From: an uncultured Azospirillum sp. | Lineage (GTDB): Bacteria; Pseudomonadota; Alphaproteobacteria; RF32; CAG-239 | Direction: 5' to 3' | Assembly: GCA_947301965.1 (NCBI GenBank) | Contig: CAMYUM010000001.1 | Location: 95,635 to 159,634, forward strand | DNA: 64,000 nt | In this document: piece after piece, positions 1-64,000 of the stretch | Layout of the letters: each line of letters opens with the position of its first letter | How positions within the stretch are numbered: position 1 is the first letter of the stretch | Made by a program: the position numbers and the translations under genes | Notes under the pieces: model-generated | Databases searched by the model: none | The model's input: the letters and a program-made list of their open reading frames with translations, nothing else | What the model was told of the DNA's origin: nothing

Positions 1-736
1 GGAGATGGTTTGCGCTTGATGAAGAGAGGTCTTTATGAGAGGTGAATAATTTAAGTAAAGATGAATTTGTTGCCCTAATCATGATTTGCGCGAGAATAAT
101 TCCGCCAAGACCAATGATAGAGCCAACAGTAATCAGTAAAATATTTTGCTGTGCGAATCCGATTGCAACAGAGTTCCAACCGGAAAAAGCGTTGAGAATT
201 GAAATTATAATGGGCATGTCGGCACCGCCGACGGGAAATACCAAAAAAATTCCCCAAAGCAGAGATGAAAAAATTAAAGCCCAAAAATATACAATATCGA
301 AGTGGCGATAAAACATAAATGCAAAATATGCGGTAAGACATAAAAATAAGACGTTGAGGATAATCGGATTTAAAAAACGAAAATCAGGTTTTGATAAAAA
401 TCCCTGCAGTTTACAAAAAGCAACAACAGAGCCGGAAAAAGTTACGGTGCCAACAACGCTTCCGAGAACCAGAGCCGAAGAAAAAATATGTGCGTCACCG
501 ATAGCTATGCAAACGACGGCAGCGCCACCGAGACCATTGAGAAGAGCAACCATTTGCGGCAGTGATGTTATTTTAATTTTTAGACCTAAAAGTATGCCGA
601 CGGCGGCTCCGAAAAAAATTGCCGAAGCCAAATAAATGACGTTTTGAGGAACGGGAACAAAATCAGAAGCAATAGCCAAAAGCATGGCAAAAATACTAAT
701 TTTAGCGCCTAAAGCGGCGGTCTGAGGAGACGCCAT
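1..736 (-). CDS. pntB: NAD(P) transhydrogenase beta subunit PntB, N-terminal membrane domain; gene continues past the left edge of the window
   Basis: Reverse-strand translation from the ATG at 736 gives MASPQTAALGAKISIFAMLLAIAS... and includes ...ADMPIIISILNAFSGWNS..., which matches the PntB membrane-domain MPVVISxLNSYSGW motif. The ORFs at 42..311 and 354..635 are opposite-strand shadows of this gene. Confidence 0.8.
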   Translation of the reverse strand, partial: MASPQTAALGAKISIFAMLLAIASDFVPVPQNVIYLASAIFFGAAVGILLGLKIKITSLPQMVALLNGLGGAAVVCIAIGDAHIFSSALVLGSVVGTVTFSGSVVAFCKLQGFLSKPDFRFLNPIILNVLFLCLTAYFAFMFYRHFDIVYFWALIFSSLLWGIFLVFPVGGADMPIIISILNAFSGWNSVAIGFAQQNILLITVGSIIGLGGIILAQIMIRATNSSLLKLFTSHKDLSSSSANHL

Positions 737-795
737 AAAGCGTATTGCTATGATTATGGCGCAGATGCAAAGCAAATAAATATAAATGAGATGAT

Positions 796-1068
796 TCAAT
801 TTTTAGGCTCCTTTTTTTTGAACATTACAAGCATACGGGAGGAAACAGCAAAGCCGCCGAATATGTTGACGGAGGCAAGAAAAACGGCGAGAAAATTCCA
901 AAAATCAGAGCCGTGTTGGGTTATTGCTCCGATGATAACAATGCCGGATATGGCATTTGAGATACTCATAAAAGGAGAATAAAGAGCCGGCGTTACCCCG
1001 AGAACGACAAAATATCCGATAAAGCACGACAAAACAAAAATTATGAGCAGAATATTGAAATTAATCAT
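796..1068 (-). CDS. pntAB: NAD(P) transhydrogenase alpha subunit part 2 (small membrane subunit)
   Basis: A 90-aa hydrophobic protein sits between pntAA and pntB. It overlaps the pntAA stop by 8 nt, as expected for the split-alpha arrangement. Confidence 0.75.
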   Translation of the reverse strand: MINFNILLIIFVLSCFIGYFVVLGVTPALYSPFMSISNAISGIVIIGAITQHGSDFWNFLAVFLASVNIFGGFAVSSRMLVMFKKKEPKN

Positions 1069-2026
1069 TTTGTTTTTCTCCGATGTAAGTGGCTTTTATA
1101 ATCTCATCTTGAAAATCAAGATTAAAATTTTGAGACGGAAAGTCGTAAATCAAGCGGAAAAAGTTATAGATATTATTGGCAAAAAGACGACTGGCGGAGT
1201 TGGCTGTTTGGGAAGGGAGGTTGTAGCCGCGATAAATGTTGGGCGATGAAATTGAAAAATCAATATTGCCGGAAACATCAACCAAAACGGTTTGTTCGGA
1301 AATGGCGGCAAATTTTGCCGGAGTGATAATAATCGGAGCACGAGGAAAAGACCCGGCGCAAGTTATGATGATGTCATAATCAAAAAAATCGGTCGGAGAA
1401 TCGATAAAAACAGCTCCAACCGATAAAGCCTGCTCTTTAGTTTCGGGGCGGATGTCAGAAACGTAAACCTTGGTTCCAAGACGTTTTGCGGTTGCGGCGG
1501 CCTGAAGCCCGCATACTCCGAGACCTAAAATTAAAACTTTAAGTGGGGGAAGTGTACCTGCAGACGTAATCATCATGGGGGCGCAACGATTGCTTTTGTT
1601 GATTGCCAACAAAGCCGCTTTGTAACCGGCAATATTGTCTTGAGAAGATAAAATATCCATACTCTGAGCTCGTGAAATGCGGGGAATCTGATTGAGGGCA
1701 AAGGCTCGAAAAATGCGGCAGAAAAAATTATCGGTTCGGCGAAAGTCGGCTATAACCAAAGGAGATTTTTTTAACCAGGAACACTCTTGATTTGAAGGTG
1801 CCCAAATTTTAAAAAGGACGTTGCAATCATGGCAAATTTGTTGCGGGGAATCGCAAATTTCAGCTCCGCTTAAACAATATTTTTGATCAAAAAATCCGGC
1901 GGCTAAACCGGCGTTTTTTTCAACGATGATTTGAAGACCGTCAGAGGTAAGTTTTTCTACAATTTCCGGCGTTATCGCAACTCTGTTTTCGTCGGGGGCG
2001 GTTTCTTTTATTACACCTATAAGCAT
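1061..2026 (-). CDS. pntAA: NAD(P) transhydrogenase alpha subunit part 1 (AlaDH/PNT NAD-binding domain)
   Basis: The 321-aa protein starts MLIGVIKETAPDENRVAITPE and carries a Rossmann motif (VLILGLGVCGLQAAATAKRLGTKV), both typical of PntA domain I. Confidence 0.9.
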   Translation of the reverse strand: MLIGVIKETAPDENRVAITPEIVEKLTSDGLQIIVEKNAGLAAGFFDQKYCLSGAEICDSPQQICHDCNVLFKIWAPSNQECSWLKKSPLVIADFRRTDNFFCRIFRAFALNQIPRISRAQSMDILSSQDNIAGYKAALLAINKSNRCAPMMITSAGTLPPLKVLILGLGVCGLQAAATAKRLGTKVYVSDIRPETKEQALSVGAVFIDSPTDFFDYDIIITCAGSFPRAPIIITPAKFAAISEQTVLVDVSGNIDFSISSPNIYRGYNLPSQTANSASRLFANNIYNFFRLIYDFPSQNFNLDFQDEIIKATYIGEKQND

Positions 2027-2107
2027 TTTTTCTCCTGTTTAATAATTGAGAAAGTTTATTTGTATATAATAGCGATAATTGTTTTTGAAACGGAGTGGAA
2101 AATAAAA

Positions 2108-2638
2108 ATGATATTTAAGCTTTTCAGAGCTTTTTTCAAAATCGGATTATTTATGTTCGGAGGCGGTTCGGCAATTATTCCGCTGTTACAGGCAGAATTG
2201 GTCGAGCGCAAAAAATGGCTGAACGAAAAGGAGATTATGGATTATTATTCTATCGGTCAGTGTACCCCCGGAATTATTGCCGTTAATGTTTCTACTTTTA
2301 CAGGGTATAAACTCGGAGGAATTAAAGGAGCGGTGGCGTCAACGCTCGGGGTGATAATGCCGTCGCTGATAATAATTATTATGATTGCGAGCCTGATAAA
2401 TTTGTTTTTGGATAATCAATATGTGATGCACGCTTTTACCGGTATAAGAATTGCGGTGGTAGCATTGATTGCCGATGTGGTTTTGAGTATGGGACGCAAA
2501 AATATTAAGGACAGATATCAGTTTGCTATTTTTGCGGCAGTAGTGATATTGATGTTGGCGTTGTCAATATCTCCGGTGTGGGTAATTTGCGGAGCGGGTG
2601 CTCTGGGGTTGATTTTACGCAGAGGAAAAACAGTATGA
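2108..2638 (+). CDS. chrA: Chromate transporter (CHR) family short-chain protein, half 1
   Basis: It has the FKIGLFMFGGGSAIIPLLQ motif. The ATG at 2108 was chosen because the 1931 start would overlap pntAA on the opposite strand. Confidence 0.7.
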   Translation: MIFKLFRAFFKIGLFMFGGGSAIIPLLQAELVERKKWLNEKEIMDYYSIGQCTPGIIAVNVSTFTGYKLGGIKGAVASTLGVIMPSLIIIIMIASLINLFLDNQYVMHAFTGIRIAVVALIADVVLSMGRKNIKDRYQFAIFAAVVILMLALSISPVWVICGAGALGLILRRGKTV

Positions 2639-3153
2639 TTTGGTTGTTGTTGTTTTTTGAATTTTTCAAAATCGGGCTGTTTGCCTTGGGCGGAGGATTG
2701 GTAACAATACCGTTTTTATTTGATTTGTCGGCAAAATACGGATGGTTTAGTTCGCAGGAGCTGTTTGATATGATTGCCATTTCCGAATCGTCTCCGGGAC
2801 CAATCGGGGTTAATATGGCGACATATGTCGGCTTTAAAATACTCGGAATTTGGGGGGGAATCGTGGCAACGGCGGGATTGATTTTGCCGTCGGTAATTAT
2901 TGTGATAATCGTAGCAAAAGTTTTGGAAAAATATCGCCAATCAAACACTTTTGCGAATCTAATGTATAGCATTCATCCGGCGGCGATTGCCATGATTTTG
3001 TATGCGGGAATCGAGTTGGGAAAAATGGTCTTAATCAGTCCGATGCTAATTGGAATCGGAATAATATTTTGGGGTGCAATACATTTTATAAAACTGCACC
3101 CCATTGTTTACATCGTTCTCGGCGGAATCGTCGGTGTCGTATTAAAATTATAA
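2635..3153 (+). CDS. chrA: Chromate transporter (CHR) family short-chain protein, half 2
   Basis: It has the FKIGLFALGGGLVTIPFL motif. Its ATG overlaps the TGA of the upstream gene (ATGA), indicating a co-translated paralogous pair. Confidence 0.7.
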   Translation: MIWLLLFFEFFKIGLFALGGGLVTIPFLFDLSAKYGWFSSQELFDMIAISESSPGPIGVNMATYVGFKILGIWGGIVATAGLILPSVIIVIIVAKVLEKYRQSNTFANLMYSIHPAAIAMILYAGIELGKMVLISPMLIGIGIIFWGAIHFIKLHPIVYIVLGGIVGVVLKL

Positions 3154-3390
3154 ATCAAGCGCCTTGCGATATGTGTCAAGGAGATATTCCTGCTCTTCGC
3201 GGTCGCTGGCGTTCATCTTGCGCAGTTTGATAATGGTGCGCATAATTTTTACATCAAAACCTGCGGATTTTGCTTCGGCATATATGTCACGAATATCACC
3301 GCCGAGAGCTCTCTTTTCTTCTTCAAGGCGTTCAATACGCTCAATCAGCGAGCGCAAACGATCGGTGGCAATCCCTCCAACTTGAGTCAT
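3148..3390 (-). CDS. gapR: DUF2312/GapR-like small DNA-binding protein
   Basis: MTQVGG...LRSLIERIERLEEEKRALGGDIRDIYAEAKSAGFDVKIMRTIIKLRK matches the conserved DUF2312/GapR core found in alphaproteobacteria and their phages. A strong RBS (aaggagat) precedes the ATG at 3390. Confidence 0.65.
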   Translation of the reverse strand: MTQVGGIATDRLRSLIERIERLEEEKRALGGDIRDIYAEAKSAGFDVKIMRTIIKLRKMNASDREEQEYLLDTYRKALDL

Positions 3391-3532
3391 TTTTATCTCC
3401 TTCAATCATTAAAATATTGTAAGCGAGATTAGCAAAGCCGATGTGTTTTGACAAGAAATAAATTTACACTTTACCAAAAATTAAATCTTATATTGAATAC
3501 TGTTTATAACGTAAATGTTTTAGGAAAAAAAT

Positions 3533-4954
3533 ATGCCAAAAAATACTTGTACGCGCATTTTGGCAACTATCGGACCGGCAACCGCAACAGATGAAAAGAT
3601 TGCCGAACTGATTGATGCCGGAGTTGACGCTTTTCGTTTTAATTTCAGCCACGGAACCCACAAAGAACACAAGCAGCGGTTGAGCGTTGTACGCAAACTG
3701 GCAAAACAAAAAGGACGCTATATTGCGGTGGTGGCAGATATGCAGGGTCCGAAACTTCGTGTCGGCGAGTTTAAGGATAAAAAAGTTGTGCTTGAGGAAG
3801 GACAGCAGTTTGTTTTGGATATGAAAAACGAGCTCGGTACCAAAGAGCGTGTTACATTGCCGCATAAAGAGATTTTTGCAGCCATAAAAGTTGGTGACGA
3901 ATTGTTGCTGAATGACGGCAACATTGTGTTGAAAATTAAGTCTAAAACAGCAACCAGTGCAATAACCACGGTTAAGGTCGGCGGCGAATTGTCAAGCCAC
4001 AAAGGCGTTAATTTGCCAAATATTAAATTGCCAATATCGGCAATTACCGAAAAAGACAAGGAGGATTTAAAATTTGCTTTAAAACTCGGAGTGGATTGGG
4101 TTTGTTTGTCATTTGTACAATCGGTTGAAGACGTCAGAATGGCAAAAAAACTTATTGGCGATAAGGCGATGATTATTTCCAAACTTGAAAAACCGAGCGC
4201 AATTGAGGAGCTGGATGAAATTATTCATTTGTCAGATGCGATTATGGTGGCTCGAGGCGATTTGGGGGTTGAGTGTCCGTTGCAAACCGTTCCGGTTTTG
4301 CAAAAGAAAATCGTTAATGCTTGCCGCAAATTTGCACGACCGGTGATTGTAGCAACCCAAATGTTGGAATCAATGATTGAAAAACCGACGCCGACAAGAG
4401 CGGAAGTTTCCGATGTGGCAACGGCGGTTTATGACGGGTGTGACGCGGTGATGCTTTCGGCGGAAACGGCAGTCGGAAAATATCCGGTTGAGGCGGTAAA
4501 GATGATGGGAAAAATTATTACTCAAGTTGAATCTGATCCGCTGTTTTTCCAAAACATTAAGAAAAATCAAGGAGCCAGTCTTTGTATAGGTGAGGAAGAT
4601 TCCATAGCATATGCCGCCAACGAAATCTCTAAAGTTTTGAAAGTTGCGGCGGTAGTAACTTATACAACTTCAGGCAAGACAACATTTTTGATTGCCAGAG
4701 AAAGACCAAGCACACCGATTATTGCTTTGACTCTTGATGAAAAGGTGGCTTGTAAATTAGCGTTGGTCTGGGGAGCTCGCCCAGTAGTTAAAAAATCGCA
4801 CTTTTCAAGTTTTGATAAGTTTGAGGACAATGCAGTGCAGGCGGCACTGGAAAGCGGACTGGTTCATCACGGGGATCATATAATTATTACCGGCGGTTTT
4901 CCGTTGGGAATTAAAGGACGAACCAATATTCTGCATACAGTGCATATAAAATAA
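3533..4954 (+). CDS. pyk: Pyruvate kinase
   Basis: The 473-aa protein carries the FNFSHG and MVARGDLGVE motifs. Confidence 0.95.
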   Translation: MPKNTCTRILATIGPATATDEKIAELIDAGVDAFRFNFSHGTHKEHKQRLSVVRKLAKQKGRYIAVVADMQGPKLRVGEFKDKKVVLEEGQQFVLDMKNELGTKERVTLPHKEIFAAIKVGDELLLNDGNIVLKIKSKTATSAITTVKVGGELSSHKGVNLPNIKLPISAITEKDKEDLKFALKLGVDWVCLSFVQSVEDVRMAKKLIGDKAMIISKLEKPSAIEELDEIIHLSDAIMVARGDLGVECPLQTVPVLQKKIVNACRKFARPVIVATQMLESMIEKPTPTRAEVSDVATAVYDGCDAVMLSAETAVGKYPVEAVKMMGKIITQVESDPLFFQNIKKNQGASLCIGEEDSIAYAANEISKVLKVAAVVTYTTSGKTTFLIARERPSTPIIALTLDEKVACKLALVWGARPVVKKSHFSSFDKFEDNAVQAALESGLVHHGDHIIITGGFPLGIKGRTNILHTVHIK

Positions 4955-4962
4955 AGACAAAT

Positions 4963-4993
4963 AAAAAAACCGCTCAGATTTGAGCGGTTTTTT
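4963..4993. terminator. Bidirectional rho-independent terminator between the convergent pyk and ferredoxin genes
   Basis: Hairpin accgctcagatttgagcggt flanked by an A-run and a T-run. Confidence 0.7.
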
Positions 4994-5000
4994 ATGATTA

Positions 5001-5240
5001 TTATTCGTTGGCGTTCGGCCAATTCTTGGCGTTTTCAGCATTGAATGCAACACATTTCGGGTCAGCATCTTCTTCAGAGCTGATAGCTTCTTGCGGGCAT
5101 TCAGAAATGCATACACCGCAGCTGATGCAAGTATCGGGATCAATTACCAATTGAGTATCACCTTCATGAAAAGCATCAACCGGGCATACATCGGCGCAAG
5201 ATTTGCACTTAATGCAGTTGTCGTTAACAACAGAAACCAT
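5001..5240 (-). CDS. 2x[4Fe-4S] ferredoxin
   Basis: The 79-aa protein has two CxxCxxCxxxCP motifs (CIKCKSCADVCPV and CISCGVCISECP). Confidence 0.85.
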   Translation of the reverse strand: MVSVVNDNCIKCKSCADVCPVDAFHEGDTQLVIDPDTCISCGVCISECPQEAISSEEDADPKCVAFNAENAKNWPNANE

Positions 5241-5322
5241 GGTTTATCTCCTTGTTATTATTTGTCAGCCCTCAATCTAAACATATTTAAGATAAAATCA
5301 AGCAAAAAAATAACAAAACTCA

Positions 5323-5351
5323 CTTGCGAAGGGCTTTTTTGCTCCCCATAT
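5323..5351 (+). promoter_or_regulatory. Putative sigma-32 (RpoH) heat-shock promoter of htpG
   Basis: CTTGCGAA, a 13-nt spacer, then CCCCATAT, located about 30 nt upstream of the htpG ATG. This matches the CTTGAA-N13-15-CCCCATNT consensus. Confidence 0.45.
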
Positions 5352-5382
5352 AATAAGCAATGAATATTTACGGAGATGAACA

Positions 5383-7236
5383 ATGAGCGAAAAAATGAAT
5401 TTTCAGGCAGAAGTTAACAAAATGCTGAACATTGTGGTTAACTCGCTGTATTCGGAAAAGTATATCTTTTTGAGAGAGCTGATTTCAAACGCCTCAGATG
5501 CTTGCGATAAATTGAAATATTTGATGTTAAGCAAGCCGGAAATAGCCAAAGGCAACGGAGAGCTGAAAATTGTTTTGAAACCCGATGACAAAGCAAATAC
5601 TTTGACAATTTCGGATAACGGAATCGGAATGAACAAAGATGATTTGATTAATCATTTAGGAACAATCGCTAAGTCGGGAACATCGGAATTTGTTGCCAAT
5701 ATGAAAGAAAACGGTTCGGCCGCAGACCTTATCGGTCAATTCGGTGTCGGCTTTTATTCGGCATTTATGGTTGCGGATAAGGTTGAAATAGTTACCAAAA
5801 AAGCCGGAGAAAAACAAGCGTATAAGTGGATATCAAACGGGGTTGACGGTTTTGAAATCGAGGAGACCGAAAAAGAAGGAATCGGTACGGAAATAAAGCT
5901 TTATCTTAAAGCCGAGGATATGAACTTTACGGACACCATTTATTTGCGCCACTTGGTAAGGGCATATTCGGACCATATCAATTATCCGATTGTGCTGAAT
6001 ATGGGTGAAGCCGGAGAAGAAACAATAAATACCGGTTCGGCATTGTGGACGAGAAATAAGAGTGAAATCACTCAAGAACAATATAAAGATTTTTATCAGC
6101 ATATTTCGCACAACTTTGATGACCCGTGGTTAACGTTACATTTTAAGGCGGAAGGAAACATTGAATATACATCATTGTTGTTTATTCCTTCAAACCAGCC
6201 GGCGGATTTGTTCCAGCCGGATCAGAAACACGGATTAAAATTGTATGTAAACAAGGTGTTTGTTTCGGATAAAGTTGAAGAGCTGATGCCGAATTATCTG
6301 CGTTTTGTAAAGGGAATCGTTGACTCATCAGATTTACCGCTGAATATTTCACGCGAAATGTTGCAACAAAACGCATTGGTTGCAAAAATCAAGCACGGAA
6401 TCGTAGGAAGACTGCTGAAGGAATTGAAAAAGCGTGCCGAAAATTATGACGATTATATCAAGTTTTGGAACAATTTCGGAATGGCTTTTAAAGAGGGAAT
6501 TTACGAAGACTTTGCCAACAGAGAGGAAATAGCCGGATTGTCCCTGTTCAATTCTACCGAGAGCGGAGAAAAATTAACAACACTTGATGCTTATATTGAA
6601 AGAATGAAGCCGGAACAAAAGGATATTTATTATATTACCGGCGATGACGTTAAAGTGTTGGCAAATAATCCGCAGTTAGAAGCCTTTAAACAAAAAGGGT
6701 TTGAGGTTTTGTTGCTGATTGATCCGATAGATGAGTTTTGGACACAGACTTTGCCGAACTATAAAGGCAAAGCTATCAAACATATTGCTCAAGCGGATTT
6801 GGATTTTAAGATTGAGCGCAAAGAGCCCAAGGCCGACGAAGGCAGTTTGGATAAATTGCTGAAGATGATGGAAGAAATGTTTAAAGACGAAGTCGGTAAA
6901 GTTGTTGCGACCGAAAGGCTGGCATCAAGTCCGGTAAGTTTGACGGTGGAAAACGGACAAATGAGCATACACTTGGAGCGTTTGATGAGAAATCACCAAC
7001 AGCAGACGGCTTTTAATTCAACACGAATTTTGGAAGTTAATCCGTACCACCCGCTGATTATTAAGATGAGCGAGATGACGGAAGATAAGAAGAAAAAACC
7101 GGAAATTGAAAAGGTGGCAAAGATTTTGTTGGATCAAGCCAAGATTGCCGAAGGAGAGCCCGTCGGCGACCCATCGTTTTATGTAAGCACGATAAGTGAT
7201 TATATATTACAGGGGATAAGCGACAATAAAAAATAG
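5383..7236 (+). CDS. htpG: Molecular chaperone HtpG (Hsp90)
   Basis: The 617-aa protein carries the N-terminal GHKL ATPase signature NKEIFLRELISNASDA. Confidence 0.95.
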   Translation: MSEKMNFQAEVNKMLNIVVNSLYSEKYIFLRELISNASDACDKLKYLMLSKPEIAKGNGELKIVLKPDDKANTLTISDNGIGMNKDDLINHLGTIAKSGTSEFVANMKENGSAADLIGQFGVGFYSAFMVADKVEIVTKKAGEKQAYKWISNGVDGFEIEETEKEGIGTEIKLYLKAEDMNFTDTIYLRHLVRAYSDHINYPIVLNMGEAGEETINTGSALWTRNKSEITQEQYKDFYQHISHNFDDPWLTLHFKAEGNIEYTSLLFIPSNQPADLFQPDQKHGLKLYVNKVFVSDKVEELMPNYLRFVKGIVDSSDLPLNISREMLQQNALVAKIKHGIVGRLLKELKKRAENYDDYIKFWNNFGMAFKEGIYEDFANREEIAGLSLFNSTESGEKLTTLDAYIERMKPEQKDIYYITGDDVKVLANNPQLEAFKQKGFEVLLLIDPIDEFWTQTLPNYKGKAIKHIAQADLDFKIERKEPKADEGSLDKLLKMMEEMFKDEVGKVVATERLASSPVSLTVENGQMSIHLERLMRNHQQQTAFNSTRILEVNPYHPLIIKMSEMTEDKKKKPEIEKVAKILLDQAKIAEGEPVGDPSFYVSTISDYILQGISDNKK

Positions 7237-7249
7237 CCGGGCAATTTGA

Positions 7250-7282
7250 AAAAAAGGGAGGTTTGTTGACCTCTCTTTTTTA
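7250..7282 (+). terminator. Rho-independent terminator after htpG
   Basis: Hairpin aagggaggtttgttgacctctctt followed by a T-run. Confidence 0.6.
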
Positions 7283-7375
7283 GTTTTAAAGCGTGGAAAG
7301 AAAAGCAATTTTGTTTGCCAGAGGCGGTTTTATGTGGTAGTTACTAACATAGTTTGAAGCTTTGAGGAAAAAGCG

Positions 7376-8242
7376 GTGAGAAGACGTCGGGTTCTTTTTT
7401 TACATTTGAGCAGACTGCGCAGAACAATTAAAAAATCTGCGATTGCGGTGCTGTTTGTCTTGGTTTTTGTGTTTATGCTGTTGAACAAAACCAATAATGC
7501 TTTAATTGAAAAAACTTCAACCACGGCGGAAGAAATAGTTACTCCGATTACAGAGATTTTGGTTATGCCGGCAAGCATGCTTTTGAACGGATATGACTAT
7601 TTGCGCAGTTTGAGAAAAATTGACCTTGAAAACCAAGCCTTGCGTGAAGAAAATCACAAATTGATTATTGCAAACGCAAAGAATCGAGCGCTTGAAATTG
7701 AAAACAAAATCCTTGCAAATCTGCTGAATTATGTAGTGCCGCCAAAAGCCGATTTTATAACGGCAAAAGTTGTAGCGCAGGAAGGAACGGCTTTTGCGCA
7801 TTCGTTGACCGTGTATATCGGCGACAACAACCGTGTTGAGAAGGGGCAGGTAGCCATAAGTGATAAAGGTGTGGTCGGACGAGTTGAGGATGTCGGTTCC
7901 CGCTATGCAAAAATTGCGCTGATTAATAATATTAACTCAAAAATTTCGGTAATGATTGAAAATTCCCGCGTGCGCGGAATGATGGTCGGACAGAATGATA
8001 TTTGGCCGGATTTGGTATTTTTGCCGCTTGATGCGGATTTAAAAATAGGGGACAGAGTTATAACCTCGGGAATAGGCGGTGTTTTTCCGGTGGGATTGCC
8101 GGTGGGTAAAATTGCGTCAATAAGCAAAAGCGGTGCAAAAATTGAGCCGGCAAATAATTTGTCGCGACTTGAATATGTTATGATTGTCGATTACAAATTG
8201 CCGGATCCGGCAAATGAGCTTTATGAGGATGAACGTCAATGA
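7376..8242 (+). CDS. mreC: Rod shape-determining protein MreC
   Basis: GTG start, an N-terminal TM segment, a coiled-coil and a C-terminal beta domain (GDRVITSGIGGVFPVGLPVG). It is followed by mreD, mrdA and rodA. No mreB lies upstream. Confidence 0.8.
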   Translation: MRRRRVLFLHLSRLRRTIKKSAIAVLFVLVFVFMLLNKTNNALIEKTSTTAEEIVTPITEILVMPASMLLNGYDYLRSLRKIDLENQALREENHKLIIANAKNRALEIENKILANLLNYVVPPKADFITAKVVAQEGTAFAHSLTVYIGDNNRVEKGQVAISDKGVVGRVEDVGSRYAKIALINNINSKISVMIENSRVRGMMVGQNDIWPDLVFLPLDADLKIGDRVITSGIGGVFPVGLPVGKIASISKSGAKIEPANNLSRLEYVMIVDYKLPDPANELYEDERQ

Positions 8243-8757
8243 GGGAAGGGTGGCATGAAGCTCTTACAAATTGGCTGTTAAGATGGTTGCCGCTGTTTGT
8301 TTCAATACTGTGGCTGATGATTTCGTTTATCCCGTTAAAATCAGAATTAAGCGCCAACGCCAGACCGATGTTGGGTTTGATGTGTGTGTATTTCTGGAGC
8401 GCCTATCGTTCGGATTTGTTTTCGCTGATGTCGATTTTTATATTAGGGGTGATTTCTGATGTTTTGTCGGTGGCACCGCTGGGTATCTACTTGTTTATGT
8501 ATTTGATAATGTATCTCTCGGTTATAAAAATATCCAAGTATGTTAATGAAAAAACTTTTGAAATGTTATGGATAGGTTTGGCGGTGCTGTTACCGGTGCC
8601 GATGTTGTCGGGCTGGCTTTTGACATCAATTTATTATGCTGATTTTTTGCCGCTGAAAAGTCTGCTGTTTTCATATTTAATCAGCGTGGCGCTGTATCCG
8701 ATTTTCGGAGGGATAAACGCTGTCATAATTAACAAATGTCTGCAGGATGAAAACTGA
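8239..8757 (+). CDS. mreD: Rod shape-determining protein MreD
   Basis: A 172-aa polytopic membrane protein in the canonical position, overlapping the mreC stop. Confidence 0.7.
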   Translation: MREGWHEALTNWLLRWLPLFVSILWLMISFIPLKSELSANARPMLGLMCVYFWSAYRSDLFSLMSIFILGVISDVLSVAPLGIYLFMYLIMYLSVIKISKYVNEKTFEMLWIGLAVLLPVPMLSGWLLTSIYYADFLPLKSLLFSYLISVALYPIFGGINAVIINKCLQDEN

Positions 8758-10577
8758 TGAACAGAGATAACAGCAAAGGCAAAGTTTTGATTTTGAGGAC
8801 GCTGGTTTGGGGCGGAATCCAGCTGTTTCTGCTGTTGGTAATCGTGGTAAGACTTTTTTATTTGCAAGTTTATGAAGCAGATAAATACAAAACCATGTCG
8901 GAAGAAAATCGAATTTCTTCGCGAATCCTGGTGCCGCCGCGAGGAGTTATTTTTGACCGCAACGGAGTGCCTTTGGCCGACAATAAGCAAAACTTTCAGG
9001 CAATGCTGGTTGCGGAGCAAACCAACAGCGTAGATAAAACGATAGAACAATTTAAAAAATTGATGCCTTTGAGCGATAAGGAAGAAGCAAGAGTTCGTCG
9101 TGACCTGAAAAGATATCGCCGTTTTGTGCCGATAAAACTAAAAGAAGGGTTGAGCTGGGAAGAGGTTTCAAAAATATTGTTGGCAACTCGCAAAATGGCC
9201 GGAGTTGTGGTTGATGACGGTTTAAGCCGCAGTTATCCTTTTGGTAAACAGACGGCTCATGTCTTGGGATATGTGGCGGCAGTTTCTGAAGACGACTTGA
9301 AAAAAGACAGCGATCCTTTGTTGGAAACGCCGGGGTTTAAAATCGGTAAAATCGGGCTGGAAAAACGTTATGAAAAAACATTGCGCGGTAAGGGCGGAAA
9401 TTTAAAACTGGAAGTTAATGCCGTCGGAAGAATTATGAAAGAAATAGAAAGAGAAGACGGAGAAGCCGGAAAACCGCTTAATTTAACGATAGACAGCCGC
9501 TTACAGCAAAAAGCATTTGAACTGTTCGGCGAGCAAAGCGGAGCCGCGGTTTTGATGGATGTAAACAGCGGTGAGATTTTAATGTTTATATCTATGCCGT
9601 CGTATGACTCAAATGATTTTGTGCAAGGTGTAAGCCAAGATTTGTATAATGTTTTGCTGTATGACGAAAAACAGCCGTTGATTAATAAGGCCATAGCGGG
9701 AAGGTATTCTCCGGGTTCAACTTTTAAGATGATGGTAGCGCTGGCGGCACTTGAAGCGGGCGTGATAAACAAGGAAACAAAGGTTGGTTGTACGGGAAAA
9801 ATCAGTTTCGGCAATCACTTGTTCCACTGTTGGAAAAAACCCGGACACGGAGCCTTAAACGTGGTTGAGGCTTTGCAGCACTCATGCGATGTGTTTTTCT
9901 ATGAAGTAGCACATAAAGTCGGTATAGACCGTATTGCGGCGATGGCAAGGCGTTTCGGTTTGGGAGAACAAACAGCATTAAAGTTTGATGATGAAAAAGC
10001 CGGCGTTATTCCGGACAAAGCGTGGAAGATGGCAAACTTCGGCGAAGCATGGCAAGGGGGTGAAACCTTGATTGCGGGAATCGGACAAGGATATGTTTTG
10101 ACTACGCCGATACAGCTGGCGGTGATGACGGCGAGAATTGCCAACGGGGGCAAAATGGTTGAACCGAGCTTGACTAAAGTCAGCCCCAAGAAAATTGCCA
10201 AGTTTAAGGATATGGGGATTAATCCGGCACATATGGCGTTGATAAAAGAAGGAATGTGCAGCGTGGTCAATCGTCCCGGGGGAACAGCTCTGATGTCGGC
10301 GTTTGATTATAAAGGCAAAAAGATGTGCGGAAAAACCGGAACTACGCAAGTTAAAAGAATTACGATGAAAGAAAGGCAGACCGGGATTGTAAAACAAGAG
10401 GACACGCCGTGGAAATACAGAAACCATGCTTTGTTTGTGGGATATGCTCCGCACGATAAGCCAAAATATGCAGTTGCGGTGTTAGTGGAGCATGGCGGCG
10501 GAGGCTCAAGCGTGGCCGCACCGATTGCTTCAAAACTGCTGAAGGAAGCATTGATTTTAGATGAGGAGAACGAATAA
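8757..10577 (+). CDS. mrdA: Penicillin-binding protein 2 (peptidoglycan D,D-transpeptidase)
   Basis: The 606-aa protein has the active-site motifs STFK (PGSTFKMM), SCD (HSCDVFF) and KTG (GKTGT). Confidence 0.9.
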   Translation: MNRDNSKGKVLILRTLVWGGIQLFLLLVIVVRLFYLQVYEADKYKTMSEENRISSRILVPPRGVIFDRNGVPLADNKQNFQAMLVAEQTNSVDKTIEQFKKLMPLSDKEEARVRRDLKRYRRFVPIKLKEGLSWEEVSKILLATRKMAGVVVDDGLSRSYPFGKQTAHVLGYVAAVSEDDLKKDSDPLLETPGFKIGKIGLEKRYEKTLRGKGGNLKLEVNAVGRIMKEIEREDGEAGKPLNLTIDSRLQQKAFELFGEQSGAAVLMDVNSGEILMFISMPSYDSNDFVQGVSQDLYNVLLYDEKQPLINKAIAGRYSPGSTFKMMVALAALEAGVINKETKVGCTGKISFGNHLFHCWKKPGHGALNVVEALQHSCDVFFYEVAHKVGIDRIAAMARRFGLGEQTALKFDDEKAGVIPDKAWKMANFGEAWQGGETLIAGIGQGYVLTTPIQLAVMTARIANGGKMVEPSLTKVSPKKIAKFKDMGINPAHMALIKEGMCSVVNRPGGTALMSAFDYKGKKMCGKTGTTQVKRITMKERQTGIVKQEDTPWKYRNHALFVGYAPHDKPKYAVAVLVEHGGGGSSVAAPIASKLLKEALILDEENE

Positions 10578-11717
10578 ATGTATAAGTTCTATAAGACAGG
10601 ATTTCGGAACCCGAATCTTACTTTTAAGGAAAAGTGGAACAATATTAATTTTACATATTTATTTTTTATTTTTGTGCTTGCCGCAGTCGGGGTGCTGATG
10701 TTGTATTCGGCGGCCAACGGTGTTTGGAATGTTTGGGCGCTGAAGCATGTTGTACGCTTTGCAATGGGTGCCGTTTTTATGGGCATTTTAGTGTTTGTGG
10801 ATATAAAAGTGTTTTTGCACTATGCGTATTATTTTTATGCAATAACCTTATTGCTGTTGATTGTGGTGGAAGTTGCCGGATATACCGGAATGGGAGCAAC
10901 GAGGTGGATTAATCTCGGATTTATGAAGCTGCAGCCTTCGGAGCTGATGAAAATAGCGCTGGTGTTAGCTTTGGCAAAATATTTTCATACAACGACATTA
11001 CAAAACATAGAAACTATCCGCGGAATTATTCCTCCGATTTTGATGGCGCTGGTTCCGGCGGGGTTGATTATGGCACAGCCCGACTTGGGAACGGGCGTTA
11101 TGTTGCTGATGACCACAGGGGTAATATTGTTTGTTGTCGGGGTGCAAATATGGAAATTTGCGGCAGTTGGTATCGGAGTTGCTGCCCTGATGCCGATAGC
11201 ATGGCATTTTCTGCACGATTATCAAAGACAGCGTGTGCTTACGTTTCTTAATCCGGAACGTGATCCGTTGGGCGCCGGATATCATATTATGCAATCTAAA
11301 ATTGCTCTCGGGTCGGGCGGTGTGTTTGGAAAAGGTTTTTTGAGCGGCACACAAAGTCATCTTAATTTTTTGCCGGAAAAACATACGGACTTTATTTTTA
11401 CGATGTTGTCAGAAGAGTTCGGCATTATCGGGGCTTTGTTGGTAGTGATAGTTAACTTTATGATTTTGGTTTACAGCTATTCGTTTGCTTTAAAAACAAC
11501 GAGTTATTTCGGCAAGCTGACGATTATCGGTTTGAGCACAAACTATTTCTTATATGTATTTATTAATATGGCGATGGTGCTAGGATTGATACCGGTTGTG
11601 GGAGTGCCGTTGCCGATGATTTCTTATGGCGGAACGGTGATGTTGTCGGTGATGGCAAGTTTCGGCGTGATTATGGCAATGTATGTTAATAGAGATACGA
11701 ATCTCGGAAAAGATTAA
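10578..11717 (+). CDS. rodA: Rod shape-determining SEDS protein RodA
   Basis: A 379-aa SEDS-family polytopic protein located directly after mrdA. Confidence 0.9.
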   Translation: MYKFYKTGFRNPNLTFKEKWNNINFTYLFFIFVLAAVGVLMLYSAANGVWNVWALKHVVRFAMGAVFMGILVFVDIKVFLHYAYYFYAITLLLLIVVEVAGYTGMGATRWINLGFMKLQPSELMKIALVLALAKYFHTTTLQNIETIRGIIPPILMALVPAGLIMAQPDLGTGVMLLMTTGVILFVVGVQIWKFAAVGIGVAALMPIAWHFLHDYQRQRVLTFLNPERDPLGAGYHIMQSKIALGSGGVFGKGFLSGTQSHLNFLPEKHTDFIFTMLSEEFGIIGALLVVIVNFMILVYSYSFALKTTSYFGKLTIIGLSTNYFLYVFINMAMVLGLIPVVGVPLPMISYGGTVMLSVMASFGVIMAMYVNRDTNLGKD

Positions 11718-11753
11718 AACAAAAAACTCCGGAACAACGTCCGGAGTTTTTTG
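11717..11753. terminator. Bidirectional terminator between rodA and the convergent lipoprotein gene
   Basis: Hairpin ctccggaacaacgtccggag with flanking A-run and T-run. Confidence 0.65.
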
Positions 11754-11766
11754 TTGAATAAAAGAT

Positions 11767-12828
11767 TTATCTTACAAAAAGCAAAACTTCAGAAAACGGG
11801 GTTTTATCACTAACACGCGCGTTTAAGTTGACATTGTTGGCGTTAGCTCCCAAGGTAACAACTTCGCTCATTATTTTTGATGCATAAGATTGTGCGCGGT
11901 CCTGGTTGGCACTTGAAGAAACGGCTACAACATCAAAAATCGCATTAGGTTTGCGAGATAAGGCGGCGCTTACTGCAGATTGCAAACCTTCTTTGTAGTC
12001 AATGTTGGGGTTGTTAAAGCGAACCGAAAACAACGGCATGCCGGTGGCACGCATAGCGGGAGTTGCACGCGGGGCAAAACCACCGTTTGCAACAAACGGT
12101 TTGCTTTTTATATTGCGACGTGAAATCGGACGAGAAAAAGATGCCGAATTACCGCCGGTTTTGACGCTGTCGTGCAAGGCGTTGATTTCCTGGCTGGATT
12201 GAACGGCATTTTGCTGTTGGAAATTAGCGGCGCTTGAAACATTTTCGTTGAGAGCGGAGGCTTTTTGAGCTAAAGCCATGGTTTCACTCTGAAGTTCGCG
12301 CAATTGCTTGTGGTCTTCATCAACCGCGCCGGAAATACCGAAGGCTGCAGAGATTGAGTTTTCAAGGTAATTAATGGAGGTCAAAGTCGCAGCGGTTTTG
12401 GTTGAAAGATTTTCAAGAGCATTGGCGTTGGCAAACATATTTTGGACATTGCCCTGCGCCTGTTGCAGCATAGCATACATATTCGGGTTACCGGGGGTGG
12501 TTCCGGCTTGCAATTTGTTTTGAACAGACGAAATTGTTTTTTGGTACAGATTGGCGTTGTGCGAAATGTTGGAACTGATTTTATCAAGTTCTTTTTGGTT
12601 GGACTTCTGTGCCTGGCTGAGTTGCTTTAATTCCTGACGAAAAGCGGCGACTCTCTGTCCGACAAAAGTGCCGGTATAAGACCCGTTTACAACGTTGGAG
12701 CTGTTGGCATAAATGTTTTCTTGCGAATCTGTTCCGAGCAAAGCAGGATAACCCTGATTGTCAGAAGCGCAAGCAGAAAGCCCGAATGCACAGATGGTTG
12801 CAAATGCTTTAATGACAATGTTTCTCAT
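11767..12828 (-). CDS. Hypothetical lipoprotein with a long coiled-coil region
   Basis: A signal peptide with a lipobox (AFGLSAC) is followed by a Q/N/A-rich heptad-like region and a C-terminal globular part. No family was recognised. Confidence 0.55.
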   Translation of the reverse strand: MRNIVIKAFATICAFGLSACASDNQGYPALLGTDSQENIYANSSNVVNGSYTGTFVGQRVAAFRQELKQLSQAQKSNQKELDKISSNISHNANLYQKTISSVQNKLQAGTTPGNPNMYAMLQQAQGNVQNMFANANALENLSTKTAATLTSINYLENSISAAFGISGAVDEDHKQLRELQSETMALAQKASALNENVSSAANFQQQNAVQSSQEINALHDSVKTGGNSASFSRPISRRNIKSKPFVANGGFAPRATPAMRATGMPLFSVRFNNPNIDYKEGLQSAVSAALSRKPNAIFDVVAVSSSANQDRAQSYASKIMSEVVTLGANANNVNLNARVSDKTPFSEVLLFVR

Positions 12829-12986
12829 ATAATTAATTACCTTTTATTCAAAAAAATTAAATTTCCGACCTAATGATTTTTTACACTTTTCTTTGTTTTT
12901 GTAAAGAAAATTTTGATGTACATAATCACAAAGTAGGTTTCGTAACAGATATTAACCCTAAAAAATTAAATTTGTTTAAATTTTGC

Positions 12987-13015
12987 TTGCAAAAAAAAAC
13001 AAAAGAATGTATTAA
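12987..13015 (+). promoter_or_regulatory. Candidate sigma-70 promoter of tRNA-Arg(ACG)
   Basis: TTGCAA, a 17-nt spacer, then TATTAA, ending about 22 nt upstream of the tRNA 5' end. Confidence 0.3.
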
Positions 13016-13037
13016 GGTGTGAACAACGCAAAAATAT

Positions 13038-13114
13038 GCGCTCGTAGCTCAATTGGATAGAGCATCTGACTACGGATCAGAAGGTTGTGAGTTCGAATCC
13101 CGCCGAGCGCGCCA
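13038..13114 (+). tRNA. tRNA-Arg (anticodon ACG)
   Basis: A cloverleaf can be drawn by hand: acceptor gcgctcg/cgagcgc, anticodon stem tctga/tcaga with loop ctACGga, T-loop ttcgaat, and an encoded CCA. The T-stem has one A-C mismatch. Confidence 0.85.
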
Positions 13115-13166
13115 GTTTTTAATCGAGGCTCCACCATTAAAGGTGGGGTTTTGTGTTTTTAAAGGT

Positions 13167-13303
13167 GGCGGTTTTCGAACTCGTGAGTTCGTTCAATTCC
13201 GGCTAAAGATTTTGTTTCACTTCGATATCTCTCGTTCACAAAATCAAGCCTCATTGTGTCTCCTTGAAAAAACTGCATTATGGCAGTTTTTTTCTTCGGC
13301 CAT
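13167..13303. repeat. Roughly 137-nt element inserted downstream of tRNA-Arg(ACG), flanked by a 67-bp direct duplication (13100..13166 and 13304..13370) of the tRNA 3' end plus terminator; copy 1 of 2 in the window
   Basis: The string ccgccgagcgcgcca plus the terminator hairpin (ccaccattaaaggtgg, T-run) is exactly repeated. The insert begins with the palindrome cgaactcgtgagttcg, built from the tRNA T-arm. It ends in a roughly 60-nt block that is almost identical to the insert next to tRNA-Arg(CCG) at 54209..54347. Confidence 0.8.
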
Positions 13304-13433
13304 CCGCCGAGCGCGCCAGTTTTTAATCGAGGCTCCACCATTAAAGGTGGGGTTTTGTGTTTTTAAAGGTTGTAGTTTTTAATTTTCAGATGATACAAAT
13401 TTGGAGTATGATTCAGCTAAACATAATTTCCTT

Positions 13434-14081
13434 TTATTTAGCTAAGCCGACAATTTCGGCGCGGAGTTCATCAATGCCGCGATTTTTTTCAGAACTGGTG
13501 GCAATAAGGTTGATGTGTGCAGCAGCGTGTTCTTTGATGATTTTGTTGGTTTCGTTGATGACTTTTGCCAGTTCAACCGCCGAGATTTTATCGGTTTTGG
13601 TGAGAACAATTTGATAATTTACGGCGGCCTTATCAAGCATTTCCATAATTTCGGAATCAACTTTTTTGATGCCGTGGCGAGAGTCAATAAGCAGAAAAAC
13701 ACGCTTTAGATTAACACGCCCCTGAAGATAGGCAAAAATCATTTTTTGCCATTTCTTAACAAGCGAATCCGGGGCTTGAGCAAATCCGTAGCCGGGCATG
13801 TCAACAATATAAAGTTTGTCGGCAAGGTTGAAATAATTGAGCTGCTGGGTGCGCCCGGGGGTGTTCGAAGTTTTGGCCAAAGTCTTGCGGCCGGTGAGGG
13901 CGTTAATCAAGCTTGATTTTCCAACGTTGGAGCGACCGGCAAAAGCAATCTCGTCCAAAAAATTATCGGGCGGAAGCTGTGAAAGCGAAGCAACCCCGAG
14001 AACAAAAGAACAATCAGAGGCAAAAAGAGTTCGCCCGTCTTTTATCTGTTGTTCGGTATAGCGAGGAGTTGCCGTGTCCAT
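13434..14081 (-). CDS. engB: Ribosome biogenesis GTPase EngB/YihA
   Basis: It has the G1 motif GRSNVGKSSL and the G3 motif DMPGYG, and follows yidC as in alphaproteobacteria. Confidence 0.9.
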   Translation of the reverse strand: MDTATPRYTEQQIKDGRTLFASDCSFVLGVASLSQLPPDNFLDEIAFAGRSNVGKSSLINALTGRKTLAKTSNTPGRTQQLNYFNLADKLYIVDMPGYGFAQAPDSLVKKWQKMIFAYLQGRVNLKRVFLLIDSRHGIKKVDSEIMEMLDKAAVNYQIVLTKTDKISAVELAKVINETNKIIKEHAAAHINLIATSSEKNRGIDELRAEIVGLAK

Positions 14082-14083
14082 GT

Positions 14084-15748
14084 TTAGTTCCTGTTTTTAT
14101 AGAGAATGGCGCGTTGTTGCAAAATAGACAGCAGATTGCTGAATGACCAATAAATTACCAAACCGGCGGCAAAATGCCCCATCATAAAGGTAAAGATAAA
14201 AGGCATCATAGCAAAAGCACGGGCCTGGTCTTTGTTGGTCGGAGCAGGGTTCATCTTTTGTTGGATGAACATGGTTAAGCCCATAACAATAGGCCAAATT
14301 CCGATATCTAAAATGCCGGGAACAGGCAAATGTGACCACGACGAAATGGTAAGCGGATCCGGAGCAGAAAGGTCTTTAATCCAGCCGATGAACGGAGCTT
14401 GACGAATCTCGATGGCAATGTTCAGCACTTTATAAAGTGAGAAAAACACCGGAATTTGTATAAACATCGGCAGACAGCCCGAGGCAGGATTAACTTTTTC
14501 CCGCTGATAAAGCAACAGAGTTTCTTGCTGGGCTTTGCGTTTGTCGTCGGCATATTTTTCCTGGAGTTCACGCAGTTTCGGCTGCAGTTTTTTCATTTTT
14601 GCCATGTTCTCAAATGATTTGTTGGCAATCGGGAACATAGCAAGGCGTAACAAAGCGGCAAAAAGCAAAATAGCCCAGCCCATGTTGCCGATGATTTTAT
14701 ATAAATAATCAAGAATATAGAAAAACGGTTTGGTTAAAAAGTAGTACCAGCCGAAATCAACCGCCAAGTCAAATTTGTTGATGTTGAGGTCTTTGGTGTA
14801 TTTATCCAAAAGTTTTATTTCTTTTGCGCCGGCGTAGAGCATTTGTTGAGTTGAGCCGATGCTTCCGGCGGCAATGGTCAATGGCGAGCCGACAAAATCG
14901 GTTTGATAAAAGTCGTCATTTTGGCTGAAAGTTATGTTGGACGGCTGCTGCGAGTTGAGAATAAACGCCGAAAACCAGTAGCGGTCGGAAAAACCGAGCC
15001 AGCCTTTAGTAGTTTCAAAATTTTTGGAGCCTTTTTTGAGGTCGGAATATTTAACCTCCTCAAGTTCGTCGTTGAAAACACCAATCATACCCTCGTGAAC
15101 AACGCCGGCTCGAGCGGCCTGATTGCGGTTGCGGGCGATTAAACCGTACGGATATATGGTGACGGGAGAAGATGTGTTGTTTTCTACCGACTGATTTATG
15201 TTGAACATATAATGTTGGTCAATGCTGATTTGAGTGATAAAACGCAGTCCTTGCCCGTTGTTCCACTCAAGAGTTATCGGGCTGTCGGGAGTGAGCGTTG
15301 AGCCTTTTGCGGTCCAAACGGTATCTGCGGTCGGAAGTTTGAGGTTTTTGTCTGAAGATAACCAACCAAACTCGGCATAATAAGGATTGTTTGTTTTGGC
15401 GGGAGCAAAAAGTTCAACATCAGGGCTGTTGGCATCTAAAGTCTGTTTATATTTTTTGAGCCAAAGGTTATCAATGCGACTGCCGGCAACACGGATTGAA
15501 CCTTTGAGCGAACCGTTGGAAAGTTGAATTCTTGAAGATGATTGTAAAACTTCTTCAACCGGAAGAGCTGCAGTTTGAGGGGTTTCTGACGGTTCTGTCT
15601 TGAGGGGAGCTTGTGCGGTTGCGGCAGGTTGTTGTTCAACCGGGGTTTGCGGAGCAGGTTTGCGATCGGCAAAAAAATGATTACACATAAATATTACGGC
15701 CAGCGACAACAGAACAGCGGCATAAAAACTTTTTAATTCATCTTTCAT
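14084..15748 (-). CDS. yidC: Membrane protein insertase YidC
   Basis: The 554-aa protein has an N-terminal TM segment, a large periplasmic domain and the conserved C-terminal 5-TM core. Confidence 0.9.
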   Translation of the reverse strand: MKDELKSFYAAVLLSLAVIFMCNHFFADRKPAPQTPVEQQPAATAQAPLKTEPSETPQTAALPVEEVLQSSSRIQLSNGSLKGSIRVAGSRIDNLWLKKYKQTLDANSPDVELFAPAKTNNPYYAEFGWLSSDKNLKLPTADTVWTAKGSTLTPDSPITLEWNNGQGLRFITQISIDQHYMFNINQSVENNTSSPVTIYPYGLIARNRNQAARAGVVHEGMIGVFNDELEEVKYSDLKKGSKNFETTKGWLGFSDRYWFSAFILNSQQPSNITFSQNDDFYQTDFVGSPLTIAAGSIGSTQQMLYAGAKEIKLLDKYTKDLNINKFDLAVDFGWYYFLTKPFFYILDYLYKIIGNMGWAILLFAALLRLAMFPIANKSFENMAKMKKLQPKLRELQEKYADDKRKAQQETLLLYQREKVNPASGCLPMFIQIPVFFSLYKVLNIAIEIRQAPFIGWIKDLSAPDPLTISSWSHLPVPGILDIGIWPIVMGLTMFIQQKMNPAPTNKDQARAFAMMPFIFTFMMGHFAAGLVIYWSFSNLLSILQQRAILYKNRN

Positions 15749-15819
15749 CAGAAAATATTCCCATCATTTGGTTGAATTGGTTTGAATATAGCAGTATTTG
15801 CCAGCATTGCAAGTTTTTA

Positions 15820-16065
15820 TCAATGTTTATGTTCATCTTTGGGCGGAACAGGATCAAACCCGCTTCCTCCCCAAGGGTGACAGCGCAAAATACGCTTGGT
15901 TCCGAGGTATATACCTTTTAAAATGCCATGAATTTCGATGGCCTCAATCATATATTGCGAGCATGTCGGCTGATAACGGCAAACGTTCGGCATAAGCGGC
16001 GAGATGCATTTTTGATAAAACTTAATCAGCAGAATTATCGGCAGGCGAATTATTTTTTGTAGCAT
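15820..16065 (-). CDS. yidD: Membrane protein insertion efficiency factor YidD
   Basis: [46 protein letters not shown] is the YidD signature. An internal Met (MLQKII...) was chosen as start because the ORF extends into rnpA. Confidence 0.7.
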
Positions 16066-16438
16066 TATCGGCAATCTCCGGCATAAGACGGTGATTAATT
16101 TTTTGAAGAGCATATTGCAAGTCACGGCAGATTACAGAAAAATCAACCTCGGCGGTGGTATGACGAGCAATCAACACATAATCAAAATTCGGCAAAGCGT
16201 ATTTATCAAAAAACAATGCCGCCGCAGCTCTCAGTCTGCGACGACAACGATTACGCGTGTGAGCCTTGCCTATCTTTTTGGTGGTAGTGTATCCAATTCG
16301 GGGATGTGAGGTCGGTTCATTCAAATCGCGAGGTGCGGCTTGAAGAACCAAACTTGAGGTGGCGACACTAACCCCATGTTTTGTAAGTTTTACAAAATCA
16401 CGGCGTTTTTTTAATACCGAAAAAGATGGCATTGGCAA
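16022..16438 (-). CDS. rnpA: RNase P protein component
   Basis: A 138-aa basic protein in the rpmH-rnpA position (the RNR motif region reads [19 protein letters not shown]). Confidence 0.8.
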
Positions 16439-16447
16439 AAAGCCTTA

Positions 16448-16582
16448 TTAGGCTGAAATTTTTGCACGTCCTCTGGCTCTGCGAGCGGCTAATACCTTAC
16501 GTCCGCCTTGAGTAGCCATACGGGTGCGAAAGCCATGACGACGGGCTCTTACGATTTTTGAAGGTTGATATGTACGTTTCAT
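16448..16582 (-). CDS. rpmH: 50S ribosomal protein L34
   Basis: Hand translation gives [44 protein letters not shown], which is full L34 consensus. It falls below the length cut-off of the ORF track. Confidence 0.9.
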
Positions 16583-16789
16583 TTTATATTCTCCGGTTTA
16601 TTATAGTTATTTAAAGCCCTGTTTGGTACAGAGTTCTCGGTTATTGTGCGTTTCTTATAAGAGCAAAAAGTAATGTTGTCAATACAAAAATAACAAAAAC
16701 ATTACCAGCCCAAAGCCGGGAAAGATTGCTGATGTTCAATTAAGAGGACAAGTCGTTCATAAACTTTGTCATTATAAGTTGAATGAATT

Positions 16790-19700
16790 TTACCACGCGT
16801 AGTTTAAACCAGCACCCAAAGCAATGGCATCATAGCTTGAGCCGAAGGTGTAGTTAGCCCAGGCATAGCCGGACAAAGCATCGGTAAAGCCGTAACGTCC
16901 GCCAATTTCAACTCTGCCTAAAGTTTGGTCGCTGTAAGTAGAGGCTTTGTTCATGCCGGTAATCATTACACTGTCGCCGTTGGTAAAGGTACGGATTACA
17001 CTCGGCTTGATATAAACTTTGGCATTATCAAACTGTTTTTCGAGTTTGGCACCCAATTCTGCTTCCAAATGTTTGATGTCTTCCCATTCATAATGTTTAC
17101 CTACATTGTCATCTGCATCATCAAAGTTAACTTGAGTATAGTATATTCCAACACTAGGATCTAACAGTAAGTCATTAGCGAGAGGAATGGTTCTTCCGAT
17201 TTCAATACTGGCTCCAAATTCTACTCCGTCTGTACTGAATTTAGCTATACCGTCATCAGTCTTAACATCGGCTTGTTGAACTCCTCCATATAAGGTAGCA
17301 AATGCCCAGACTAGATATCTATCATAACGATAATATAATCCGGCTAAATAACTGTCTATTTCAATGCTAGAGCCTATGTTAGAGCGGAACTTGTCGCCTT
17401 TGCCCGAGAGGTCATAATCACCTTTACGATAAGAGGCAAATACACCCAAGGTATTATGAGGATCATTCTGAATATCAAATCCGCCTTCAATACCCCAAAT
17501 CTTGGCTTCCATATCAACAGGTTTTTCAATGTCAGCACTTTCGCCTTGAGCCAATACCCATACATTGTGCAGTTTTTCACCGTTCCAGCCGTAATCATAA
17601 ACACCACAGCCGGGGCAGAGTTCACGTCCGGCGGCAACTTTGTTATTTACGTTGCGGACAACGCTGCGAGTTTGTTCGATAGCGGCTTCGTGTAAGCCAA
17701 TACCGGCTACTACTTCAGGTGCATAAATCTTTTCCGGTTTCGGTTGAGGTTCCGGTTCTGGATCTGGTTCAGGTGGAACATAATCCGGGTTTTCTTCATC
17801 AGTCAAATTCAAGTACCAAGTTGAACCAGCATCTTCACCTTTGGCATTAATGGATCCGTCCCACATATACGGACTACCGATTACACGGGCAACCGCAAAC
17901 CTTGAAGATGTTTCGGTATCATCATACGGCGCAAACAGGAACGGGACAATGGCATCATCTTTGTTGTCCAAAACATCGGGGTTGAGAGAGTTGACCAATA
18001 CTCGATATTCACCCTCAACATCACCATCAACATAAATTTGTCCGGTATTGACTTTATTATTAGCTTTATCAACTTCTACATCTACTGTGATGATCGGGGA
18101 TGATCCAGCTCCTGCGGAGTTAGAAGTCGTCATATTCTGAGTAAAGACTTTAGACTTTAATCCCAGGTGGGTAATAGAGTTTGCACCCAACGTGAAGTTA
18201 GTTACGTTTTCAACCAAATTATTAAATTTGACCACACCTGTGCCGTCACCGGAAATGTTGACGTTATAAATTCGACCATCTATGCCATCGTTGAAAGTTA
18301 TTGTGCCATTGTTAACTGCAGAAAGATTTAAGTTTGCAGGCTGTTCTGGTTCATATGTTTCACAATCTTCACATTCTATTTCGGGTTGTCCTTGCATATA
18401 AATCGCATTATTTTTACCATTTACCTTATTTCCGTCAAACAATGATGCCCCATTGTCGGCAGAAATTAGTATGTCTGTATATTCTGAAAAAATTGCCCCA
18501 CCTTTAGAATCATCGTCGCCTTCAACATAGTTGTTTATAAAGTTGGAATTTATAATGTTGACGGTACCTCGATCAATAAAAATAGCTCCACCATATGCAC
18601 TTGAAGAAGTTGACGATGCATGGTTTTCGATAAAATTACCAACAAGCCTGTCAATTTTAGAATTGTTGTCACTGGTAATAGCTCCACCGTAAGCTCCGGA
18701 ATCACCTTGAGCATAGTTACCTATAAAGTCACCTGTTATGCTGCCAATATCCGCGCCGCCGATGTAGAGGCTTCCGCCATTAGCATAATCTCCCAGGGAA
18801 TAGTTACCTGTAAAATTACCGGTGATATTGTTAATTGCAGAATCGCTGTTACTGACAATAGCACCACCAGAAGCAGAAGCACCAGCAGATATTGTTTGAA
18901 CATAGTTACCAGTAAAATTACCGCTTATATCGCCGATTGAACCGCTATTATAAATAGCACCAGCAGAAGCGTCGATGTTTGTTGATAGTGAGTGATTGCT
19001 GATAAAATCAGAATCGACAATACTATCGATGGAGTTAGCGTTATAAATTGCGCCACCGGAGGCGTAGTTGTTTGTGCTTTCAGCAGTGTTTCCGATAAAT
19101 GTACCGGACAAGGTGCCGATTACCCCGCTAAAGGCATCTGATGCAGAAGCTTGAGAGGTGTTGTTGATGGCGCCACCCCAAACGTAGCTATTTTGAGATT
19201 TAGCACGGTTGCCGATAAAGTTTGCATTTATGTTGTTAATTGTTGCATGGTTATCGATTGCACCACCATGTATAAATTTTCCTGAAGCACCGGTTGAATG
19301 GCCGTAGTTATTAACAAAATTGCCCTCAATAGTATCAATTGTTGCGGCAGCAGATGATGTAGAATCAAAATATATGGCTGGTCCGACGACGCTTCCTGTT
19401 GCAGATGAAGTAGTGTTACCGACAAAATCGCCGGATATTGTTCCCAAAGAAATTGGGGTTCCGCGTAATGACAAACCGGCACCATAAGCGGTTGTAGAAG
19501 ATGTTGCAGATGAGGAGTTATTTACAAAATCAGAGTTTATATCCAAATCGGAAATATTGGTGCCCTTGCTATAAATAGCACCACCGTCAGCAGGGCCGGA
19601 GATATTGGTGAATACTTTGTTGTTTACATCGGCTGTTGCTAAAGTGTTATTAATCCGGGTTGAGGTTTCGGTGTAATCATCAGGTTTGTTATAGGTATAA

Positions 19701-19870
19701 TAAAAAGTTTTTTCCCCGATGGTTACAGCCGTTCCCTCGCTGTCTGACCAAGAGATTTTGTTTCCGGTTAAGCTGTTTAGATAATCCGCATCGACATCAT
19801 CAGCCAATGCCGGTGTGCTTAAAAACGTGGCGGTGAGCAATGATGCCGCGGTAAAATGAAGTTTATTCAT
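16790..19870 (-). CDS. Autotransporter (type Va secretion) with a Pmp-like (GGA[IL]/FxxN) repeat passenger domain
   Basis: It has a signal peptide (ASLLTATFLSTPALA), at least ten repeats of F(I/V/T)GN...GGAI(Y/F/D)N, a PEPDPEPEPQPKP linker and a C-terminal beta-barrel ending in W. Confidence 0.85.
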   Translation of the reverse strand: MNKLHFTAASLLTATFLSTPALADDVDADYLNSLTGNKISWSDSEGTAVTIGEKTFYYTYNKPDDYTETSTRINNTLATADVNNKVFTNISGPADGGAIYSKGTNISDLDINSDFVNNSSSATSSTTAYGAGLSLRGTPISLGTISGDFVGNTTSSATGSVVGPAIYFDSTSSAAATIDTIEGNFVNNYGHSTGASGKFIHGGAIDNHATINNINANFIGNRAKSQNSYVWGGAINNTSQASASDAFSGVIGTLSGTFIGNTAESTNNYASGGAIYNANSIDSIVDSDFISNHSLSTNIDASAGAIYNSGSIGDISGNFTGNYVQTISAGASASGGAIVSNSDSAINNITGNFTGNYSLGDYANGGSLYIGGADIGSITGDFIGNYAQGDSGAYGGAITSDNNSKIDRLVGNFIENHASSTSSSAYGGAIFIDRGTVNIINSNFINNYVEGDDDSKGGAIFSEYTDILISADNGASLFDGNKVNGKNNAIYMQGQPEIECEDCETYEPEQPANLNLSAVNNGTITFNDGIDGRIYNVNISGDGTGVVKFNNLVENVTNFTLGANSITHLGLKSKVFTQNMTTSNSAGAGSSPIITVDVEVDKANNKVNTGQIYVDGDVEGEYRVLVNSLNPDVLDNKDDAIVPFLFAPYDDTETSSRFAVARVIGSPYMWDGSINAKGEDAGSTWYLNLTDEENPDYVPPEPDPEPEPQPKPEKIYAPEVVAGIGLHEAAIEQTRSVVRNVNNKVAAGRELCPGCGVYDYGWNGEKLHNVWVLAQGESADIEKPVDMEAKIWGIEGGFDIQNDPHNTLGVFASYRKGDYDLSGKGDKFRSNIGSSIEIDSYLAGLYYRYDRYLVWAFATLYGGVQQADVKTDDGIAKFSTDGVEFGASIEIGRTIPLANDLLLDPSVGIYYTQVNFDDADDNVGKHYEWEDIKHLEAELGAKLEKQFDNAKVYIKPSVIRTFTNGDSVMITGMNKASTYSDQTLGRVEIGGRYGFTDALSGYAWANYTFGSSYDAIALGAGLNYAW

Positions 19871-19961
19871 GGCGCTTTTCCTATAAACTACAGTTACAGA
19901 CTTTGATTAAGAATATATGGAAAAGCTTAAAAAGCGGTTAAGGGAAACAGTTTTTGACAAA

Positions 19962-19990
19962 CAAAAAAACCCCGCAAATCGCGGGGTTTT
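19962..19990. terminator. Terminator downstream of rplI
   Basis: Hairpin ccccgcaaatcgcgggg with flanking A and T runs. Confidence 0.65.
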
Positions 19991-20006
19991 AACAAAAACA
20001 GAATTT

Positions 20007-20489
20007 TTATTTATTGAAATTATTTTCCTGTCTTTTAGCTTCGTCTTCAGTACGAGCAACGTTAACCAAAATCTCTTGGCTGACTTCCGGGTGAAGATTG
20101 ATTTTTACACGGTAAATACCAAGATCTTTAATCGGACGCTCCAAAGAAATGAAACGACGCTCAACATTCTTGCCGGCCTCTTTCATAGCAGAAGCAATGT
20201 CACGAATGTTAACTGAACCGTAGAGTTGTCCGGTTTCGGCAGCTTGACGAATCAAAACAACTTTGAAACCTTCCAAATCAGCAGCCTGCTTGGTTGCGTT
20301 TTCAAACAAAGCCTTGTTGTGAGCTTCGAGCTCGGCTTTTTGTTTTTCATAAACAGCCAAGTTGGCTTCGGTTGCACGAAGAGCCTTTTTTGAAGGCAAA
20401 AGGTAATTGCGGGCATAACCGTTTTTTACGGTAACTTTGTCGCCCATCTTACCCAATTTGTTAATGTGTTCCAAAAGAATTACTTCCAT
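20007..20489 (-). CDS. rplI: 50S ribosomal protein L9
   Basis: The 160-aa protein matches the L9 N- and C-domain consensus. Confidence 0.9.
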   Translation of the reverse strand: MEVILLEHINKLGKMGDKVTVKNGYARNYLLPSKKALRATEANLAVYEKQKAELEAHNKALFENATKQAADLEGFKVVLIRQAAETGQLYGSVNIRDIASAMKEAGKNVERRFISLERPIKDLGIYRVKINLHPEVSQEILVNVARTEDEAKRQENNFNK

Positions 20490-20500
20490 CTCCGTCCTCC

Positions 20501-20737
20501 TTAATCAGCAACAAAAGGAAGAAGAGCAATGTAGCGGGCGCGTTTGATGGCGCGAGCCAATTCTCTCTGCTTTTTGGCAGAAACGTTAGTAATACGACTT
20601 GGAATGATTTTGCCTTTTTCAGAAATGTAACGGCTCAAGAGTTTTACGTCTTTGTAGTCGATAACCATTCCATCTTCACCTGAAAACGGGCAGCCTTTTT
20701 TCTTCTTAAAGAAAGTTTGTTTATTTGCCATGGTCAA
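20501..20737 (-). CDS. rpsR: 30S ribosomal protein S18
   Basis: [59 protein letters not shown] matches S18. Confidence 0.9.
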
Positions 20738-21079
20738 TTACTCCGCTTCTTCAACTGGTTCTTTGTCTTCAGAAGATGAAAGTCCTTCACAGAACTCGTC
20801 AACTTTTAAGGTCATATAACGAATGATGTCTTCGTTAAAGCGCATAACACGCTCATATTCAGCAATGGCCGAAGCCGGAGCTGAGATGTTCATCAATACG
20901 TAATGTCCTTTGCGGTTTTTCTTGATGCGATAAGCCAAGGTTTTAAGACCCCAGTTATCAACTCTTACAACCTCGCCGCCTTCTTTTTTAATAACATCAG
21001 AAAGTTCTGATACAATGTTATTTACTTGTGATGCGCCGAGATCCTGACGTGCAATCAGCACGCTTTCGTATTTTTGCAT
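20738..21079 (-). CDS. rpsF: 30S ribosomal protein S6
   Basis: MQKYESVLIARQDL...WGLKTLAYRIKK matches S6 and ends in an acidic tail. Confidence 0.9.
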   Translation of the reverse strand: MQKYESVLIARQDLGASQVNNIVSELSDVIKKEGGEVVRVDNWGLKTLAYRIKKNRKGHYVLMNISAPASAIAEYERVMRFNEDIIRYMTLKVDEFCEGLSSSEDKEPVEEAE

Positions 21080-21293
21080 ATATAAACTCCTTATGGATTC
21101 TCAACAAAACCCCTTATTACTAAGGGAGGTTAATGTATAGCCGAAGACTAAACTCCGGCAAGGGACGCCGCTTAATATACAATAAAACTTTAATTTGGCA
21201 AGCTTTTTTTGGTAATAAACGAATTTAATTTATTGCAAAGGGAAATAAAAACATTTATTCTTTGAAAAAACTAGGGTTTCAAAGGGTTGAAAA

Positions 21294-21656
21294 ATGAAAC
21301 ATAATATTGGTGTTTGTGCTTTGTTTTTGTTGCTTTTTATAGCCGGATGCACAAGCAATGAAACAGTGTGGATGTCGGAAGAAGACTGTGAAAACGAGGC
21401 AAAAGTGGTCGTTCTCGGTAATCGTCCGTATAATACAAAATCAACAATTTTTTTGGTCAATCAAAACACCGGAGAGCTTGCGTGCTGTCAAGACACACCG
21501 ATGGTGAGCGCGGAAGAGTGCGCATGGGCGCTGGAACAAACCTGTTTTAAACGGGTTGAAGATTTGCCCAGAGGAATTGCAAACTATGACTTTTTGAAGC
21601 CGGGAACTTATCCGACCAGACGTTGGCGTGATGGCGAAACTACGCCAAGGTGGTGA
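21294..21656 (+). CDS. Hypothetical small Cys-rich lipoprotein
   Basis: Lipobox FIAGC and six further Cys residues. No family was recognised. Confidence 0.45.
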   Translation: MKHNIGVCALFLLLFIAGCTSNETVWMSEEDCENEAKVVVLGNRPYNTKSTIFLVNQNTGELACCQDTPMVSAEECAWALEQTCFKRVEDLPRGIANYDFLKPGTYPTRRWRDGETTPRW

Positions 21657-21659
21657 TTA

Positions 21660-23183
21660 ATGCTGTCAAGAGTGAAGACTGTTGCCTTTAACGGCTTGGA
21701 AATTCTTGATGTTGAAGTTCAGGTGCAAATTTTATCGGGGATGCCGGCATTTACAATCGTGGGCTTGCCTGACAAAGCGGTGGCCGAAAGCAGAGAACGC
21801 ATTCGCGCCGCTCTTTTTTCTATGGGACTTAAGCTGCCGGCAAAGAGGATTACAATTAATCTAGCTCCGGCAGATATTTTGAAAGAGGGAACCCACTATG
21901 ACCTGCCGCTGGCTTTGGGATTGTTGTGCGGTATGGGTTTGATTAAGCAAGAAAATTTGTCGGGATATGTCGCTGTGGGCGAAATCGGGCTGGATGGTGC
22001 GGTTATTAAGGTTGACGGGGTGCTGCCCGCCGCCATAAGAGCCGAAAAAATCGGTTGCGGCTTTATTTGTCCGGCTGATCAGGGAGGTGAAGCCGCCTGG
22101 TCAGGGGCAAAAAATATTGTACCGATTAAAAATTTGTCAGAACTGGTGGCTTTCTTTAAAGGCGAGGCGGTTATTGCACAGCCGGAGCCAAAAACCGCGG
22201 TTGAAACGACAAGCGAGCTTGATATGCGCGATGTTAAAGGACAGGAAAGCGCAAAACGAGCCATGGAGATTGCCGCTGCCGGCGGGCATAATTTGATTAT
22301 GGTCGGTCCTCCGGGAGCGGGAAAGTCAATGTTGGCGGCGCGATTGCCGACGATTTTACCGCTGATGACAAGAAGCGAGGCAATAGAAACAAGCATGATA
22401 GCCTCAATTGTTGGAGAATTTAAGGGAGACAGTTTGAGTTTTGTGCGGCCGTTTCGTTCTCCGCACCATAGCGCATCAACACCGGCTTTGGTGGGCGGCG
22501 GAAGACCGGCAAGACCGGGAGAAATTTCGCTGGCCAACAACGGAGTGCTGTTTTTGGACGAGTTGCCGGAGTTTGCCCGCTCAACGTTAGAAGCTTTGCG
22601 TCAGCCGTTGGAAAGCGGCAGGATTAATATATCAAGAGTTAATTCTCATGTTGAATTTCCCGCAAAAATTCAGCTTGTTGCGGCAATGAACCCTTGTCGA
22701 TGCGGACATTTGGGTAATCCGGCGCGGGAATGTCCGCGGGCACCAAAGTGTGCACAAGAATATCAGGCAAAAATATCGGGTCCGCTGTTGGACAGGATTG
22801 ATATTCAGATTGAAGTGCCGGCCGTCAGTCCTTGGGATATGTCGGAAGTCGCAAGCGGAGAAAGCAGTGCAGATATTCGCAAACGTGTGGTTGCAGCAAG
22901 AGAGGTGCAACAGCAGAGGTTTGATAAATTCGGACGAGGAGATTTGCACACAAATTCCGAGCTAAGCGGCGATATGCTTGAGGAAGCGGCAATTATGGAC
23001 AATGATGCAAAAGAACTATTGATAAATTATGCGAATCGTGTAAAATTGTCCGCTAGAGGGTATAATCGCACTTTAAAGTTAGCAAGAACAATTGCGGACT
23101 TGCAAAATGAAATTAAATTGCATAAGATACACATAGCCGAGGCTCTGTCCATGAGGTGGAAAGTGCCGGAATACAAGATTTAG
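21660..23183 (+). CDS. comM: Mg-chelatase-like AAA+ ATPase YifB/ComM
   Basis: The 507-aa protein has a Lon-like N-domain, Walker A GPPGAGKS, and the conserved C-terminal NPCRCGHLG Cys motif. Confidence 0.85.
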   Translation: MLSRVKTVAFNGLEILDVEVQVQILSGMPAFTIVGLPDKAVAESRERIRAALFSMGLKLPAKRITINLAPADILKEGTHYDLPLALGLLCGMGLIKQENLSGYVAVGEIGLDGAVIKVDGVLPAAIRAEKIGCGFICPADQGGEAAWSGAKNIVPIKNLSELVAFFKGEAVIAQPEPKTAVETTSELDMRDVKGQESAKRAMEIAAAGGHNLIMVGPPGAGKSMLAARLPTILPLMTRSEAIETSMIASIVGEFKGDSLSFVRPFRSPHHSASTPALVGGGRPARPGEISLANNGVLFLDELPEFARSTLEALRQPLESGRINISRVNSHVEFPAKIQLVAAMNPCRCGHLGNPARECPRAPKCAQEYQAKISGPLLDRIDIQIEVPAVSPWDMSEVASGESSADIRKRVVAAREVQQQRFDKFGRGDLHTNSELSGDMLEEAAIMDNDAKELLINYANRVKLSARGYNRTLKLARTIADLQNEIKLHKIHIAEALSMRWKVPEYKI

Positions 23184-23196
23184 GAGATGACGAACA

Positions 23197-25767
23197 ATGC
23201 TTAAAAAAATATCAAAAACACTGTTGTTGGCAATGGTGGTAAATGGTATGTTTTGGTGCGTAGCCAAAAACGCCGATGCTGCTTGCGCCGCTTGTAATGA
23301 CCGAATTGAAGAACAGGCACCGAGGTTTGTTAAAAACTCCGGCTATAAACCGGAAATTATACAACCGGTAGTCAAAAATTATGACTGCTCGGCCCCAAAG
23401 CCTGAATATGTGCCGGCTCCGGAAATGCCGGTTAAGCAAGAAAAATTTGTTCGTCCGGCTCCGAAGAAGGTTGCATTTATTCCTAATGTAAGCACTTATC
23501 AAAATAAACACTTAAAGCCGCTTGATGATGTTGAAGTTTCTATGAAAAACAGAGTGTCAACATGCACCGAAACGCGCGGCGCTAAACCGACAGGTCCCGA
23601 GTTTGTTATGTCATCTCGCTCGGAAAGACAGGTCGCGTTCGGCGATCAGCCTTGTCGTGACGGAAGCATTTTCGGCGGACACGATTGTCATTCAAGAAAT
23701 AAAAACGGAAGCATCTTCGGCGGAGAGTCTTGCAGAAGTTGCCTGAAGAAAGGAACAATTTTTGAGAGCGCTCCGTGCCAGAGTTGTAAGCAAAAATATG
23801 TATCTCATGCTCAAATACCGGCACCGGTTGCAACCCCTGCTCCTGCTCCGGCTCCGATGCCTGCTCCTTGTTGCTGCTGCAATTGCAACAGTTTTGCTCC
23901 TGTTCCGGCATATGCACCGACAATGACTTATACTACAATTCCCGCTCCGGCTCCGATGCCGGTTCCGATGGCGGCAAATTGCAATTGTGCCGGAAACTAC
24001 GGTGTCGGCGCACAGATTAATGCCCAAGTTGTTGCTCCGCAGGCACCTTGCCCGTGCAAAGGCAAACAACAGGTTCATCAGGAAAAAGTACATGACAGCG
24101 GAGCAATTTTCCCGGGTGGAAGCTGCAAGAGCTGTATGAAGAAAGGCACAATTCTGGAAAGCGGAAGTTGTAAGAGTTGCATGAAAAAAGGTACAATCTT
24201 GGAAAGCGGCAGTTGCACCAGATGCAAAAAGAAAGGATCTTGCACAAAATGTAAACAGCCGAAACCGGAACCGGCTCCAAAGCCGTGCGTAAAGAAACGC
24301 ACCGTTGAGCCGACAATCCGCGATTGTTCATTGTTTGCACCAATCAGCATGGAATGGGTTGACTTCAGAATTAATCGTAACGGCGATAATAAGACCTATT
24401 CACGTAATTTGGGCAAGTATCGTTTCAGAATTTTCGGTTGCCGCAGAAACGCCAAGAATACGGTTTTGAACGAAGGACGCTTGGTAGAGAAAGACATGAA
24501 TTTCAATGAAATCTTTACCGATATGGTTTCGGACTGCTACAAAATTGTTAATATGCAGGAGTGTATTGATGAAAACAGCCCGTTACCGGAATATGTTTTG
24601 ACTGCTGAAATTACCGATTTGTTCCTCGATGTTTGCGATGAATATAATTGGGGCGATGTCAGAATGGAAAACAGCCGTAGCGGTTCTTCAGAAATTACCG
24701 TGGTCTGGAGATTGATGGATATAAGCAAAACCAATGTTTTGTGGAAAGGTCAGACCAAAGGTTACGGAAAACTCGAGGTCGGCGAATATAACGGTGAGAC
24801 CGTTTTGGTTCAGCGTGCGTTTGCCGATGCTTCAAACAATCTGCAATATCAACCGGGATTTGAGGACCAGTTGAAGGTAAGACTTTCACCGGAAGAAGTT
24901 GAACAACAAAGAAGAATTATAATGGAAGCTCAAAAAGCCAGCGGTATCTGCCAGCCTAAAGTTGTTGAAGACTTTGGTGTAGTATCGTCAGGCGTGGTCG
25001 ACGAAGTTAAGGTTGAAACACCGGAACCTGTTGTTTCAAGTGCAATATTTGAGGCCGATAAACTCTGTATTGTTGAAAGAGCAGATATTGATAATATGAC
25101 TACGGAAGATGTCTGCAAAATGAGAAATTCCGTTGTTAAGATTAAAAATGCCAAAGGAGTTGAGGGCGCAGGTCTGTTGATTTCAGAACAATTTGTAATG
25201 ACTTCGGCAGATTTGGTAGACCGCAGCAATAACCAATATACGGTTGAAACAGCAAGCGGCAAGACAATGTCAGCCAAGGCGTTCCGTGCTAACCCACGTC
25301 GCAACACAGCGTTGTTGGTATTGGGAGAGGCTGCAGAATATACTCCGCTGGGACTTAACCTCGAATTGCCGGCCGTAGGTAAAGAAAGCTATCAGTTCGT
25401 AGGGTTGAAACCGGTAGGCAACGGTACCGATTGTATGGCTGACAGCGAGAAAGTTAACAGCTATCGTTATACTCAGGATGGGGCTGCCGAGATTATGATT
25501 GACAGTTTCAATCAAGGCACGGTAATCGGAGGAGTTTTGGTTGATAATAAGGGACGTGTAACCGGTATTGCTCACAGAGCTCCTGATGGCGCACACTTGT
25601 TCTTGCCGATGGAAACCGCAATGCGCAGTTTGGGCGTTGAGATTTGCGGCAAGGCATTCCCAGAAATTAAGCCAAAACCGAAAGTATGGGAAAAACCGGT
25701 TGCCGAGTTTATTGACAATCCGGAAGCCAAAGCCCCAGAGGCTATGCCGGTTAAGAACAGAAAATAA
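23197..25767 (+). CDS. Secreted Cys-rich repeat protein with a C-terminal catalytically inactive trypsin-like (chymotrypsin-fold) domain
   Basis: A signal peptide is followed by about six repeats of G(S/A)IFxGxSC(K/R)SC(M/L)KKGTI(L/F)ESGSC(K/Q)SC, then a Pro/Ala-rich linker with a CCCCNCN cluster. The C-terminal domain aligns with Trypsin_2 (GGVLVDNKGRVTGIAH versus GGPLVNLNGEVIGINT). At the three catalytic positions the protein has D for His, N for Asp and I for Ser. Confidence 0.65.
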   Translation: MLKKISKTLLLAMVVNGMFWCVAKNADAACAACNDRIEEQAPRFVKNSGYKPEIIQPVVKNYDCSAPKPEYVPAPEMPVKQEKFVRPAPKKVAFIPNVSTYQNKHLKPLDDVEVSMKNRVSTCTETRGAKPTGPEFVMSSRSERQVAFGDQPCRDGSIFGGHDCHSRNKNGSIFGGESCRSCLKKGTIFESAPCQSCKQKYVSHAQIPAPVATPAPAPAPMPAPCCCCNCNSFAPVPAYAPTMTYTTIPAPAPMPVPMAANCNCAGNYGVGAQINAQVVAPQAPCPCKGKQQVHQEKVHDSGAIFPGGSCKSCMKKGTILESGSCKSCMKKGTILESGSCTRCKKKGSCTKCKQPKPEPAPKPCVKKRTVEPTIRDCSLFAPISMEWVDFRINRNGDNKTYSRNLGKYRFRIFGCRRNAKNTVLNEGRLVEKDMNFNEIFTDMVSDCYKIVNMQECIDENSPLPEYVLTAEITDLFLDVCDEYNWGDVRMENSRSGSSEITVVWRLMDISKTNVLWKGQTKGYGKLEVGEYNGETVLVQRAFADASNNLQYQPGFEDQLKVRLSPEEVEQQRRIIMEAQKASGICQPKVVEDFGVVSSGVVDEVKVETPEPVVSSAIFEADKLCIVERADIDNMTTEDVCKMRNSVVKIKNAKGVEGAGLLISEQFVMTSADLVDRSNNQYTVETASGKTMSAKAFRANPRRNTALLVLGEAAEYTPLGLNLELPAVGKESYQFVGLKPVGNGTDCMADSEKVNSYRYTQDGAAEIMIDSFNQGTVIGGVLVDNKGRVTGIAHRAPDGAHLFLPMETAMRSLGVEICGKAFPEIKPKPKVWEKPVAEFIDNPEAKAPEAMPVKNRK

Positions 25768-25784
25768 TCGGTAAAAACCAAACA

Positions 25785-25812
25785 AAGCCCCTCCGTACAG
25801 AGGGGCTTTTTT
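25785..25812 (+). terminator. Rho-independent terminator after the Cys-rich gene
   Basis: Hairpin aagcccctccgtacagaggggctt followed by TTTT. Confidence 0.65.
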
Positions 25813-25824
25813 GAAAGAAGACGG

Positions 25825-26445
25825 ATGATAGATAAATTAAAAAAGTATAATGCGTTTTATGCAAACAATGGCTCTTGCGGGAACGAAAAGTATTATGAGG
25901 TGTTTAAGTATGCGGATCGAAAATCAAAACTTATTTTGTCTGCTCCGCATGCGACAAAGAGCTTTGTTAGCAAAAAAGAAAAGCCTGCAGATTTATACAC
26001 AGGCGCAATAGTTGAATATGTTGGCGAACAAACAGAGACATCTACACTTATTAGGACTAAATATGTAAATAAAAAGGAGCTGATTTCAGACTATGTAGCA
26101 AACAACGGGCTAGAAAATCATTTTTTTGTTGATGTACATGGATTTGATAAAAATATAGAATATGATGTGTGTTTAGGGATATGTGAATATGAGACTAAAG
26201 GGTATCCATATTTGGAAGATATAATTGCTATCGTGCAGAAATATAACTTAAAGACAATAGTTAATTATCCCGGTTATACGGGGAAGAGCGGATTTACAAG
26301 ACGTTATCAAGAACAATTTGGTAAGCCCAATATAATACAAATGGAATTGAAGAGATATTTGCGCGATTTTTACCATAATCCCGATATTGTCAAAAAAATA
26401 ACAATACCGATGATGATAGAGGTAGCTAATTGCTATAAAAAATAA
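25825..26445 (+). CDS. N-formylglutamate amidohydrolase (FGase) family protein
   Basis: LSAPHAT, DVHGFD and the overall size fit PF05013-type proteins. The gene is markedly more AT-rich than its neighbours. Confidence 0.5.
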   Translation: MIDKLKKYNAFYANNGSCGNEKYYEVFKYADRKSKLILSAPHATKSFVSKKEKPADLYTGAIVEYVGEQTETSTLIRTKYVNKKELISDYVANNGLENHFFVDVHGFDKNIEYDVCLGICEYETKGYPYLEDIIAIVQKYNLKTIVNYPGYTGKSGFTRRYQEQFGKPNIIQMELKRYLRDFYHNPDIVKKITIPMMIEVANCYKK

Positions 26446-26488
26446 AAGCACCGCTTTTGTGCGATGCTTTTTGTTGGGATAATGAGAT

Positions 26489-26830
26489 TTATTTTTGCTT
26501 ATCTTTTTTTTGTTGAAGGAGCCTAGCTTGGAAGCCCTTAGGTTTCCATCCGTACATAGATTCACCGTCTTTTGCTATTTTTACAGCTTGCTCCCATTCT
26601 AAATCTGCTTTCTGTGTCATATGATGAGCTTTTTGCGCGTCATAAGGGGTATCTGTGCCATGAGCGATGGAGTTGTTGTTGTAATCGTACTTAATTTTAT
26701 TAATTTCTGAATTATCCTTATTGTACTCGCCAAAGGAAGATTTTAAACCTTCTTTGCTCATGTGTTGAAAGCTTTCTGATTTGCACACGGCCTCAAGTTT
26801 TTTTAAGGCAGCTTCTTTTGACTCTTTCAT
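26489..26830 (-). CDS. Hypothetical protein (AT-rich islet)
   Basis: A 113-aa hydrophilic protein with no recognisable family. It shares the low GC content of the adjacent FGase-like gene. Confidence 0.4.
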   Translation of the reverse strand: MKESKEAALKKLEAVCKSESFQHMSKEGLKSSFGEYNKDNSEINKIKYDYNNNSIAHGTDTPYDAQKAHHMTQKADLEWEQAVKIAKDGESMYGWKPKGFQARLLQQKKDKQK

Positions 26831-26994
26831 TGTGGTTCTCCTAAAATCTCATTTTTATCCTTCTTTTTTGTCTATTATCTCAATATTTAAAAGTTTTGTC
26901 AACAAAAAAATGCAGTTAACAGAAAAATCGGTTGGATTTATTTTATAATCTAAATTATAATGCACTTGTTTTTATGATTTGTCCAGAGAGAAAA

Positions 26995-28578
26995 ATGTCA
27001 TTATTAAAATCAGTAACAACTTTTGGCGGATGGACGCTAATCAGTAGGATTACAGGATTTTTCCGCGATGTGGTGTTGGCTAATTATTTGGGCGCGGGAC
27101 TGGTTTCCGATGCGTTTTTTGTGTCGTTTAAGCTGCCGAATCTGTTCAGAAGTTTGTTTGCGGAAGGAGCTTTCAGCGCGGCGTTTGTGCCGATTTTTTC
27201 TCAAAAACTGGTCAAGGACAATAAGAGCCAGGCGATAAAGTTTGCGGCTCAAGCAATCTCAGTATTGGCGGCATTTGTCGGGCTTTTTGTGCTGATTATG
27301 GAAGTGATTATGCCGGCGGTGGTAATGGTTTTGGCTCCGGGGTTTGCCAGCGATGCCGGAAAAATCGAATTGGCAGTTTTTTTGTCTAGAATCACATTTC
27401 CGTTTTTGCTGTTGGTGTCAATTGTGTCTTTTCAGTCGGGAATCTTGAATTCTCTGGGAAAATTTGCGGCACCGGCAGCGGCACCGGTTATTTTGAACCT
27501 GACGATGATTACGTCGGTTTTTGTTTTTATGCCGTTTTTGGCTACACCGGCTTATAGAATTGCTTTGGGTATTCCGATTGCGGGGGTTTTAGAAGTTTTA
27601 TGGCTTAATTATTTTTTGCGGAAAGAGGGCGTTTTTGTTACTCCGCAAAAAGATATCTTTAATTTGGTAAAATCCGATGAAATAAAAATGTTGTTTAAAC
27701 GGATAGCGCCCGGGGTGTTCGGAGCCGGAATTTATCAAATTAATATGATGGTTGATACAATTTTGGTTTCTTTGGTCGGTACCGGCGCAATTTCGTGGTT
27801 ATATTATGCCAACAGGTTGCAACAACTGCCTTTGGGCGTGGTCGGAGCAGCAATCGGGGTGGCGGTTTTGCCAATATTATCAAAACAGGTGAAGTCAGAA
27901 GATACGGTGGCGGCAAAGCGTACTCAAGACAAAGCAATAGAGTATGGGGCTTTGATGTCAATGCCGGCGGCGGTGGCTTTGATGGTGTTGGCGGCACCGA
28001 CGGTTAATGTGTTGTTTCAGCACGGAAAATTCGGCGGCTTGCAAACCCTTATGACCTCAAAAGCGGTGATTGCGTATGCGTTGGGGTTGCCCTTATATGT
28101 GATGGTAAAAGCGCTGGCTCCCAACTTTTTTGCGCGCGGGGACACAAAAACTCCGGTAAAATACAGCGCAATAGTGCTGTTGGCAAATTTGGTGTTTTCG
28201 GCATTACTGATGATTCCGTTCGGGCATGTCGGAATAGCGTCTGCAACAACATTTGCTGCGTTTGTGTCGTTGTTTCAATATGTACGGGGGCTGAAAAAAA
28301 GAGGCTATTGGAGTTTTTCTAAAGAACTGAAAGAACGTATGGCAAAAATATGCGCCTGTTCCGTAGCGATGGGTGTGGTGCTGTATGCGGAAAGAAGTCT
28401 TTTAAATATATGGAATCCAAATTGGTTGGGTTTGCCGGTGATAGCAAAACTGTTATTGCTGGGAATGATTGGCGGCGTTGCGGCGTTGGCATTTTTGATG
28501 ATGATAAAAATGTGTGGCATTGTCGATGTGTTTGCTTTTTGTAAAAATATGATCAGTCGCAGGAGAAGACGTAAGTGA
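26995..28578 (+). CDS. murJ: Lipid II flippase MurJ
   Basis: MSLLKSVTTFGGWTLISRITGFFRDVVLANYLGAG matches the MurJ N-terminus, and the protein has 14 predicted TM segments. The first ATG with MurJ-like sequence was taken as start. Confidence 0.85.
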   Translation: MSLLKSVTTFGGWTLISRITGFFRDVVLANYLGAGLVSDAFFVSFKLPNLFRSLFAEGAFSAAFVPIFSQKLVKDNKSQAIKFAAQAISVLAAFVGLFVLIMEVIMPAVVMVLAPGFASDAGKIELAVFLSRITFPFLLLVSIVSFQSGILNSLGKFAAPAAAPVILNLTMITSVFVFMPFLATPAYRIALGIPIAGVLEVLWLNYFLRKEGVFVTPQKDIFNLVKSDEIKMLFKRIAPGVFGAGIYQINMMVDTILVSLVGTGAISWLYYANRLQQLPLGVVGAAIGVAVLPILSKQVKSEDTVAAKRTQDKAIEYGALMSMPAAVALMVLAAPTVNVLFQHGKFGGLQTLMTSKAVIAYALGLPLYVMVKALAPNFFARGDTKTPVKYSAIVLLANLVFSALLMIPFGHVGIASATTFAAFVSLFQYVRGLKKRGYWSFSKELKERMAKICACSVAMGVVLYAERSLLNIWNPNWLGLPVIAKLLLLGMIGGVAALAFLMMIKMCGIVDVFAFCKNMISRRRRRK

Positions 28579-29579
28579 AAGTGTATGCGCGTAAAGCCGT
28601 TGAAACAGCTAAAAAAACATGCGGCAGGGTCGGAGAACTGATTAAAGGGGCTTTTGACACATGGCCAAAGGCCTTTGTCGGCGTGATTGCAGCGTTGATA
28701 ATCGGCTATTATCCCCTGGGCGGAAAGATGAGCGAAAGCATAGACAAGACAGCGGATTATGATTTTTCGGCAATATCGGAAAAACAACTGCAAACTGTGG
28801 AGGCGATTTCGTTTTTGATTGACCGAGAGGTTAACAAGCATATTTGGACCCCTAATCTGCCTTTCTTTTTTCCGGCTTACAGCCTTGATAATATGCCAAA
28901 TTTTCAAATCGGGATAATTCGCGGTGTAAAAAGTATTGCGTCGAGCTTGGCAAAGCAGGTCAAGTGTGTTGAGGACGAAAAAGCGCCGAAATATTTGCCG
29001 GATGCAGCAAATTTGTTGGCTTATCCCGAAAATGTATGGCTGGTTTCTCCGAATAATAAGCTAAAAATGGCGGCATCATCATCCAGCCAATATCGTAAGG
29101 CTCGGAAAAAAATGAAAAATTTTAACCAAGCGCTTGAAAGCGAAAAATGTTTTTGGGTCAGAGACGAAAAAAGTCTGTATGCAATAAATTTGTCTGTTCT
29201 CAGAGGACTTAGGGCGGCAAAACGTCAGCTGGAAAATGAGATAAAAGAGGGAAACAGCAGCTGGTTTGATACTAAGGCTGATAATGTGTTTTATCTAAAT
29301 CAGGGAAGGCTGTACGCATATATGATAGTCTTGAAAAAAATAGCCAGAGATTATAAACAGGTGTTGATGGCAGATAATCTGTATCAGGACTGGACGATTA
29401 TGTTGAGGGCTTTGCAAGATGCCGTGGAAATAAATCCAGAAGTTGTGTTGAACGGAAAGATTAACGGAGAATTTACGGCAAATCATTTAATGAGTTTGGG
29501 GTATTATACGGCAAAGGCTGAAAATGTTTTGATAAAAATCAATGTGCGTTTGAAAGAGGAAGACAAAGATGCAAATTGA
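28575..29579 (+). CDS. Hypothetical protein (DUF2333-like) with an N-terminal TM anchor
   Basis: GTG start overlapping the murJ stop. Conserved protein of unknown function. Confidence 0.5.
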   Translation: MKVYARKAVETAKKTCGRVGELIKGAFDTWPKAFVGVIAALIIGYYPLGGKMSESIDKTADYDFSAISEKQLQTVEAISFLIDREVNKHIWTPNLPFFFPAYSLDNMPNFQIGIIRGVKSIASSLAKQVKCVEDEKAPKYLPDAANLLAYPENVWLVSPNNKLKMAASSSSQYRKARKKMKNFNQALESEKCFWVRDEKSLYAINLSVLRGLRAAKRQLENEIKEGNSSWFDTKADNVFYLNQGRLYAYMIVLKKIARDYKQVLMADNLYQDWTIMLRALQDAVEINPEVVLNGKINGEFTANHLMSLGYYTAKAENVLIKINVRLKEEDKDAN

Positions 29580-30105
29580 AATTCAAGAATCAAATGATAA
29601 AAACATTATGCATTTTTATCCGGAAGGCGGTCTGAATATTAAGAACAGCAGCGAATATAGCGATGTTAAATCAATAAGAAAATCGCCGTTGGCCGAAAAT
29701 CTGTTTGATTTGGGCGGAATTTGTTCGGTGATGATGACACCGGATTGTATATCCGTGACCAAGGAGGAAGGCACGTCATGGGAAGTGTTAAAACCTCAGA
29801 TTTTGGCGGAAATTATGGATTTTTTGGCGTCGGGGGCAGATATAGTTGTTGACGGAGAAAGCGTAAACGAAGAAGAATTGTTGCAAAAAATAGAGGGATT
29901 GTTAAATGCAAGAATCAGGCCGGCGGTTCAAAAAGACGGCGGAGATATTAAACTTAAGTTATTTGAAAACGGTGTAGTTTATGTTGAACTGCAAGGAAAA
30001 TGCGTGGGCTGTCCGTATGCGCAAAGGACGCTGAAAGACGGAGTGGAGAAGTTACTTAAAACATATATTCCTGAGGTTAAAGCGGTGGAAAAATATGAAG
30101 AGTAG
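29569..30105 (+). CDS. NifU/Nfu-type Fe-S cluster assembly protein
   Basis: The C-terminal domain KLKLFENGVVYVELQGKCVGCPYAQRTLKDGVEKLL is the NifU-C/Nfu CxxC motif. Confidence 0.7.
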   Translation: MQIEIQESNDKNIMHFYPEGGLNIKNSSEYSDVKSIRKSPLAENLFDLGGICSVMMTPDCISVTKEEGTSWEVLKPQILAEIMDFLASGADIVVDGESVNEEELLQKIEGLLNARIRPAVQKDGGDIKLKLFENGVVYVELQGKCVGCPYAQRTLKDGVEKLLKTYIPEVKAVEKYEE

Positions 30106-31006
30106 AACAATAAAATGTTTGTTTGTCGCGCTGTGTGTTTGCGTGTTTGAGGCGCAGGCCGCAGATAAGTTAAAGATGGAATTGCAACCTGACGGAATGT
30201 TTATAAACAACGTTAATGTCGCAGTTTTGCAAAAGATATACGAGGATTTCGGATATACGGATTTTGTGGCAAAAGATCATACAATTCCCTCAATTTTTTT
30301 GGAAAGCATGCCGATTGATTTTAATAATATAAAGAACAAAAATTTTCGGAATCGGCTGTTTATAACAATTATGGCGCCGCTGGCTTTGAAAGTTAATGAA
30401 GAGATTATATTGGAGCGTGTCCACATCATTGACTTAAAGAAAACATTTGAGGAAAAAGGAAAGCTTTCATCAAAAGAGGAAAAAGAAGTCGAAGATTTGG
30501 CGGTTAAGTATGATGTCTTTACAAGAATGAAAGGTAAAGAGCGCTACGATATTTTATTTAAAAATCTTTTGCTGAAGGTTGATCAAATTGCTCCGGCATT
30601 ATTGATTGCGGTGGCTGCGGCTGAAAGCAACTGGGGAACCGCCGATGAAGTAAAACAAGGAAATGCGCTTTATAAACTGAAAGATTGGTTTACGGATAAA
30701 GGAATAAAACCTAAAGGCGAAGATGATGACAGCTATCGTATCAGAGAGTATCCGGATTTGTTATCGGCAATCAGAGATTATGCCTTAAAACTCAACAGCG
30801 ATGTAAATTTCCAACATATGTGGGTGGCGAGAGCGCAACTGCGTAACCATAATCAGACATTGAAAGGCAGAACAACGGTTAACGGTATGGTTTTGGGTTC
30901 TCCATTGGAAAATTATGCCGGTTTGCTCAATTATATTTTGACTTTTTATGATTTGGTCAACATTGACGAAACGCGTTTGAGAAATATATCATTTTCAGAG
31001 GATTAA
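30095..31006 (+). CDS. Glucosaminidase-domain (Bax/FlgJ-like) secreted protein
   Basis: A signal peptide plus IAVAAAESNWGTADEVKQGNALYKLK, which matches the mannosyl-glycoprotein endo-beta-N-acetylglucosaminidase motif. Confidence 0.55.
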   Translation: MKSRTIKCLFVALCVCVFEAQAADKLKMELQPDGMFINNVNVAVLQKIYEDFGYTDFVAKDHTIPSIFLESMPIDFNNIKNKNFRNRLFITIMAPLALKVNEEIILERVHIIDLKKTFEEKGKLSSKEEKEVEDLAVKYDVFTRMKGKERYDILFKNLLLKVDQIAPALLIAVAAAESNWGTADEVKQGNALYKLKDWFTDKGIKPKGEDDDSYRIREYPDLLSAIRDYALKLNSDVNFQHMWVARAQLRNHNQTLKGRTTVNGMVLGSPLENYAGLLNYILTFYDLVNIDETRLRNISFSED

Positions 31007-31008
31007 GA

Positions 31009-31710
31009 ATGTTGGAAGTTATACCGATTTTGTGTCGGGCCGGGCAAATGGATAATTATGCATATCTGCTGGTTGATAAAAACACCGGAACGGTGGCGGT
31101 ATTGGACGCTTCGGAAGCAGAACCGATAATTGAGGAATGCGAACGGAAAAAAATAAGACCGCAATTTTTATTAAATACGCACCATCATTTTGACCATGTT
31201 GAGGGAAATGCCGAACTGAAAGCCCTGTTCGGGGCAAAAATAGTCGGCGCGGCAAAAGATAAAAGCAGGATTGAGGGGCTGGACATCAGTCTTAATGACG
31301 GAGATGTTTTTAAAATCGGAGACAGCGAAGCTCGTATTATAAGTGCCGACGGGCATACAATAGGGCATATTTTATGGTATTTTGTGCAAGATAAGGTGCT
31401 TTTTACCGGCGATACGTTATTTAATTTGAGCATCGGAGGGCTGTTTGAGGGAACGCCGGAGCAAATGTGGAACAGCTTGCAAAAAATTAAGCAATTGCCT
31501 GATGATGTGCTTTTTTATCCCGGACATGAATATACAGCATATGGAATGAACGCTTTGGAAGGGGAAGCAGGGCGCAAATATGCTGAGAAAGTGCAAAAAA
31601 GACTGTCCGAAGGAAAACCCGCCGGACCGATTTCGTTGGGAGAAGAAAAGGAGTGCAACCCATATTTGAAAATAGATAAGTTGCAGGATTTTTGCCGATT
31701 GTTTAATTGA
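31009..31710 (+). CDS. gloB: Hydroxyacylglutathione hydrolase (glyoxalase II), metallo-beta-lactamase fold
   Basis: It has the HHHFDH motif and the C-terminal GHEYT. Confidence 0.85.
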   Translation: MLEVIPILCRAGQMDNYAYLLVDKNTGTVAVLDASEAEPIIEECERKKIRPQFLLNTHHHFDHVEGNAELKALFGAKIVGAAKDKSRIEGLDISLNDGDVFKIGDSEARIISADGHTIGHILWYFVQDKVLFTGDTLFNLSIGGLFEGTPEQMWNSLQKIKQLPDDVLFYPGHEYTAYGMNALEGEAGRKYAEKVQKRLSEGKPAGPISLGEEKECNPYLKIDKLQDFCRLFN

Positions 31711-31761
31711 TTTTAAGTATTTTTTAGTCTTTGCCATGTAGAGTAGAGGGGTAAAACTCTT

Positions 31762-32445
31762 TTGGCGGTAAAAATGATTTGGATTTTAGCAGGTTTTGTT
31801 TTTGGCGGCTTGGTTCCGTATATGGCGCGGCGTTTTGCAAAGTTTATGCCGGCTACCCCTGCGTATGCTTTATATAGGCTGATTAAACCAAACAAGCATA
31901 CCAACCGCGAAAACGAAAAATATAAGCAATTAAAGAAAAAATATACGCTTCGCAGCCTGCTTTATGCGCTAGTCAGTGCCGGAGTGTCGGCCGGCGTGGT
32001 CTATAAATTCGGAGTTTTAAGCCAAGTTTGGTGGTTGGGCTTTGTATGGGCGATGCTTTTGTTGGCCGAAACGGATTTCAAAATGTTTTTGTTGCCGGAT
32101 ATCTTAACAGTTCCATTGCTGATTTGCGGATTTTTCTTTGCAGCATCGGCGTTTAATCCGGCGGTAGGTGCTTTTGAGAGTGCATTGGCAGCGCTTCTCG
32201 GTTATATGGTGCCGGTTGCGGCAACAATTTTAATGTTGTGGAAGAGCACAGAAGCCTTTGGCGGCGGCGATATAAAGCTTTTGTCGGCCATAGGTGCCTG
32301 GCTCGGAATTGAGGGTTTGTTGTATACGATTTTGATGTCATGTGTGATTTTTGCGGTTTGTATGCTGATAAGACGTAAAAAAACGGGCGCTTTCGGTCCG
32401 GCGTTGGTGGCGGCCGCGATGGTATATTTATTGTTTTTAATCTAA
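31762..32445 (+). CDS. A24-family prepilin peptidase (no N-terminal methyltransferase/Zn-finger domain)
   Basis: GGGDIKLLSAIGAWLG is the second catalytic Asp motif of type IV prepilin peptidases. The protein is polytopic. Confidence 0.65.
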   Translation: MAVKMIWILAGFVFGGLVPYMARRFAKFMPATPAYALYRLIKPNKHTNRENEKYKQLKKKYTLRSLLYALVSAGVSAGVVYKFGVLSQVWWLGFVWAMLLLAETDFKMFLLPDILTVPLLICGFFFAASAFNPAVGAFESALAALLGYMVPVAATILMLWKSTEAFGGGDIKLLSAIGAWLGIEGLLYTILMSCVIFAVCMLIRRKKTGAFGPALVAAAMVYLLFLI

Positions 32446-32462
32446 TGTGAGGACAAACAAAG

Positions 32463-33173
32463 ATGATTGATATTGTTGAAGAAAGAAAAAAAGCAAAGCA
32501 GGTGGTCGAAAGCAATAACTTTGACTACTTAATCATGTTTGTAATCTGTATGGATGCTATTGCTCTCGGAATGCTGACGATAGGCTTTTATGAAGTTGAT
32601 TTTATTAAGACGATGTTTTTGCTGGATCGGATTTGCATGGCAATTTTTATTGTTGAAATGCTGATAAAGATGTATGCATACGGTCCGAAATTCTTTAAGT
32701 CGGGATGGAATGTGTTTGATTTGGCGATTATTACGATATCGTCATTGCCGGGGAGCGGATACCTGATTATTTTGAGAACTTTCAGATTATTCAGGTTGTT
32801 GAAATATGTTGACAGGTTCAGACGATTGAAAAGCATTATCAATATTATGCTTTTGATTTTGCCTAATTTTGTAGCCATGTGTGCGATTATGACGGTAGTC
32901 GTTTACGTTTTCGGCGTTATGGGAGTTGTGCTTTTTGGCGATGGGGTCGGAGCTTTTAATGATTTAGGAAAGTCGATTTTCACCCTTTTGCAGGCATTTA
33001 CTCTTGATGGCTGGGCATCAACGATAGCTCGTCCGGTTATGCGGGTATATCCGTATGCATGGATGTTCTTTGTAGGTTTTATCATGCTCTCGTTATGGCT
33101 GGTAATAAGTTTTATTTTAAGCGTTATTGCAATGATGGTCAAAAGAGAGTTTAATGTAAAATCAAGACTATAA
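32463..33173 (+). CDS. Single-domain voltage-gated cation channel (BacNav/ion_trans family)
   Basis: It has six TM segments and an S4 voltage sensor with Arg/Lys at every third position (RTFRLFRLLKYVDRFRRLK). The pore loop reads LLQAFTLDGWAS. Confidence 0.7.
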   Translation: MIDIVEERKKAKQVVESNNFDYLIMFVICMDAIALGMLTIGFYEVDFIKTMFLLDRICMAIFIVEMLIKMYAYGPKFFKSGWNVFDLAIITISSLPGSGYLIILRTFRLFRLLKYVDRFRRLKSIINIMLLILPNFVAMCAIMTVVVYVFGVMGVVLFGDGVGAFNDLGKSIFTLLQAFTLDGWASTIARPVMRVYPYAWMFFVGFIMLSLWLVISFILSVIAMMVKREFNVKSRL

Positions 33174-33193
33174 AATCAAGATTTTAAGAAAAA

Positions 33194-33222
33194 TACCGGA
33201 GCGTTCCGGTATTTTTTTTGCC
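33194..33222 (+). terminator. Terminator after the channel gene
   Basis: Hairpin accggagcgttccggt followed by a T8 run. Confidence 0.6.
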
Positions 33223-33229
33223 TAAAAAC

Positions 33230-33258
33230 TTGACTTTGAAAAAAACAATCACTAACTA
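33230..33258 (+). promoter_or_regulatory. Candidate groESL promoter
   Basis: TTGACT, a 17-nt spacer, then TAACTA. The -35 region is embedded in cTTGACTTTGAA, which resembles the CTTGAA heat-shock -35 also seen upstream of grpE. Confidence 0.35.
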
Positions 33259-33292
33259 AAGTATAGCAAAATTTTATAGGAGTTTAAAGGCT

Positions 33293-33580
33293 ATGAATAT
33301 CAGACCATTATATGACAGAGTTCTAATCAAGAGAGTTGATGAACTTACCAAGACCGCCGGAGGCATTATTATTCCGGATACGGCAAAGGAAAAACCTTCG
33401 GAGGGAATCGTTGAAGCAGTCGGAACCGGCGCTCGTACCGAAGACGGAAAAATTATTCCGATGACGGTTAAGGTCGGAGACCATGTGCTGTTTGCTAAAT
33501 GGGGCGGAACAGAAGTTAAGATTAACGGTGAAGAGAGACTGATTGTAAAAGAGTCTGATTTATTGGGTATTGTTGAATAA
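33293..33580 (+). CDS. groES: Co-chaperonin GroES
   Basis: [14 protein letters not shown]...[13 protein letters not shown] is the canonical GroES sequence. Confidence 0.95.
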
Positions 33581-33585
33581 GTTAA

Positions 33586-35253
<1,668 letters not shown>

Positions 35254-35304
35254 ACCGAAAATTATGAAAAACAAAACCGTTGCCCATAGGCAACGGTTTT
35301 TGTT

Positions 35305-36144
35305 TTAAATGATGTCGATGACTCTTTTAGAGGAGGCTCGATTGTCTTTGAGAAAATCCTGCAACTTTTGTTGGGAGAAGTCATATTTGTAATAACCGTC
35401 CCGTAAACGCGTCGGAGTTTTGTAAAAGTGTTCGACGCTGTAGTTGTAGAATCCGGCAGGTTTCAGCTCCAATAAATCATAAGGAGTGATGTAGCCACAA
35501 TAAATTGCACTTTGTACCCATTCTCTTTTTAGTAATCCCTTGGCAACTTTGCCGGCCGATTTTGTAAATTCGGTCATGCGTCTGGAGCACTCGAAAGGGG
35601 CAACACCATTGTTTAGGGCTTTTAAGAAATCGCTGTTTTTGAAATTTCCCGGTCCGACATTGTAGATAAACATGCTGGTTCCGATAATTTCTTGCCTGGT
35701 CAAAGGTCTTTTTACATACTGATCGATGTAGGGAAAGACATGTTTGCGCAGGTGAGCGCGGACACATTTTTGAGCGGAAAGCATATCAATTTTTTCATTG
35801 CTTTTGACACGAGTGCCGTCAGCATAAATTGTTGATCCGTACCCGATGGTCCAGCGTTTTCCGCAAAAATACGATGTCGGTTTGTAGTCTTCAACATAGG
35901 CAAGGCAGATGATGAGTTCGTCTTCAAGCCCAAGATAGAAGTCTTGATTTTGCGGAGCAATTTCAAGCGGAACATCGTCTTTCCAGTCATCATAAGCGGA
36001 CTGATTGTCGTCATCAGGCAAAACCTGAGGGGCTCTTACAGATGTAAGATTGACCGGGGTGTCAGCTGTTGATGTGCCTTTTGAAGGTGAGTGCAGAGCG
36101 TAAAGTACAGTAATGATTATGGCCGTGATGTAAAATTTCTTCAT
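35305..36144 (-). CDS. Secreted phage-type lysozyme (GH24) family protein
   Basis: A signal peptide plus LEDELIICLAYVEDYKPTSYFCGKRWTIGYGST, which carries the catalytic Glu-Asp-Thr arrangement of T4/lambda-type lysozymes. Confidence 0.65.
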   Translation of the reverse strand: MKKFYITAIIITVLYALHSPSKGTSTADTPVNLTSVRAPQVLPDDDNQSAYDDWKDDVPLEIAPQNQDFYLGLEDELIICLAYVEDYKPTSYFCGKRWTIGYGSTIYADGTRVKSNEKIDMLSAQKCVRAHLRKHVFPYIDQYVKRPLTRQEIIGTSMFIYNVGPGNFKNSDFLKALNNGVAPFECSRRMTEFTKSAGKVAKGLLKREWVQSAIYCGYITPYDLLELKPAGFYNYSVEHFYKTPTRLRDGYYKYDFSQQKLQDFLKDNRASSKRVIDII

Positions 36145-36284
36145 AATTATAATTTTTATTGTTTAGATAGTAACAGATTTAATGTTTTTTGTCAAATTTT
36201 TTGTACAATCTTTGGTAAAATGTATTTTATCAAAAAAGGCTTGCAAATTTTATTATTTGATTTTAATAAGGACTAACCAAGTTG

Positions 36285-36375
36285 GGATGAGTGGCAGAGC
36301 GGCTGAATGCGCGCGATTCGAAATCGTGTTTACGGTAATCCCGTAACGGGGGTTCAAATCCCTCCTCATCCGCCA
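36285..36375 (+). tRNA. tRNA-Ser (anticodon CGA)
   Basis: Acceptor ggatgag/ctcatcc, a long variable arm, anticodon loop ttCGAaa, T-loop ttcaaat and an encoded CCA. The terminator hairpin tccgcccctatgtgggcgga plus a T-run follows at 36386..36412. Confidence 0.85.
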
Positions 36376-36420
36376 ATTTATATAGTCCGCCCCTATGTGG
36401 GCGGATTTTTTTGTGCGGAT

Positions 36421-37797
36421 TTATTCTTCTTCAGAAAATTTCAGTTTTTCGAGAGTTTGATAGGCTTTATCAATATCTGATTTTATTTGTTTTATATGTG
36501 AGTTTCTGCCGGCGTTTTCATATATATAAAGTGCATCGTGAAAACAAGAAAGAGCTTCTTGAATAATGGAGGCATCGTTTTGAAGTCGGCCGAGAAAATA
36601 TTCAATGTTGCCGATTTTTTCTTGAATTTCAGCCCAGGATTCCGGGTCATTCTTTTCGGTAATAATTTTTTGCTGATTCTTATAGGCACGAATCGAGAGT
36701 TCACAAATTTCATGACTTTGGGTGAGATGTCCGAGATTGTGTAATAAATACCCTAAACGTCCTTGTATTTGCCCCCAAAAATCAGGAAATAGGATTTGAG
36801 TATATACCTTTTCGGCTTCACGAAGTTGAAAAACGGCATCACGCAACGCCTGAATGTCTTCAGTTTGTTTCCAGTAGCTCACATAGAGTTCGGAAAGTTT
36901 ATAACAAACATAACCGTAGTCGTACGGATATGTGTATTTGCTTAAATATTTTTGAGCGTTCTGATAGTTTTTGATTGCCGGCTTGAAGTATGAAGTAGGA
37001 CGGTTGGCAATGTAACGTGTCGCGCAATCATACATTTGACCTAAGTGGTAATATATGCAACCGATGTGAGTTGGCTGTGAAATTTTGTTTTGAAGTTTGA
37101 GGGCATCTTCAAAAATATTGCGAATAATTTTGAGGTCGCCGTCATATGAACTATCATAAGCTAAACTTAGATATATAATGCCGACAAAATTGAGTATGTA
37201 CGGTAGATATTCATCGGTCAGAGTTTGAGCGGAATCAATTTTCGAAAGCTGATGAACGACTTTGCGGAGCAGATATTTTTTGTAAATCTGATATTCACGA
37301 GAAGGATTGTTTATGGAACTCAAAACAGCTCCGTAAAGTAATAACAGCAGTTCGGAAGGAATTTTACTTTCGGGAGTATCAACAACTGATGACGGAATGT
37401 AAAAACTGTCCATCAAAGAGATAAAAGCGTTGCCGTTTTCATCATAATGACCGTTGTTTTGAAAGTTAAGACGGATTTTGTCATTGTCACGATATCCCCA
37501 AATAATAATATCGGACTGCGTTTGTTTTAAGATGGATTGTCCGGTATCAATTAAGTCAAAAATATTGCGGCTTTCAAGATTGAGAAAAGAATGGTCAAAG
37601 TTTTCGAGATATGCCTCGGTACGCAATCCTTCGCAGGCGCTGAGGGCGTTGGCTAAGTTTGTAGCACCGCAATTGCTGATGTTATCGTAGAAATCAGCAA
37701 TAATAATTTTAAATACGGGACCAGAGCTCGGCGAGCCCAAATTTGCAGTCGTCTCCGGCAAAGATTTTGATGTTGTATGCCAAAATTTCCAAGTCAT
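36421..37797 (-). CDS. Hypothetical all-alpha (TPR-like) protein; last gene of the rsmB-linked operon
   Basis: A 458-aa Tyr/Leu-rich helical protein. Its start overlaps the stop of the upstream membrane-protein gene (ATGA). Confidence 0.45.
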   Translation of the reverse strand: MTWKFWHTTSKSLPETTANLGSPSSGPVFKIIIADFYDNISNCGATNLANALSACEGLRTEAYLENFDHSFLNLESRNIFDLIDTGQSILKQTQSDIIIWGYRDNDKIRLNFQNNGHYDENGNAFISLMDSFYIPSSVVDTPESKIPSELLLLLYGAVLSSINNPSREYQIYKKYLLRKVVHQLSKIDSAQTLTDEYLPYILNFVGIIYLSLAYDSSYDGDLKIIRNIFEDALKLQNKISQPTHIGCIYYHLGQMYDCATRYIANRPTSYFKPAIKNYQNAQKYLSKYTYPYDYGYVCYKLSELYVSYWKQTEDIQALRDAVFQLREAEKVYTQILFPDFWGQIQGRLGYLLHNLGHLTQSHEICELSIRAYKNQQKIITEKNDPESWAEIQEKIGNIEYFLGRLQNDASIIQEALSCFHDALYIYENAGRNSHIKQIKSDIDKAYQTLEKLKFSEEE

Positions 37798-37799
37798 TA

Positions 37800-38867
37800 T
37801 TACTCATCATCTCCGTGAATGTATTGTTTTATGTCGTTGACACGGTCTTGCAAATCCTCAATTACTTGGCGGTTGATTTCAGCAATGCTTCTTTCTTTCT
37901 GATCAAGATTGCGAAAACGATATAAAAACCAAAGGGTCATGAGAGCGGTTACGAGAACTAAAGAATATTGATGAGATGACATAGTTTGAAATGCGCCGAA
38001 AAATATCAACAATATTTGGATGCGGCATGAAAACGATGCCGCCATTGAAGGGGGCAATCCTTTTTGCAAAGCCTGTCGACAAGAAGTGTTGTCAATCAGA
38101 TTGCGGTATTTGCGGCTGAAGGTGAGTAACAATAATGCCGCGCACACAAAATCAATCAATAAGTACATTGAAAAGATGATGGTACAGCTGGCGGCATTTT
38201 CACAAACAGCCCAGGATATCGGTGCAAAGACTAAGAAACCCAGGCACATGACATCAATTTTGTTTAAGGATATACGGGACGGATACCAGTTAAAAATTAT
38301 CAATGCGAAGCAGCTTGCGGCAAGATATGCCGAAAACATTCCCAAAAGAGGAGGAACGGCATTAATAAAGCCGAGTATGGCAATACCGGTGGTAATGGCA
38401 AAAGCTTGTATGCCCGACATGGCCTCACAGGTATCGGAATATGCAAAGATCCAAGAAAAGAAGGTCCAGGCAACGGCGACTAAAATCCGATTATAAATTG
38501 GCGCTAAAGGTGAAATTGCAGCAACAGCATCTTGAGGAATCGCAAAAGAGCAGATAAAAGCTCCGCACGCAAAAGCTACATAAGTAAGTTTGTAAAGGTT
38601 TTTAGCGCGAGCGATAACGTAGATTAATATTGCGACAACAAAAGGCAATATCAGTTCAACAAGGCTCATTGAAGCCAAAAATTGATGTTGATTATAAAAA
38701 AGGAAATAAGACAATAATGATGCAACGGCTACGGTCAGGCAGATAGGGATAAATGAAATTTGTTTTAAGATAGGAGCATTGCAACGAACTGCAGAGTTGT
38801 ACATAACAGCAGGGACTATAAAACACATAAAAGTAATCAATAAACCTATTAAAAAAGTGCTGCTCAT
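37800..38867 (-). CDS. Hypothetical polytopic membrane protein (about 10 TM) with a C-terminal cytoplasmic coiled-coil
   Basis: The hydrophobicity pattern indicates about 10 TM segments. No family was recognised. Confidence 0.45.
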   Translation of the reverse strand: MSSTFLIGLLITFMCFIVPAVMYNSAVRCNAPILKQISFIPICLTVAVASLLSYFLFYNQHQFLASMSLVELILPFVVAILIYVIARAKNLYKLTYVAFACGAFICSFAIPQDAVAAISPLAPIYNRILVAVAWTFFSWIFAYSDTCEAMSGIQAFAITTGIAILGFINAVPPLLGMFSAYLAASCFALIIFNWYPSRISLNKIDVMCLGFLVFAPISWAVCENAASCTIIFSMYLLIDFVCAALLLLTFSRKYRNLIDNTSCRQALQKGLPPSMAASFSCRIQILLIFFGAFQTMSSHQYSLVLVTALMTLWFLYRFRNLDQKERSIAEINRQVIEDLQDRVNDIKQYIHGDDE

Positions 38868-38940
38868 TATTAAAATTCTTTCTAATTTTTCAGTATATCT
38901 CTTTTATAATCTTAAACTTAGCTTTCTTCAACCACAATGT

Positions 38941-39837
38941 TTAGGGCAGAGCAGAGTTATAGAGTTTTTTCAGTAATTTGTAGGTTTGCGGTATGTTAAT
39001 TTCTTGGGAAAGTGAGGTTTTGGTAATCAATGAGGTTAAAAAATTAAAATCATTTTTTCCGTTATTGATTATTGATTGGTGTAACGGATAAACATAGTTT
39101 GCGGGGATGTTATAGATTTTTTTCATTATACTGTTTTTGTTGGGGGTTATACCGTCGACGGCGGCCATTGCACAAAATTCGTCAACTAAAGAGTGTAAAA
39201 TTTGGGCATTGTTTTTGTCTTTGAGCAGAGTTGATATTTTGTTGTTTTCCGCTGCACTCCAAATTGAACAGAGAGCGTAGGGAATTATGTATTGCCAAAA
39301 ATCAAAAAGACGGTCTTCTCCTTTTGTGACACGAATTGAAGCGGAAGCAAAAATTTCTAAAACTTTGGGATCAGGCTCTTGTTGATTGTGTGAATAAATG
39401 CTTATGTCAGGAGTTCTTCCTTCCAAAGATATACTGTTTTTGCGCGAAATAATGTAGCCGTTGAAAAATGCTGAATATAAATTGTTTGAAATAATCGGTA
39501 AAAGATACGACATGTCCTTGAAAGGAGTAAAGCAAATAACCGGAGCGTCTTTTATTTTTAATGGGGAAAGCGCGGCAACGGCGGTATTAAATTGGTTGGG
39601 AAATGACGTGATTATTACCAACTCGGCGTTTTTTTGCATGGAAAGCGCAGCATCAAGAGAACAATGCTGTTGAGTAAGCCTGCGGTCGTCTTTTATCGAG
39701 ATTTCGATTGTGGACGGCGGGGTTTGCGAAAGAGTTCGGTCAAGCAACATTATCACTTGATGTCCGGCCGATTGAAGCTGACAACCAAGGTAATGAGCCA
39801 ACGGATTATTTCCGATTATGTATATGGGGCTGGTCAT
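38941..39837 (-). CDS. Ketopantoate reductase (ApbA/PanE)-like Rossmann-fold protein
   Basis: The N-terminus IYIIGNNPLAHYLGCQLQSAGHQVIML resembles the KPR-family dinucleotide-binding fold. The assignment is tentative. Confidence 0.4.
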   Translation of the reverse strand: MTSPIYIIGNNPLAHYLGCQLQSAGHQVIMLLDRTLSQTPPSTIEISIKDDRRLTQQHCSLDAALSMQKNAELVIITSFPNQFNTAVAALSPLKIKDAPVICFTPFKDMSYLLPIISNNLYSAFFNGYIISRKNSISLEGRTPDISIYSHNQQEPDPKVLEIFASASIRVTKGEDRLFDFWQYIIPYALCSIWSAAENNKISTLLKDKNNAQILHSLVDEFCAMAAVDGITPNKNSIMKKIYNIPANYVYPLHQSIINNGKNDFNFLTSLITKTSLSQEINIPQTYKLLKKLYNSALP

Positions 39838-39840
39838 GGG

Positions 39841-41109
39841 TTACTCCTTTTGCAACACGGCAATGAAAAAACCGTCCATACCACCCTCGGTTCCCAAAAT
39901 TGAAGGAAGACAACGAATAAAACCTTCAGGAGTTATGATTTCCGGCAGTATGTTACTATTGAACAGAACGGCAGATGTAATCGGAACAATCTTAAATTCA
40001 GGGTTGGCATCAATAAAGTTCGCAACCTGTCTTTCACCTTCATTTTTGGATAAAGAACATACCGAATATAGCAATATTCCTCCTTTTTTGAGATGAGAGG
40101 CGGTTGCGGAAAGCATTTGTTGCTGAAGTTTAACGCTTTGGACAACATCTTCCGGAGTTTTGGTGTGAACAATTTCGGGGTGACGGCGCAGAGTTCCGGA
40201 CGCAGAGCAAGGCGCATCAAGTATTATGATGTCAAAATTTTCATTATTGTTTTGCAAATAATTAATCGCATCGGAGCAGATAATATTTTTTGCTTTGAAT
40301 TTCAGCCGAGCGAGGTTTTCTTTGAGCGTTTGTAACCGTGGTGCGGAGATATCGACAGCGGTAACCGTAGCTCCGGCATTAATGAGTTGAGCGGTTTTTC
40401 CACCCGGAGCGGCGCATAAATCAAGAACATTTTTGCCCTTGATGTTGCCGAGTGCGGTTACGGCGAGCGAGGAGGCAAAATCCTGCACCCACCAGGCACC
40501 TTCCTGATAACCGGAAAGTTGAGAGACGGCACCTGCGGAATAAAGCCGAACAGAGTTGTTGGGCATAAGTTTGCCGCCCAAAATTTCAGCCCAATGTGCA
40601 GGCTCTGATTTTATGGTTAAATCAAGAGGCGGCTCAAGAGCAGCGTATTTTTCAATGGCGGCAATTTGTTTGGCGGTATAATCAGGTTGTAAAATCCGGC
40701 GGAAATTTTTGCTGAAAAAAGGAACGTTTGAAGCTTGACGAATCGTGTCGGCATCTTGGCAGATTTTACGCAAAACGGCATTTACAAATCCGCCGGCATA
40801 TTTATTGCCCAGTTTTTTAGCAATATCAACGTAACTGCTGACGACGGCATATTGCGGAGTGTGCAAATAAAGAATTTCGGTTGCTCCCAAAATCAGAGCA
40901 ATTTGTTCAATGCTGAGTTTGGGCGGAAGTTGTTTTGAGGAGTAACGCCCGATAACTTTTTTCAGAAAAGTTTGTTTGCGCAAGGCGGTAAAAATGAGTT
41001 TTTTAGCAAAAGCACGCTCTTGCGGGTCAGAGATTGCGTCGAATCGAGAATCAGCATTTCCGGAAAGAATGTTTTGATAAATTTGTGTGGATAATGTTCG
41101 GGTGTTCAA
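39841..41109 (-). CDS. rsmB: 16S rRNA (cytosine-C5)-methyltransferase RsmB/Sun
   Basis: It has the SAM-binding motif DLCAAPGGKT and the catalytic motifs ILDAPCSASG and LLYSVCSL. Confidence 0.85.
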   Translation of the reverse strand: MNTRTLSTQIYQNILSGNADSRFDAISDPQERAFAKKLIFTALRKQTFLKKVIGRYSSKQLPPKLSIEQIALILGATEILYLHTPQYAVVSSYVDIAKKLGNKYAGGFVNAVLRKICQDADTIRQASNVPFFSKNFRRILQPDYTAKQIAAIEKYAALEPPLDLTIKSEPAHWAEILGGKLMPNNSVRLYSAGAVSQLSGYQEGAWWVQDFASSLAVTALGNIKGKNVLDLCAAPGGKTAQLINAGATVTAVDISAPRLQTLKENLARLKFKAKNIICSDAINYLQNNNENFDIIILDAPCSASGTLRRHPEIVHTKTPEDVVQSVKLQQQMLSATASHLKKGGILLYSVCSLSKNEGERQVANFIDANPEFKIVPITSAVLFNSNILPEIITPEGFIRCLPSILGTEGGMDGFFIAVLQKE

Positions 41110-41276
41110 CTTCGCAACCTTTCGCCAAAAAACGTTTGCTGTTGCCTAGTTTATGCAAATATTAAACGAATGACAAGCAAGAAAGTAATTTAACACTATT
41201 GTATTTTTATTGAAAATAAGATAGTCTGACCGACAGATGTTTGTAAAATTAAGAAAATATAAGTAGGAAAGGCATT

Positions 41277-43736
41277 TTGATGACTGAGGCTAGCACTCAC
41301 TATAACGGTAAAACTTTTGAAGAATGGCAAAAGGAATGGGCGGTTGAAGACAGATATAACTTCCGCACAATTGAAGGAAAATGGCAAAAAATATGGGAAG
41401 ACGAAAAAACGTACCATGTAGATGTTGATAAAACAAAAGAAAAATTTTATGTTTTGGTAGAATTTCCATATCCGTCAGGAGTGGGTTTGCATGTAGGTCA
41501 TCCACGTTCATATACGGCGCTTGATACGGTAGCTCGCAAAAAAAGAATGCAGGGCTATAACGTTTTATACCCGATGGGTTTTGATGCCTTCGGGCTGCCG
41601 GCAGAAAATTATGCAATTAAAACCGGTGTTCATCCGGCCGTATCAACAAAAGCAAATATTGCCAATTTTACCCGTCAGTTGAAATCTTTGGGTTTCAGCT
41701 TTGATTGGGACAGATGCGTAACCACCTGTGATCCCGAATATTATAAATGGACGCAGTGGATGTTTATCAAATTTTTTGAAAAAGGTTTGGCGTATAAAGA
41801 CAAAATAGCAATCAACTGGTGTCCGAGTTGCAAGGTCGGACTGGCAAACGAAGAAGTCGTCAACGGTTGTTGTGAACGTTGCGGGGCGCAAGTTGTACGC
41901 AAAGACAAAGAACAATGGATGATAGCCATTACCAAATATGCCGACAGACTGATTAATGATTTGGATGATTTGGATTTTATTGAAAGAGTCAAATCGCAAC
42001 AAATTAATTGGATCGGGCGTTCGGAAGGTGCCGAGCTTGACTTTGATTTTGCAGAAGACAAATTGACGGTATTTACAACCCGTCCGGATACGGCTTTTGG
42101 TGTTACATACATGGTTTTGGCGCCAGAACATCCGTTTGTAAATAAATATATGGATCGTTTTGAAAACCAAGCCGAAATAAAAGCGTATGTTGAGGAAACA
42201 GCTAAAAAATCAGAACTGCAACGCAGTATGAGCGAAGAAAAAACCGGCGTTGAACTTAAAGGAATTAAGGCTCGTAATCCATACAACGGAAAAATGATTC
42301 CGGTGTTTATTTCCGACTATGTTTTGACCGGTTACGGAACAGGCGCAATTATGGCGGTTCCAGCGCATGACCAACGAGATTACGATTTTGCCAAAGTGTT
42401 TAATTTGCCGATTATTCAAGTTTTGGAAGGCGGAGATATCAGCGAAAAAGCCTGGGAAGAAGACGGCCTTCATATTAATTCCGAGTTTTTGAACGGAATG
42501 AATAAAGAAGACGGGATGCGTGCGGCAATTGATTATGCGGTTAAAAACGGATTTGGTCATTCAAAAGTTAACTTTAAATTGCGCGATTGGGTATTCTCTC
42601 GTCAGCGTTACTGGGGAGAACCGATACCGATGGTTTATTGTGAGCATTGCGGGTGGCAGCCGATTCCGGAATCACAGTTGCCGTTGGAGTTGCCCGAAGT
42701 ACCGGATTATCATCCTAATGATGAGGGCGAATCACCGTTATCAAAGGCGACGGACTGGGTAAACACAACCTGTCCGAAATGCGGTGGTCACGCCAGAAGA
42801 GAAACCGATGTTATGCCGAACTGGGCGGGTTCGTCGTGGTATTTTTTGCGCTATTGCGATCCGCACAATTCAAAAGAATTTGCTTCTAAAGATGCGCTTA
42901 AATACTGGATGAATGTAGATTGGTATAACGGAGGTATGGAGCATACAACCTTACACCTGCTATATTCACGTTTTTGGCATAAATTTTTGTATGATTGCGG
43001 GTATGTGCCGACCAAAGAGCCTTATAATAAGCGTACATCGCATGGTATGATTTTGGCTTCAAACGGTGAAAAAATGTCAAAATCACGCGGCAATGTAGTT
43101 AATCCTGATGATATTGTAAACAACTACGGAGCCGATACTTTCCGTTTGTATGAGATGTTTATCGGGCCGTTTGATCAGGTTGCAATGTGGTCGGAAGAAA
43201 GCTTGATGGGAGTTTATCGCTTTGTTTGCAAAATTTACAGCCTGTTTAAAAAAGTGGCAAAGATTGCTCCTCAAGATGCAGATTTGCGTGCCATGCACAA
43301 GTGTATATTGGAAGTAACCGAACGAATCGACGGAATGAAGTTTAATACCGCGGTTTCGTCACTGATGACGTATGTAAATTATTTGAGCGGATTGGAACAA
43401 ATTCCGCAGGTTATGTATGAGACGTTGATGAAACTGCTTTCTCCGTTTGCTCCGCATTTGAGCGAGGAAATGTGGGCACGTATGGGAAATCAAACTTTGG
43501 TACTGAATGAACCATGGCCGCAAGGCGATGCCAAATTAGCGGAAGATAATGTGGTGACTTTGGCAGTTCAGATTTGCGGTAAAATGCGAGGTACCATTGA
43601 AATGCCGAAAGATGCCCCGCAAGCAGATGTTGAGCAAAAGGCTTTGAGCCTGGATAATGTTGCTCGTCAGTTGGAAGGGCGTCAGGTTAAAAAAATAATT
43701 GTTGTACCAAATAGGATTGTGAACATTGTTGCATAA
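41277..43736 (+). CDS. leuS: Leucyl-tRNA synthetase
   Basis: The 819-aa protein has the HVGH motif (LHVGHPRSY) and the KMSKS motif (EKMSKSRGN). Confidence 0.95.
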   Translation: MMTEASTHYNGKTFEEWQKEWAVEDRYNFRTIEGKWQKIWEDEKTYHVDVDKTKEKFYVLVEFPYPSGVGLHVGHPRSYTALDTVARKKRMQGYNVLYPMGFDAFGLPAENYAIKTGVHPAVSTKANIANFTRQLKSLGFSFDWDRCVTTCDPEYYKWTQWMFIKFFEKGLAYKDKIAINWCPSCKVGLANEEVVNGCCERCGAQVVRKDKEQWMIAITKYADRLINDLDDLDFIERVKSQQINWIGRSEGAELDFDFAEDKLTVFTTRPDTAFGVTYMVLAPEHPFVNKYMDRFENQAEIKAYVEETAKKSELQRSMSEEKTGVELKGIKARNPYNGKMIPVFISDYVLTGYGTGAIMAVPAHDQRDYDFAKVFNLPIIQVLEGGDISEKAWEEDGLHINSEFLNGMNKEDGMRAAIDYAVKNGFGHSKVNFKLRDWVFSRQRYWGEPIPMVYCEHCGWQPIPESQLPLELPEVPDYHPNDEGESPLSKATDWVNTTCPKCGGHARRETDVMPNWAGSSWYFLRYCDPHNSKEFASKDALKYWMNVDWYNGGMEHTTLHLLYSRFWHKFLYDCGYVPTKEPYNKRTSHGMILASNGEKMSKSRGNVVNPDDIVNNYGADTFRLYEMFIGPFDQVAMWSEESLMGVYRFVCKIYSLFKKVAKIAPQDADLRAMHKCILEVTERIDGMKFNTAVSSLMTYVNYLSGLEQIPQVMYETLMKLLSPFAPHLSEEMWARMGNQTLVLNEPWPQGDAKLAEDNVVTLAVQICGKMRGTIEMPKDAPQADVEQKALSLDNVARQLEGRQVKKIIVVPNRIVNIVA

Positions 43737-44277
43737 AAGATACATATTGTTGCCATTGCTGCTGATTGCGGCCTGCGGTTTTGAACCCCTTTACGTTGAA
43801 AAAAAACACGATAATTTGTGGTATTTTGACGGAGAATTTGATACTTCGATTTCGCAAGAAATGGCAAAAGTAAAAGTTGAACCGATAAACGATCGTTTCG
43901 GACAACTTTTGCGTAATAATCTTATAGATTTGCTGTCACCGAAAGGACAGCCTAAAGAACCGAAATATCGTCTGTTTGTAAAACTTGACAGTAAAACGGA
44001 AACAAATCAGGCGCTGCGTTCGGATATTACGGCAACACGAAAAATGGTAAAATATCATGTCAGTTATTATATGATGTTGGAAACGGAAAAGTTGTTAAGC
44101 GGAGACAGCGTTGCTTATTCAAGCTATGATATTTTAGCCAACCCTTATTCAACAACAATGGCGAAGAAAAAGGGTGATCAGGACGCAGTTACAATTCTCG
44201 CCAACGATATTTCATTGCGTTTGGGGGCGTATTTTCACAGCGTAGCTACCAATCGGGAAGAAATGAATGATTTTTAA
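43726..44277 (+). CDS. lptE: LPS-assembly lipoprotein LptE-like
   Basis: Lipobox LLIAACG, a size of about 180 aa, and the conserved leuS-lptE-holA position. Confidence 0.6.
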   Translation: MLHKRYILLPLLLIAACGFEPLYVEKKHDNLWYFDGEFDTSISQEMAKVKVEPINDRFGQLLRNNLIDLLSPKGQPKEPKYRLFVKLDSKTETNQALRSDITATRKMVKYHVSYYMMLETEKLLSGDSVAYSSYDILANPYSTTMAKKKGDQDAVTILANDISLRLGAYFHSVATNREEMNDF

Positions 44278-45274
44278 ACCAGGACAAGTCGAAAGTTATA
44301 TCAAAAAACCGGATAATAAAATAAAAGCGTTTCTGGTTTTTGGTAATAATGACGGTTTGGTTTTGGATACGGCTAAAAGAATAGCAAAATCAATTTGTCC
44401 GAATCTTGATGATGCCTTTCAGGTGGCAGAATTAATCGGTGAAGAGATAATTGCCGATTTCGGTAAGCTGTACGGCGAATATAACGGGCAGTCGTTGATG
44501 GGCGGTCGCCGTGTGATTATGGTGCGCGATGCCGACAATCAGATGAGCAAAGAACTGCGCAAAATGTTAGATGACAGTAATTCCGACAATTTGTTGATTT
44601 TGTATGCCAATGATTTGAATAAAAAATCATCATTGGTGAAGTTGGCGGAAAGCAGTGAGGATATGGCTTGCGTTGCTTGTTATGAAGATAAAAACGAGGA
44701 TATTTACAATACGCTTAAGACCATGGGATTGACGTTTGATCCGGTGGCAATACAAATGTTGTGTGCTAAGTTGTCGGGTGATCGCATGATTAATATGACA
44801 GAACTCGATAAACTTAAAACATATATGGGCGAGGCAAAAACCGTTACTCCCGAAATTGTGGCAAAAGTAATCAGCGATCAGTCAGATTCAAGCGCCGATG
44901 ATATTTGTTATGAGACGATGGGCGGAAACCGTGTAAAAGCGGAAAACCTGTATCAGAAATATATCGGCGAGGGATTAGAGGCGGTTTCGGTAATAAGAGC
45001 TTTGACTTATCATGTTTTGAGGTTGTTGAGCTGTCAGGCTTATATAGAAAAAAGAGAAACAGTTGATGCCGCAATTAAAAAGATGACCCCGTCGATTATT
45101 TTTTATCGCGTTGATGCATTTAAAGAGCAGTTAAAAATGTGGAACAGAGATAAACTGCTCCGAGTGTTGGGGTTGTTGTATGAAGCGGAGAAAGACTGCA
45201 AAACAACAGGCATGCCAACAGAAGAAATTGTCAGCATGACATTGATGAAAGTTGCCGGAGCGGCAAGAAAATAA
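44267..45274 (+). CDS. holA: DNA polymerase III delta subunit
   Basis: A 335-aa protein downstream of leuS-lptE with the HolA-like domain organisation. Confidence 0.75.
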   Translation: MIFKPGQVESYIKKPDNKIKAFLVFGNNDGLVLDTAKRIAKSICPNLDDAFQVAELIGEEIIADFGKLYGEYNGQSLMGGRRVIMVRDADNQMSKELRKMLDDSNSDNLLILYANDLNKKSSLVKLAESSEDMACVACYEDKNEDIYNTLKTMGLTFDPVAIQMLCAKLSGDRMINMTELDKLKTYMGEAKTVTPEIVAKVISDQSDSSADDICYETMGGNRVKAENLYQKYIGEGLEAVSVIRALTYHVLRLLSCQAYIEKRETVDAAIKKMTPSIIFYRVDAFKEQLKMWNRDKLLRVLGLLYEAEKDCKTTGMPTEEIVSMTLMKVAGAARK

Positions 45275-45975
45275 TGTATAGCGAGAAATTTCAAAAATTT
45301 ATTGAAATGTGGCAAAAAGACTTTGCTTTTGAAAGAAGTCTTGATGAGAAAATATGTCGTGATAAAGATGGTAATCCAATACCGTGGTATACATATCCGG
45401 CAATAGAATATTTGGCGCAATTTGACTATGCCGATAAAAAAGTTTTTGAATTCGGTTGCGGGTATTCTTCGGCCTTTTGGGCGGAAAGAGCAAAGAGCGT
45501 GTTGAGTATTGAAGACAAGACCGAGTGGTTTGAAAAATGGCGCAAAGAATTTGATTATAAAAACCTTGATATTCGTTGGCGCGATGAGGGTGAAGGCTAC
45601 GAAAACGCTATTTTTGAGAACGGCGAAAAATACGATGTGATTGTTGTTGATGGCAAGCGGCGTGAAAAATGTGCGGCTGCGGCAGTGAAAGCGCTGGCCG
45701 ATGGCGGAGTGATTATTTTGGATGACAGCGATCGGATTAATACCAGCGAGGAATATCGTAAAGCAGTTGATGAACTCAAACAGGCCGGATTGTTGCAAGT
45801 TGATTTTTACGGTTTTTGCCCGATGAATTGCTACACTAAAGCAACATCGTTATTTTTGAGCAGGAATTTTGATTTTAAATCAAAACATAAAGTTCAGCCG
45901 ATTAACGGCTGGGGAAATTTGTGGTCAATGGAACGCAAAGAACGCAAAGAATTTTATAAAAAAACGGAAAAGTAA
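45274..45975 (+). CDS. Putative class I SAM-dependent methyltransferase-like protein
   Basis: VFEFGCGYSS is a motif-I-like glycine loop and VIVVDG fits motif II. The function is unknown. Confidence 0.4.
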   Translation: MYSEKFQKFIEMWQKDFAFERSLDEKICRDKDGNPIPWYTYPAIEYLAQFDYADKKVFEFGCGYSSAFWAERAKSVLSIEDKTEWFEKWRKEFDYKNLDIRWRDEGEGYENAIFENGEKYDVIVVDGKRREKCAAAAVKALADGGVIILDDSDRINTSEEYRKAVDELKQAGLLQVDFYGFCPMNCYTKATSLFLSRNFDFKSKHKVQPINGWGNLWSMERKERKEFYKKTEK

Positions 45976-46100
45976 AAAGGCCGACCGGCGTTCTTCCGCC
46001 CGCCTTTCGCTTGTAGTCGAACCATCTTTCTCGAGGGTTCTCATCGTCCACCCACAATTCAACAACAAAAAAAACCACCATAAAGGTGGTTTTTTGTTAT

Positions 46101-46175
46101 TGGAGCGGGTGAAGGGATTCGAACCCTCGACATCAACCTTGGCAAGGTTGCGCTCTACCCCTGAGCTACGCCCGC
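46101..46175 (-). tRNA. tRNA-Gly (anticodon GCC)
   Basis: The reverse complement reads gcgggcgtagctcaggggtagagcgcaaccttGCCaaggttgatgtcgagggttcgaatcccttcacccgctcca. One C-A mismatch falls in the acceptor stem. A terminator hairpin (46074..46091) lies downstream. Confidence 0.85.
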
Positions 46176-46242
46176 ATCGGTAGAACGGAATATTTAATAG
46201 CATATAGGAAAAATTTTGCAAGTACTTTTTTTGTATTTTATA

Positions 46243-46270
46243 AAAAAAACACCCTCCGTGCAGGAGGGTG
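46243..46270 (-). terminator. Terminator of the hydrogenase operon
   Basis: Reverse-strand hairpin caccctcctgcacggagggtg followed by T8, located 22 nt after the hydA stop. Confidence 0.65.
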
Positions 46271-46291
46271 TTGATGTGTTCGGCAAAATGT

Positions 46292-48058
46292 CTATTTGTA
46301 CATATTTCTCGGAGTGTAATGAGTATGTAACAAATGGTGCGATTTTTCACCGCCGGGAGTGCCGAGGAACTCATCATATAAAGCCTTAATAGACTTGTTG
46401 TGATGAGACAGACGGTTGGCGGCTTTTTCGTCTTCGGTGAACAAACCGTTGGCTCGCAACTGACGAATATGGTCAGTGATTCCGTATGGTTTTTCGTATT
46501 CACCGCCGATAACCCGAGGCTGTCCGCCTCCGGCAACGCAACCGCCGCGGCAAGCCATAACTTCAACGAAGTGATACGGCAATTCTTCGCCGTTGGCCTT
46601 GGCTTCACGAATGCGATTTAAGATCTTTTCAACATTGCCGACACCGTGAGCAACTGCAATGCGAACCTCGTTGCCATTAATGGTAACTTTGGTCTCTTTT
46701 ACACCTTCAAGGCCTTCAATGGCCTTAAATTCCGGCTGGGCAAGTTCTTGCCCGGTAATGTAATAATAAGCTGTGCGTAAAGCCGCAGTCATAACACCGC
46801 CGGTGGTACCAAAAATGGTTGCGGCACCGGAATACTCTCCGAGAGGGCTGTCAGCTTGTTCTTCTTTAATGTTGCGGAAATCAATACCGGCTTGTTTTAT
46901 CATTCTGGCAAGTTCGCGAGTGGTGATTGAAACATCAACATCTTGATAGCCTGAAGAACTCATATCGGCACTGCGCGAGATTTCCCACTTTTTGGCGGTA
47001 CATGGCATTACCGAAATAACTCTGATTTTAGCAGGGTCAATGCCGGCTTTTTCAGCAAAATAAGTCTTGGCCATAGCGCCAACCATCTCGTGCGGAGATT
47101 TACAGGTTGAGAAATTCGGGATCATATCGGAATTGAATTTTTCCAGCATATCAACCCAAGCCGGGCAGCAAGATGTAAACATCGGCAAGCTTTCCGGTTC
47201 TTTGGTAAAGCGACGGACAAATTCTGAGGCTTCTTCAATGATAGTTAAGTCAGCACCGAAGTTGGTGTCAAATACCTTATCGAATCCCATGCGACGCAAA
47301 GCAGCATAAGTTTTGCCGGTCAAATTTGCGCCAAATTCAAAACCGAATTCTTCACCGATAGCAACGCGGACGGCAGGTGCGATTTGGACAATGGTGTACA
47401 AATCAGGATTGCGCAACATTTCCCAAACTTTGCCGGTGTCATCATATTCAACAATAGCGCCGGTCGGGCAGTGAGCCGAACATTGTCCGCATTTGATGCA
47501 CGGACTGTCAGCAAGGTTAATGCCGTTGGCCGGGGTAATGCGTGTGGCTAAACCACGGTGCAAATAACTCAAAGCCCAGATGTTTTGCTGGTTTTGGCAA
47601 ACCTCAACACAACGTCCGCACAAAATGCATTTTGAATTGTCGAGAACAATAGCTTTGGTCGAATCGTCGATATCATAACGTTTGGTAAGGTTCGGCAACG
47701 GGGCATCAGTAATGTTAAAGGTGTTGGCCATTTCTTGCAATTCACAAGCACCGGAACGGGCGCAGGACAAACAAGAGTTGGGGTGGTTACTCAAAATGAG
47801 TTTTAATACCATACGGCGAGTTTCAAAAAGCTCGGCGTCGGTAGTAATGACTTCCATTCCTTCGGCAACAGGTGTGCAACAAGAACGAATAATGCGTCCG
47901 TTGATGCGAACGATGCACATTCCGCAACCGGCTGACGGGTCAACATCAGGATGGTTACAGAGTGTCGGAATTTCAATTTGAACACTGCGGGCTGCATCTA
48001 AAACAGAGGTGCCGGCAGGAACTTCAACTTCGTGATTATCAATTTTTAATTTTACCAT
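46292..48058 (-). CDS. hydA: [FeFe]-hydrogenase catalytic subunit (M3-type: 2Fe-2S and 3x 4Fe-4S N-terminal domains plus H-cluster domain)
   Basis: All three H-cluster motifs are present: L1 FTSCCPAW, L2 MPCTAKKWE and L3 EVMACRGGCVAGGGQP. The N-terminus has a 2Fe-2S ferredoxin fold and the 4Fe-4S motifs CILCGRCVEVC and CIKCGQCSAHCP. Confidence 0.9.
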   Translation of the reverse strand: MVKLKIDNHEVEVPAGTSVLDAARSVQIEIPTLCNHPDVDPSAGCGMCIVRINGRIIRSCCTPVAEGMEVITTDAELFETRRMVLKLILSNHPNSCLSCARSGACELQEMANTFNITDAPLPNLTKRYDIDDSTKAIVLDNSKCILCGRCVEVCQNQQNIWALSYLHRGLATRITPANGINLADSPCIKCGQCSAHCPTGAIVEYDDTGKVWEMLRNPDLYTIVQIAPAVRVAIGEEFGFEFGANLTGKTYAALRRMGFDKVFDTNFGADLTIIEEASEFVRRFTKEPESLPMFTSCCPAWVDMLEKFNSDMIPNFSTCKSPHEMVGAMAKTYFAEKAGIDPAKIRVISVMPCTAKKWEISRSADMSSSGYQDVDVSITTRELARMIKQAGIDFRNIKEEQADSPLGEYSGAATIFGTTGGVMTAALRTAYYYITGQELAQPEFKAIEGLEGVKETKVTINGNEVRIAVAHGVGNVEKILNRIREAKANGEELPYHFVEVMACRGGCVAGGGQPRVIGGEYEKPYGITDHIRQLRANGLFTEDEKAANRLSHHNKSIKALYDEFLGTPGGEKSHHLLHTHYTPRNMYK

Positions 48059-48076
48059 ATTCGTAGCTCCTCTATT

Positions 48077-49750
48077 TTATTTTTTTGCAACTTTTGCTTC
48101 GTATTCATTACTAAAGAAGCGAAGGGTTGAAAGCACCGGGTTTGGTGCAGTCTGTCCCAAGCCGCACAATGATGCTTTTTGCATGGCTGTGGCAATTTGG
48201 CGCAGCAAATCAATATCTTCTTTAGTGCCGCGACCTTTGCTGATTTTTTCAAGCAGCATAAGCATTTGTTTGCCGCCGATACGACAAGGGGCGCATTTGC
48301 CGCAAGATTCATCTACGGTAAAGTCGAGGTAGAATTTAGCCAAATCAACCATGTCGGAGCTGTCGTCAATAACAATCATACCGCCTGAACCCATAATTGA
48401 GCCGACTTTTTTCAACTCATCATAGCAAAGCGGAAGATTGATATATTCGGTCGGAATAACACCGCCGGAAGGACCACCGGTCTGAACAGCTTTGAGCTTT
48501 TTACCGTTAGGAACACCGCCACCGATTTCATTGACGATTTCGTTAATGGTGGTACCCATCGGAACCTCAATAAGACCGGAGTGTTCAACCTGACCGGTAA
48601 GAGCAAATACTTTTGTACCTTTTGAAGTTGCGGTACCAAAAGATGAAAACCAGTCGGCACCTTTCAAAATGATTGAAGTAATGTTGGCCAAGGTTTCAAC
48701 GTTGTTGATACAACTCGGTTTGCCCCACAAGCCTTTGTCTGTCGGATAAGGCGGACGTGGGCGAGGTGTTCCGCGGTTGCCTTCAATAGAATGGATAAGA
48801 GCGGTTTCTTCGCCGCAAACAAAAGCACCGGCACCAAGGCGGATATCAATATTGAAACTGAAGTCTGTGCCCATGATGTTGTTGCCGAGCAAACGACTCT
48901 TTTTGCAAGCTTTAATAGCTTTTTCAATACGCTCAACGGCCAAAGGATATTCAGCACGGATATAAAACCAGCCTTCGGTAGCACCGATTGCATAAGCGGC
49001 AATCATCATACCTTCAATAACCGAGTGGGGGTTGGATTCCAAAATACTGCGGTCCATGTAAGCGCCAGGGTCGCCCTCGTCACCGTTGCAAATAATGAAT
49101 TTGTCATCTACGGCTTTAACTTTAGAAGCAAATTCCCATTTCATGCCGGTAGAAAATCCGGCACCGCCGCGGCCACGCAAACCTGATTTTTTGATTTCTT
49201 CAATAACTTGTTGCGGGGTCATGGTTTTTAAGACTTTTTCCAAAGCCAAATAACCACCGTTGGCCATATATTCCTGAATGTCTTCAGGGTCTAAATGACC
49301 AGCCATTTTCAATACCACTTTTTCTTGTTTTTTGAAGAACGGCAAGTCCAAAGACAAAACATATTTTTGCAGATAATCAGGCAAGGTAATCTGTTGTCCG
49401 GCCTCAAGTTTGAGAGCAGGAACAATATGCTCGATGATTATACTGCGGGAAGTCGCCGGATCAATGCGTTTGTACAAAACATCTTTTTGACCTTTGATTT
49501 CAACGCGAATCAACGGACCTTGCGCACAAAGTCCCATACAACCGGTGGCGACAATGCGAACTTTGTCTTGCAGGTTATATTCTTCAATGGTTTTGTGCAT
49601 TAATTCCAAAATCTCATCACTACCAGATGATTTGCAACCCGTTGAATGGCAGCAATAAATGTTGCATTGGTAACGATCCAAATCCTGTTTTTTGTTTTTA
49701 GCGATTTCGTGGATATCGAATCTTTTTTCAATTTCGCTCATATCGGCCAT
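48077..49750 (-). CDS. hydB: NuoF-like flavoprotein subunit of a bifurcating-type hydrogenase (HydB/HndC)
   Basis: The 557-aa protein has an N-terminal thioredoxin-like 2Fe-2S domain, a NuoF FMN/NADH-binding core (GGAGFSTG, C-terminal CGKCAPCR) and 4Fe-4S motifs. Confidence 0.9.
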   Translation of the reverse strand: MADMSEIEKRFDIHEIAKNKKQDLDRYQCNIYCCHSTGCKSSGSDEILELMHKTIEEYNLQDKVRIVATGCMGLCAQGPLIRVEIKGQKDVLYKRIDPATSRSIIIEHIVPALKLEAGQQITLPDYLQKYVLSLDLPFFKKQEKVVLKMAGHLDPEDIQEYMANGGYLALEKVLKTMTPQQVIEEIKKSGLRGRGGAGFSTGMKWEFASKVKAVDDKFIICNGDEGDPGAYMDRSILESNPHSVIEGMMIAAYAIGATEGWFYIRAEYPLAVERIEKAIKACKKSRLLGNNIMGTDFSFNIDIRLGAGAFVCGEETALIHSIEGNRGTPRPRPPYPTDKGLWGKPSCINNVETLANITSIILKGADWFSSFGTATSKGTKVFALTGQVEHSGLIEVPMGTTINEIVNEIGGGVPNGKKLKAVQTGGPSGGVIPTEYINLPLCYDELKKVGSIMGSGGMIVIDDSSDMVDLAKFYLDFTVDESCGKCAPCRIGGKQMLMLLEKISKGRGTKEDIDLLRQIATAMQKASLCGLGQTAPNPVLSTLRFFSNEYEAKVAKK

Positions 49751-49755
49751 GTTGC

Positions 49756-50265
49756 TTACTCCTCTTCTTCAAATTTTTTGCGCCATTCAGCGAGAATGTT
49801 AGAAACATCGCCGGTAGTAACGCGTCCGTAAGTTTTGCCGTTGACAACACAAACCGGCGCCAAACCGCAACAACCTACACAACGCACGCATTGCAGGTGG
49901 AACATATGATCAGGAGTGCTTTCGCCCTCATTAATGCCAAGCTGTTTTTTGAACTCTTCAAGGGTTTTGTCGTTGCCCTTAAGATAACAGGCAGTACCGG
50001 TGCAAACTGAAATAACGGCTTTTCCCGGAGCTTCAAGCTTGAAAAAGTTATAGAAAGTCAAAACCTCATAAATTCGAGCTAAAGGAACATTCATTTCCTG
50101 AGCTAACTCCATGGCATCGTCCCAAGGAACATATCCTTTAACATCCTGAAGCTCATGCAGAGCCATAATCAATGAGCCGCGTTTTTTGCGCCATTTGGCG
50201 GCAATTTGTGCGGCAACAGAAGCATCACCCATACTTATCTCCTCCTGGTAGTGATTTAAAGTCAA
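49756..50265 (-). CDS. hydC: NuoE-like 2Fe-2S subunit of the hydrogenase (HydC/HndA)
   Basis: CTGTACYLKG and CVRCVGCCGLAPV form the NuoE-type 2Fe-2S site. Confidence 0.85.
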   Translation of the reverse strand: MTLNHYQEEISMGDASVAAQIAAKWRKKRGSLIMALHELQDVKGYVPWDDAMELAQEMNVPLARIYEVLTFYNFFKLEAPGKAVISVCTGTACYLKGNDKTLEEFKKQLGINEGESTPDHMFHLQCVRCVGCCGLAPVCVVNGKTYGRVTTGDVSNILAEWRKKFEEEE

Positions 50266-50320
50266 TATAACATATTAGGAAACACTTTAATTTACAAGTA
50301 AAAAATTGATTTTTTAACGA

Positions 50321-52363
50321 TTAAATGTGGCCGGTTTTAAATAATTGCCGATACTTGTAAATACTGCCGTTTTGAACATTCCAGCTAAAGTCTTTATGCA
50401 TGGCGTTTGCAGTCATTTGAACAAGCTTGTCATGATGACGGTAAAATGTTTCAAGAGCTTTGGTCAGCGTTTCGGTGTAGGCATTAACGTTGTTTTTCAG
50501 GCGTTGAGCCGTGAGGTTGTTACCGTATACGCGCCGTTTGCTGGGAGAGAAAAAGACTTCGGTGCGGAAACCGTCAACATCGTTGTCGATGGTGTCAACC
50601 AGTCCGCCGGTGGACATAGCTACCGGCAATGCACCTTTGGCCATGGCTTCCATTTGGGTAAGGCCGCAAGGCTCAAAACGACACGGCATCATATAAAAGT
50701 CTGATGCGAGTTGAATGCTGTAAGCAAAGTCGTCCTGATAGCCGCGGAAAACGAAGATACGTTTGCCGTATTGAGGGTTTTGAGCAGAAATTTTATCTTT
50801 AAGATTGGTCAGATGCTCAAAATATTTAGTATCGCCGGCTCCGCCCAAAACAAAAATCGGAGTTTCAATATTTTTAAGATGCGAAAATCTTTCTGCCAGA
50901 TTGATAATTGATTGAGCGGCAATGTCATAGCCCTTTTGTTCAACCAAACGGCTAGTGGCGCAGATTATCGGAGTGTTTTCTATTTTTTTGATTGAGTTTG
51001 CAATATCTTCAAATTTATAAATATCAATCAAAGGAATGACTTTTTCCTTGAAAGATTTGTCGGTGGCTATCTTTGACAATAGTTTTACAAACTCTTTTTT
51101 GTTTTCTAATTTATCGGACAGGTGGTCCTCGTCGTAGTAGGTAAATTTGAACGGGGCAAAATAGGTGTTGAGTTTGTCAATTTTTTCACGGTTAGGGGCA
51201 ATTAAGTTTTTGTCATAGCCGTTAACAATGCCGAAAAAGTTGCGGTGGTCTTTACGGATTTTCAATATGTCACGAAAGTCTAAACCGAAGTCAAGTTCTT
51301 TGGATACTTCTTCCATGTAGTTTTTGGAAACGGTAACGACACGATCTGCCAAATGAAAGTTGCACGAGGCTTGATTGTAGCAGTCATAAACAATCAACGT
51401 ACTGTTAGTGCGCGGGTTGCTGTTCTTGATTGCTTTGGAGTTTTTGAAAACAAGGCTGCTCAAATTTTCGTATAAAGAATTTAAGATGTGTTGGGTGTGC
51501 TCAAAATCCCAACCTTGATAACCCAGATGGTGTGCAAGATGGATTACGGGAATGTTTTTGAGCTTGTCTGCCAAAGATTGTTCCATGGTTCCGGCCTCAA
51601 CCTGAGCCAATGTAAAATATTTCAGCAAACCGGACAATGCTCCGCTATGCCAGTCATTGGCGACCAAAATATTCGGCATAGGAATTTCGGGTTTTGACTT
51701 TTCGGCTAGGTGTTTGAGTAAGCAGTAAACGGCTTTGGAGAAAAAGGCAAAGCGCTCTACTTCATTAATATTCTCGGAATTTAGGATATAACAGCCATCT
51801 TGGGCAGGATTGTTTTTGGGGTGCGGATTGATTGAGAAAAAGCGGTCATTGTGCAAAAACAGATAGGTTATACCGTTGAATTTTCCGGTATAAACATCGA
51901 CCGGATTTTGGACCAAAGTTCCGCGCGCACCGTTAAAAGGTACTTTAATGGTCAAAACCTTTGTTAATTCAATATTATTTTTTTGAGCACCAAAGTAAGT
52001 TTTGCCGTCGAAGGAGGCAACCTTTTTGCCGGTGTTGCCGATATACATAGGCGTAATAATCAGGACACGATCGGGTGTGTCGGCAAAAGTGGTGTTAAAA
52101 GCTTCGGGAAGTTCGGAAGCAACGACACCGAGACCGCCCCATTTCATAAAGGTTGCGGTTTCTGCCGTAATCATCCAAGCGTTTATGTTGTCTAAACGGG
52201 GCCACTCTTGTTTGCCCAAGCATTGACGGCGTCCGAGGTTTTGGATTTCGGACAGTATAGGATTATTTACCACCCCAAAAGAAATAATGTTCTTTTTGTT
52301 AAATCCTTTGGGGAGCGGTTTGAAGACAGCTTGTTTGTTGCTGCCGATATGCGGTGTGTTCAT
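50321..52363 (-). CDS. glgA: GT5-family glycogen/starch synthase-like alpha-glucan synthase (unusually long, 680 aa)
   Basis: The N-terminal MKWGGLGVVASELP is a K-x-G-G-L motif, and the C-terminal STGGLVDTIDN is the second GT5 signature. Confidence 0.7.
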   Translation of the reverse strand: MNTPHIGSNKQAVFKPLPKGFNKKNIISFGVVNNPILSEIQNLGRRQCLGKQEWPRLDNINAWMITAETATFMKWGGLGVVASELPEAFNTTFADTPDRVLIITPMYIGNTGKKVASFDGKTYFGAQKNNIELTKVLTIKVPFNGARGTLVQNPVDVYTGKFNGITYLFLHNDRFFSINPHPKNNPAQDGCYILNSENINEVERFAFFSKAVYCLLKHLAEKSKPEIPMPNILVANDWHSGALSGLLKYFTLAQVEAGTMEQSLADKLKNIPVIHLAHHLGYQGWDFEHTQHILNSLYENLSSLVFKNSKAIKNSNPRTNSTLIVYDCYNQASCNFHLADRVVTVSKNYMEEVSKELDFGLDFRDILKIRKDHRNFFGIVNGYDKNLIAPNREKIDKLNTYFAPFKFTYYDEDHLSDKLENKKEFVKLLSKIATDKSFKEKVIPLIDIYKFEDIANSIKKIENTPIICATSRLVEQKGYDIAAQSIINLAERFSHLKNIETPIFVLGGAGDTKYFEHLTNLKDKISAQNPQYGKRIFVFRGYQDDFAYSIQLASDFYMMPCRFEPCGLTQMEAMAKGALPVAMSTGGLVDTIDNDVDGFRTEVFFSPSKRRVYGNNLTAQRLKNNVNAYTETLTKALETFYRHHDKLVQMTANAMHKDFSWNVQNGSIYKYRQLFKTGHI

Positions 52364-52466
52364 TACAATTCTCTCAATTGCAAAATAATTAATCAGTATG
52401 ATAGGGATTTTATATCATCAGGTTTAATATTTGATTAAAACTGAAAATAAAAACTTCGGCTCTTGA

Positions 52467-52495
52467 CTTGAAGGGTATTAATAACTACATTTTAT
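52467..52495 (+). promoter_or_regulatory. Putative heat-shock (sigma-32-like) promoter of grpE
   Basis: CTTGAA, a 15-nt spacer, then CATTTTAT. The -35 region sits in cTTGACTTGAA, which is shared with the groES upstream region. Confidence 0.3.
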
Positions 52496-52539
52496 ATAAG
52501 TAAAATATATAAGTCTTGCGACAAATTAAAGAGGGCAAA

Positions 52540-53112
52540 ATGAAAAAAAATAAAAACAATTCTGCAACAGAGGATTGGGAAGACGAGGAAAATTCGGCCG
52601 AACTCAATGATGAAGAAAATGCTCATGACGAAGAGGCCTCATCAATAAAAGATTTGAGAATCGAGGTTGAAAAACTGAAAGCCGACAATGAAAAACTTCA
52701 TGAAGACTTTTTGCGAGCCTATGCCGATGCCGAAAATACCAAAAAACGCTGCGCTCAAGAACTTGAAAAAAATTCAAAATACGCAATATCTTCTTTCGCA
52801 AAGGAATTGTTGGTGGTAGCAGATAATCTGCACCGGGCTTTGGAGGCGGCCGATGACGGAGATGCCGAACAGATGAAGCAGTTTAAGGAAGGTGTTAAAC
52901 TGACCGAATCGGAACTGATGAAAGTGTTTAAAAAATTCGGAATTGTAAAGATTGATGCAATCGGCAAGGTTTTTGATCCGGGATTGCATAGGGTCGTACA
53001 GGAAGTTGAAGATAAAGAAAAACCGTCAGGTACGATTGTTGCAGAGTTGCAAACAGGATATATGATAAACGATCGTCTGCTGCGTGAAGCGATGGTGATT
53101 GTAAGCAAATAA
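52540..53112 (+). CDS. grpE: Nucleotide exchange factor GrpE
   Basis: An RBS (aagaggg) precedes the ATG at 52540. The sequence has an acidic N-terminus, a coiled-coil and the C-terminal GrpE beta domain. The 52516 ORF start in the track is a TTG. Confidence 0.9.
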   Translation: MKKNKNNSATEDWEDEENSAELNDEENAHDEEASSIKDLRIEVEKLKADNEKLHEDFLRAYADAENTKKRCAQELEKNSKYAISSFAKELLVVADNLHRALEAADDGDAEQMKQFKEGVKLTESELMKVFKKFGIVKIDAIGKVFDPGLHRVVQEVEDKEKPSGTIVAELQTGYMINDRLLREAMVIVSK

Positions 53113-53187
53113 ATTTAATAAAGAAAGCCCTCTTTATATGCTTTTGGCATACAAAAGGGGGCTTTCCTTTGTTACAGCGGCATCCAA

Positions 53188-53418
53188 TTAATAGACGATA
53201 GCTTCGAACGAACCGTCTTTATGCTGGATGATTTGCCCGTTTTCGTAGCAAAAGACAACACACGTATCAAACGCATTTGCCTTTTCTCTCTTGCTCTGTT
53301 CGATTTCTGTCTTGATTTCATCATAGATGTCGAGTACGTTGCCTACGAACTTAGACATGGTGAACACGAAGACGACATAAGCCAGGAAGATGACGGAAAC
53401 GTAATAAATCTTTTTCAT
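53188..53418 (-). CDS. Hypothetical small membrane protein
   Basis: A 76-aa protein with an N-terminal TM helix. No family was recognised. Confidence 0.3.
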   Translation of the reverse strand: MKKIYYVSVIFLAYVVFVFTMSKFVGNVLDIYDEIKTEIEQSKREKANAFDTCVVFCYENGQIIQHKDGSFEAIVY

Positions 53419-53589
53419 ATTGTTGTAAGTTTAAAATTTTCAACTCAGAAAAGTTACGACTGTAACTTATCTATAATAATACGCACTAATTATAATGCTT
53501 CACTTTAAAGCGTACCATTTAAAGGGGTTTGTGTCAATGAAAAACCCGCCAAATGGCGGGTTTGTACTGATTGTAAATCTTATATTTAC

Positions 53590-53958
53590 TTATTTGGCAT
53601 CTTTTTTAGTTGTAGTCTTTTTGGCAGTACGAGCTGACTTTGTTTTGGGTGCGGCCTTTTTGGCAGGCTTTGCTCGAACACCCTTTTTGCTGACAACGGA
53701 TTTTTTAATTTTCTGAGCTTCAGGGGTCAGCTTGTTGTTGGAAGTAGATTCCAAATAAGCATCCAAACCGCCGTTGTGCTCAATCGAACGGAGTGTCTTT
53801 GAGCAGATTTTGAGTTTGAATACTTTGTTCAAAGCTTCACTAAACAAAGAAACAATTTGCAAGTTTGGCATAAAACGACGACGAGTACGGTTGTTAGCGT
53901 GGCTTACATTGTTGCCGCTCTGAACGCCGGTGCCTGATATATCACATTTTTTTACCAT
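53590..53958 (-). CDS. rpmB: 50S ribosomal protein L28 with a roughly 45-aa Lys/Ala/Thr-rich C-terminal extension
   Basis: The N-terminus VKKCDISGTGVQSGNNVSHANNRTRRRFMPNLQ is L28 consensus. The tail KKGVRAKPAKKAAPKTKSARTAKKTTTKKDAK is histone-H1-like. Confidence 0.85.
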   Translation of the reverse strand: MVKKCDISGTGVQSGNNVSHANNRTRRRFMPNLQIVSLFSEALNKVFKLKICSKTLRSIEHNGGLDAYLESTSNNKLTPEAQKIKKSVVSKKGVRAKPAKKAAPKTKSARTAKKTTTKKDAK

Positions 53959-54095
53959 AATTCTAATCCTTGAAAAACTAAACTTGTTGCCAGTTAATAG
54001 ACATTTTATAAATAAAAGTCAAGAATTATTTATGAAATTTAAAAAAAATGTGGCTTTAAATGTTTTTTAAGGATAATAATAACTCTGTTGAAAAT

Positions 54096-54172
54096 GTACC
54101 CGTAGCTCAGCTGGATAGAGCGTTGGCCTCCGACGCCAAAGGTCGTGGGTTCGAACCCCTCCGGGTACGCCA
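54096..54172 (+). tRNA. tRNA-Arg (anticodon CCG)
   Basis: Acceptor gtacccg/cgggtac, anticodon loop ctCCGac, T-loop ttcgaac and an encoded CCA. The T-stem has one U-U mismatch. Confidence 0.85.
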
Positions 54173-54208
54173 TTTTTAAAAAAAGCCCTGTGTTTAACAG
54201 GGCTTTTT

Positions 54209-54347
54209 GCGTTCCGTCGGGGCGAACCCAGGGTTCGTTCAATTCCGACTATATCTTTTGTTGTGCTTCGATTTCATCTCGCCAACAAAAGAAAGTCTCA
54301 TTGTGTCTCCTTGAAAAAACTGCATTAGAGCAGTTTTTTCTTCGGCC
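54209..54347. repeat. Roughly 139-nt element inserted downstream of tRNA-Arg(CCG), flanked by a 52-bp direct duplication (54157..54208 and 54348..54399) of the tRNA 3' end plus terminator; copy 2 of 2
   Basis: ccctccgggtacgcca plus the terminator tttttaaaaaagccctgtgtttaacagggctttttg is exactly repeated. The insert begins with the palindrome cgaacccagggttcg, built from this tRNA's T-arm. It shares gttcgttcaattccg and the terminal block ctcattgtgtctccttgaaaaaactgcatta.agcagtttttt.cttcggcca with copy 1. Confidence 0.8.
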
Positions 54348-54405
54348 ACCCTCCGGGTACGCCATTTTTAAAAAAGCCCTGTGTTTAACAGGGCTTTTTG
54401 TGAAT

Positions 54406-54978
54406 TTAATCTTCCGGGCTTTCTTCCTCAAAAACCGGCTTGTCCGGTGTTTTTTCCTGACTGGGTTGATTGTCGCCGAAGAGCATATTTCCGATTTGAG
54501 TTAAGGCACCATCAAGCATTTTGCCGACATCAGGTCCTTGAGTTGCCGTTTCGGTGGTAGGAGTTTCGGTTTCAGCCGGAGTGTTGTTTTTTTCAGTGCC
54601 AAAAAGTTTATTAAACTGGTTTATGGCTTTGTTTAGAAGAGAAACTTTTTCCTCACAGGTTTTGGTTTCTTTGTTCCAAACACCGCCGGATTGTTCGCAC
54701 TTTCTGATTTCACGGGTCGAATATTGATAGTACATGTAATATCCGCCACCTAAAAGTGCGGCAATTACAAACAAAATTACCATATAACGTGCTATTATCC
54801 AAAATATCCACAGACCTGCAATGCCAAAGAAAATAAGTTTGTTGGTCCAGGTGGGGTCCCACATATAAGCCTTGGCGGCAAAAAATGCGGTGGCAACGGC
54901 AAAAATCATATTGACCGGTGAAAACAAAAATGCTTTGAAAAAGCGCTTGATTATTCCGGGTTTGGTTCCTTCGCTCAT
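54406..54978 (-). CDS. Hypothetical membrane protein
   Basis: A 190-aa protein with three or four TM helices, a Cys-containing loop (CEQSGGVWNKETKTCEEK) and an acidic C-terminus. Confidence 0.45.
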   Translation of the reverse strand: MSEGTKPGIIKRFFKAFLFSPVNMIFAVATAFFAAKAYMWDPTWTNKLIFFGIAGLWIFWIIARYMVILFVIAALLGGGYYMYYQYSTREIRKCEQSGGVWNKETKTCEEKVSLLNKAINQFNKLFGTEKNNTPAETETPTTETATQGPDVGKMLDGALTQIGNMLFGDNQPSQEKTPDKPVFEEESPED

Positions 54979-55147
54979 GATTACGGTTCCTCAAAAGTTA
55001 AAATTGGTTGTAGTGTAATTTATTTTTCGGGCATAAACAAGATAAAATTTTTATCCACATTATACACAGAGAGGTAAAAATTTTTGGCTTTGAAAAAGAG
55101 TGTTTGTTTGTTAAAAAAGAGAAAAGTTTTTAAATTAGGATAAGACT

Positions 55148-56611
55148 ATGGAAAAACCAGATATTGCATCTTTACCCCAAAATATTGAAGCCGAGCAGGC
55201 GCTGTTGGGAGCGTTATTGGCTAACAACAAAGCTTTTGAAACGATATCGGACTATTTAAAACCGGTTCATTTCGCAGACCCTATTCATGCTAAGATTTAT
55301 GAAGTTATTTCAAAGCTGATAACGCGCGAACATGTCGCAGACGTAATCAGGCTTAAAAAATATTTTGAGCAGGAAGGTACTTTAAATGATGTCGGCGGTT
55401 CTAAATATCTGATTAAGCTGGAGGAAAGTTCGTCACCGCTGACCAATCCGGAAATGTATGCTCAATATATATATGAACAATATTTGCGCCGCGAGCTGAT
55501 TTCAACCGGCTACGAGATTGTTAACAATGCGATGAAAGAAGATCTTGATTCAAACGCGACCGAACAAATTGAAGAAGCAGAAAAAAGATTGTATGAGCTT
55601 TCGGACAAGGGTGATGCGGGAAAAGGTTTCGTTGATTTTAGTCAGGCATTGAATTATTCAATGGACAGTATTCAACGAGCTTATCAAAACGAAGGCGGAA
55701 TTTCGGGCATTTCGACCGGGTTTGATGATTTGGATAGAAGAATGGGCGGACTTAATGATTCCGACCTAATCGTGTTGGCGGGACGACCGGGAATGGGAAA
55801 AACCGCATTGGCTACCAATATTGCGTATAACGTTGCGGAAATGATCAGTCGCGGTGCAATTAAGCTGGATGAACAGTCAAGAGGTGTGGCGTTCTTTTCA
55901 CTTGAAATGTCAGCCGACCAGTTGGCCACCCGTATTTTGTCATCAACGGCCGGAATATCCTCACAAAAAATGCGTAACGGTAACATTGATAACGGAGAGT
56001 ATGGACGCATTGCCGAAGTAGCAAGAACATTGGAAAAAATGCCTTTATATATCGACGATACTCCGGGGTTGACCATTAACACCATAAGAAACAGAGCTCG
56101 ACGACTGAAAAGAACAAAAGGGCTGGGGTTGATTGTGATTGACTATATTCAACTTATTACCGGAAGTTCAAAAAAGGGAGATGTAAACAGAGTACAAGAG
56201 CTGTCGGAAATCTCACGCGGATTGAAAATTATGGCCAAAGAGCTCAACGTGCCGGTGATTGCACTTTCACAATTAAACCGCGGGGTAGAACAGCGTGAAG
56301 ACAAACATCCGCAAATGTCAGATTTGCGCGAATCGGGATCTATCGAGCAAGATGCGGATATAGTTTTGTTTGTTTATCGTGAAAACTATTATATTGAACA
56401 CGAAGAGCCCAAAGAAACCGATAAAAACTATACTCCCGAAAAGCATGAAAAGTGGGAACAAAGAATGAAGGCTACCAAATATAAGGCGGAGGTTATTATC
56501 GGAAAACACCGTCATGGTCCGACAAGTACGGTAACATTGTCGTGGAACGGCGAATTTGCGCAGTTCGGTAATTTTATTCATGATGAACAGTTGCCGGAGC
56601 AAATAGGCTAA
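55148..56611 (+). CDS. dnaB: Replicative DNA helicase DnaB
   Basis: It has Walker A GRPGMGKT, the Walker B region and the arginine finger (SQLNRGVEQREDKHP). There is no intein. Confidence 0.95.
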   Translation: MEKPDIASLPQNIEAEQALLGALLANNKAFETISDYLKPVHFADPIHAKIYEVISKLITREHVADVIRLKKYFEQEGTLNDVGGSKYLIKLEESSSPLTNPEMYAQYIYEQYLRRELISTGYEIVNNAMKEDLDSNATEQIEEAEKRLYELSDKGDAGKGFVDFSQALNYSMDSIQRAYQNEGGISGISTGFDDLDRRMGGLNDSDLIVLAGRPGMGKTALATNIAYNVAEMISRGAIKLDEQSRGVAFFSLEMSADQLATRILSSTAGISSQKMRNGNIDNGEYGRIAEVARTLEKMPLYIDDTPGLTINTIRNRARRLKRTKGLGLIVIDYIQLITGSSKKGDVNRVQELSEISRGLKIMAKELNVPVIALSQLNRGVEQREDKHPQMSDLRESGSIEQDADIVLFVYRENYYIEHEEPKETDKNYTPEKHEKWEQRMKATKYKAEVIIGKHRHGPTSTVTLSWNGEFAQFGNFIHDEQLPEQIG

Positions 56612-56614
56612 AAT

Positions 56615-57121
56615 ATGGCAGAGAAAAAGTCGTACACAATAGTTGTAAGCAACACATATCGCCAAAATGAGGAAAAGGTCGAGCCAGAATTTTGGAAAAA
56701 GAAAAAACTGAATGAGTTAAATCATTTAGAATGGGAGTTGCTTTGCGACGGATGTGGAAAATGTTGCCTGAACAAACTTGATATCGGCGGAAAAATTTAT
56801 TTTACATGTGTTAAATGCAGGTTTTTGGACAGCAAAAGCTGTTTGTGCCGAATCTATGAAAATCGATTTGCAAAAGTACCTGATTGCCGAAATGTCAATT
56901 TTGCGGCGCTGAAAGAACGTCCGAAATGGCTGCCGAAAACCTGTGCCTATCGATTGTTGGAAGAAGGAAAAGATTTGCCCGAGTGGCATCCGTTGGTAAG
57001 CGGTGACAAAGAAAGTGTTCATCATGCCATGCAGTCGGTGAGAGGTCGGCTATTGATTTCGGAAACAGAAGTTAAAGATGACGAATATGAAAATTACATT
57101 GTTAACTGGAAAGACATTTGA
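56615..57121 (+). CDS. ycgN: UPF0260/YcgN-family Cys-rich protein
   Basis: WELLCDGCGKCCLNKL...YFTCVKCRFLDSKSCLCRIYENRF matches the YcgN signature. Confidence 0.75.
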   Translation: MAEKKSYTIVVSNTYRQNEEKVEPEFWKKKKLNELNHLEWELLCDGCGKCCLNKLDIGGKIYFTCVKCRFLDSKSCLCRIYENRFAKVPDCRNVNFAALKERPKWLPKTCAYRLLEEGKDLPEWHPLVSGDKESVHHAMQSVRGRLLISETEVKDDEYENYIVNWKDI

Positions 57122-57797
57122 TATTGCTAAAGAAGCAGGTTTTAAACTTGATGTCGTAGTATCAAAACAGGCGAGAAAATTAAGCCTGCGAATCGACGCC
57201 AAGAGGCGTATTCCGGTGTTGACAATTCCGCGTTTTTGCAGCAAGCGGCAGGCGGTAGCTTTTGTGCAAGGGCAAAAGCCGTGGATAGATTTTCATCTGA
57301 GCAGGTTGCCGTATCAGAAAAATTTTGCGGACGGATATAAAATAAGCTTTAACGGAGCTGATTTTGAAATTAAGCATTGTGCCGAATTGAGGGGCGGAGT
57401 ACAAATTAAAGACGGTAAAATTTTGGTCAGCGGAAATAAAGAGTTTTTGTCGCGCCGAGTGCGTGATTTTATCAAAGAACAGGCGCAGAAAATTTTGTAT
57501 GAGCGTTCTGTCGAAAAGGCTGTCAAATTAGGCAAGAAGGTTAATCGGGTCGTAATCAAGGATACAACATCACGCTGGGGCAGTTGTTCAAGTTTACAGA
57601 ATATTAATTATAACTGGCGTATCATGTTGGCACCGAGTAAGGTGATTGATTATTTGGTGGCGCATGAGGTTTCGCATTTAGCGCATCAGGATCATTCAGA
57701 AGAATTTTGGAATTGCGTTGACGAATTGTCCGAAGATATGGTGTTCGGACGGAATTGGCTGAAAAAACACGGCAGTGAACTGAATGAGTATGCTTGA
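57078..57797 (+). CDS. YgjP/DUF45 (SprT-like, M48-related) zinc metallohydrolase
   Basis: It has WGSCS and the HEVSHLAHQDHS motif (HExxH). The start overlaps the ycgN end. Confidence 0.65.
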   Translation: MTNMKITLLTGKTFDIAKEAGFKLDVVVSKQARKLSLRIDAKRRIPVLTIPRFCSKRQAVAFVQGQKPWIDFHLSRLPYQKNFADGYKISFNGADFEIKHCAELRGGVQIKDGKILVSGNKEFLSRRVRDFIKEQAQKILYERSVEKAVKLGKKVNRVVIKDTTSRWGSCSSLQNINYNWRIMLAPSKVIDYLVAHEVSHLAHQDHSEEFWNCVDELSEDMVFGRNWLKKHGSELNEYA

Positions 57798-57864
57798 TAA
57801 ACTTGATTTCGGTGCGCAAAAAAACTATATTATAAGCAGTTGTTAGAATTGACGGGAGAAAGTT

Positions 57865-58578
57865 ATGTTGGAGAAAAATTATACATCAGCAGTAGAAAAA
57901 GCTGAAATTGATGAAGGATTGCGCAGTTATTTTATAAGTGTGTACAATCATATGGCCGGCGGTTTGGTTCTGACGGCTTTGGCTGCGTGGATTGTAGCCA
58001 ATACGCCACTGATAAACCTTATGTTTAGTGCGCAGGGCGGAATGTCGATTTTGGGATGGTTGTTTCTGTTGGCACCTTTAATTGTTGTTTTTGCATTCGG
58101 CTGGGTGGTCGCACGCGGAACTTTGGCTCAAGTCAGAGGCACATTTATTGTATATTCGGTGCTGATGGGGATTTCTTTGGCTCCGATATTTTTGGTTTAC
58201 ACCGGTGCAAGTATGGCAAGAGTATTTTTGATTACTGCCGGAACTTTCGGTGGTATGAGCCTTTACGGTTATGTCACCAAGCGCGACTTGACTTCGGTAG
58301 GCTCTTTTTTGAAGATGGGGCTGTGGGGAATAATCATTGCAATGTTGGTTAATCTGTTTTTGAAAAGCAGTGCCCTTGATTTTGCATTGTCAATCGTAAG
58401 CGTTTTTGTTTTTGTAGGGTTGACCGCATATGATACTCAAAAAATTCGTCAAATTTATATGTCGGCGGACAGCGCTGATGCACAGGGGCGTAAGGTTGTT
58501 GTGGGTGCATTGGAGCTTTATCTGGACTTTATAAACCTGTTTATGGCATTGCTCAGACTTATGGGCAACCGCAGATAA
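57865..58578 (+). CDS. Bax-inhibitor-1/YccA (TMBIM) family membrane protein
   Basis: A 237-aa protein with seven TM helices. The C-terminal ALELYLDFINLFMALLRLMG fits the BI-1 family. Confidence 0.75.
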   Translation: MLEKNYTSAVEKAEIDEGLRSYFISVYNHMAGGLVLTALAAWIVANTPLINLMFSAQGGMSILGWLFLLAPLIVVFAFGWVVARGTLAQVRGTFIVYSVLMGISLAPIFLVYTGASMARVFLITAGTFGGMSLYGYVTKRDLTSVGSFLKMGLWGIIIAMLVNLFLKSSALDFALSIVSVFVFVGLTAYDTQKIRQIYMSADSADAQGRKVVVGALELYLDFINLFMALLRLMGNRR

Positions 58579-58585
58579 AACAAAA

Positions 58586-58612
58586 AAGCTCCGATAATTC
58601 GGAGCTTTTTTT
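58586..58612. terminator. Bidirectional terminator between the BI-1 gene and the convergent NMO-like gene
   Basis: Hairpin aagctccgataattcggagctt followed by T7. Confidence 0.65.
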
Positions 58613-58613
58613 A

Positions 58614-60053
58614 TTAATCACCGTTTTTGATTTTATCGATAAGTTCTTTAACGCTGGGAATGCAACCGTTGCGATACAGAGGATCGGTCGCAAAGCGATA
58701 AACCTGGTGTCCGGCAAATAAAAGATGATCTTTTACGCTGCCGCCATGACCGACTTCATACAAGGTTTTGTGTATGCAATAGGTGCGCGGGTCAGGGATT
58801 TTGCCGGTTGATTTGGTTGGTGAAGATGCCGACCAAGTTGAAAATTGGCATTGCGATAGACAACCGACGCAATTTTTGCGGTCTTCTTTCATTTGTTTCC
58901 ATTCTTCAGGGGTCATGAAAACAACGGTTTTATCAGGTGTTTCCTTAACCTCGGTCAACCCGGCATTAATTTGGTTCATGGCTTTTTCTTTGTCACATGA
59001 CTTTATAAATACGGTTTTATGCTCATTGATAACCAAAGGTTCGGTAAAATCACCCTCGGCAGTTTCATTATATGCGACTTCTCCGTTTTTGCGTTCAATC
59101 AGTTTTTCAAGAAAAGTGTTTTTGATTGCGGATGAAAAAAATCCGGTCGGACTGAAACGCTGTAAAATTACGTCTCCTTTTTTAACCTGCAGCATAACTT
59201 TTTTCCAGGCTTCGCTGACAGGACTTTCTTTGGTAATCATCGGACGGGTGCCGAATTGAAAAGCAATTTTTCCAATGTCCGGATTGTCAATGTAGTCTTC
59301 CCAGTCTTTTAGTTTCCAGATGCCGCCGGCAAGAATAATCGGAATGGCTTGGAGACCGTAACTGTCCATTAAACGCCGCAGTTCAACTACACGGTTATAG
59401 GGAGTTTCGGGCTGTTCAGGGTTTTCGGCATTAGACAGACCATTGTGTCCGCCAGCCAGCCAGGGGTCTTCGTATACAACACCGCCGAGAAATTCGGTAA
59501 AACGGCTATACGCCCTCTTCCATAAAATGTTGAAGGCACGGGCAGAAGATATAATCGGATAGTAATAAACTCCAAACTTGGTGGCCAGCTCTCCTAAATG
59601 GTAGGGCATGCCTGCTCCGCAAGTGATGCCATTAATAAGACCTTTAGCTTTAGATAAAACGCCTTCTAATACGGTTTGCGAATCGGCCATTTCCCAAAGC
59701 ATGTTCATGTGAATACGCCCGTTGCCGTTAGAAATTTCGTGAGCGACCTGAGCCTGAGCAACACCACCTTTAATCGCCATGTCAATCATTTCTTGATGGC
59801 GTTCGGCTCGGGTTTTGCGGGTGAAGATTTCAGCAACGACGTTTCCTTTCTCGTCGTAAAAGTCGGGACTTACGCCGGAAAATGTTCCGACACAGTTTTC
59901 GTGCGCCCAAGCACCGCTGCTGCGCCCGTCACTGGCGTTAATCCCTTTTCCGCCTTCAACCAACGGCAGGACTTCTTTTCCTGAAATCATAATCGGTTTT
60001 AAATTTAACAAAGTTTTACCTTTCAATTCTGTGCAACGTTTGAGTAATAGCAC
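58614..60053 (-). CDS. TIM-barrel flavin oxidoreductase of the nitronate monooxygenase/FabK-like superfamily with a C-terminal Cys cluster (tentative)
   Basis: Gly-rich FMN-barrel-like segments are present (PIILAGGIWK). The C-terminus carries CVGCLSQC. The family assignment is uncertain. Confidence 0.4.
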   Translation of the reverse strand: MLLLKRCTELKGKTLLNLKPIMISGKEVLPLVEGGKGINASDGRSSGAWAHENCVGTFSGVSPDFYDEKGNVVAEIFTRKTRAERHQEMIDMAIKGGVAQAQVAHEISNGNGRIHMNMLWEMADSQTVLEGVLSKAKGLINGITCGAGMPYHLGELATKFGVYYYPIISSARAFNILWKRAYSRFTEFLGGVVYEDPWLAGGHNGLSNAENPEQPETPYNRVVELRRLMDSYGLQAIPIILAGGIWKLKDWEDYIDNPDIGKIAFQFGTRPMITKESPVSEAWKKVMLQVKKGDVILQRFSPTGFFSSAIKNTFLEKLIERKNGEVAYNETAEGDFTEPLVINEHKTVFIKSCDKEKAMNQINAGLTEVKETPDKTVVFMTPEEWKQMKEDRKNCVGCLSQCQFSTWSASSPTKSTGKIPDPRTYCIHKTLYEVGHGGSVKDHLLFAGHQVYRFATDPLYRNGCIPSVKELIDKIKNGD

Positions 60054-60077
60054 TAAATAGTCTTTTTGTATATAAAA

Positions 60078-61571
60078 TTATTTGGTCAGCATAAAAAGTT
60101 CAAGAGGTATGTTGTTGATGGCAAACAAACATATGAGCAGACAAAACAAAGCGTAAACAAATAATGTTATGGGAACGGCCGGAATATTGAGAAGCGGAAG
60201 ATGTCGGGAGAACTTGTTGAGTCCGCGGTGCAGCGCTATCATAATTAAGATGATAATTACTGTTTGAGCGCCGATACCTATTTTGTGTATGGAGGCGGCA
60301 AACGGATTGAGTATGGGGTATAGTAAACTCCAAAATAAAAAGTATAAGGCAATTACTCCGGAACTTATATAATTCAAAGTTTTGAGTTTTTTCATTTGCT
60401 CATTTTTATCGCGAGCAATTTTTTCGGGAGTGAGATTTTCAACAGCCATGCCGCGAATGGTTTTGGGGTTTTGGAATTGCTTGCGGATATCGCTGAGATT
60501 GGCCTTTAGTTTTTCTTCCATCATGCATAAGCCACACCCTTTGGAAGAAAAATAAACGTGGTTGTGATTTTTTTTACAATGACGCAGATTGGCAATCAAT
60601 TTGCGTAAATGATGTTCCCACTCTTGAGCGGTGGGGCGTTTGAGCCCTCGAACAAAAGCACGGTCAAAAAGCTCAAGGGTTTCTTTGTCAAAATAATCAT
60701 GAATCGAATAGGGGTGCGGAGCTTGATAAAGATCAGCCCATGAGCCGTAGGCGTAGTGATTTTGAGCAATTCTTTCCTGAATGGTAAGATTGGGAGAGGA
60801 ATTTTTGCGAGGTGTTCCCGAAAAAGGATGAATACCGTTATTGAGTAATTTGAAAATGATAACGGCAAGAGCAAACTTGTCCTGCTCCTCGCCCATCTCA
60901 TCACATCCTTGGTCCATGCCTTCGGGATAGATATATTCTTCACTGACATATTCGGCGGGATAGCGATTTTTTTCACCTTTGATGGAAAAGCCGTCGCAGT
61001 CAAGCATGGAAATCAACATGCTTTCTTTGTAAACGTATACGTTCGACGGTTTGAGGTCGACTATGTAGTGGCCTTTTTCATGAAGGGCGGCAACCATAGA
61101 ACTAAGATTGCAGGCAATACGAATCCTGTATTCATAATTTTCGGGAAGTTTTAGTTTTTGACGCGTGGCTCGCTGCATAAAATGGTCAAGAGAAGCGGCA
61201 AGGCTTAAGTCAATACGCGGCATAAGATAGCCGACACAAAACCCGTTTTCATTTTCAAGCAAGGCTTCGGGCCAGGCAATTTGAATATATTTTTCGCCAT
61301 CGTCCATGGTGAATTCTTTACCGTTTTTGAGTGCGGGAGAAAAAGCCGGACGATTGAGCAACATAGCTTGCAGTTTTTCGCGATTGGTACTGCTTTTTGA
61401 AAGACTGTGAAAAATTTTTGCTACCAGTCTCGGATGTTCCTGCACCTCAAAAATTCTGCCAGCGGCACCGCCTTTGTTGACGAGTTCACCGAGGGTGATT
61501 TTTTCAAAGGAGCCGTCACCATAAACAGCGCTGTATGTCGTACCGATGTTTTCTATCATAGTTTGGCCCAA
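60078..61571 (-). CDS. Ser/Thr protein kinase-like protein with a C-terminal multi-TM anchor
   Basis: It has a beta3 Lys (VAKIF), the catalytic loop HYIVDLKPSNVYV (HxDLKPxN), a DFG-like DCDGFS motif, and three or four C-terminal TM helices. Confidence 0.7.
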   Translation of the reverse strand: MGQTMIENIGTTYSAVYGDGSFEKITLGELVNKGGAAGRIFEVQEHPRLVAKIFHSLSKSSTNREKLQAMLLNRPAFSPALKNGKEFTMDDGEKYIQIAWPEALLENENGFCVGYLMPRIDLSLAASLDHFMQRATRQKLKLPENYEYRIRIACNLSSMVAALHEKGHYIVDLKPSNVYVYKESMLISMLDCDGFSIKGEKNRYPAEYVSEEYIYPEGMDQGCDEMGEEQDKFALAVIIFKLLNNGIHPFSGTPRKNSSPNLTIQERIAQNHYAYGSWADLYQAPHPYSIHDYFDKETLELFDRAFVRGLKRPTAQEWEHHLRKLIANLRHCKKNHNHVYFSSKGCGLCMMEEKLKANLSDIRKQFQNPKTIRGMAVENLTPEKIARDKNEQMKKLKTLNYISSGVIALYFLFWSLLYPILNPFAASIHKIGIGAQTVIIILIMIALHRGLNKFSRHLPLLNIPAVPITLFVYALFCLLICLFAINNIPLELFMLTK

Positions 61572-62326
61572 AGGAATGTTTTGTCATCAGGATTGATTTT
61601 TTGTGCTTGCGGGGTGCTTAAAGTGTTATAAAGAGCGCGATAAGCCCGCTTTTTAAGACGCTCGCTGCTCAAAAAACGATCTATAGGCAAAAGGAAACGG
61701 GACTCAATACGGCTATAGTCAGGCGAAAACGAAAAACCGGTAACCCCGTCACTCATCATCATAATGGTATGAGCTTTTTCGAAGGTGGTAAATCTGATGC
61801 AATCACGCCAGTCGTCCATAGTGTAAAAATATGTTTCACACGAAAAAATGCCGTTTTCGGGTTTTGAGGTTATGTAATGAGAAAAGTCATTACCGGTAAA
61901 AGCTAAGGCAGCACCATCACCGATATGGAAAAAAATTCCGCGATTTTTATGACAGACAACTCCGACCAAGGTTGCGGCAAAGGCCATCAGTCCGCGAGTA
62001 TTGTTGCGGGAATTGAGGCGATGAAACAGTAATTTTTCGCGGGCTATTTCAACAGAATTTATGATAGATGTTTTGATGTCGACAAAAGGTACGTTGGACA
62101 ATAAATCAACGAGCGTATCGCACAAAATTTTGGCTCCGATACGTCCGTATTTTGCAGAACCGGCACCATCAGAAATAACGGCAACAAAGTTATCGCCGTT
62201 TGTTGAGTGGCGGCAATAATCCTGACAGGGAGCCTTTTTTATTTTGTGTAAAGGTCCCGTAACACAAGCAGATAATACGCGAATGTGTTTAGTGTTGTTC
62301 TTCATCCCAGTTTCCAGTGTCTTCAA
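61556..62326 (-). CDS. PP2C-family Ser/Thr phosphatase
   Basis: It has the PP2C metal-binding motifs AVISDGAGSAKYG, FHIGDGAALAF and MMMSDGVTGF. Its ends overlap both neighbouring genes. Confidence 0.7.
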   Translation of the reverse strand: MKTLETGMKNNTKHIRVLSACVTGPLHKIKKAPCQDYCRHSTNGDNFVAVISDGAGSAKYGRIGAKILCDTLVDLLSNVPFVDIKTSIINSVEIAREKLLFHRLNSRNNTRGLMAFAATLVGVVCHKNRGIFFHIGDGAALAFTGNDFSHYITSKPENGIFSCETYFYTMDDWRDCIRFTTFEKAHTIMMMSDGVTGFSFSPDYSRIESRFLLPIDRFLSSERLKKRAYRALYNTLSTPQAQKINPDDKTFLWAKL

Positions 62327-62981
62327 GATAATCAGAAGTATTTGGAGCTGCTTTTGATATGCAGGATACGCTACGGCTTAACCATAAGAAAAACTCAGTA
62401 AATTTGAGACCGCTGAGGCGTTTGGGTGAATTCAGCGAGAATTTTGCGAGTTTTTCGAGGTTTGCTTCTTCGGTGCCGACAGCATGAATAACAACTTTTT
62501 TGTTTTTTTGAGCAAGACAACATTTTTGTGCCACGCTTTCCCAATCATAGTCAGTCGGCTCTCCGTCGCTAATCAGAAAAATCCACGGACGTTTTGATGT
62601 AATTCCGCAACTGTCATACAGGCATTTTTGCTCTTCAATTTTTTGCAAAGCAAGTTCCATTGCTTTACCCAGAGGAGTTAGACCTCCGGCGACCATCTCA
62701 GGAGCAGTGAAGTTCATGGCATCAACCCAATCTGCAGAAACCTCGGTTTCGTCTTTTCCGAAAGCTTTGATAATTAAGAGCTGAACGCGAGAACTGGCAT
62801 CAATATCTTCTTTGAGTTCTCTTTCAAGAGCTTTCAGTCCGGCGTTGAGCTGTTTTATAGGTTCGCCGCGCATTGAGCCGGAGCAATCCAAAACCAAAAC
62901 ACAGGGCGTGCGTTCGTTGGCGTTGTCGGCAAACTCTACATAAGGAATCATTTCGTCAATAAAATTATTTTGGGCGCTCAT
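62289..62981 (-). CDS. von Willebrand factor A (vWA) domain protein
   Basis: The MIDAS motif is present as LVLDCSGSM...T...FLISDGEPTD. Confidence 0.75.
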   Translation of the reverse strand: MSAQNNFIDEMIPYVEFADNANERTPCVLVLDCSGSMRGEPIKQLNAGLKALERELKEDIDASSRVQLLIIKAFGKDETEVSADWVDAMNFTAPEMVAGGLTPLGKAMELALQKIEEQKCLYDSCGITSKRPWIFLISDGEPTDYDWESVAQKCCLAQKNKKVVIHAVGTEEANLEKLAKFSLNSPKRLSGLKFTEFFLWLSRSVSCISKAAPNTSDYLEDTGNWDEEQH

Positions 62982-62992
62982 GTATATTGTCC

Positions 62993-63127
62993 TTATTTCC
63001 TGGGGTAAGAGTGAGGATATCCGCTACCTTCTAGGGTCGACGGGCTGGATGTTTTGCCGCAACTGCTAATACCGGCAATCGTGGCAAAAAGCAATACGGC
63101 AAATGTTAGTTTGACCAGTGTCTGCAT
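62993..63127 (-). CDS. Candidate 44-aa lipoprotein directly upstream of the vWA gene (absent from the ORF track)
   Basis: Hand translation gives MQTLVKLTFAVLLFATIAGISSCGKTSSPSTLEGSGYPHSYPRK. It has a signal peptide and a lipobox, and its stop lies 11 nt before the vWA ATG. Confidence 0.3.
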   Translation of the reverse strand: MQTLVKLTFAVLLFATIAGISSCGKTSSPSTLEGSGYPHSYPRK

Positions 63128-63202
63128 ATTTTCTACCTTTTGCTTGTATGTTTTATGCTAATGGTTATATAATAAAATGAGATGAAATACAAAAAATAAA
63201 AT

Positions 63203-63754
63203 ATGGTTGTTAATAAGAAGATGAAGATAAAAAATAAAGTACTGGTATTGTTGTTTTTGCTTTTTGCAACGGTAACAGTCTGCGCTAAAGAACGTGCAAA
63301 TATATATTCTCATTCTCGTGATTTGCCAAATAAGGAACTGATCAGCGAGACCGGCGGCAAAGTCAAACTTAGTGCTTTTGAGGGCGATTTTGTTATTGCC
63401 ATTTTTTGGTCAAGGTACTGTGTACCATGTATAAAAGAACTGAAAAATCTGAGCAATTTTGTTGAAAAAACACGCAATGACGGTATCAGAGTAATCATGA
63501 TTTCACCCAAAGGCGAATGGGTCAGCGGTTTTGTGGAACAACGCAGTTTTATGCAGCGTTTTGAAGCCAGCAACTTAGAGATTTATGTTGACGAAAAAGA
63601 AGCCGTAGCTTCGGCTTTGGGAATATTTTCATCGCCGGTGAGCGTATTAATAAGCCGCGAAGGTCAGGAAATCGGACGCATTCGCGGCAGTATTGAATGG
63701 GATAAACCGGAAATTATAGAATATATCTATAAAATCAAAGCCAAACACGGCTAA
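63203..63754 (+). CDS. TlpA/ResA-like periplasmic thiol-disulfide oxidoreductase
   Basis: A signal peptide plus FWSRYCVPCIKE, which carries the thioredoxin-fold CxxC active site. Confidence 0.7.
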   Translation: MVVNKKMKIKNKVLVLLFLLFATVTVCAKERANIYSHSRDLPNKELISETGGKVKLSAFEGDFVIAIFWSRYCVPCIKELKNLSNFVEKTRNDGIRVIMISPKGEWVSGFVEQRSFMQRFEASNLEIYVDEKEAVASALGIFSSPVSVLISREGQEIGRIRGSIEWDKPEIIEYIYKIKAKHG

Positions 63755-64000
63755 TCTTGCAGGTGTAATTGCGGGAACAATTCTTTACCCAAAGTAAGAC
63801 GACTTCTTTGAGTATCAATTGAAGTTGCCAAGTTGAGTTTTCCGGTTTTGACAATTGCACGGACCTGGTCACCTTGTGTGGTGTCAGGATTGGCAAACAC
63901 ATAGGAAACTTGCGGCATCTTGTTTTTAATACCGGTAAGAGTTTGGTGCATTACAGCCAACATACCGCGTGAGAACAAGTCGTATGCCAACTCTTCGGTC
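63751..64000 (-). CDS. C-terminal fragment of a gene continuing beyond the right edge, possibly a periplasmic substrate-binding protein
   Basis: The ORF runs to the window end. The sequence ...VSYVFANPDTTQGDQVRAIVKTGK... weakly resembles the C-termini of ABC-transporter binding proteins. Confidence 0.3.
   Translation of the reverse strand, partial: TEELAYDLFSRGMLAVMHQTLTGIKNKMPQVSYVFANPDTTQGDQVRAIVKTGKLNLATSIDTQRSRLTLGKELFPQLHLQD

Follow-up and report, generated by a model that had tools for sequence, protein, structure and literature searches.

Small structured units beside tRNA genes of gut and rumen Alphaproteobacteria: candidate non-autonomous insertion cassettes

Introduction

Genes for tRNAs are classic landing sites for mobile DNA, and the known tRNA-targeting routes rely, to our knowledge, on elements that bring along their own copy of the tRNA end. 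The locus considered here raises the question of how an intact tRNA gene came to be followed by a short insert and then by a second copy of its own 3' end and terminator, and of what that insert is. The locus lies in the window, by which we mean the whole 64-kb stretch of DNA analysed here, and a first-pass annotation of the window had recognised no described element class with this layout. In contrast to the known routes, the tRNA end, the terminator, and an inverted piece of the T-arm appear to have been copied here from the target, and the passengers are structured cassettes of 100 to 170 nt rather than genes.

Organization of the units in the window

The window contains 4 tRNA genes, all called by ARAGORN and Rfam: the intact tRNA-Arg(ACG) at 13038–13114 (+ strand), tRNA-Ser(CGA) at 36285–36375, tRNA-Gly(GCC) at 46101–46175 (− strand), and the intact tRNA-Arg(CCG) at 54096–54172 (+ strand). 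Units of the kind described below are present at 3 of the 4 (Arg-ACG, Arg-CCG, and Gly). The promoter of tRNA-Arg(ACG), in the TTGCAA-N17-TATTAA region upstream of the gene, is kept at orthologous loci.

At tRNA-Arg(ACG) (site 1, all features on the + strand), a direct-repeat search pairs 13100–13175 with 13304–13379 (76 nt, 96% identity, first 67 nt exact, spacing of 204 nt). The first repeat copy comprises tRNA positions 62–76, that is, the last 15 nt of the tRNA, followed by the trailer, the terminator (hairpin at 13124–13153), and the initial 9 nt of the inverted copy of the local tRNA 3' part (hereafter AS); the second comprises a pseudo tRNA 3' end, ccgccgagcgcgcca, the trailer, the terminator (13328–13357), and a 9-nt remnant of a next AS. 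The 137-nt insert itself (13167–13303) consists of AS, S' (which follows after gt), and a 111-nt cargo. Repeat analysis places AS, ggcggttttcgaactc, at 13167–13182 as an inverted copy of tRNA positions 51–66; over its 16 nt it is 88% complementary to the T-arm at 13089–13104, gagttcgaatcccgcc, the T-loop 3' bases not being conserved. S', gagttcg, repeats the T-stem 5' strand in sense orientation together with TTCG and forms the right arm of a palindrome, H1 (cgaactc-gt-gagttcg, 13176–13191). The cargo, hereafter cargo 1, occupies 13192–13302 (127 bits with the covariance model introduced below, and supported by covariation); it begins at 13192 with the T-loop/T-stem-like ttcaattccggct and closes with cttcggcca. 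The first-pass annotation had thus correctly seen a tRNA, a 137-nt insert, and a second copy of the tRNA 3' end, and had rightly read the right-hand unit as a tRNA 3' part with an interrupted T-loop, the interruption measuring about 111 nt. Its perfect palindrome is real, but the palindrome does not open the insert, since its left arm is the inner end of the 16-nt AS. The longer inverted T-arm copy had been missed in that reading, as had the partial next unit past the second repeat.

The layout at tRNA-Arg(CCG) (site 2, + strand) is the same, with its own local sequences. A first repeat copy (the 3' 16 nt of the tRNA and the terminator, 54157–54209) is followed at 54214–54237 by AS, ccgtcggggcgaaccc, an imperfect inverted copy of the tRNA-Arg(CCG) T-arm, then a, then S' (gggttcg), with H1 at 54223–54229/54231–54237; a second copy of cargo 1 (54238–54348, 135 bits) leads into the second repeat copy (54349–54400), which has one A fewer than the first. 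An identical 31-mer is common to both cargoes, with 0 expected by chance, which bears out the earlier report of a related core at the second tRNA-Arg gene. The repeats start at tRNA position 61/62 at both window sites and at all related loci. A third, degenerate unit lies past the terminator of tRNA-Gly(GCC) on the − strand (45979–46055) and had been overlooked before. It reads, in order, as an inverted copy of the 3' 25 nt of the tRNA, gtgggtggacgatgagaaccctcg, agaaaga, the sense stretch tggttcga, and a second cargo, cargo 2, ctacaagcgaaaggcgggcggaagaacgccggtcggcc, and is homologous to the second unit of the related locus L006.

Could such a structure be a collapsed or chimeric tandem produced during assembly? 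We consider this negligibly probable. Independent contigs of the species were found via the window's own RodA protein, and in 2 independent JGI samples of the same species (L049 and L053) the 383-nt structure matches the window with only 3 differences. These turn the tgtag after the second repeat into ggcgg, making the 76-nt repeat perfect; the remnant of the next AS thus reads tgtagtttt in the window and ggcggtttt in the other samples, and because ggcgg is present in the independent samples, we take the site 1 array to end in the first 9 nt of a further AS. The same architecture occurs in more than 10 other assemblies and is found in more than 10 species, recurring across independent samples and assemblers and carrying lineage-specific substitutions and compensatory changes. 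What might speak for an artefact is that some short-read contigs of the species (L050, L052, and L054) stop inside the locus, as is expected for a repeat.

Distribution of cargo 1 and linkage to tRNA genes

The core of cargo 1 was searched in 185,579 species genomes and in JGI metagenomes, with one scan of each. True matches came only from rumen or gut Alphaproteobacteria metagenome-assembled genomes (MAGs), labeled "uncultured Rhodospirillales," "Alphaproteobacteria bacterium," or "Azospirillum sp."; the other matches were chance hits to ribosome-binding sites. In all, the analysis recovered 15 distinct copies. Judged from these genomes, the hosts of the cassette form a clade of Alphaproteobacteria from gut and rumen. 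Wherever the flanks of a copy are readable, a tRNA gene precedes it: tRNA-Arg(ACG) in the window and in L005, L013, L017, and L026; tRNA-Arg(CCG) in the window and in L008; tRNA-Glu(UUC) in L004, L011, and L012; tRNA-Lys(UUU) in L006, L010, and L023; and tRNA-Lys(CUU) in L009. Among such copies, the genome and metagenome scans yielded none away from a tRNA gene, and the refuting condition set in the first-pass annotation, a core that is frequent at places unlinked to tRNA genes, comes out in favor of the finding. A covariance model built from the 15 copies recovered only the 2 known copies in the 64-kb window (127 and 135 bits; next match 16.5 bits, E = 0.14) and only the known copies in 216 kb of related loci.

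The copies group by tRNA site across species rather than by genome, and most insertions are therefore older than the separation of the species; the copies compared document no recent move to a new tRNA. From this distribution over different tRNA genes we infer that the cassettes are, or were, mobile.

Conserved structure of cargo 1

Two hairpins covary among the 15 copies, namely H2, with 4 + 8 + 2 pairs (at site 1, 13201–13204/13247–13250, 13208–13215/13238–13245, and 13219–13220/13234–13235, + strand), and H3, with 10 pairs followed by a T run (13267–13276/13283–13292, + strand), which resembles a terminator. Paired cells amount to 95.8% in the 15-copy alignment, and compensatory changes are found in 10 of the 24 pairs; none of 500 shuffles reaches these values of pairing and covariation, and slid controls give 44% to 57%. 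RNAalifold agrees with the H2/H3 structure, and the window copy folds with z-scores of −3.4 on the + strand and −4.9 on the − strand. Between the 2 hairpins lies a single-stranded block of 17 nt, CTCATTGTGTCTCCTTG (also given as CUCAUUGUGUCUCCUUG; at site 1, ctcattgtgtctccttg at 13250–13266, + strand), which is identical in 14 of the 15 copies and mutated in that of L026. Orthologous cargoes are 80% to 94% identical, versus 56% to 88% for the adjoining trailer, terminator, and AS. The alignment thus indicates that cargo 1 is a structured nucleic acid held under selection.

Whether this nucleic acid acts as RNA is a separate matter. The pairs are almost purely Watson–Crick (2 G·U and 1 C·A in 360 cells), so that wobble pairs are too few to call the strand or to tell an RNA from a DNA structure. 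Read on the + strand, the block includes CUCCUU, a motif resembling an anti-Shine-Dalgarno sequence. Its − strand gives AAGGAG-N5-ATG; a small protein encoded on that strand was considered and discarded, as frames and stops differ between copies (31, 20, 19, and 5 codons). Cargo 1 displays the conserved structure, the single-stranded conserved block, and the intrinsic terminator-like hairpin by which trans-acting small RNAs (sRNAs) are recognised. No promoter-like site is predicted inside the element, and expression of the cargo, if any, would therefore come from read-through of the tRNA terminator. Apart from the tRNAs, no Rfam family reaches its gathering threshold in the window or in 13 related loci, and the best sub-threshold resemblance, to PsrR1 (RF02701), is weak and non-significant (E = 0.15). 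By its architecture, cargo 1 is probably a small RNA, putatively read from the + strand.

Empty sites, alternative cargoes, and stacked units

The orthologous tRNA-Arg(ACG) loci of relatives, retrieved via RodA homologues, fall into several states. Cargo 1 is present in the window, L005, L013, L017, and L026, whereas the site is empty, with a single terminator, in L029/L030, L031/L035, and L034; the first-pass annotation had suggested looking for such single-terminator alleles in relatives, and they do exist. In L028, an unrelated 115-nt insert is flanked only by a duplicated 35-nt terminator. In a human-gut species (L024/L025), the site holds yet another cargo of about 170 nt, cargo 3, with its own AS, S', and terminal hairpin and with a 140-nt repeat. 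In 10 strains of this species whose RodA proteins are identical, the number of tandem units is 0, 1, or 2, and the allele without a unit corresponds exactly to one copy of the repeat; this polymorphism needs only recombination between repeats.

Units also stack. The locus L006 has 3 layers, consisting of a cargo-1 unit, a cargo-2 unit, and the stump of a third AS, and its AS copies become poorer with distance from the tRNA, the tRNA-proximal unit being the best preserved. Another insert, of 130 nt, precedes the cargo-1 unit in L011, and repeated or truncated units occur in L005, L008, and L023. Nearly every array closes with a truncated next unit, cut at a locus-specific point. The same junction geometry is shared by at least 4 unrelated cargoes at 6 tRNAs; the use of one position by unrelated cargoes had escaped the earlier reading. 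A unit of L005 that lacks the core was considered as a pre-insertion state and rejected, because it retains the gcca scar of the cargo and is thus a secondary deletion. Palindromes of a "pristine" kind (an inverted and an intact T-arm with no cargo between them), which might serve as landing pads, were absent from the 472 kb examined.

Local origin of the repeats and junction rules

Terminator copies are homologous to each other within each of 8 loci (site 1 of the window, L013, L005, L026, L024, L004, L012, and L009) and differ between loci and lineages. At tRNA-Arg(ACG), where this can be followed across species, both copies in the window are of type b, all 4 copies in L005 are of type a, L013 has a followed by b, both copies in L026 are of a third type, and the 140-nt repeat of the human-gut species (L024/L025) has yet another sequence. 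As the repeated sequence is always the local one and differs between loci and lineages, the repeats were made on site and not carried in, which agrees with the earlier suggestion of a local duplication and generalises it to every tRNA examined. The pattern of terminator copies indicates on-site duplication, followed by divergence or homogenisation.

The same holds for the inverted piece. AS tracks each tRNA's own T-stem/T-loop variant (gag in Arg-ACG, atttgaa in Glu), and longer AS copies also track the acceptor strand of the local tRNA, a match that weakens the notion of AS as an element-borne guide. A non-local base in AS (gCtt), on the other hand, is common to copies at 3 tRNAs. In cargo 3, both arms of H1 have changed jointly relative to the tRNA (cgaacc/ggttcg versus the local gagttcg), which argues that the H1 hairpin itself is kept.

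Across the cargo families, the unit is built from 4 parts: AS, an inverted copy of the local tRNA 3' part, of 16 to 30 nt; after a turn of 0 to 3 nt, the sense T-stem 5' strand up to TTCG(A); a cargo of about 110 to 170 nt that closes in its own terminator-like hairpin; and a renewed tRNA 3' part, running from the T-stem 3' strand to CCA, with trailer and terminator. The junctions follow common rules in all families. AS stops at the 5' edge of the T-stem (positions 49–51); the turn takes 0 to 3 nt, the Glu copies having a small extra hairpin there; S' extends to TTCG or TTCGA; and the distal tRNA copy restarts just inside the T-stem 3' strand, among its first bases. The distal copy of cargo-1 units is always one C short relative to the tRNA. 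The T-stem-like motif ggccaTCCGAC is preserved intact in L017 and L002, whose cargoes are not followed by a tRNA copy, and the one-C deficit would fit a cargo that carries a terminal ggccaTCCGAC, with the local joint falling within the shared TCC(G). At the other end, the first 12 nt of cargo 1, ttcaattccgac, resemble the T-loop and the T-stem 3' strand.

Discussion

We tentatively favor, with a confidence that stays a little short of even, the reading of the element as a non-autonomous, small non-coding insertion cassette, now or formerly mobile, at tRNA 3' parts; we place less confidence in any particular enzyme. In such a process, entry would occur at one fixed point, the boundary between the T-loop and the T-stem 3' strand, and the target would be copied from this point to a variable point past the terminator (52 to 140 nt), for example if one strand were nicked at the fixed point and then extended by displacement or gap-fill synthesis. 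We propose nicking and copying because only one of the two ends of the duplication varies. The tRNA-proximal copy would stay a complete gene with its terminator, and the interrupted copy would end up downstream. The enzyme, encoded elsewhere, would act in trans, and ordinary recombination or slippage between the long direct repeats could subsequently remove, add, or stack units. A cargo-1 sRNA would be read from the tRNA promoter through the first terminator, with the CUCCUU block single-stranded and H3 serving as its terminator.

Searches for the presumed enzyme and for a larger relative returned nothing. The 20 flanking open reading frames (ORFs) scanned are housekeeping genes, with no recombinase, transposase, or reverse transcriptase near either site; no longer, autonomous relative of the cargo was found in genome, metagenome, viral, plasmid, and phage searches, with no matches in IMG/VR for the core, the left junction, or the cargo-3 junction and no blastn matches in PLSDB and INPHARED. 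None of the simple strand-transfer models tried on paper yields the inverted T-arm copy together with all junctions. Crossover by a tyrosine integrase in the T-loop or by a serine recombinase at the central CG, wrong-orientation recombination via the palindromic TTCGAA, IS91/Helitron-type rolling-circle insertion after GTTC, IS608-type single-strand insertion, target-primed reverse transcription with template jumps, cruciform resolution, and snap-back at the T-arm each failed to reproduce all junctions or the order of the parts.

An unlikely alternative is that the units are decayed or miniature attachment-site remnants of integrase-bearing elements, mobilizable in cis, in which a tyrosine integrase with its crossover in the T-loop inserted elements bearing a tRNA 3' copy, an internal deletion left only attP-proximal DNA, and tandem accretion gave rise to the stacks. 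Different cargoes do have the same T-loop junction and the tRNA is always restored, and T-loop integrases are known, with a 26-bp core from the T-stem 5' strand to the acceptor in Ms6 (PMC1762012), as are integrase-less cis-mobilizable elements (CIMEs) and tandem accretion at tRNA genes (PMC5704250). In one viral contig (L037), moreover, a tyrosine integrase gene lies 85 nt away from a tRNA 3' block that follows the same short palindrome, cgaaccc-n-gggttcg; however, the long arm of the palindrome in our units is oriented opposite to that in the L037 attP. The repeat, unlike a pre-formed attP, takes in the trailer and terminator of its own locus in every case, over as much as 140 nt and at more than 6 independent loci, and the same 111-nt cargo with the same ends recurs at 5 tRNAs, which random internal deletions would not produce. 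The cargo, moreover, is lodged in the distal copy's T-loop instead of being bracketed by intact att cores, and neither an integrase in the 20 flanking ORFs nor a larger relative in the database searches came to light.

We rate as similarly unlikely that cargo 1 belongs to a family of host sRNA genes that was never mobile as such: ancient and rare illegitimate or template-switch rearrangements seeded by the T-arm would have been kept for the sake of the tRNA promoter, and the repeats and the inverted piece would be scars of the tandem-inversion-duplication type. This account takes the T-arm as the most repeated short sequence of the genome. It explains the age of the copies, which cluster by site and not by genome, and it is in keeping with the conservation of sequence and structure, with a single-stranded CU-rich block followed by a terminator as in known trans-acting sRNAs (the resemblance to PsrR1 being weak and non-significant), and with a duplication that has a short inverted segment at its joint, the signature of template switching. 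Random rearrangement, however, would not bring about one and the same junction geometry for at least 4 unrelated cargoes at 6 tRNAs; an internal promoter was not found, and the conserved block has decayed in L026. Quite improbable, in our estimate, is a retro-insertion in which a template-switching reverse transcriptase copied a small RNA ending in ...GGCCA together with the pre-tRNA and the cDNA was fixed at the tRNA locus. Cargo 1 does have a GCCA end, the repeat stops close to where the 3' end of the pre-tRNA transcript is expected, the inverted piece resembles a tRNA 3' cDNA and in some units starts at the CCA end, and the turn consists of 0 to 3 bases that look untemplated; yet the order of the parts requires both sense and antisense templates, with no single template-switch path found, cargo 3 has no CCA end, and no reverse transcriptase was seen near the 2 sites.

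If the insertion-cassette reading is true, T-arms would be the site of action of a hitherto unrecognised strand-transfer or repair pathway, and the layout looks like an undescribed route of DNA insertion that spares tRNA genes. Less probable is the further step of seeing here a new class of insertion element, a structured nucleic acid that would enter at the T-arm, generate the inverted and the long direct copy of the target in one event, and build polar arrays of sRNA cassettes beside essential tRNA genes. In this view, AS would pair on a single strand with the two parts of the sense copy and so restore the duplex of the target, from which the cargo would bulge at the point of joining. The units would partly explain the "junk" and the spurious small ORFs annotated beside tRNA genes in these gut bacteria, and they offer a candidate family of regulatory RNAs whose copy number varies among strains of a common human-gut species. 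They also carry a practical warning, as the loci break short-read assemblies and attract false gene calls.

Comparison with known systems

Our literature search returned no description of this layout, and the first-pass view that no described class fits stands for the classes tested here. The closest parallels are tRNA-targeting integrative elements, including phage Ms6 with its T-loop attB (PMC1762012), and CIMEs, for which the absence of an integrase and tandem accretion are documented (PMC5704250). With these, the units share insertion in the tRNA 3' part or T-loop, a duplicated tRNA 3' end that leaves the gene intact, direct repeats that hold the 3' part of the target tRNA in the manner of attL and attR, stacking of several units at one tRNA, and the potential of recombinase-less units to be moved in trans. 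In contrast to CIMEs, which measure kilobases, a unit here has 137 to 320 nt; instead of a fixed att core that is carried along, there is a local and variable repeat of 52 to 140 nt that runs through the terminator; and an inverted copy of the T-arm adjoins the unit, the distal T-loop is split by the cargo, and no integrase is encoded in the 20 flanking ORFs.

Miniature inverted-repeat transposable elements (MITEs), REP/REPIN sequences, and IS200/IS605-derived elements are likewise small, non-coding, hairpin-rich, present in many copies, and moved by a protein encoded elsewhere. Instead of the terminal inverted repeats and fixed short duplication of MITEs, the element has the ends ggcgg.../...cggcca, with a complement of only 5 to 6 nt, and a duplication of 52 to 140 nt; whereas MITE and REP copies are dispersed between genes, those recovered from the window and from 216 kb of related loci are linked only to tRNAs; and in none of these 3 groups do parts of the unit copy the local target, as AS and S' do here. 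Elements derived from IS200/IS605 have subterminal hairpins and insert 3' of a fixed tetranucleotide with no target duplication. H1 and H3 are present in our units and the left junction falls after TTCG or TTC, but a long target duplication is always found. Integron attC sites and the CTX phage attP offer a further analogy for the new-class reading, in that a folded hairpin serves as the substrate; here, such a hairpin would be aimed at tRNA T-arms and its enzyme is putative.

Two classes of structured RNA were considered and set aside. Class C group II introns insert after terminators; no Rfam intron match was obtained, either at the gathering threshold or at E ≤ 10, and the element measures 111 to 170 nt. 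For tmRNA or another tRNA-like RNA, ARAGORN and Rfam call only the 4 tRNAs, and the unit has no 5' acceptor strand.

The joint itself recalls the tandem inversion duplications of Salmonella, in which a short inverted segment at the duplication joint is the signature of template switching. Direct duplication, a short inverted piece at the joint, and complementary palindrome arms are common to these, to quasipalindrome template switching, and to our units; tandem inversion duplications are one-off events, whereas our units repeat one geometry, with defined cargoes, at many tRNAs. CRISPR adaptation and casposon integration proceed by staggered attack on both sides of a segment, which is thereby duplicated, with new units added at one end. 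The likeness to our arrays is topological only: the tRNA would take the place of the fixed "leader" side, the duplicated segment bears a hairpin, and the newer unit would be leader-proximal, the older, eroded ones distal. Here, however, the duplicated segment is variable (52 to 140 nt), the "spacers" belong to a few conserved cargo families, and no cas genes are in view.

The cargo, finally, invites comparison with trans-acting sRNAs such as the cyanobacterial PsrR1 and with sRNAs from tRNA 3' external spacers, with which it shares stem-loops, a single-stranded CUCCUU block, and a hairpin followed by a U run. It differs from trans-acting sRNAs in having neither a predicted promoter of its own nor an Rfam family at threshold, and, as for the external-spacer sRNAs, its position just 3' of a tRNA would allow co-transcription.

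Degenerate and layered units

A third, degenerate unit with a different cargo family lies in the window 3′ of tRNA-Gly(GCC) (46101-46175), at 45979-46055 on the minus strand, where an inverted 25-nt copy of the tRNA-Gly 3′ part is followed by a sense tggttcga segment and then by a GC-rich hairpin piece. Its homologue is the second unit of a related contig, L006 (1888-2000). Units can also be stacked at one tRNA gene: in L011 (5620-5820, minus strand), an additional insert of ~130 nt separates tRNA-Glu from the cargo-1 unit. This insert includes a tRNA 3′-end copy of its own, which begins at aatccc, and contains a non-local gggttcga, the local T-loop reading ttcaaat. The same gggttcga motif occurs in the duplicated “trailer” of the human-gut species (L024, 8045-8130, and the matching stretch of L047), together with a segment that looks like an acceptor strand in inverted orientation (cgaacttgcgcccggc); even the “empty” allele seems to hold the eroded remnant of an older unit.

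T-stem mismatches and other insertions at tRNA-Arg(ACG)

Both Arg tRNAs of the window carry a T-stem mismatch, A52.C62 in tRNA-Arg(ACG) (13086-13102) and U50.U64 in tRNA-Arg(CCG) (54144-54160). The possibility that such a mismatch is a scar of insertion was ruled out by relatives with empty sites, in which the tRNA-Arg(ACG) T-arm is identical and the mismatch is therefore native.

The tRNA-Arg(ACG) locus of relatives hosts insertions of other kinds. In L028 (7613-7800), an unrelated, hairpin-rich insert of 115 nt follows the tRNA; it is bounded solely by a duplicated 35-nt terminator, has neither an inverted T-arm copy nor a tRNA 3′ copy, and may represent a further kind of terminator-duplicating insertion. 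L033 (6690 onward) and L034 encode identical RodA proteins and differ by a prophage-like insertion, which carries a DNA methyltransferase gene and small ORFs. Its start, at ...ccggactggccggg, lies not in the tRNA-Arg(ACG) gene but ~100 nt downstream.

Genomic surroundings, gene calls, and assembly breaks

A distance of 3 kb separates the cassette at tRNA-Arg(ACG) from the RNase P protein gene rnpA (16022-16438, minus strand), which belongs to the usual rnpA-yidC-engB cluster; this proximity is probably coincidental. A 6S RNA gene in related contig L023 (11480-11633; Rfam, 52 bits) bears no relation to the cassette.

The tRNA end and cassette are overlapped, on the plus strand, by mechanical ORFs and by gene calls of 79 aa in public records (window 13053-13382; L049, 6066-6305; L053, 2996-3235). 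Both are almost certainly spurious protein predictions to which the element gives rise. Assemblies are fragmented at unit loci because of the repeats: 3 contigs from short-read assemblies of the window’s own species (L050, L052, and L054) end inside the tRNA-Arg(ACG)/cassette locus, and L002 and L008 also terminate within units.

An attP-like site in an integrase-bearing viral contig

In the IMG/VR contig L037 (7480-8376), a tRNA 3′ block (tgggttcgaatcccaccctctcc, other strand) is positioned 85 nt upstream of a tyrosine integrase gene, adjoins plastocyanin and zwf genes, and is preceded by a short inverted arm, cgaaccc. The site is thus truly attP-like, and its small palindrome is that of H1, the hairpin formed in the cassettes by the inner end of the inverted T-arm copy and the sense segment.

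Follow-up and report, generated by a model that had tools for sequence, protein, structure and literature searches.

A dead S1C protease domain joined to an LptE/CsgG-like domain in a protein family of gut and rumen Alphaproteobacteria

The locus and its neighbours

The window examined here is a stretch of 64,000 nucleotides from an uncultured rumen alphaproteobacterium, and the reading frame of interest, at 23197..25767 (+), is intact and encodes a protein of 856 aa, as the first-pass annotation had it; a protein from public metagenome assemblies (P0001) is 99.65% identical to it. Around it lie the following features:

21294..21656 (+): small Cys-containing lipoprotein of 120 aa, lipobox FIAG-C, first gene of a conserved three-gene unit
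21660..23183 (+): ComM/YifB, a Mg-chelatase-like AAA+ ATPase (Pfam Mg_chelatase, ChlI and Mg_chelatase_C; TIGR00368, 551 bits)
25784..25809 (no strand assigned): GC-rich 11-bp palindromic hairpin, 17 nt past the stop codon

The conserved order is small protein, ComM, pseudo-protease. The small lipoprotein, which belongs to no Pfam or NCBIfam family and has a conserved C-terminus (YDFL..TYPTRRWR..E..PRW), is found directly upstream of ComM in loci L001-L010, L013, and L014, and 13 nt separate the end of the ComM gene from the start of the pseudo-protease gene downstream, an adjacency kept in every D-N-type locus of the dead family that was examined and loosened in L015. The hairpin was scored on the minus strand in the scan but, being palindromic outside the loop, it could form on either strand, and it probably serves as the terminator of the three-gene unit.

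The neighbours in the window are ribosomal protein genes (rpsF-rpsR-rplI), ComM, and MurJ, and hslVU lies near the dead-family locus in two distant loci, L013 and L015. The synteny with ComM may simply be inherited, and the nearby hslVU fits a general conservation of the region; ComM is cytoplasmic and offers no functional clue. The neighbourhood of an active relative, P0170, has no context in common with this one, and active relatives are not found beside ComM. A defence system pairing an AAA+ ATPase with a protease was considered and rejected, since the PADLOC matches (RT-Protease_XI, E 4e-6; Avs1b) reflect no more than a weak, generic likeness to trypsin domains and the locus sits in the core genome beside rpsF-rpsR-rplI.

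Architecture of the 856-aa protein

The features of the protein itself are, in order:

23197..23280 (+): Sec-type signal peptide, residues 1-28, predicted cleavage ADA-A; sole hydrophobic stretch, no lipobox
23281..23661 (+): variable N-terminal region, residues 29-155 (alignment A1; mean identity 0.33)
23662..23796 (+): Cys-repeat block 1, residues 156-200, three 15-aa units GSIFGGHDCHSRNKN / GSIFGGESCRSCLKK / GTIFESAPCQSCKQK
23797..24099 (+): Pro/Ala-rich insert with CCCCNCN, CNC, and CPC motifs, residues 201-301
24100..24264 (+): Cys-repeat block 2, residues 302-356, GAIFPGGSCKSCMKK / GTILESGSCKSCMKK / GTILESGSCTRCKKK / GSCTKCKQPK
24319..24954 (+): middle domain with an LptE/CsgG/PelC-like alpha/beta fold, residues ~375-586 (AF2 and Foldseek)
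24955..25053 (+): acidic linker with the invariant motif VVEDxGxVSxG, residues 587-619 (alignment A1)
25054..25641 (+): catalytically dead S1C (HtrA/MarP-like) chymotrypsin-fold domain, residues 620-815
25210-25212, 25303-25305, and 25525-25527 (+): the triad equivalents D672, N703, and I777
25642..25767 (+): conserved C-terminal tail and stop codon, residues 816-856, ...ICGKAFPE...KPVAEFIDNPEAKAPEAMPVKNRK

The signal peptide reported earlier is there: residues 5-23 are the only hydrophobic stretch of the protein and are followed by A-D-A-A, a cleavage site predicted from the -3/-1 rule, and the protein has no lipobox pattern. The mature N-terminal region is variable, with a few short conserved motifs (a CxxC at the mature N-terminus, VKNYDCS, and EFVMSSRSERQ). 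Of the 39 cysteines of the protein, 28 precede residue 365. Pfam gave no match on the N-terminal 366 aa, and the full-length family alignment, used as a profile against the PDB, returned nothing at E<=0.01.

The about six tandem Cys repeats described before can be counted as six 15-aa units starting at G156, G171, and G186 and at G302, G317, and G332, with a truncated seventh at 347. Each contains a single CxxC, that is, two cysteines rather than the two pairs first claimed, and the first unit has only one Cys. Likewise, the Pro/Ala segment, which had been placed after the array, is a stretch of about 100 aa between two three-unit blocks; its CCCCNCN cluster is real (residues 225-231) but lies at nt 23869-23889, not 23868..23885, and its codons (TGT TGC TGC TGC AAT TGC AAC) amount to a short triplet run. 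Tandem Repeats Finder (TRF) also detected 6-nt and 12-nt micro-repeats within this insert and, in the DNA of block 2, a 45-nt period (2.2-2.6 copies, 78-81% matches, score 137); block 2 is a recent tandem duplication.

The repeats change quickly among relatives. GSIFGG..C is nearly invariant across the rumen/gut subclade (alignment A1), the Pro/Ala/CCCCNCN segment is confined to the closest relatives of the protein, and P0002, which is 88% identical to it, has one repeat unit more; other representatives of the dead family have one or no unit, except one, and several of them are lipoproteins. The GSIFGGxxCxxC array has been added in the rumen/gut subclade only and evolves fast, and the idea that a CxxC array joined to a pseudo-protease is the defining arrangement does not hold, the array being lineage-specific and variable in copy number.

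No Pfam, NCBIfam, or PDB match was obtained for the Cys repeat, the consensus giving only chance-level matches in the PDB (PTX3, E 0.3). Its CxxC motifs (CAACN, CRSCL, CQSCK, CKSCM twice, CTRCK, and CTKCK) are never followed by His, which discards haem binding of the c-type cytochrome or magnetochrome kind, as there is no CxxCH. In zinc ribbons and the Cys-rich repeats of DnaJ, paired CxxC knuckles bind Zn, the DnaJ consensus being CxxCxGxG. By analogy, the C-x2-C-x11-C-x2-C spacing of the repeats may be compatible with this type, but their motif is CKxCxKxG.

The first-pass annotation overlooked two conserved parts of the protein, the middle domain (residues ~375-586) and the C-terminal tail. 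The former has six invariant cysteines and a mean identity of 0.68, and it belongs to no Pfam family, with no match to those of CsgG, LptE, or PelC. With mean pLDDT values of 62 and 68, the AF2 models reach medium confidence and leave the basic loop, the linker, and the tail unmodelled; with them, Foldseek found 29 PDB matches for this domain at E<1e-3, all in one fold group (among them CsgG, LptE, CC_3750, FlgT, PelC, DUF330, and HpaA), at low TM-scores of 0.3-0.5. The models suggest that the domain shares the beta-alpha-beta3-alpha arrangement of the LptE, PelC, CsgG, PqiC (DUF330), and FlgT-N lipoproteins. In the wider family it is lipid-anchored, as in LptE/PelC/CsgG-fold lipoproteins, but the present protein lacks the anchor of these outer-membrane proteins. 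A CsgG-like pore can be discarded: the likeness (E 4e-5, TM ~0.4 in Foldseek) is at the level of the fold, there is neither a Pfam CsgG match nor a lipobox, and the two poorly modelled loops that are candidates are highly charged and therefore not CsgG-type transmembrane hairpins. The loop at residues 391-432, for which AF2 gave no model, is conserved and very basic (pI 11.3, 12 K+R).

E591, G594, and S597 are invariant in the acidic linker. Its VVEDxGxVSxG motif occurs once in this protein and in long repeat arrays in many homologues, and a DUF1174 repeat match was found in homologue P0014.

The trypsin-like nature of the C-terminal domain, proposed from the first, is confirmed by Pfam PF13365 (Trypsin_2; residues 657-791 over the whole profile, positions 1-144 of 144; 37.6 bits, with the cutoff at 27.6) and by structure prediction, in which AF2 gave a pLDDT of 75-88 across the protease region and Foldseek matched the resulting chymotrypsin fold to DegS, DegP, DegQ, and the MarP protein Rv3671c with probability 1.00, E ~1e-9, and TM(target) 0.6-0.68. 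The substitutions at the catalytic positions also stand. D672 (TSADLV), N703 (NTALLVL), and I777 (GTVIGG) occupy the H, D, and S positions in alignments with MarP and with the active homologue P0175, and the same mapping comes from an HMM alignment of 135 representatives, 80 of which have H-D-S, the closer relatives being D-N-x. Among the 120 closest homologues, H-D-S is never found and D-N-I occurs in 103, while a more distant, active family keeps the triad. At the nucleophile position the dead family varies among I, V, L, T, A, and G, with no conserved Ser, Thr, or Cys; among the oxyanion-hole glycines, G778 is invariant and the residue at 779 is mostly Gly, and the core strands are kept. 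With D, N, and I at the triad positions, the domain is therefore non-catalytic. No PDZ domain was matched by Pfam at E<=1, and the protein ends in a tail of 41 aa.

This tail has the highest mean identity of all regions (0.78), and ends resembling KAPExMxxKxRK are found at the C-termini of more than 30 representative clusters. It sets the dead family apart from the active relatives, which lack it. A PEP-CTERM-type sorting signal was rejected, as no hydrophobic segment follows the 'APE'. C624 and C817 are invariant in the dead family, which has gained them as a disulfide-capable pair.

Origin, selection, and known relatives

The active relatives are Rhodospirillales lipoproteins of ~430-480 aa that contain both domains and the motifs TNxHVV, RDVAL, and GNSGGP; the named entries are from cultured members (Limimonas halophila, Shumkonia mesophila, Ferrovibrio, Dongia, and Telmatospirillum) and are annotated merely as 'S1C family serine protease'. 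Homology extends over both domains in the same order, with two matched stretches in phmmer (1e-12 to 1e-26), E 7e-28 in BLASTP against P0175, and E 1e-18 to 1e-26 in tblastn. Members such as P0175 and P0170 share with the present protein an ancestral Cys pair (the equivalents of C415/C480). In contrast to it, they have a lipobox and an intact triad, end directly after the protease domain, and lack the Cys-repeat arm, the acidic linker, the C624/C817 pair, and the tail. Having no lipobox and having lost the triad, the protein is therefore not an orthologue of these two-domain lipoprotein proteases but belongs to a divergent, dead subfamily. The conserved unit of that subfamily is the LptE/CsgG-like domain, the dead S1C domain, and the conserved tail, and the two-domain part of it descends from the active lipoprotein proteases. 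We found no experimental study of the active relatives in the sources consulted, and a literature search returned no paper describing a lipoprotein with LptE-like and trypsin-like domains.

Selection on the dead domain is strong and purifying (dN/dS 0.02-0.04, around 0.03), and the values for the middle domain (0.02-0.07) and the tail (0.03-0.06) are similarly low; over the whole N-terminal arm they are 0.08-0.3. The loss of the triad is fixed across the family and, given that it is both fixed and under selection, a non-enzymatic role is a reasonable reading. Of the earlier description of the domain as a non-catalytic binding module, the first half stands, and binding is a presumed role. The dead family is found across gut and rumen Alphaproteobacteria. 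The pseudo-protease is single-copy and syntenic, and metagenomes of the human gut and the rumen contain it very often: the index of an assembly collection lists a single orthologue in 445 blocks.

Among characterised proteins, HtrA, DegP, DegS, and DegQ (MEROPS S1C) and MarP (Rv3671c) share the chymotrypsin fold and are the best structural matches, MarP (3lt3) being also the best PDB sequence match; they would also share a periplasmic setting. The protein lacks the catalytic triad and PDZ domain of HtrA and the N-terminal transmembrane helices of MarP, and its NCBIfam scores fall well short of the family cutoffs (MarP NF033740, 20.3 bits against at least 250; MamO NF040961, 9.4 bits against at least 800). 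A parallel in concept is MamO of the Magnetospirillum magnetosome, also an alphaproteobacterial HtrA-derived domain that has lost catalysis and has a non-catalytic role. MamO keeps the His and Asp of the triad, with Thr at the nucleophile position; its metal binding goes through a di-His motif on the surface, and the protein, which is fused to a TauE transporter domain, is encoded in the magnetosome island (PMC4794232). In our case there is no TauE match and no magnetosome-island context, and a link to metal is possible by analogy with MamO. Similarly, in RsgI9 of Clostridium thermocellum, an S1C-like domain is an extracytoplasmic cellulose-binding sensor module (PMC12203970). Its structure, 7sjy, is among the Foldseek matches (E 1.3e-8), but RsgI9 is a Firmicutes anti-sigma factor with an NTF2 fusion that binds polysaccharide, related to our protein by fold only. 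The arrangement had been presented as one not familiar from characterised proteins; the concept of a dead HtrA-type domain is not new, and what is new is the architecture of this protein.

Possible functions

From the architecture, the homology to active proteases, the loss of the triad, the purifying selection, and the conserved gene neighbourhood, we propose, with moderate confidence, that the protein is a Sec-exported, soluble, periplasmic descendant of the Rhodospirillales lipoprotein proteases that would act as a non-catalytic adaptor, holdase, or scaffold of the envelope, its location, binding function, and partner all being presumed. The ancestor would have been an uncharacterised lipoprotein protease in which an LptE/CsgG-like domain at the N-terminal side was followed by an S1C (HtrA/MarP-like) domain without PDZ. 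Its dead descendants would have exchanged His for Asp, Asp for Asn, and Ser for a hydrophobic residue, and would have acquired the C624/C817 pair and the conserved C-terminal tail of ~40 aa. Among the rumen/gut members, a long, fast-evolving arm rich in Cys, Pro, Gly, and Lys, with the GSIFGGxxCxxC repeats, would then have taken the place of the lipid anchor. The intact protease fold may have been retained as a non-hydrolysing module for binding peptides or other ligands, the LptE-like domain might dock onto a conserved envelope partner, by analogy with the same fold in LptE, PelC, PqiC, and CsgG, and the flexible repeat arm and acidic linker could provide reach across the periplasm. Of the roles first suggested, adhesin, metal sequestration, and protease decoy, the analysis singles out none.

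A rather unlikely alternative is that the protein handles metals, with the CxxC repeats and the CC/CxC-rich Pro/Ala insert binding Zn, Cu, or Fe in the periplasm of an anaerobe and the dead domain serving as a MamO-like scaffold that binds or delivers metal. The abundance of Cys in the arm, the regular 15-aa period of CxxC, and the near invariance of GSIFGG..C within the rumen/gut subclade would be consistent with this, as would the precedent of MamO, an alphaproteobacterial dead HtrA domain that binds transition metals (PMC4794232), and the conserved replacements D672 and N703 could coordinate an ion. However, most of the other dead-family representatives lack the array, so this is not the core function, and the array varies in copy number between 88%-identical orthologues in the least constrained part of the protein. 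The repeat has no CxxCH and no database match, the MamO score is far under its cutoff, and the invariant Cys pairs of the folded domains imply an oxidising periplasm in which CxxC motifs would tend to form disulfides.

We find it unlikely, and slightly more so, that the dead S1C domain regulates an active HtrA-type protease of the same cell by docking on it or forming hetero-oligomers with it, tuning or targeting its activity. HtrA-family protease domains do oligomerise, and Rhodospirillales do have an active sister family built on the same two-domain core. MamO, moreover, is needed for MamE-dependent proteolysis, though through its C-terminal transporter domain and not its dead domain (PMC4794232). 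Nevertheless, there is no active paralogue within the 64-kb window, the active relatives lie in unrelated neighbourhoods, and the tail and Cys pair specific to the dead family are better read as signs of a new interaction than of mimicry.

A role in competence, as a periplasmic DNA receptor co-transcribed with ComM and using Lys-rich CxxC knuckles, is very improbable. It would draw on the adjacency to ComM and on the basic pI of the repeat blocks and tail (8.9-9.6) and of the middle-domain loop. On the other hand, the pI of the whole protein spans 4.5 to 8.4 across the family, with no consistent positive charge, which discards DNA binding by bulk charge; the repeats are missing from most dead-family representatives outside the rumen/gut subclade, and neither Pfam nor NCBIfam showed a likeness to ComEA or another DNA receptor. 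YifB/ComM is also widespread in non-competent bacteria.

Finally, it is hardly credible that the protein is still a hydrolase with a non-canonical catalytic set, even with the fold, oxyanion-hole glycines, and core strands retained, as the variable nucleophile position offers no conserved Ser, Thr, or Cys. A decaying pseudogene is excluded by a dN/dS of 0.02-0.04 and by an intact reading frame in hundreds of assemblies.

Returning to the proposal of a non-catalytic envelope protein, a generic holdase model leaves the near-invariant D672 and N703 without explanation, and their conservation suggests that the old active site has taken on a specific new task, for example, the coordination of an ion or ligand. 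A broader reading, which we consider speculative and improbable as a whole, is that the dead family is an unrecognised, essential-like envelope component of host-associated Alphaproteobacteria, a scaffold spanning the periplasm. In such a scaffold, the former active site (Asp672/Asn703) and the KAPExMxxKxRK tail would have a specific new ligand, the LptE-like domain would dock on an outer-membrane machine, and the CxxC arm of the gut and rumen members might anchor the protein in a redox- or metal-dependent manner, with the small Cys-rich lipoprotein encoded in the same unit as a possible attachment point. If this were true, the family would represent a new functional class of pseudo-protease, more than another inactive paralogue.

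For annotation, Pfam and NCBIfam see only 'Trypsin_2' in these proteins, the label 'serine protease' in genomes is wrong for the dead clade, and current databases miss the middle domain, which is defined here as an unannotated LptE/CsgG-like family. Pseudo-enzymes under lasting strong selection mark functions that are not yet understood, and the series that leads from an active lipoprotein protease to a dead lipoprotein and on to a dead soluble protein with a Cys-repeat arm makes a tractable case for the repurposing of an HtrA-type protease.

Protease fold and catalytic positions

The reading frame proposed in the first-pass annotation (23197..25767, + strand) is intact and encodes 856 residues, and P0001, a protein previously assembled from public metagenomes, is 99.65% identical to its product. 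The trypsin-like fold suggested for the C-terminal domain is borne out by a Pfam Trypsin_2 match to residues 657-791 that scores over the gathering threshold, by an AlphaFold2 model spanning residues 367-856 (pLDDT 75-88 across the protease domain), and by Foldseek, in which this domain matches DegS, DegP, DegQ, Rv0983, and MarP/Rv3671c (probability 1.00, E ~1e-9, TM(target) 0.6-0.68).

We mapped the catalytic positions by three independent routes. The phmmer alignment with MarP pairs VMTNAHVV with VMTSADLV and DVAILAV with NTALLVL, while BLASTP against an active homologue (E 7e-28) pairs VLTNAHVV with VMTSADLV, PRDVALI with RRNTALL, and GGNSGGPL with QGTVIGGVL. Of 135 representative relatives aligned by HMM, 80 carry H-D-S, and the closer relatives of the window protein carry D-N-(I/V/L/...). 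Because these mappings place D672, N703, and I777 at the His, Asp, and Ser positions, the triad substitutions read in the first-pass annotation are confirmed. That annotation had also proposed checking whether homologues keep the triad: none of the 120 closest has H-D-S, and 103 have D-N-I. The replacement Asp and Asn are themselves conserved, and the oxyanion-hole glycines, core strands, and overall protease fold are all kept.

A two-domain lipoprotein protease family and its dead offshoot

An exhaustive phmmer search with residues 367-856 against 1.84 billion representative proteins recovered 371 relatives. At E below roughly 1e-30 the proteins are 500-1200 aa long and share the dead signature. 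The weaker-scoring relatives include a large group of ~430-480 aa (25-31% identity), matched over both domains in the same order, with a lipoprotein signal peptide, an LptE-like domain, and the triad still in place (TNxHVV, RDVAL, GNSGGP). These active proteins score ~100 bits with Trypsin_2, fall under the cutoff of every named HtrA/MarP model, and are labelled in databases only as 'S1C family serine protease' or 'trypsin-like peptidase domain-containing protein'; their hosts include the cultured Rhodospirillales Limimonas, Shumkonia, Ferrovibrio, Dongia, Telmatospirillum, and Haematospirillum. Intermediate, more degenerate triads also occur (G-N-L, S-D-L, K-D-L, R-G-L), and several of these forms remain lipoproteins. 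The shared domains, together with triads intact in some members and lost in others, place the window protein in a dead offshoot of this uncharacterised family. The sequences of its own clade come from MAGs of the rumen and the human gut that carry the labels Alphaproteobacteria or uncultured Rhodospirillales. RUG10691 is the nearest genome (97% identity across the 490-residue core query, residues 367-856). In a further homologue, P0229 (619 aa), the LptE-like domain is present in two tandem copies and the triad has degenerated independently to R / D / L; thus, catalysis has been lost more than once in the family.

Three features are found in every D-N-type member and in none of the active relatives:

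C624, invariant Cys immediately before the protease domain
C817, invariant Cys immediately after the protease domain
C-terminal tail, ~40 aa, ending KAPExMxxKxRK

The tail has the highest mean identity of all regions (0.78). In addition, the acidic linker between the middle and protease domains bears an invariant VVEDxGxVSxG, which is single in the window protein and forms long repeat arrays in many homologues.

The middle domain (residues ~375-586) was overlooked in the first-pass annotation. It matches no Pfam or NCBIfam family, contains six invariant Cys, and, with a mean identity of 0.68 across the family, ranks with the best-conserved regions of the protein. Its core is modelled as beta-alpha-beta3-alpha (pLDDT 68), and all 29 Foldseek PDB matches at E<1e-3 belong to one fold group, with CsgG, LptE, Caulobacter CC_3750, FlgT, PelC, DUF330/PqiC-like proteins, HpaA, and Cj1090c as members. 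Low TM-scores (0.3-0.5) and the absence of two conserved loops from the model make an LptE/CsgG-type fold no more than probable. The loops are heavily charged (pI 11.3 for residues 391-432), which rules them out as CsgG-type membrane hairpins. Two active relatives, P0193 and P0265, have long C-terminal extensions, and that of P0193 weakly matches, under the threshold, CsgH, the curli chaperone of Alphaproteobacteria (NF041112, E 1.5e-3), which is curious beside the CsgG-like fold of its N-domain.

The N-terminal arm is more variable. The predicted signal peptide holds and is of the Sec/SPase-I type, since the only hydrophobic stretch is residues 5-23, A-D-A|A follows, and there is no lipobox at the N-terminus. 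The tandem repeats stand as six 15-aa units, each with a single CxxC rather than the two Cys pairs described, and the first with one Cys only:

G156, G171, G186, starts of the first block
G302, G317, G332, starts of the second block, a 45-nt tandem repeat at the DNA level
347, start of a truncated seventh unit

The Pro/Ala segment does not follow the array, as had been thought, but divides it (residues 201-301), and the CCCCNCN cluster is real but lies at residues 225-231 (nt 23869-23889), where the codons form a short run of TGY/AAY triplets. The GSIFGGxxCxxC array is all but confined to the rumen/gut subclade, and most dead-family representatives elsewhere have one unit or none; its copy number ranges from 2 to 7 and differs even among 88%-identical orthologues. 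The Pro/Ala/CCCCNCN insert is narrower still, occurring only in the nearest relatives of the window protein.

Gene neighbourhood

The pseudo-protease gene is the third and last of three tightly packed same-strand genes (gaps of 3 and 13 nt), from which rpsF-rpsR-rplI are divergently transcribed.

Features around the pseudo-protease gene
16790-19870 (-), 1026-aa autotransporter upstream of the ribosomal protein genes (Pfam Autotransporter beta-domain, E 2.6e-26)
21294-21656 (+), first gene, 120-aa lipoprotein, lipobox FIAG|C, five further Cys; no family in Pfam, NCBIfam, or PADLOC
21660-23183 (+), second gene, ComM/YifB
25784-25809, hairpin 17 nt past the pseudo-protease stop codon, 11-bp GC-rich palindromic stem AAAGCCCCTC..GAGGGGCTTT
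25825-26445 (+), 206-aa ORF, conserved in the closest relatives only (loci L004-L006); nothing in Pfam, NCBIfam, or PADLOC
26489-26830 (-), 113-aa ORF; nothing in Pfam or NCBIfam
28575-29579 (+), DUF2333 protein directly after MurJ (4-nt overlap), then a NifU/Nfu-like protein (Pfam scan)

The hairpin is likely a bidirectional terminator dividing the pseudo-protease gene from the 206-aa ORF. The order small protein, ComM, pseudo-protease is kept in 10 of 10 related loci, and two remote dead-family members (40-48% identity) have it too. The genes 3' of the pseudo-protease are not conserved. In every D-N-type locus examined, the small lipoprotein lies directly 5' of ComM and keeps YDFL..TYPTRRWR..E..PRW at its C-terminus, and a partnership with the pseudo-protease is possible. 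In the degenerate lineage of P0152, ComM is still close by and the small protein is missing, and the active relative P0170 has an unrelated genomic context. Because ComM is a cytoplasmic protein and two of the distant loci (L013 and L015) have hslVU close by as well, the synteny may reflect inheritance and not function.

Constraint and possible roles

dN/dS (Nei-Gojobori) of the window gene against its orthologues in L004-L006
Dead protease domain, 0.02-0.04
Middle domain, 0.02-0.07
C-terminal tail, 0.03-0.06
N-terminal arm, 0.08-0.25, reaching at most 0.33 with L008, which is more distant and has dS close to saturation

Decay of the gene is clearly ruled out, and the constraint on the dead domain is that of a working enzyme. 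We are highly confident of the identity of the product: a strongly conserved protein, exported and without catalysis, that derives from a PDZ-less S1C lipoprotein protease carrying an LptE-like domain. What it does is far more tentative. LptE-like folds are usually used for docking lipoproteins onto outer-membrane machines or for ring formation. Retention of the fold, the oxyanion-hole glycines, and the core strands suggests that the old cleft has been kept as a binding site, and the long low-complexity arm and linker are reminiscent of reach-through linkers in envelope lipoproteins; on these three grounds, we favour, as one possibility among several, a periplasmic adaptor, holdase, or scaffold.

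A less likely alternative is that the protein would regulate a paralogous, active protease. Metal handling by the CxxC arm, for which MamO offers an analogy, is weakened by the position of the arm outside the conserved core, and a competence-linked role, with ComM as neighbour, is weakly supported. Residual catalysis and a pseudogene are effectively excluded.

It is already known that dead HtrA-type domains take on new roles, as in MamO (PMC4794232) and the S1C-like sensor of RsgI9 (PDB 7sjy; PMC12203970). Our literature search found no paper describing a family with an LptE-like domain and a dead S1C domain. What is new here is this architecture, with its conserved tail and optional Cys-repeat arm, the fixation of the D/N replacement in the dead family, and the breadth and abundance of that family in gut and rumen Alphaproteobacteria.

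What the first reader, a model, noticed from the sequence alone, without database searches (positions are those of the whole stretch)
46292..50265. Complete trimeric NuoE/NuoF/HydA [FeFe]-hydrogenase operon in a genome that otherwise looks alphaproteobacterial
The three genes hydC (NuoE-like), hydB (NuoF-like with an N-terminal 2Fe-2S domain) and hydA (H-cluster motifs TSCCPAW, MPCTAKK and ExMACxGGCxxGGGQP all intact) form a tight operon with its own terminator. This subunit composition is that of NAD(H)/ferredoxin-dependent bifurcating-type hydrogenases of anaerobes. The rest of the window carries alphaproteobacterial hallmarks: a DUF2312/GapR gene, the leuS-lptE-holA order and the rpmH-rnpA-yidD-yidC-engB order. 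[FeFe]-hydrogenases are rare in that class and are of interest for the mitochondrion/hydrogenosome question and for anaerobic endosymbiont lifestyles. No HydE/F/G maturase genes are in the window. A 2x[4Fe-4S] ferredoxin, pyruvate kinase, pnt transhydrogenase and a GT5 glucan synthase are nearby and fit a fermentative metabolism.
Basis: partly seen in the sequence, partly recalled or inferred. Interest (0 to 1): 0.65.

Follow-up and report, generated by a model that had tools for sequence, protein, structure and literature searches.

The report
Gut alphaproteobacterial hydrogenase lacking its ferredoxin arm
This is a real, intact three-gene iron-iron hydrogenase operon in a rumen or gut alphaproteobacterium; it is routine in that lineage and was published in 2016, but its NADH-binding subunit has lost the module that bifurcating relatives use to talk to ferredoxin.

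Summary
hydC, hydB and hydA lie on the minus strand at 46292-50265, with intact H-cluster motifs, a ribosome-binding site and a terminator. No maturase genes are in the window.

The host is alphaproteobacterial: it has GapR, and syntenic contigs of rumen and gut MAGs are labelled Alphaproteobacteria or Rhodospirillales.

The operon is not a rarity in this lineage.
- At least 70 species-level genomes of the clade carry it (HydA 68-97% identical), often in the same grpE-GT5-hydCBA-tRNA-Gly-holA-lptE-leuS context.
- dN/dS is 0.02-0.07 and composition is host-like.
- Degli Esposti et al. 2016 already reported this cluster in gut alphaproteobacterial MAGs, with maturases and PFOR, and made the mitochondrion argument.

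The new point concerns HydB.
- It groups among bifurcating HydB and keeps their diagnostic core residues.
- In all 64 full-length clade members, window included, it lacks the C-terminal 2x[4Fe-4S] domain and the Cys/His hinge site. Together these form the ferredoxin branch.
- It therefore fails the published Bfu family definition.

My best reading (about 0.55) is a ferredoxin-independent, reversible NADH-linked hydrogenase. The rival (about 0.3) is confurcation with free ferredoxin docking in trans. Only biochemistry can decide between them.

The parts
50269..50297 (-). Weak promoter-like element upstream of hydC (TTGTAA, 17 nt, TATGTT)
   Evidence: Read directly from the sequence. It scores 8 of 12 and falls below the scan tool's threshold. 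A similar TTGCAA...TATGCT lies upstream of tRNA-Gly. This is inference only. No terminator separates the upstream GT5 gene from hydC, so read-through is possible.
50241..50246 (-). Ribosome-binding site AGGAGG for hydC
   Evidence: It lies 8 nt upstream of the ATG at 50232.
49756..50265 (-). hydC (NuoE-like, thioredoxin-like [2Fe-2S] cluster C1). The longest ORF starts at TTG 50265; the likely start is ATG 50232.
   Evidence: (PF01257, E 4e-46). The best solved relative is T. kivui HydC, 8a6t_C. dN/dS is 0.016-0.028.
48077..49750 (-). hydB (NuoF-like). It has an N-terminal [2Fe-2S] domain (Cys34/39/71/75), an FMN/NADH site and an N3-type [4Fe-4S] cluster. It has no C-terminal 2x[4Fe-4S] domain and no Cys/His hinge site.
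   Evidence: It aligns to A. woodii HydB residues 6-529 of 599 and to A. mobile HydB residues 4-527 of 597. The hinge ligands are replaced by D466, S504 and K553, and the protein ends 4 residues later. The core residues A230, M232, F310 and GGPSG425-429 are of the bifurcating type.
46292..48058 (-). hydA (M3-type group A [FeFe]-hydrogenase catalytic subunit with a fused small-subunit-like C-terminus)
   Evidence: NF040763 above cut-off; three H-cluster motifs; dN/dS 0.03-0.07. The best solved relatives are T. kivui and A. woodii HydA.
46248..46272 (-). Intrinsic-terminator-like hairpin followed by a T-run, ending the operon

Best explanation
hydCBA is a functional operon, inherited vertically within a gut and rumen alphaproteobacterial lineage (probably GTDB order RF32). 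It encodes a soluble heterotrimeric NAD(H)-linked [FeFe]-hydrogenase.

The enzyme descends from the electron-bifurcating HydABC (Bfu) type found in anaerobes. Its HydB has lost the whole low-potential exit: the Cys/His hinge site and the C-terminal B3/B4 2x[4Fe-4S] ferredoxin-like domain.

Inferred electron path: NADH, then FMN in HydB, then the N3-type [4Fe-4S] cluster B1, then the HydA Fe-S chain, then the H-cluster, then H2.

The enzyme most likely works as a ferredoxin-independent, reversible NADH:H+ oxidoreductase. It would dispose of glycolytic NADH as H2 while hydrogen consumers in the rumen or gut keep H2 low. Ferredoxin reduced by PFOR would be handled by another enzyme.

Shown here: gene content, cofactor ligands, the domain loss, its conservation, and purifying selection. 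Inferred: the catalytic direction and ferredoxin independence.
For: Identity and integrity:
- Domains and motifs are intact.
- The best solved relatives of all three subunits are T. kivui and A. woodii HydABC.

Loss of the ferredoxin branch:
- HydB ends 4 residues after the position that aligns with His525 of A. mobile HydB.
- The hinge ligands C438, C476 and H525 are D, S and K; C531 and C536 are absent (residue numbers from Feng 2022, PMC8880783).
- All 66 clade loci with a HydB 3' end have a 0-11 aa tail without a Cys motif. HydB from Treponema, Gracilinema and Omnitrophota, which accompany the next-nearest HydA, carry 68-75 aa tails with two CxxCxxCxxxC motifs.
- In 64 of 64 full-length clade HydB (window included) the hinge positions are D/N, variable, and K/I. 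They are never Cys or His.

What the literature says about the missing module:
- It is present in all characterised bifurcating HydABC and absent from non-bifurcating NAD-dependent ones (Furlan 2022, PMC9499530).
- Deleting the HydB C-terminus gave low bifurcation activity (Katsyv 2023, PMC10021017).
- Ferredoxin binds at the B3/B4 domain, and the low-potential path is C1 to B3 to B4 to ferredoxin (Xiao 2025, PMC12018979).
- The Bfu family is defined as including a 4Fe-4S ferredoxin-type domain in BfuB (Schut 2022, PMC9304861).

Function is maintained:
- dN/dS is 0.016-0.070.
- All full-length clade HydA keep the three H-cluster motifs.
- HydG lies on the same contig as hydCBA in clade member L049 (898 bits).
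- HydEFG and PFOR were reported in gut alphaproteobacterial MAGs that are probably of this lineage; that link is my inference from MAG naming (PMC4967309).

Vertical descent:
- The grpE-GT5-hydCBA-MT-holA-lptE-leuS order is conserved in 12 genomes, with LeuS at 83-97% and HydA at 76-97% identity.
- GC3 and codon usage fall within the window's range.

Precedent: ferredoxin-independent NADH hydrogenases exist in S. wolfei and S. aciditrophicus (PMC7311640) and in rumen anaerobic fungi (PMC13556243).
Against: - The three residue-level criteria that Losey et al. 2020 proposed to tell bifurcating from non-bifurcating beta subunits all read 'bifurcating' here, and they are invariant in 64 of 64 clade sequences. 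These are A..M rather than T/S..K, F rather than Y, and GGPSG.
- The FMN-B1-C1 'flavobicluster', now proposed as the bifurcation site, is fully retained, as is the N-terminal [2Fe-2S] cluster B5.
- H2 production from NADH alone is only feasible at very low H2, about 1-10 Pa. By my own knowledge, rumen H2 is often higher than that.
- No enzyme of this clade has been assayed.
Confidence: 0.55

Rival explanations
1. It is still an electron-confurcating or bifurcating hydrogenase. The covalently attached B3/B4 domain is replaced in trans: a free 2x[4Fe-4S] ferredoxin, the structural homologue of the lost domain, docks directly next to the mobile HydC C1 cluster. NADH and reduced ferredoxin from PFOR would then together drive H2 production.
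For: - The bifurcation-type signature residues are invariant across the clade (A230, M232, F310, GGPSG), as are the FMN, B1, B5 and C1 ligands.
- All three subunits are closest to proven bifurcating enzymes.
- PFOR and short ferredoxins are reported in gut alphaproteobacterial MAGs probably of this lineage (PMC4967309).
- A clostridial-type 2x[4Fe-4S] ferredoxin is encoded in the window at 5001-5243.
- Confurcation would remove the thermodynamic problem of making H2 from NADH.
Against: - Every characterised bifurcating HydB has the C-terminal domain.
- Deleting that domain, or mutating B4, strongly lowers bifurcation activity.
- The hinge ligands are also gone.
- The ferredoxin gene is 41 kb away and is not linked to the operon.
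- The signature residues may simply be inherited rather than functionally required.
Confidence: 0.3
2. The enzyme works physiologically in the uptake direction. It would use gut H2 to reduce NAD+, acting as an NAD+-reducing hydrogenase analogous to Hox, rather than evolving H2.
For: - NADH-dependent [FeFe]-hydrogenases are reversible (PMC7311640).
- H2 to NAD+ is the exergonic direction at ordinary gut H2 levels (thermodynamic values).
- The HydB architecture, an N-terminal [2Fe-2S] domain plus a NuoF core with no C-terminal domain, matches that of HoxF and FdsB. By length and score, solved relatives such as 6vw7_B (520 aa) and 6tg9_B (500 aa) show it.
Against: - No NADH-consuming respiratory or CO2-fixing module is visible in the window.
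- Genomes of the lineage are small and described as reduced and fermentative (PMC8199421).
- PFOR-type fermentation reported in related MAGs fits H2 evolution.
- The tools available here cannot test direction.
Confidence: 0.1
3. The operon is a recent horizontal acquisition or a mis-binned or contaminant segment, and is not a genuine long-standing trait of an alphaproteobacterium.
For: - The nearest HydA and HydB outside the clade belong to Spirochaetota and Omnitrophota, at about 60% identity.
- An unrelated organism with 67% GC carries the same truncated type of HydB.
- Ancient transfer of the operon between phyla is therefore likely.
Against: - In the window and in 12 related genomes the operon lies on the same contig between grpE/GT5 and holA/lptE/leuS.
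- GC3 (0.42-0.46) and codon usage are typical of the window.
- Divergence of HydA and HydB tracks that of LeuS across the clade.
- More than 60 clade genomes from independent studies and hosts have it.
Confidence: 0.03

Closest known systems
NuoE/NuoF/M3-HydA gene cluster of human-gut alphaproteobacterial MAGs (Azospirillum sp. CAG:239 CDB53275-7; Acetobacter sp. CAG:977), Degli Esposti et al. 2016 (PMC4967309)
   Same: It has the same three-gene cluster and the same kind of host. It probably belongs to the same lineage, since clade members are titled 'Azospirillum sp. 51_20' and 'uncultured Azospirillum sp.'. The same evolutionary argument was made for it. HydEFG and PFOR were reported in those genomes.
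   Different: The window comes from a rumen-type species; the nearest genomes are about 82-86% identical in DNA. In the passages I retrieved, the 2016 paper describes only homology to hymABC and complex I subunits and does not mention the missing HydB C-terminal domain. I could not confirm the CDB accessions by direct sequence identity.
Electron-bifurcating HydABC / Bfu family (T. maritima 7p5h, A. woodii 7q4v, T. kivui 8a6t; A. mobile NiFe-HydABCSL 7t2r)
   Same: These are the best solved relatives of all three subunits. The gene order and HydA cofactor domains match. The FMN, B1, B5 and C1 ligands and the Losey signature residues also match.
   Different: HydB lacks the Zn/B2 hinge ligands and the B3/B4 2x[4Fe-4S] domain, which form the ferredoxin-binding, low-potential branch. 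It therefore fails the family definition of Schut 2022.
[quoted passage not shown]
   Same: They are multimeric [FeFe]-hydrogenases with a NuoF-like beta subunit that lacks the C-terminal clusters. This is the predicted mode of action here.
   Different: Those beta subunits lack B2-B5 altogether and carry T/S..K, Y and no GGPSG. The window HydB keeps B5 and has A..M, F and GGPSG. It groups among bifurcating-type HydB rather than among sequences with the non-bifurcating signatures.
Hydrogenosomal Hyd + NuoE/NuoF (Trichomonas; Caecomyces churrovis, Zhang et al. 2026, PMC13556243)
   Same: A [FeFe]-hydrogenase works with NuoE-like and NuoF-like subunits that lack the ferredoxin-type C-terminal domain. 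In a rumen organism this system was shown to make H2 from NADH without ferredoxin.
   Different: Eukaryotic NuoE/F descend from mitochondrial complex I. The window HydB scores 666 bits against bifurcating HydB but about 300-320 bits against mitochondrial and Paracoccus NuoF.
HoxF/HoxE and FdsB/FdsG diaphorase modules
   Same: They share the HydB architecture: an N-terminal thioredoxin-like [2Fe-2S] domain plus a NuoF core with no C-terminal ferredoxin domain.
   Different: They are much more distant in sequence (about 40-44% identity for representatives of similar length). They are partnered with NiFe hydrogenase or formate dehydrogenase, and their core residues are mostly T..K and Y.

Membership tests
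Group A [FeFe]-hydrogenase catalytic subunit (HydA) | H-cluster binding motifs L1 TSCCPxW, L2 MPCxxKxxE and L3 ExMxCxxGCxxGGGQP | tested here: met
   TSCCPAW at 295, MPCTAKKWE at 351 and EVMACRGGCVAGGGQP at 499. PF02906 E 4e-94.
Group A [FeFe]-hydrogenase catalytic subunit (HydA) | Score above the curated family cut-off (NCBIfam NF040763, 'NADH-dependent [FeFe] hydrogenase, group A6') | tested here: met
   783.2 bits against a cut-off of 765. I did not establish whether this model separates bifurcating from non-bifurcating enzymes, so I use the match only for family membership.
Trimeric HydABC-type hydrogenase | Adjacent genes for a NuoE-like [2Fe-2S] subunit, a NuoF-like FMN/[4Fe-4S] subunit and HydA | tested here: met
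   The order hydC-hydB-hydA is conserved in all related loci that have enough sequence.
Bfu (electron-bifurcating HydABC-like) family, Schut et al. 2022 | BfuB contains the NuoF FMN-binding, SLBB and NuoF [4Fe-4S] domains (IPR011538, IPR019554, IPR019575) | tested here: met
   The Pfam counterparts PF01512, PF10531 and PF10589 are present.
Bfu (electron-bifurcating HydABC-like) family, Schut et al. 2022 | BfuB contains a 4Fe-4S ferredoxin-type domain (IPR017896; clusters B3/B4) at its C-terminus | tested here: not met
   There is no Fer4 hit in HydB. The protein ends 4 residues after K553, the counterpart of A. mobile His525, so the last ~70 residues of the A. mobile and A. woodii chains have no counterpart. 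All 66 clade loci with a HydB 3' end have a 0-11 aa tail with no CxxCxxCxxxC motif.
Bfu (electron-bifurcating HydABC-like) family, Schut et al. 2022 | Hinge metal site of BfuB (Zn or B2): Cys438, His525, Cys531 and Cys536 conserved, with Cys476 semi-conserved as Cys or Thr (A. mobile numbering) | tested here: not met
   The window has D466, S504 and K553, and the last two ligands lie beyond its C-terminus. Across 64 clade sequences the three positions are D/N, variable, and K/I.
Bfu (electron-bifurcating HydABC-like) family, Schut et al. 2022 | N-terminal [2Fe-2S] (B5) in BfuB and [2Fe-2S] (C1) in BfuC | tested here: met
   HydB Cys34, 39, 71 and 75 are invariant. HydC matches PF01257 over its full length, and the CTGTAC...CVGCC motif was read.
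Bfu (electron-bifurcating HydABC-like) family, Schut et al. 2022 | Tightly coupled NAD(H)- and ferredoxin-dependent catalysis | not testable with these tools
   This needs an enzyme assay.
Non-bifurcating NADH-dependent [FeFe]-hydrogenase beta subunit (Losey et al. 2020 criteria) | Thr/Ser and Lys/Ser/Ala at T. maritima HydB positions 232 and 234, Tyr at 367, and no GGPSG at 427-431 | tested here: not met
   The window has DPGAYMDR (Ala, Met), GAGAFVCGEE (Phe) and GGPSG. These are invariant in 64 of 64 clade sequences.
Non-bifurcating NADH-dependent [FeFe]-hydrogenase beta subunit (Losey et al. 2020 criteria) | Fewer Fe-S cluster domains than bifurcating beta subunits | tested here: inconclusive
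   The C-terminal clusters are absent, as in S. wolfei. The N-terminal [2Fe-2S] domain is retained, unlike the B2-B5-less homologues described.
Alphaproteobacteria (host assignment) | GapR (DUF2312), a nucleoid protein characteristic of the class by my own knowledge, and nearest genomes assigned to the class | tested here: met
   PF10073 E 1.5e-33 at 3148-3405. Contigs syntenic over leuS, holA, dnaB and L28 come from MAGs titled Alphaproteobacteria or Rhodospirillales. Those titles are the submitters' assignments.
Alphaproteobacteria (host assignment) | Placement by 16S rRNA or ribosomal-protein phylogeny; order-level assignment (RF32) | not tested
   There is no rRNA in the window and no reference marker set was available. 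RF32 is inferred from the statement that ruminant alphaproteobacterial MAGs of the RGIG set are mainly reduced RF32 genomes (PMC8199421).
H-cluster maturation system | HydE, HydF and HydG present in the genome | tested here: inconclusive
   None is in the 64-kb window. HydG (TIGR03955, 898 bits) lies on the same contig as hydCBA in clade member L049. All three are reported for gut alphaproteobacterial MAGs that are probably of this lineage. The rest of this genome cannot be seen.

The most novel reading that the evidence does not exclude
The clade may carry a natural 'minimal' or split bifurcating hydrogenase. The FMN-B1-C1 flavobicluster and B5 are kept under strict selection, with every bifurcation-signature residue invariant, while the B3/B4 exit module has been discarded. 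Free ferredoxin would then dock directly at the mobile HydC domain. If so, the covalent ferredoxin-like domain and the hinge metal site are dispensable for flavin-based bifurcation in the Bfu family. That would contradict the current structural models and the family definition.
Probability: 0.17. Interest if true: 0.7.

Novelty: new variant of a known kind. Interest (0 to 1): 0.35.

Why it matters
The headline, an [FeFe]-hydrogenase operon in an alphaproteobacterium, is not new. It was described in 2016 and is present in dozens of public gut and rumen genomes.

What is useful is a clean natural experiment for the bifurcation field:
- A large, well-sampled clade has a HydB that groups among bifurcating enzymes and keeps all their proposed diagnostic core residues.
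- That same HydB has lost exactly the hinge site and the B3/B4 domain that structural work assigns to ferredoxin coupling.
- The two published ways of predicting 'bifurcating or not' from sequence disagree on it.

Assaying one member would test which criterion is right. It would also show whether these abundant gut and rumen Alphaproteobacteria release H2 from NADH alone, which matters for gut and rumen hydrogen and methane budgets.

HydB and HydC are much closer to bifurcating-hydrogenase subunits than to complex I subunits. This weakens the use of the operon as evidence for an alphaproteobacterial origin of the hydrogenosomal NuoE/F-hydrogenase system.

Tried and rejected
- **Exact-sequence look-up of HydA.** It was not on record, so the source assembly could not be named.
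- **Linking the clade to the 2016 accessions (CDB53275-7).** The cluster-member look-up returned no such accessions, so the link rests on organism naming only.
- **Literature searches for RF32 or CAG-239 hydrogenases.** They gave only catalogue papers and nothing on HydB architecture.
- **Compositional test for horizontal transfer.** GC, GC3 and codon-usage distance of hydABC are unremarkable, so it was negative.
- **Resolving the sister group of the clade's HydB.** I used neighbour-joining with 100 bootstraps. The clade itself gets 100% and the clade plus P0121 gets 88%. The Omnitrophota sister relation gets only 43%, so the donor lineage is unresolved.
- **Looking for a relocated ferredoxin domain.** None lies between the hyd genes (gaps of 18 and 5 nt) and none is fused to HydA or HydC. 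The only 2x[4Fe-4S] ORF in the window is 41 kb away.
- **Searching locus flanks for maturases with a radical-SAM motif.** One true HydG turned up in the clade (L049). The other candidates were HemW and MiaB. HydE and HydF were not found in the flanks.
- **Frameshift or assembly truncation of HydB.** Rejected, because independent assemblies from many hosts share the short form.
- **NCBIfam's 'NADH-dependent' name for HydA as evidence of mechanism.** Not used; I did not establish whether the model discriminates the two types.

Full report
**What is there**

Three tightly packed minus-strand ORFs occupy 46292-50265: hydC, hydB and hydA.
- HydA (588 aa) has the full M3 architecture: an N-terminal [2Fe-2S] domain, a His-type [4Fe-4S] domain, two ferredoxin-type [4Fe-4S] clusters, the H-domain and a fused small-subunit-like tail.
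- It carries all three H-cluster motifs.
- It scores above the curated NCBIfam cut-off for '[FeFe] hydrogenase, group A6'.
- HydB (557 aa) has an N-terminal thioredoxin-like [2Fe-2S] domain and a NuoF core.
- HydC is NuoE-like.

hydC most likely starts at the ATG at 50232, behind an AGGAGG, rather than at the TTG at 50265. A weak promoter-like element precedes it. A strong terminator-like hairpin follows hydA at 46272-46248, and a tRNA-Gly gene comes next.

None of the other window ORFs that I scanned is HydE, HydF or HydG.

**Whose genome**

The exact HydA is not on record. A scan of one genome per GTDB species returned about 70 genomes with HydA 68-97% identical.
- All of them are rumen, ruminant-gut, human, mouse or other gut MAGs.
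- Their titles read Alphaproteobacteria, Rhodospirillales or 'Azospirillum sp.'.
- The next hits, at about 60%, are Treponema, Gracilinema and Omnitrophota.

Twelve of these contigs share the window's order grpE-GT5-hydCBA-methyltransferase-holA-lptE-leuS, with LeuS at 83-97% identity. The nearest are about 82-86% identical in DNA.

The window also encodes GapR. Ruminant alphaproteobacterial MAGs of this kind are described as reduced RF32 genomes of about 1.6 Mb (PMC8199421). I did not test the order assignment.

**Vertical or horizontal descent**

Within the clade the operon behaves like a resident gene set.
- hydCBA is intact wherever the contig allows.
- Divergence of the hydrogenase genes tracks that of housekeeping genes.
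- dN/dS is 0.016-0.070.
- GC3 and codon usage fall inside the window's distribution.

Outside the clade, all three subunits are closest to HydABC of anaerobes and not to complex I.
- HydB scores 666 bits against bifurcating HydB, but 300-400 bits against NuoF, including mitochondrial and Paracoccus forms.
- HydC and HydA behave likewise.

An old inter-phylum transfer of the whole operon is therefore likely. The donor is unresolved.

**Prior knowledge**

Degli Esposti et al. 2016 (PMC4967309) already reported a NuoE/NuoF/M3-HydA cluster in human-gut alphaproteobacterial MAGs (Azospirillum sp. CAG:239, Acetobacter sp. CAG:977).
- They also reported HydE, HydF, HydG, PFOR and short ferredoxins in those genomes.
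- They used these findings to argue for an alphaproteobacterial ancestry of eukaryotic hydrogenases.
- Later work places eukaryotic NuoE/F with complex I and attributes the maturases and PFOR to other donors (PMC7449678; PMC13556243).

In this lineage the operon is the rule rather than a rarity.

**The part that differs**

The window HydB aligns to A. woodii HydB residues 6-529 of 599 and to A. mobile HydB residues 4-527 of 597, and then stops.

Two things are missing:
- The roughly 70-residue C-terminal 2x[4Fe-4S] domain (clusters B3/B4).
- The five ligands of the hinge metal site. C438, C476 and H525 correspond to D466, S504 and K553, and C531 and C536 lie beyond the C-terminus.

This is a property of the clade and not an assembly accident.
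- All 66 related loci with the HydB 3' end have a tail of 0-11 residues with no cysteine motif.
- The Treponema, Gracilinema and Omnitrophota HydB have 68-75-residue tails with two CxxCxxCxxxC motifs.

Across 64 full-length clade sequences:
- The hinge positions are never Cys or His.
- The ligands of the N-terminal [2Fe-2S] cluster and the N3-type [4Fe-4S] cluster are invariant.
- The three residue signatures that Losey et al. proposed for bifurcating beta subunits (Ala..Met, Phe, GGPSG) are invariant (criteria).

I also searched 1.84 billion representative proteins with HydB.
- Nearly every representative with those signatures carries the Cys-x-His hinge and either the two-motif ~72-residue tail or a longer C-terminal extension.
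- The single close exception is P0121 (61% identity), which groups with the clade at 88% bootstrap.
- P0121 lies in a hydC-hydB-hydA operon of an unrelated organism with 67% GC.

**Mechanistic reading**

Four published results bear on the missing module:
- It is present in all characterised bifurcating HydABC and absent from the non-bifurcating NAD-dependent enzymes (PMC9499530).
- Its deletion lowers bifurcation activity (PMC10021017).
- In a Bfu enzyme, ferredoxin was seen bound at the B3/B4 domain, and the low-potential path is C1 to B3 to B4 to ferredoxin (PMC12018979).
- The Bfu family is defined as including a ferredoxin-type 4Fe-4S domain in BfuB (PMC9304861).

The window enzyme keeps the proposed bifurcation site (FMN, B1, C1) but has no exit to ferredoxin.

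I therefore consider a ferredoxin-independent, reversible NADH:H+ oxidoreductase the most likely function. This resembles S. wolfei Hyd1ABC and the Hyd-NuoEF system of rumen anaerobic fungi, and it would rely on hydrogen consumers to keep H2 low.

The main rival is confurcation with a free ferredoxin docking in trans. It is supported by the strictly conserved bifurcation-type core residues and by the thermodynamic advantage. Sequence analysis cannot separate the two readings.

**Verdict**

The operon is real, functional and resident in a gut or rumen alphaproteobacterium. As a 'hydrogenase in an alphaproteobacterium' it is already known and ordinary for the lineage. Its HydB is a distinct, clade-wide variant that fails the Bfu membership test while also failing the published non-bifurcating signature test. 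That conflict makes it a modestly interesting target for enzymology.

Noticed in passing
L081:7499-11471 (ENA ERZ10759792 contig NODE_234); also L082 and L083: An unrelated organism with about 67% GC (DnaB only 36% identical to the window's) carries a hydC-hydB-hydA operon. Its HydB (P0121, 565 aa, 61% identical) also lacks the C-terminal ferredoxin domain and the hinge ligands. The short form is therefore not confined to the alphaproteobacterial clade and may predate a transfer.
   Followed up: partly
L049:2130-3584 (minus strand): A HydG maturase (TIGR03955, 898 bits) lies about 6.4 kb from hydC on the same contig in a roe-deer rumen member of the clade. In the Omnitrophota loci HydG- and HydE-like genes sit a few kb downstream of hydA; HydG and HydE were confirmed by family search only for L077.
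   Followed up: partly
window 50321-52363 (minus strand): An unusually long (680 aa) GT5/GT1 glycogen-synthase-like gene sits directly upstream of hydC with no terminator between them. The GT5-grpE pair stays within a few kb of hydCBA in most clade genomes, even where the other neighbours differ.
   Followed up: partly
window 46176-46245 and 50269-50297 (minus strand): Similar promoter-like elements (TTGnAA, about 17 nt, TATGnT) precede both hydC and the tRNA-Gly gene. This may be the organism's house promoter form, and it falls below the consensus scan's threshold.
   Followed up: no
window 25825-26445 (plus strand): A 206-aa ORF with no family match has markedly low GC (0.327; GC3 0.30) against a window mean of 0.42. 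It is the clearest compositional outlier in the window and may be foreign DNA.
   Followed up: no
window 16790-19870 (minus strand): A 1026-aa autotransporter with a C-terminal beta-barrel domain and the lowest GC3 among the large genes. It is a surface or host-interaction candidate in a gut organism with a reduced genome.
   Followed up: no
window 60078-62981 (minus strand): A cluster of a eukaryote-like Ser/Thr protein kinase, a PP2C phosphatase and a VWA-domain protein.
   Followed up: no
window 32463-33173 (plus strand): A 236-aa single-domain Ion_trans protein, which looks like a bacterial voltage-gated cation channel.
   Followed up: no
window 1061-2026 (minus strand): A 321-aa ORF that matches only the N-terminal 209 residues of PntA. 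It could be a split transhydrogenase alpha subunit or a shortened dI domain. The other pnt parts were not examined.
   Followed up: no
window 1-64000: GC skew is positive almost throughout and the cumulative skew rises monotonically. It flattens only over minus-strand gene blocks such as hydCBA. The whole window therefore seems to lie on one replichore.
   Followed up: no
L073:1-3731 (uncultured bacterium SRP342105_co1_337): This contig has a HydB 71% identical to the window's over residues 183-557, with only a 5-aa tail, next to a HydA only 59% identical. It may be another carrier of the short HydB outside the clade.
   Followed up: no
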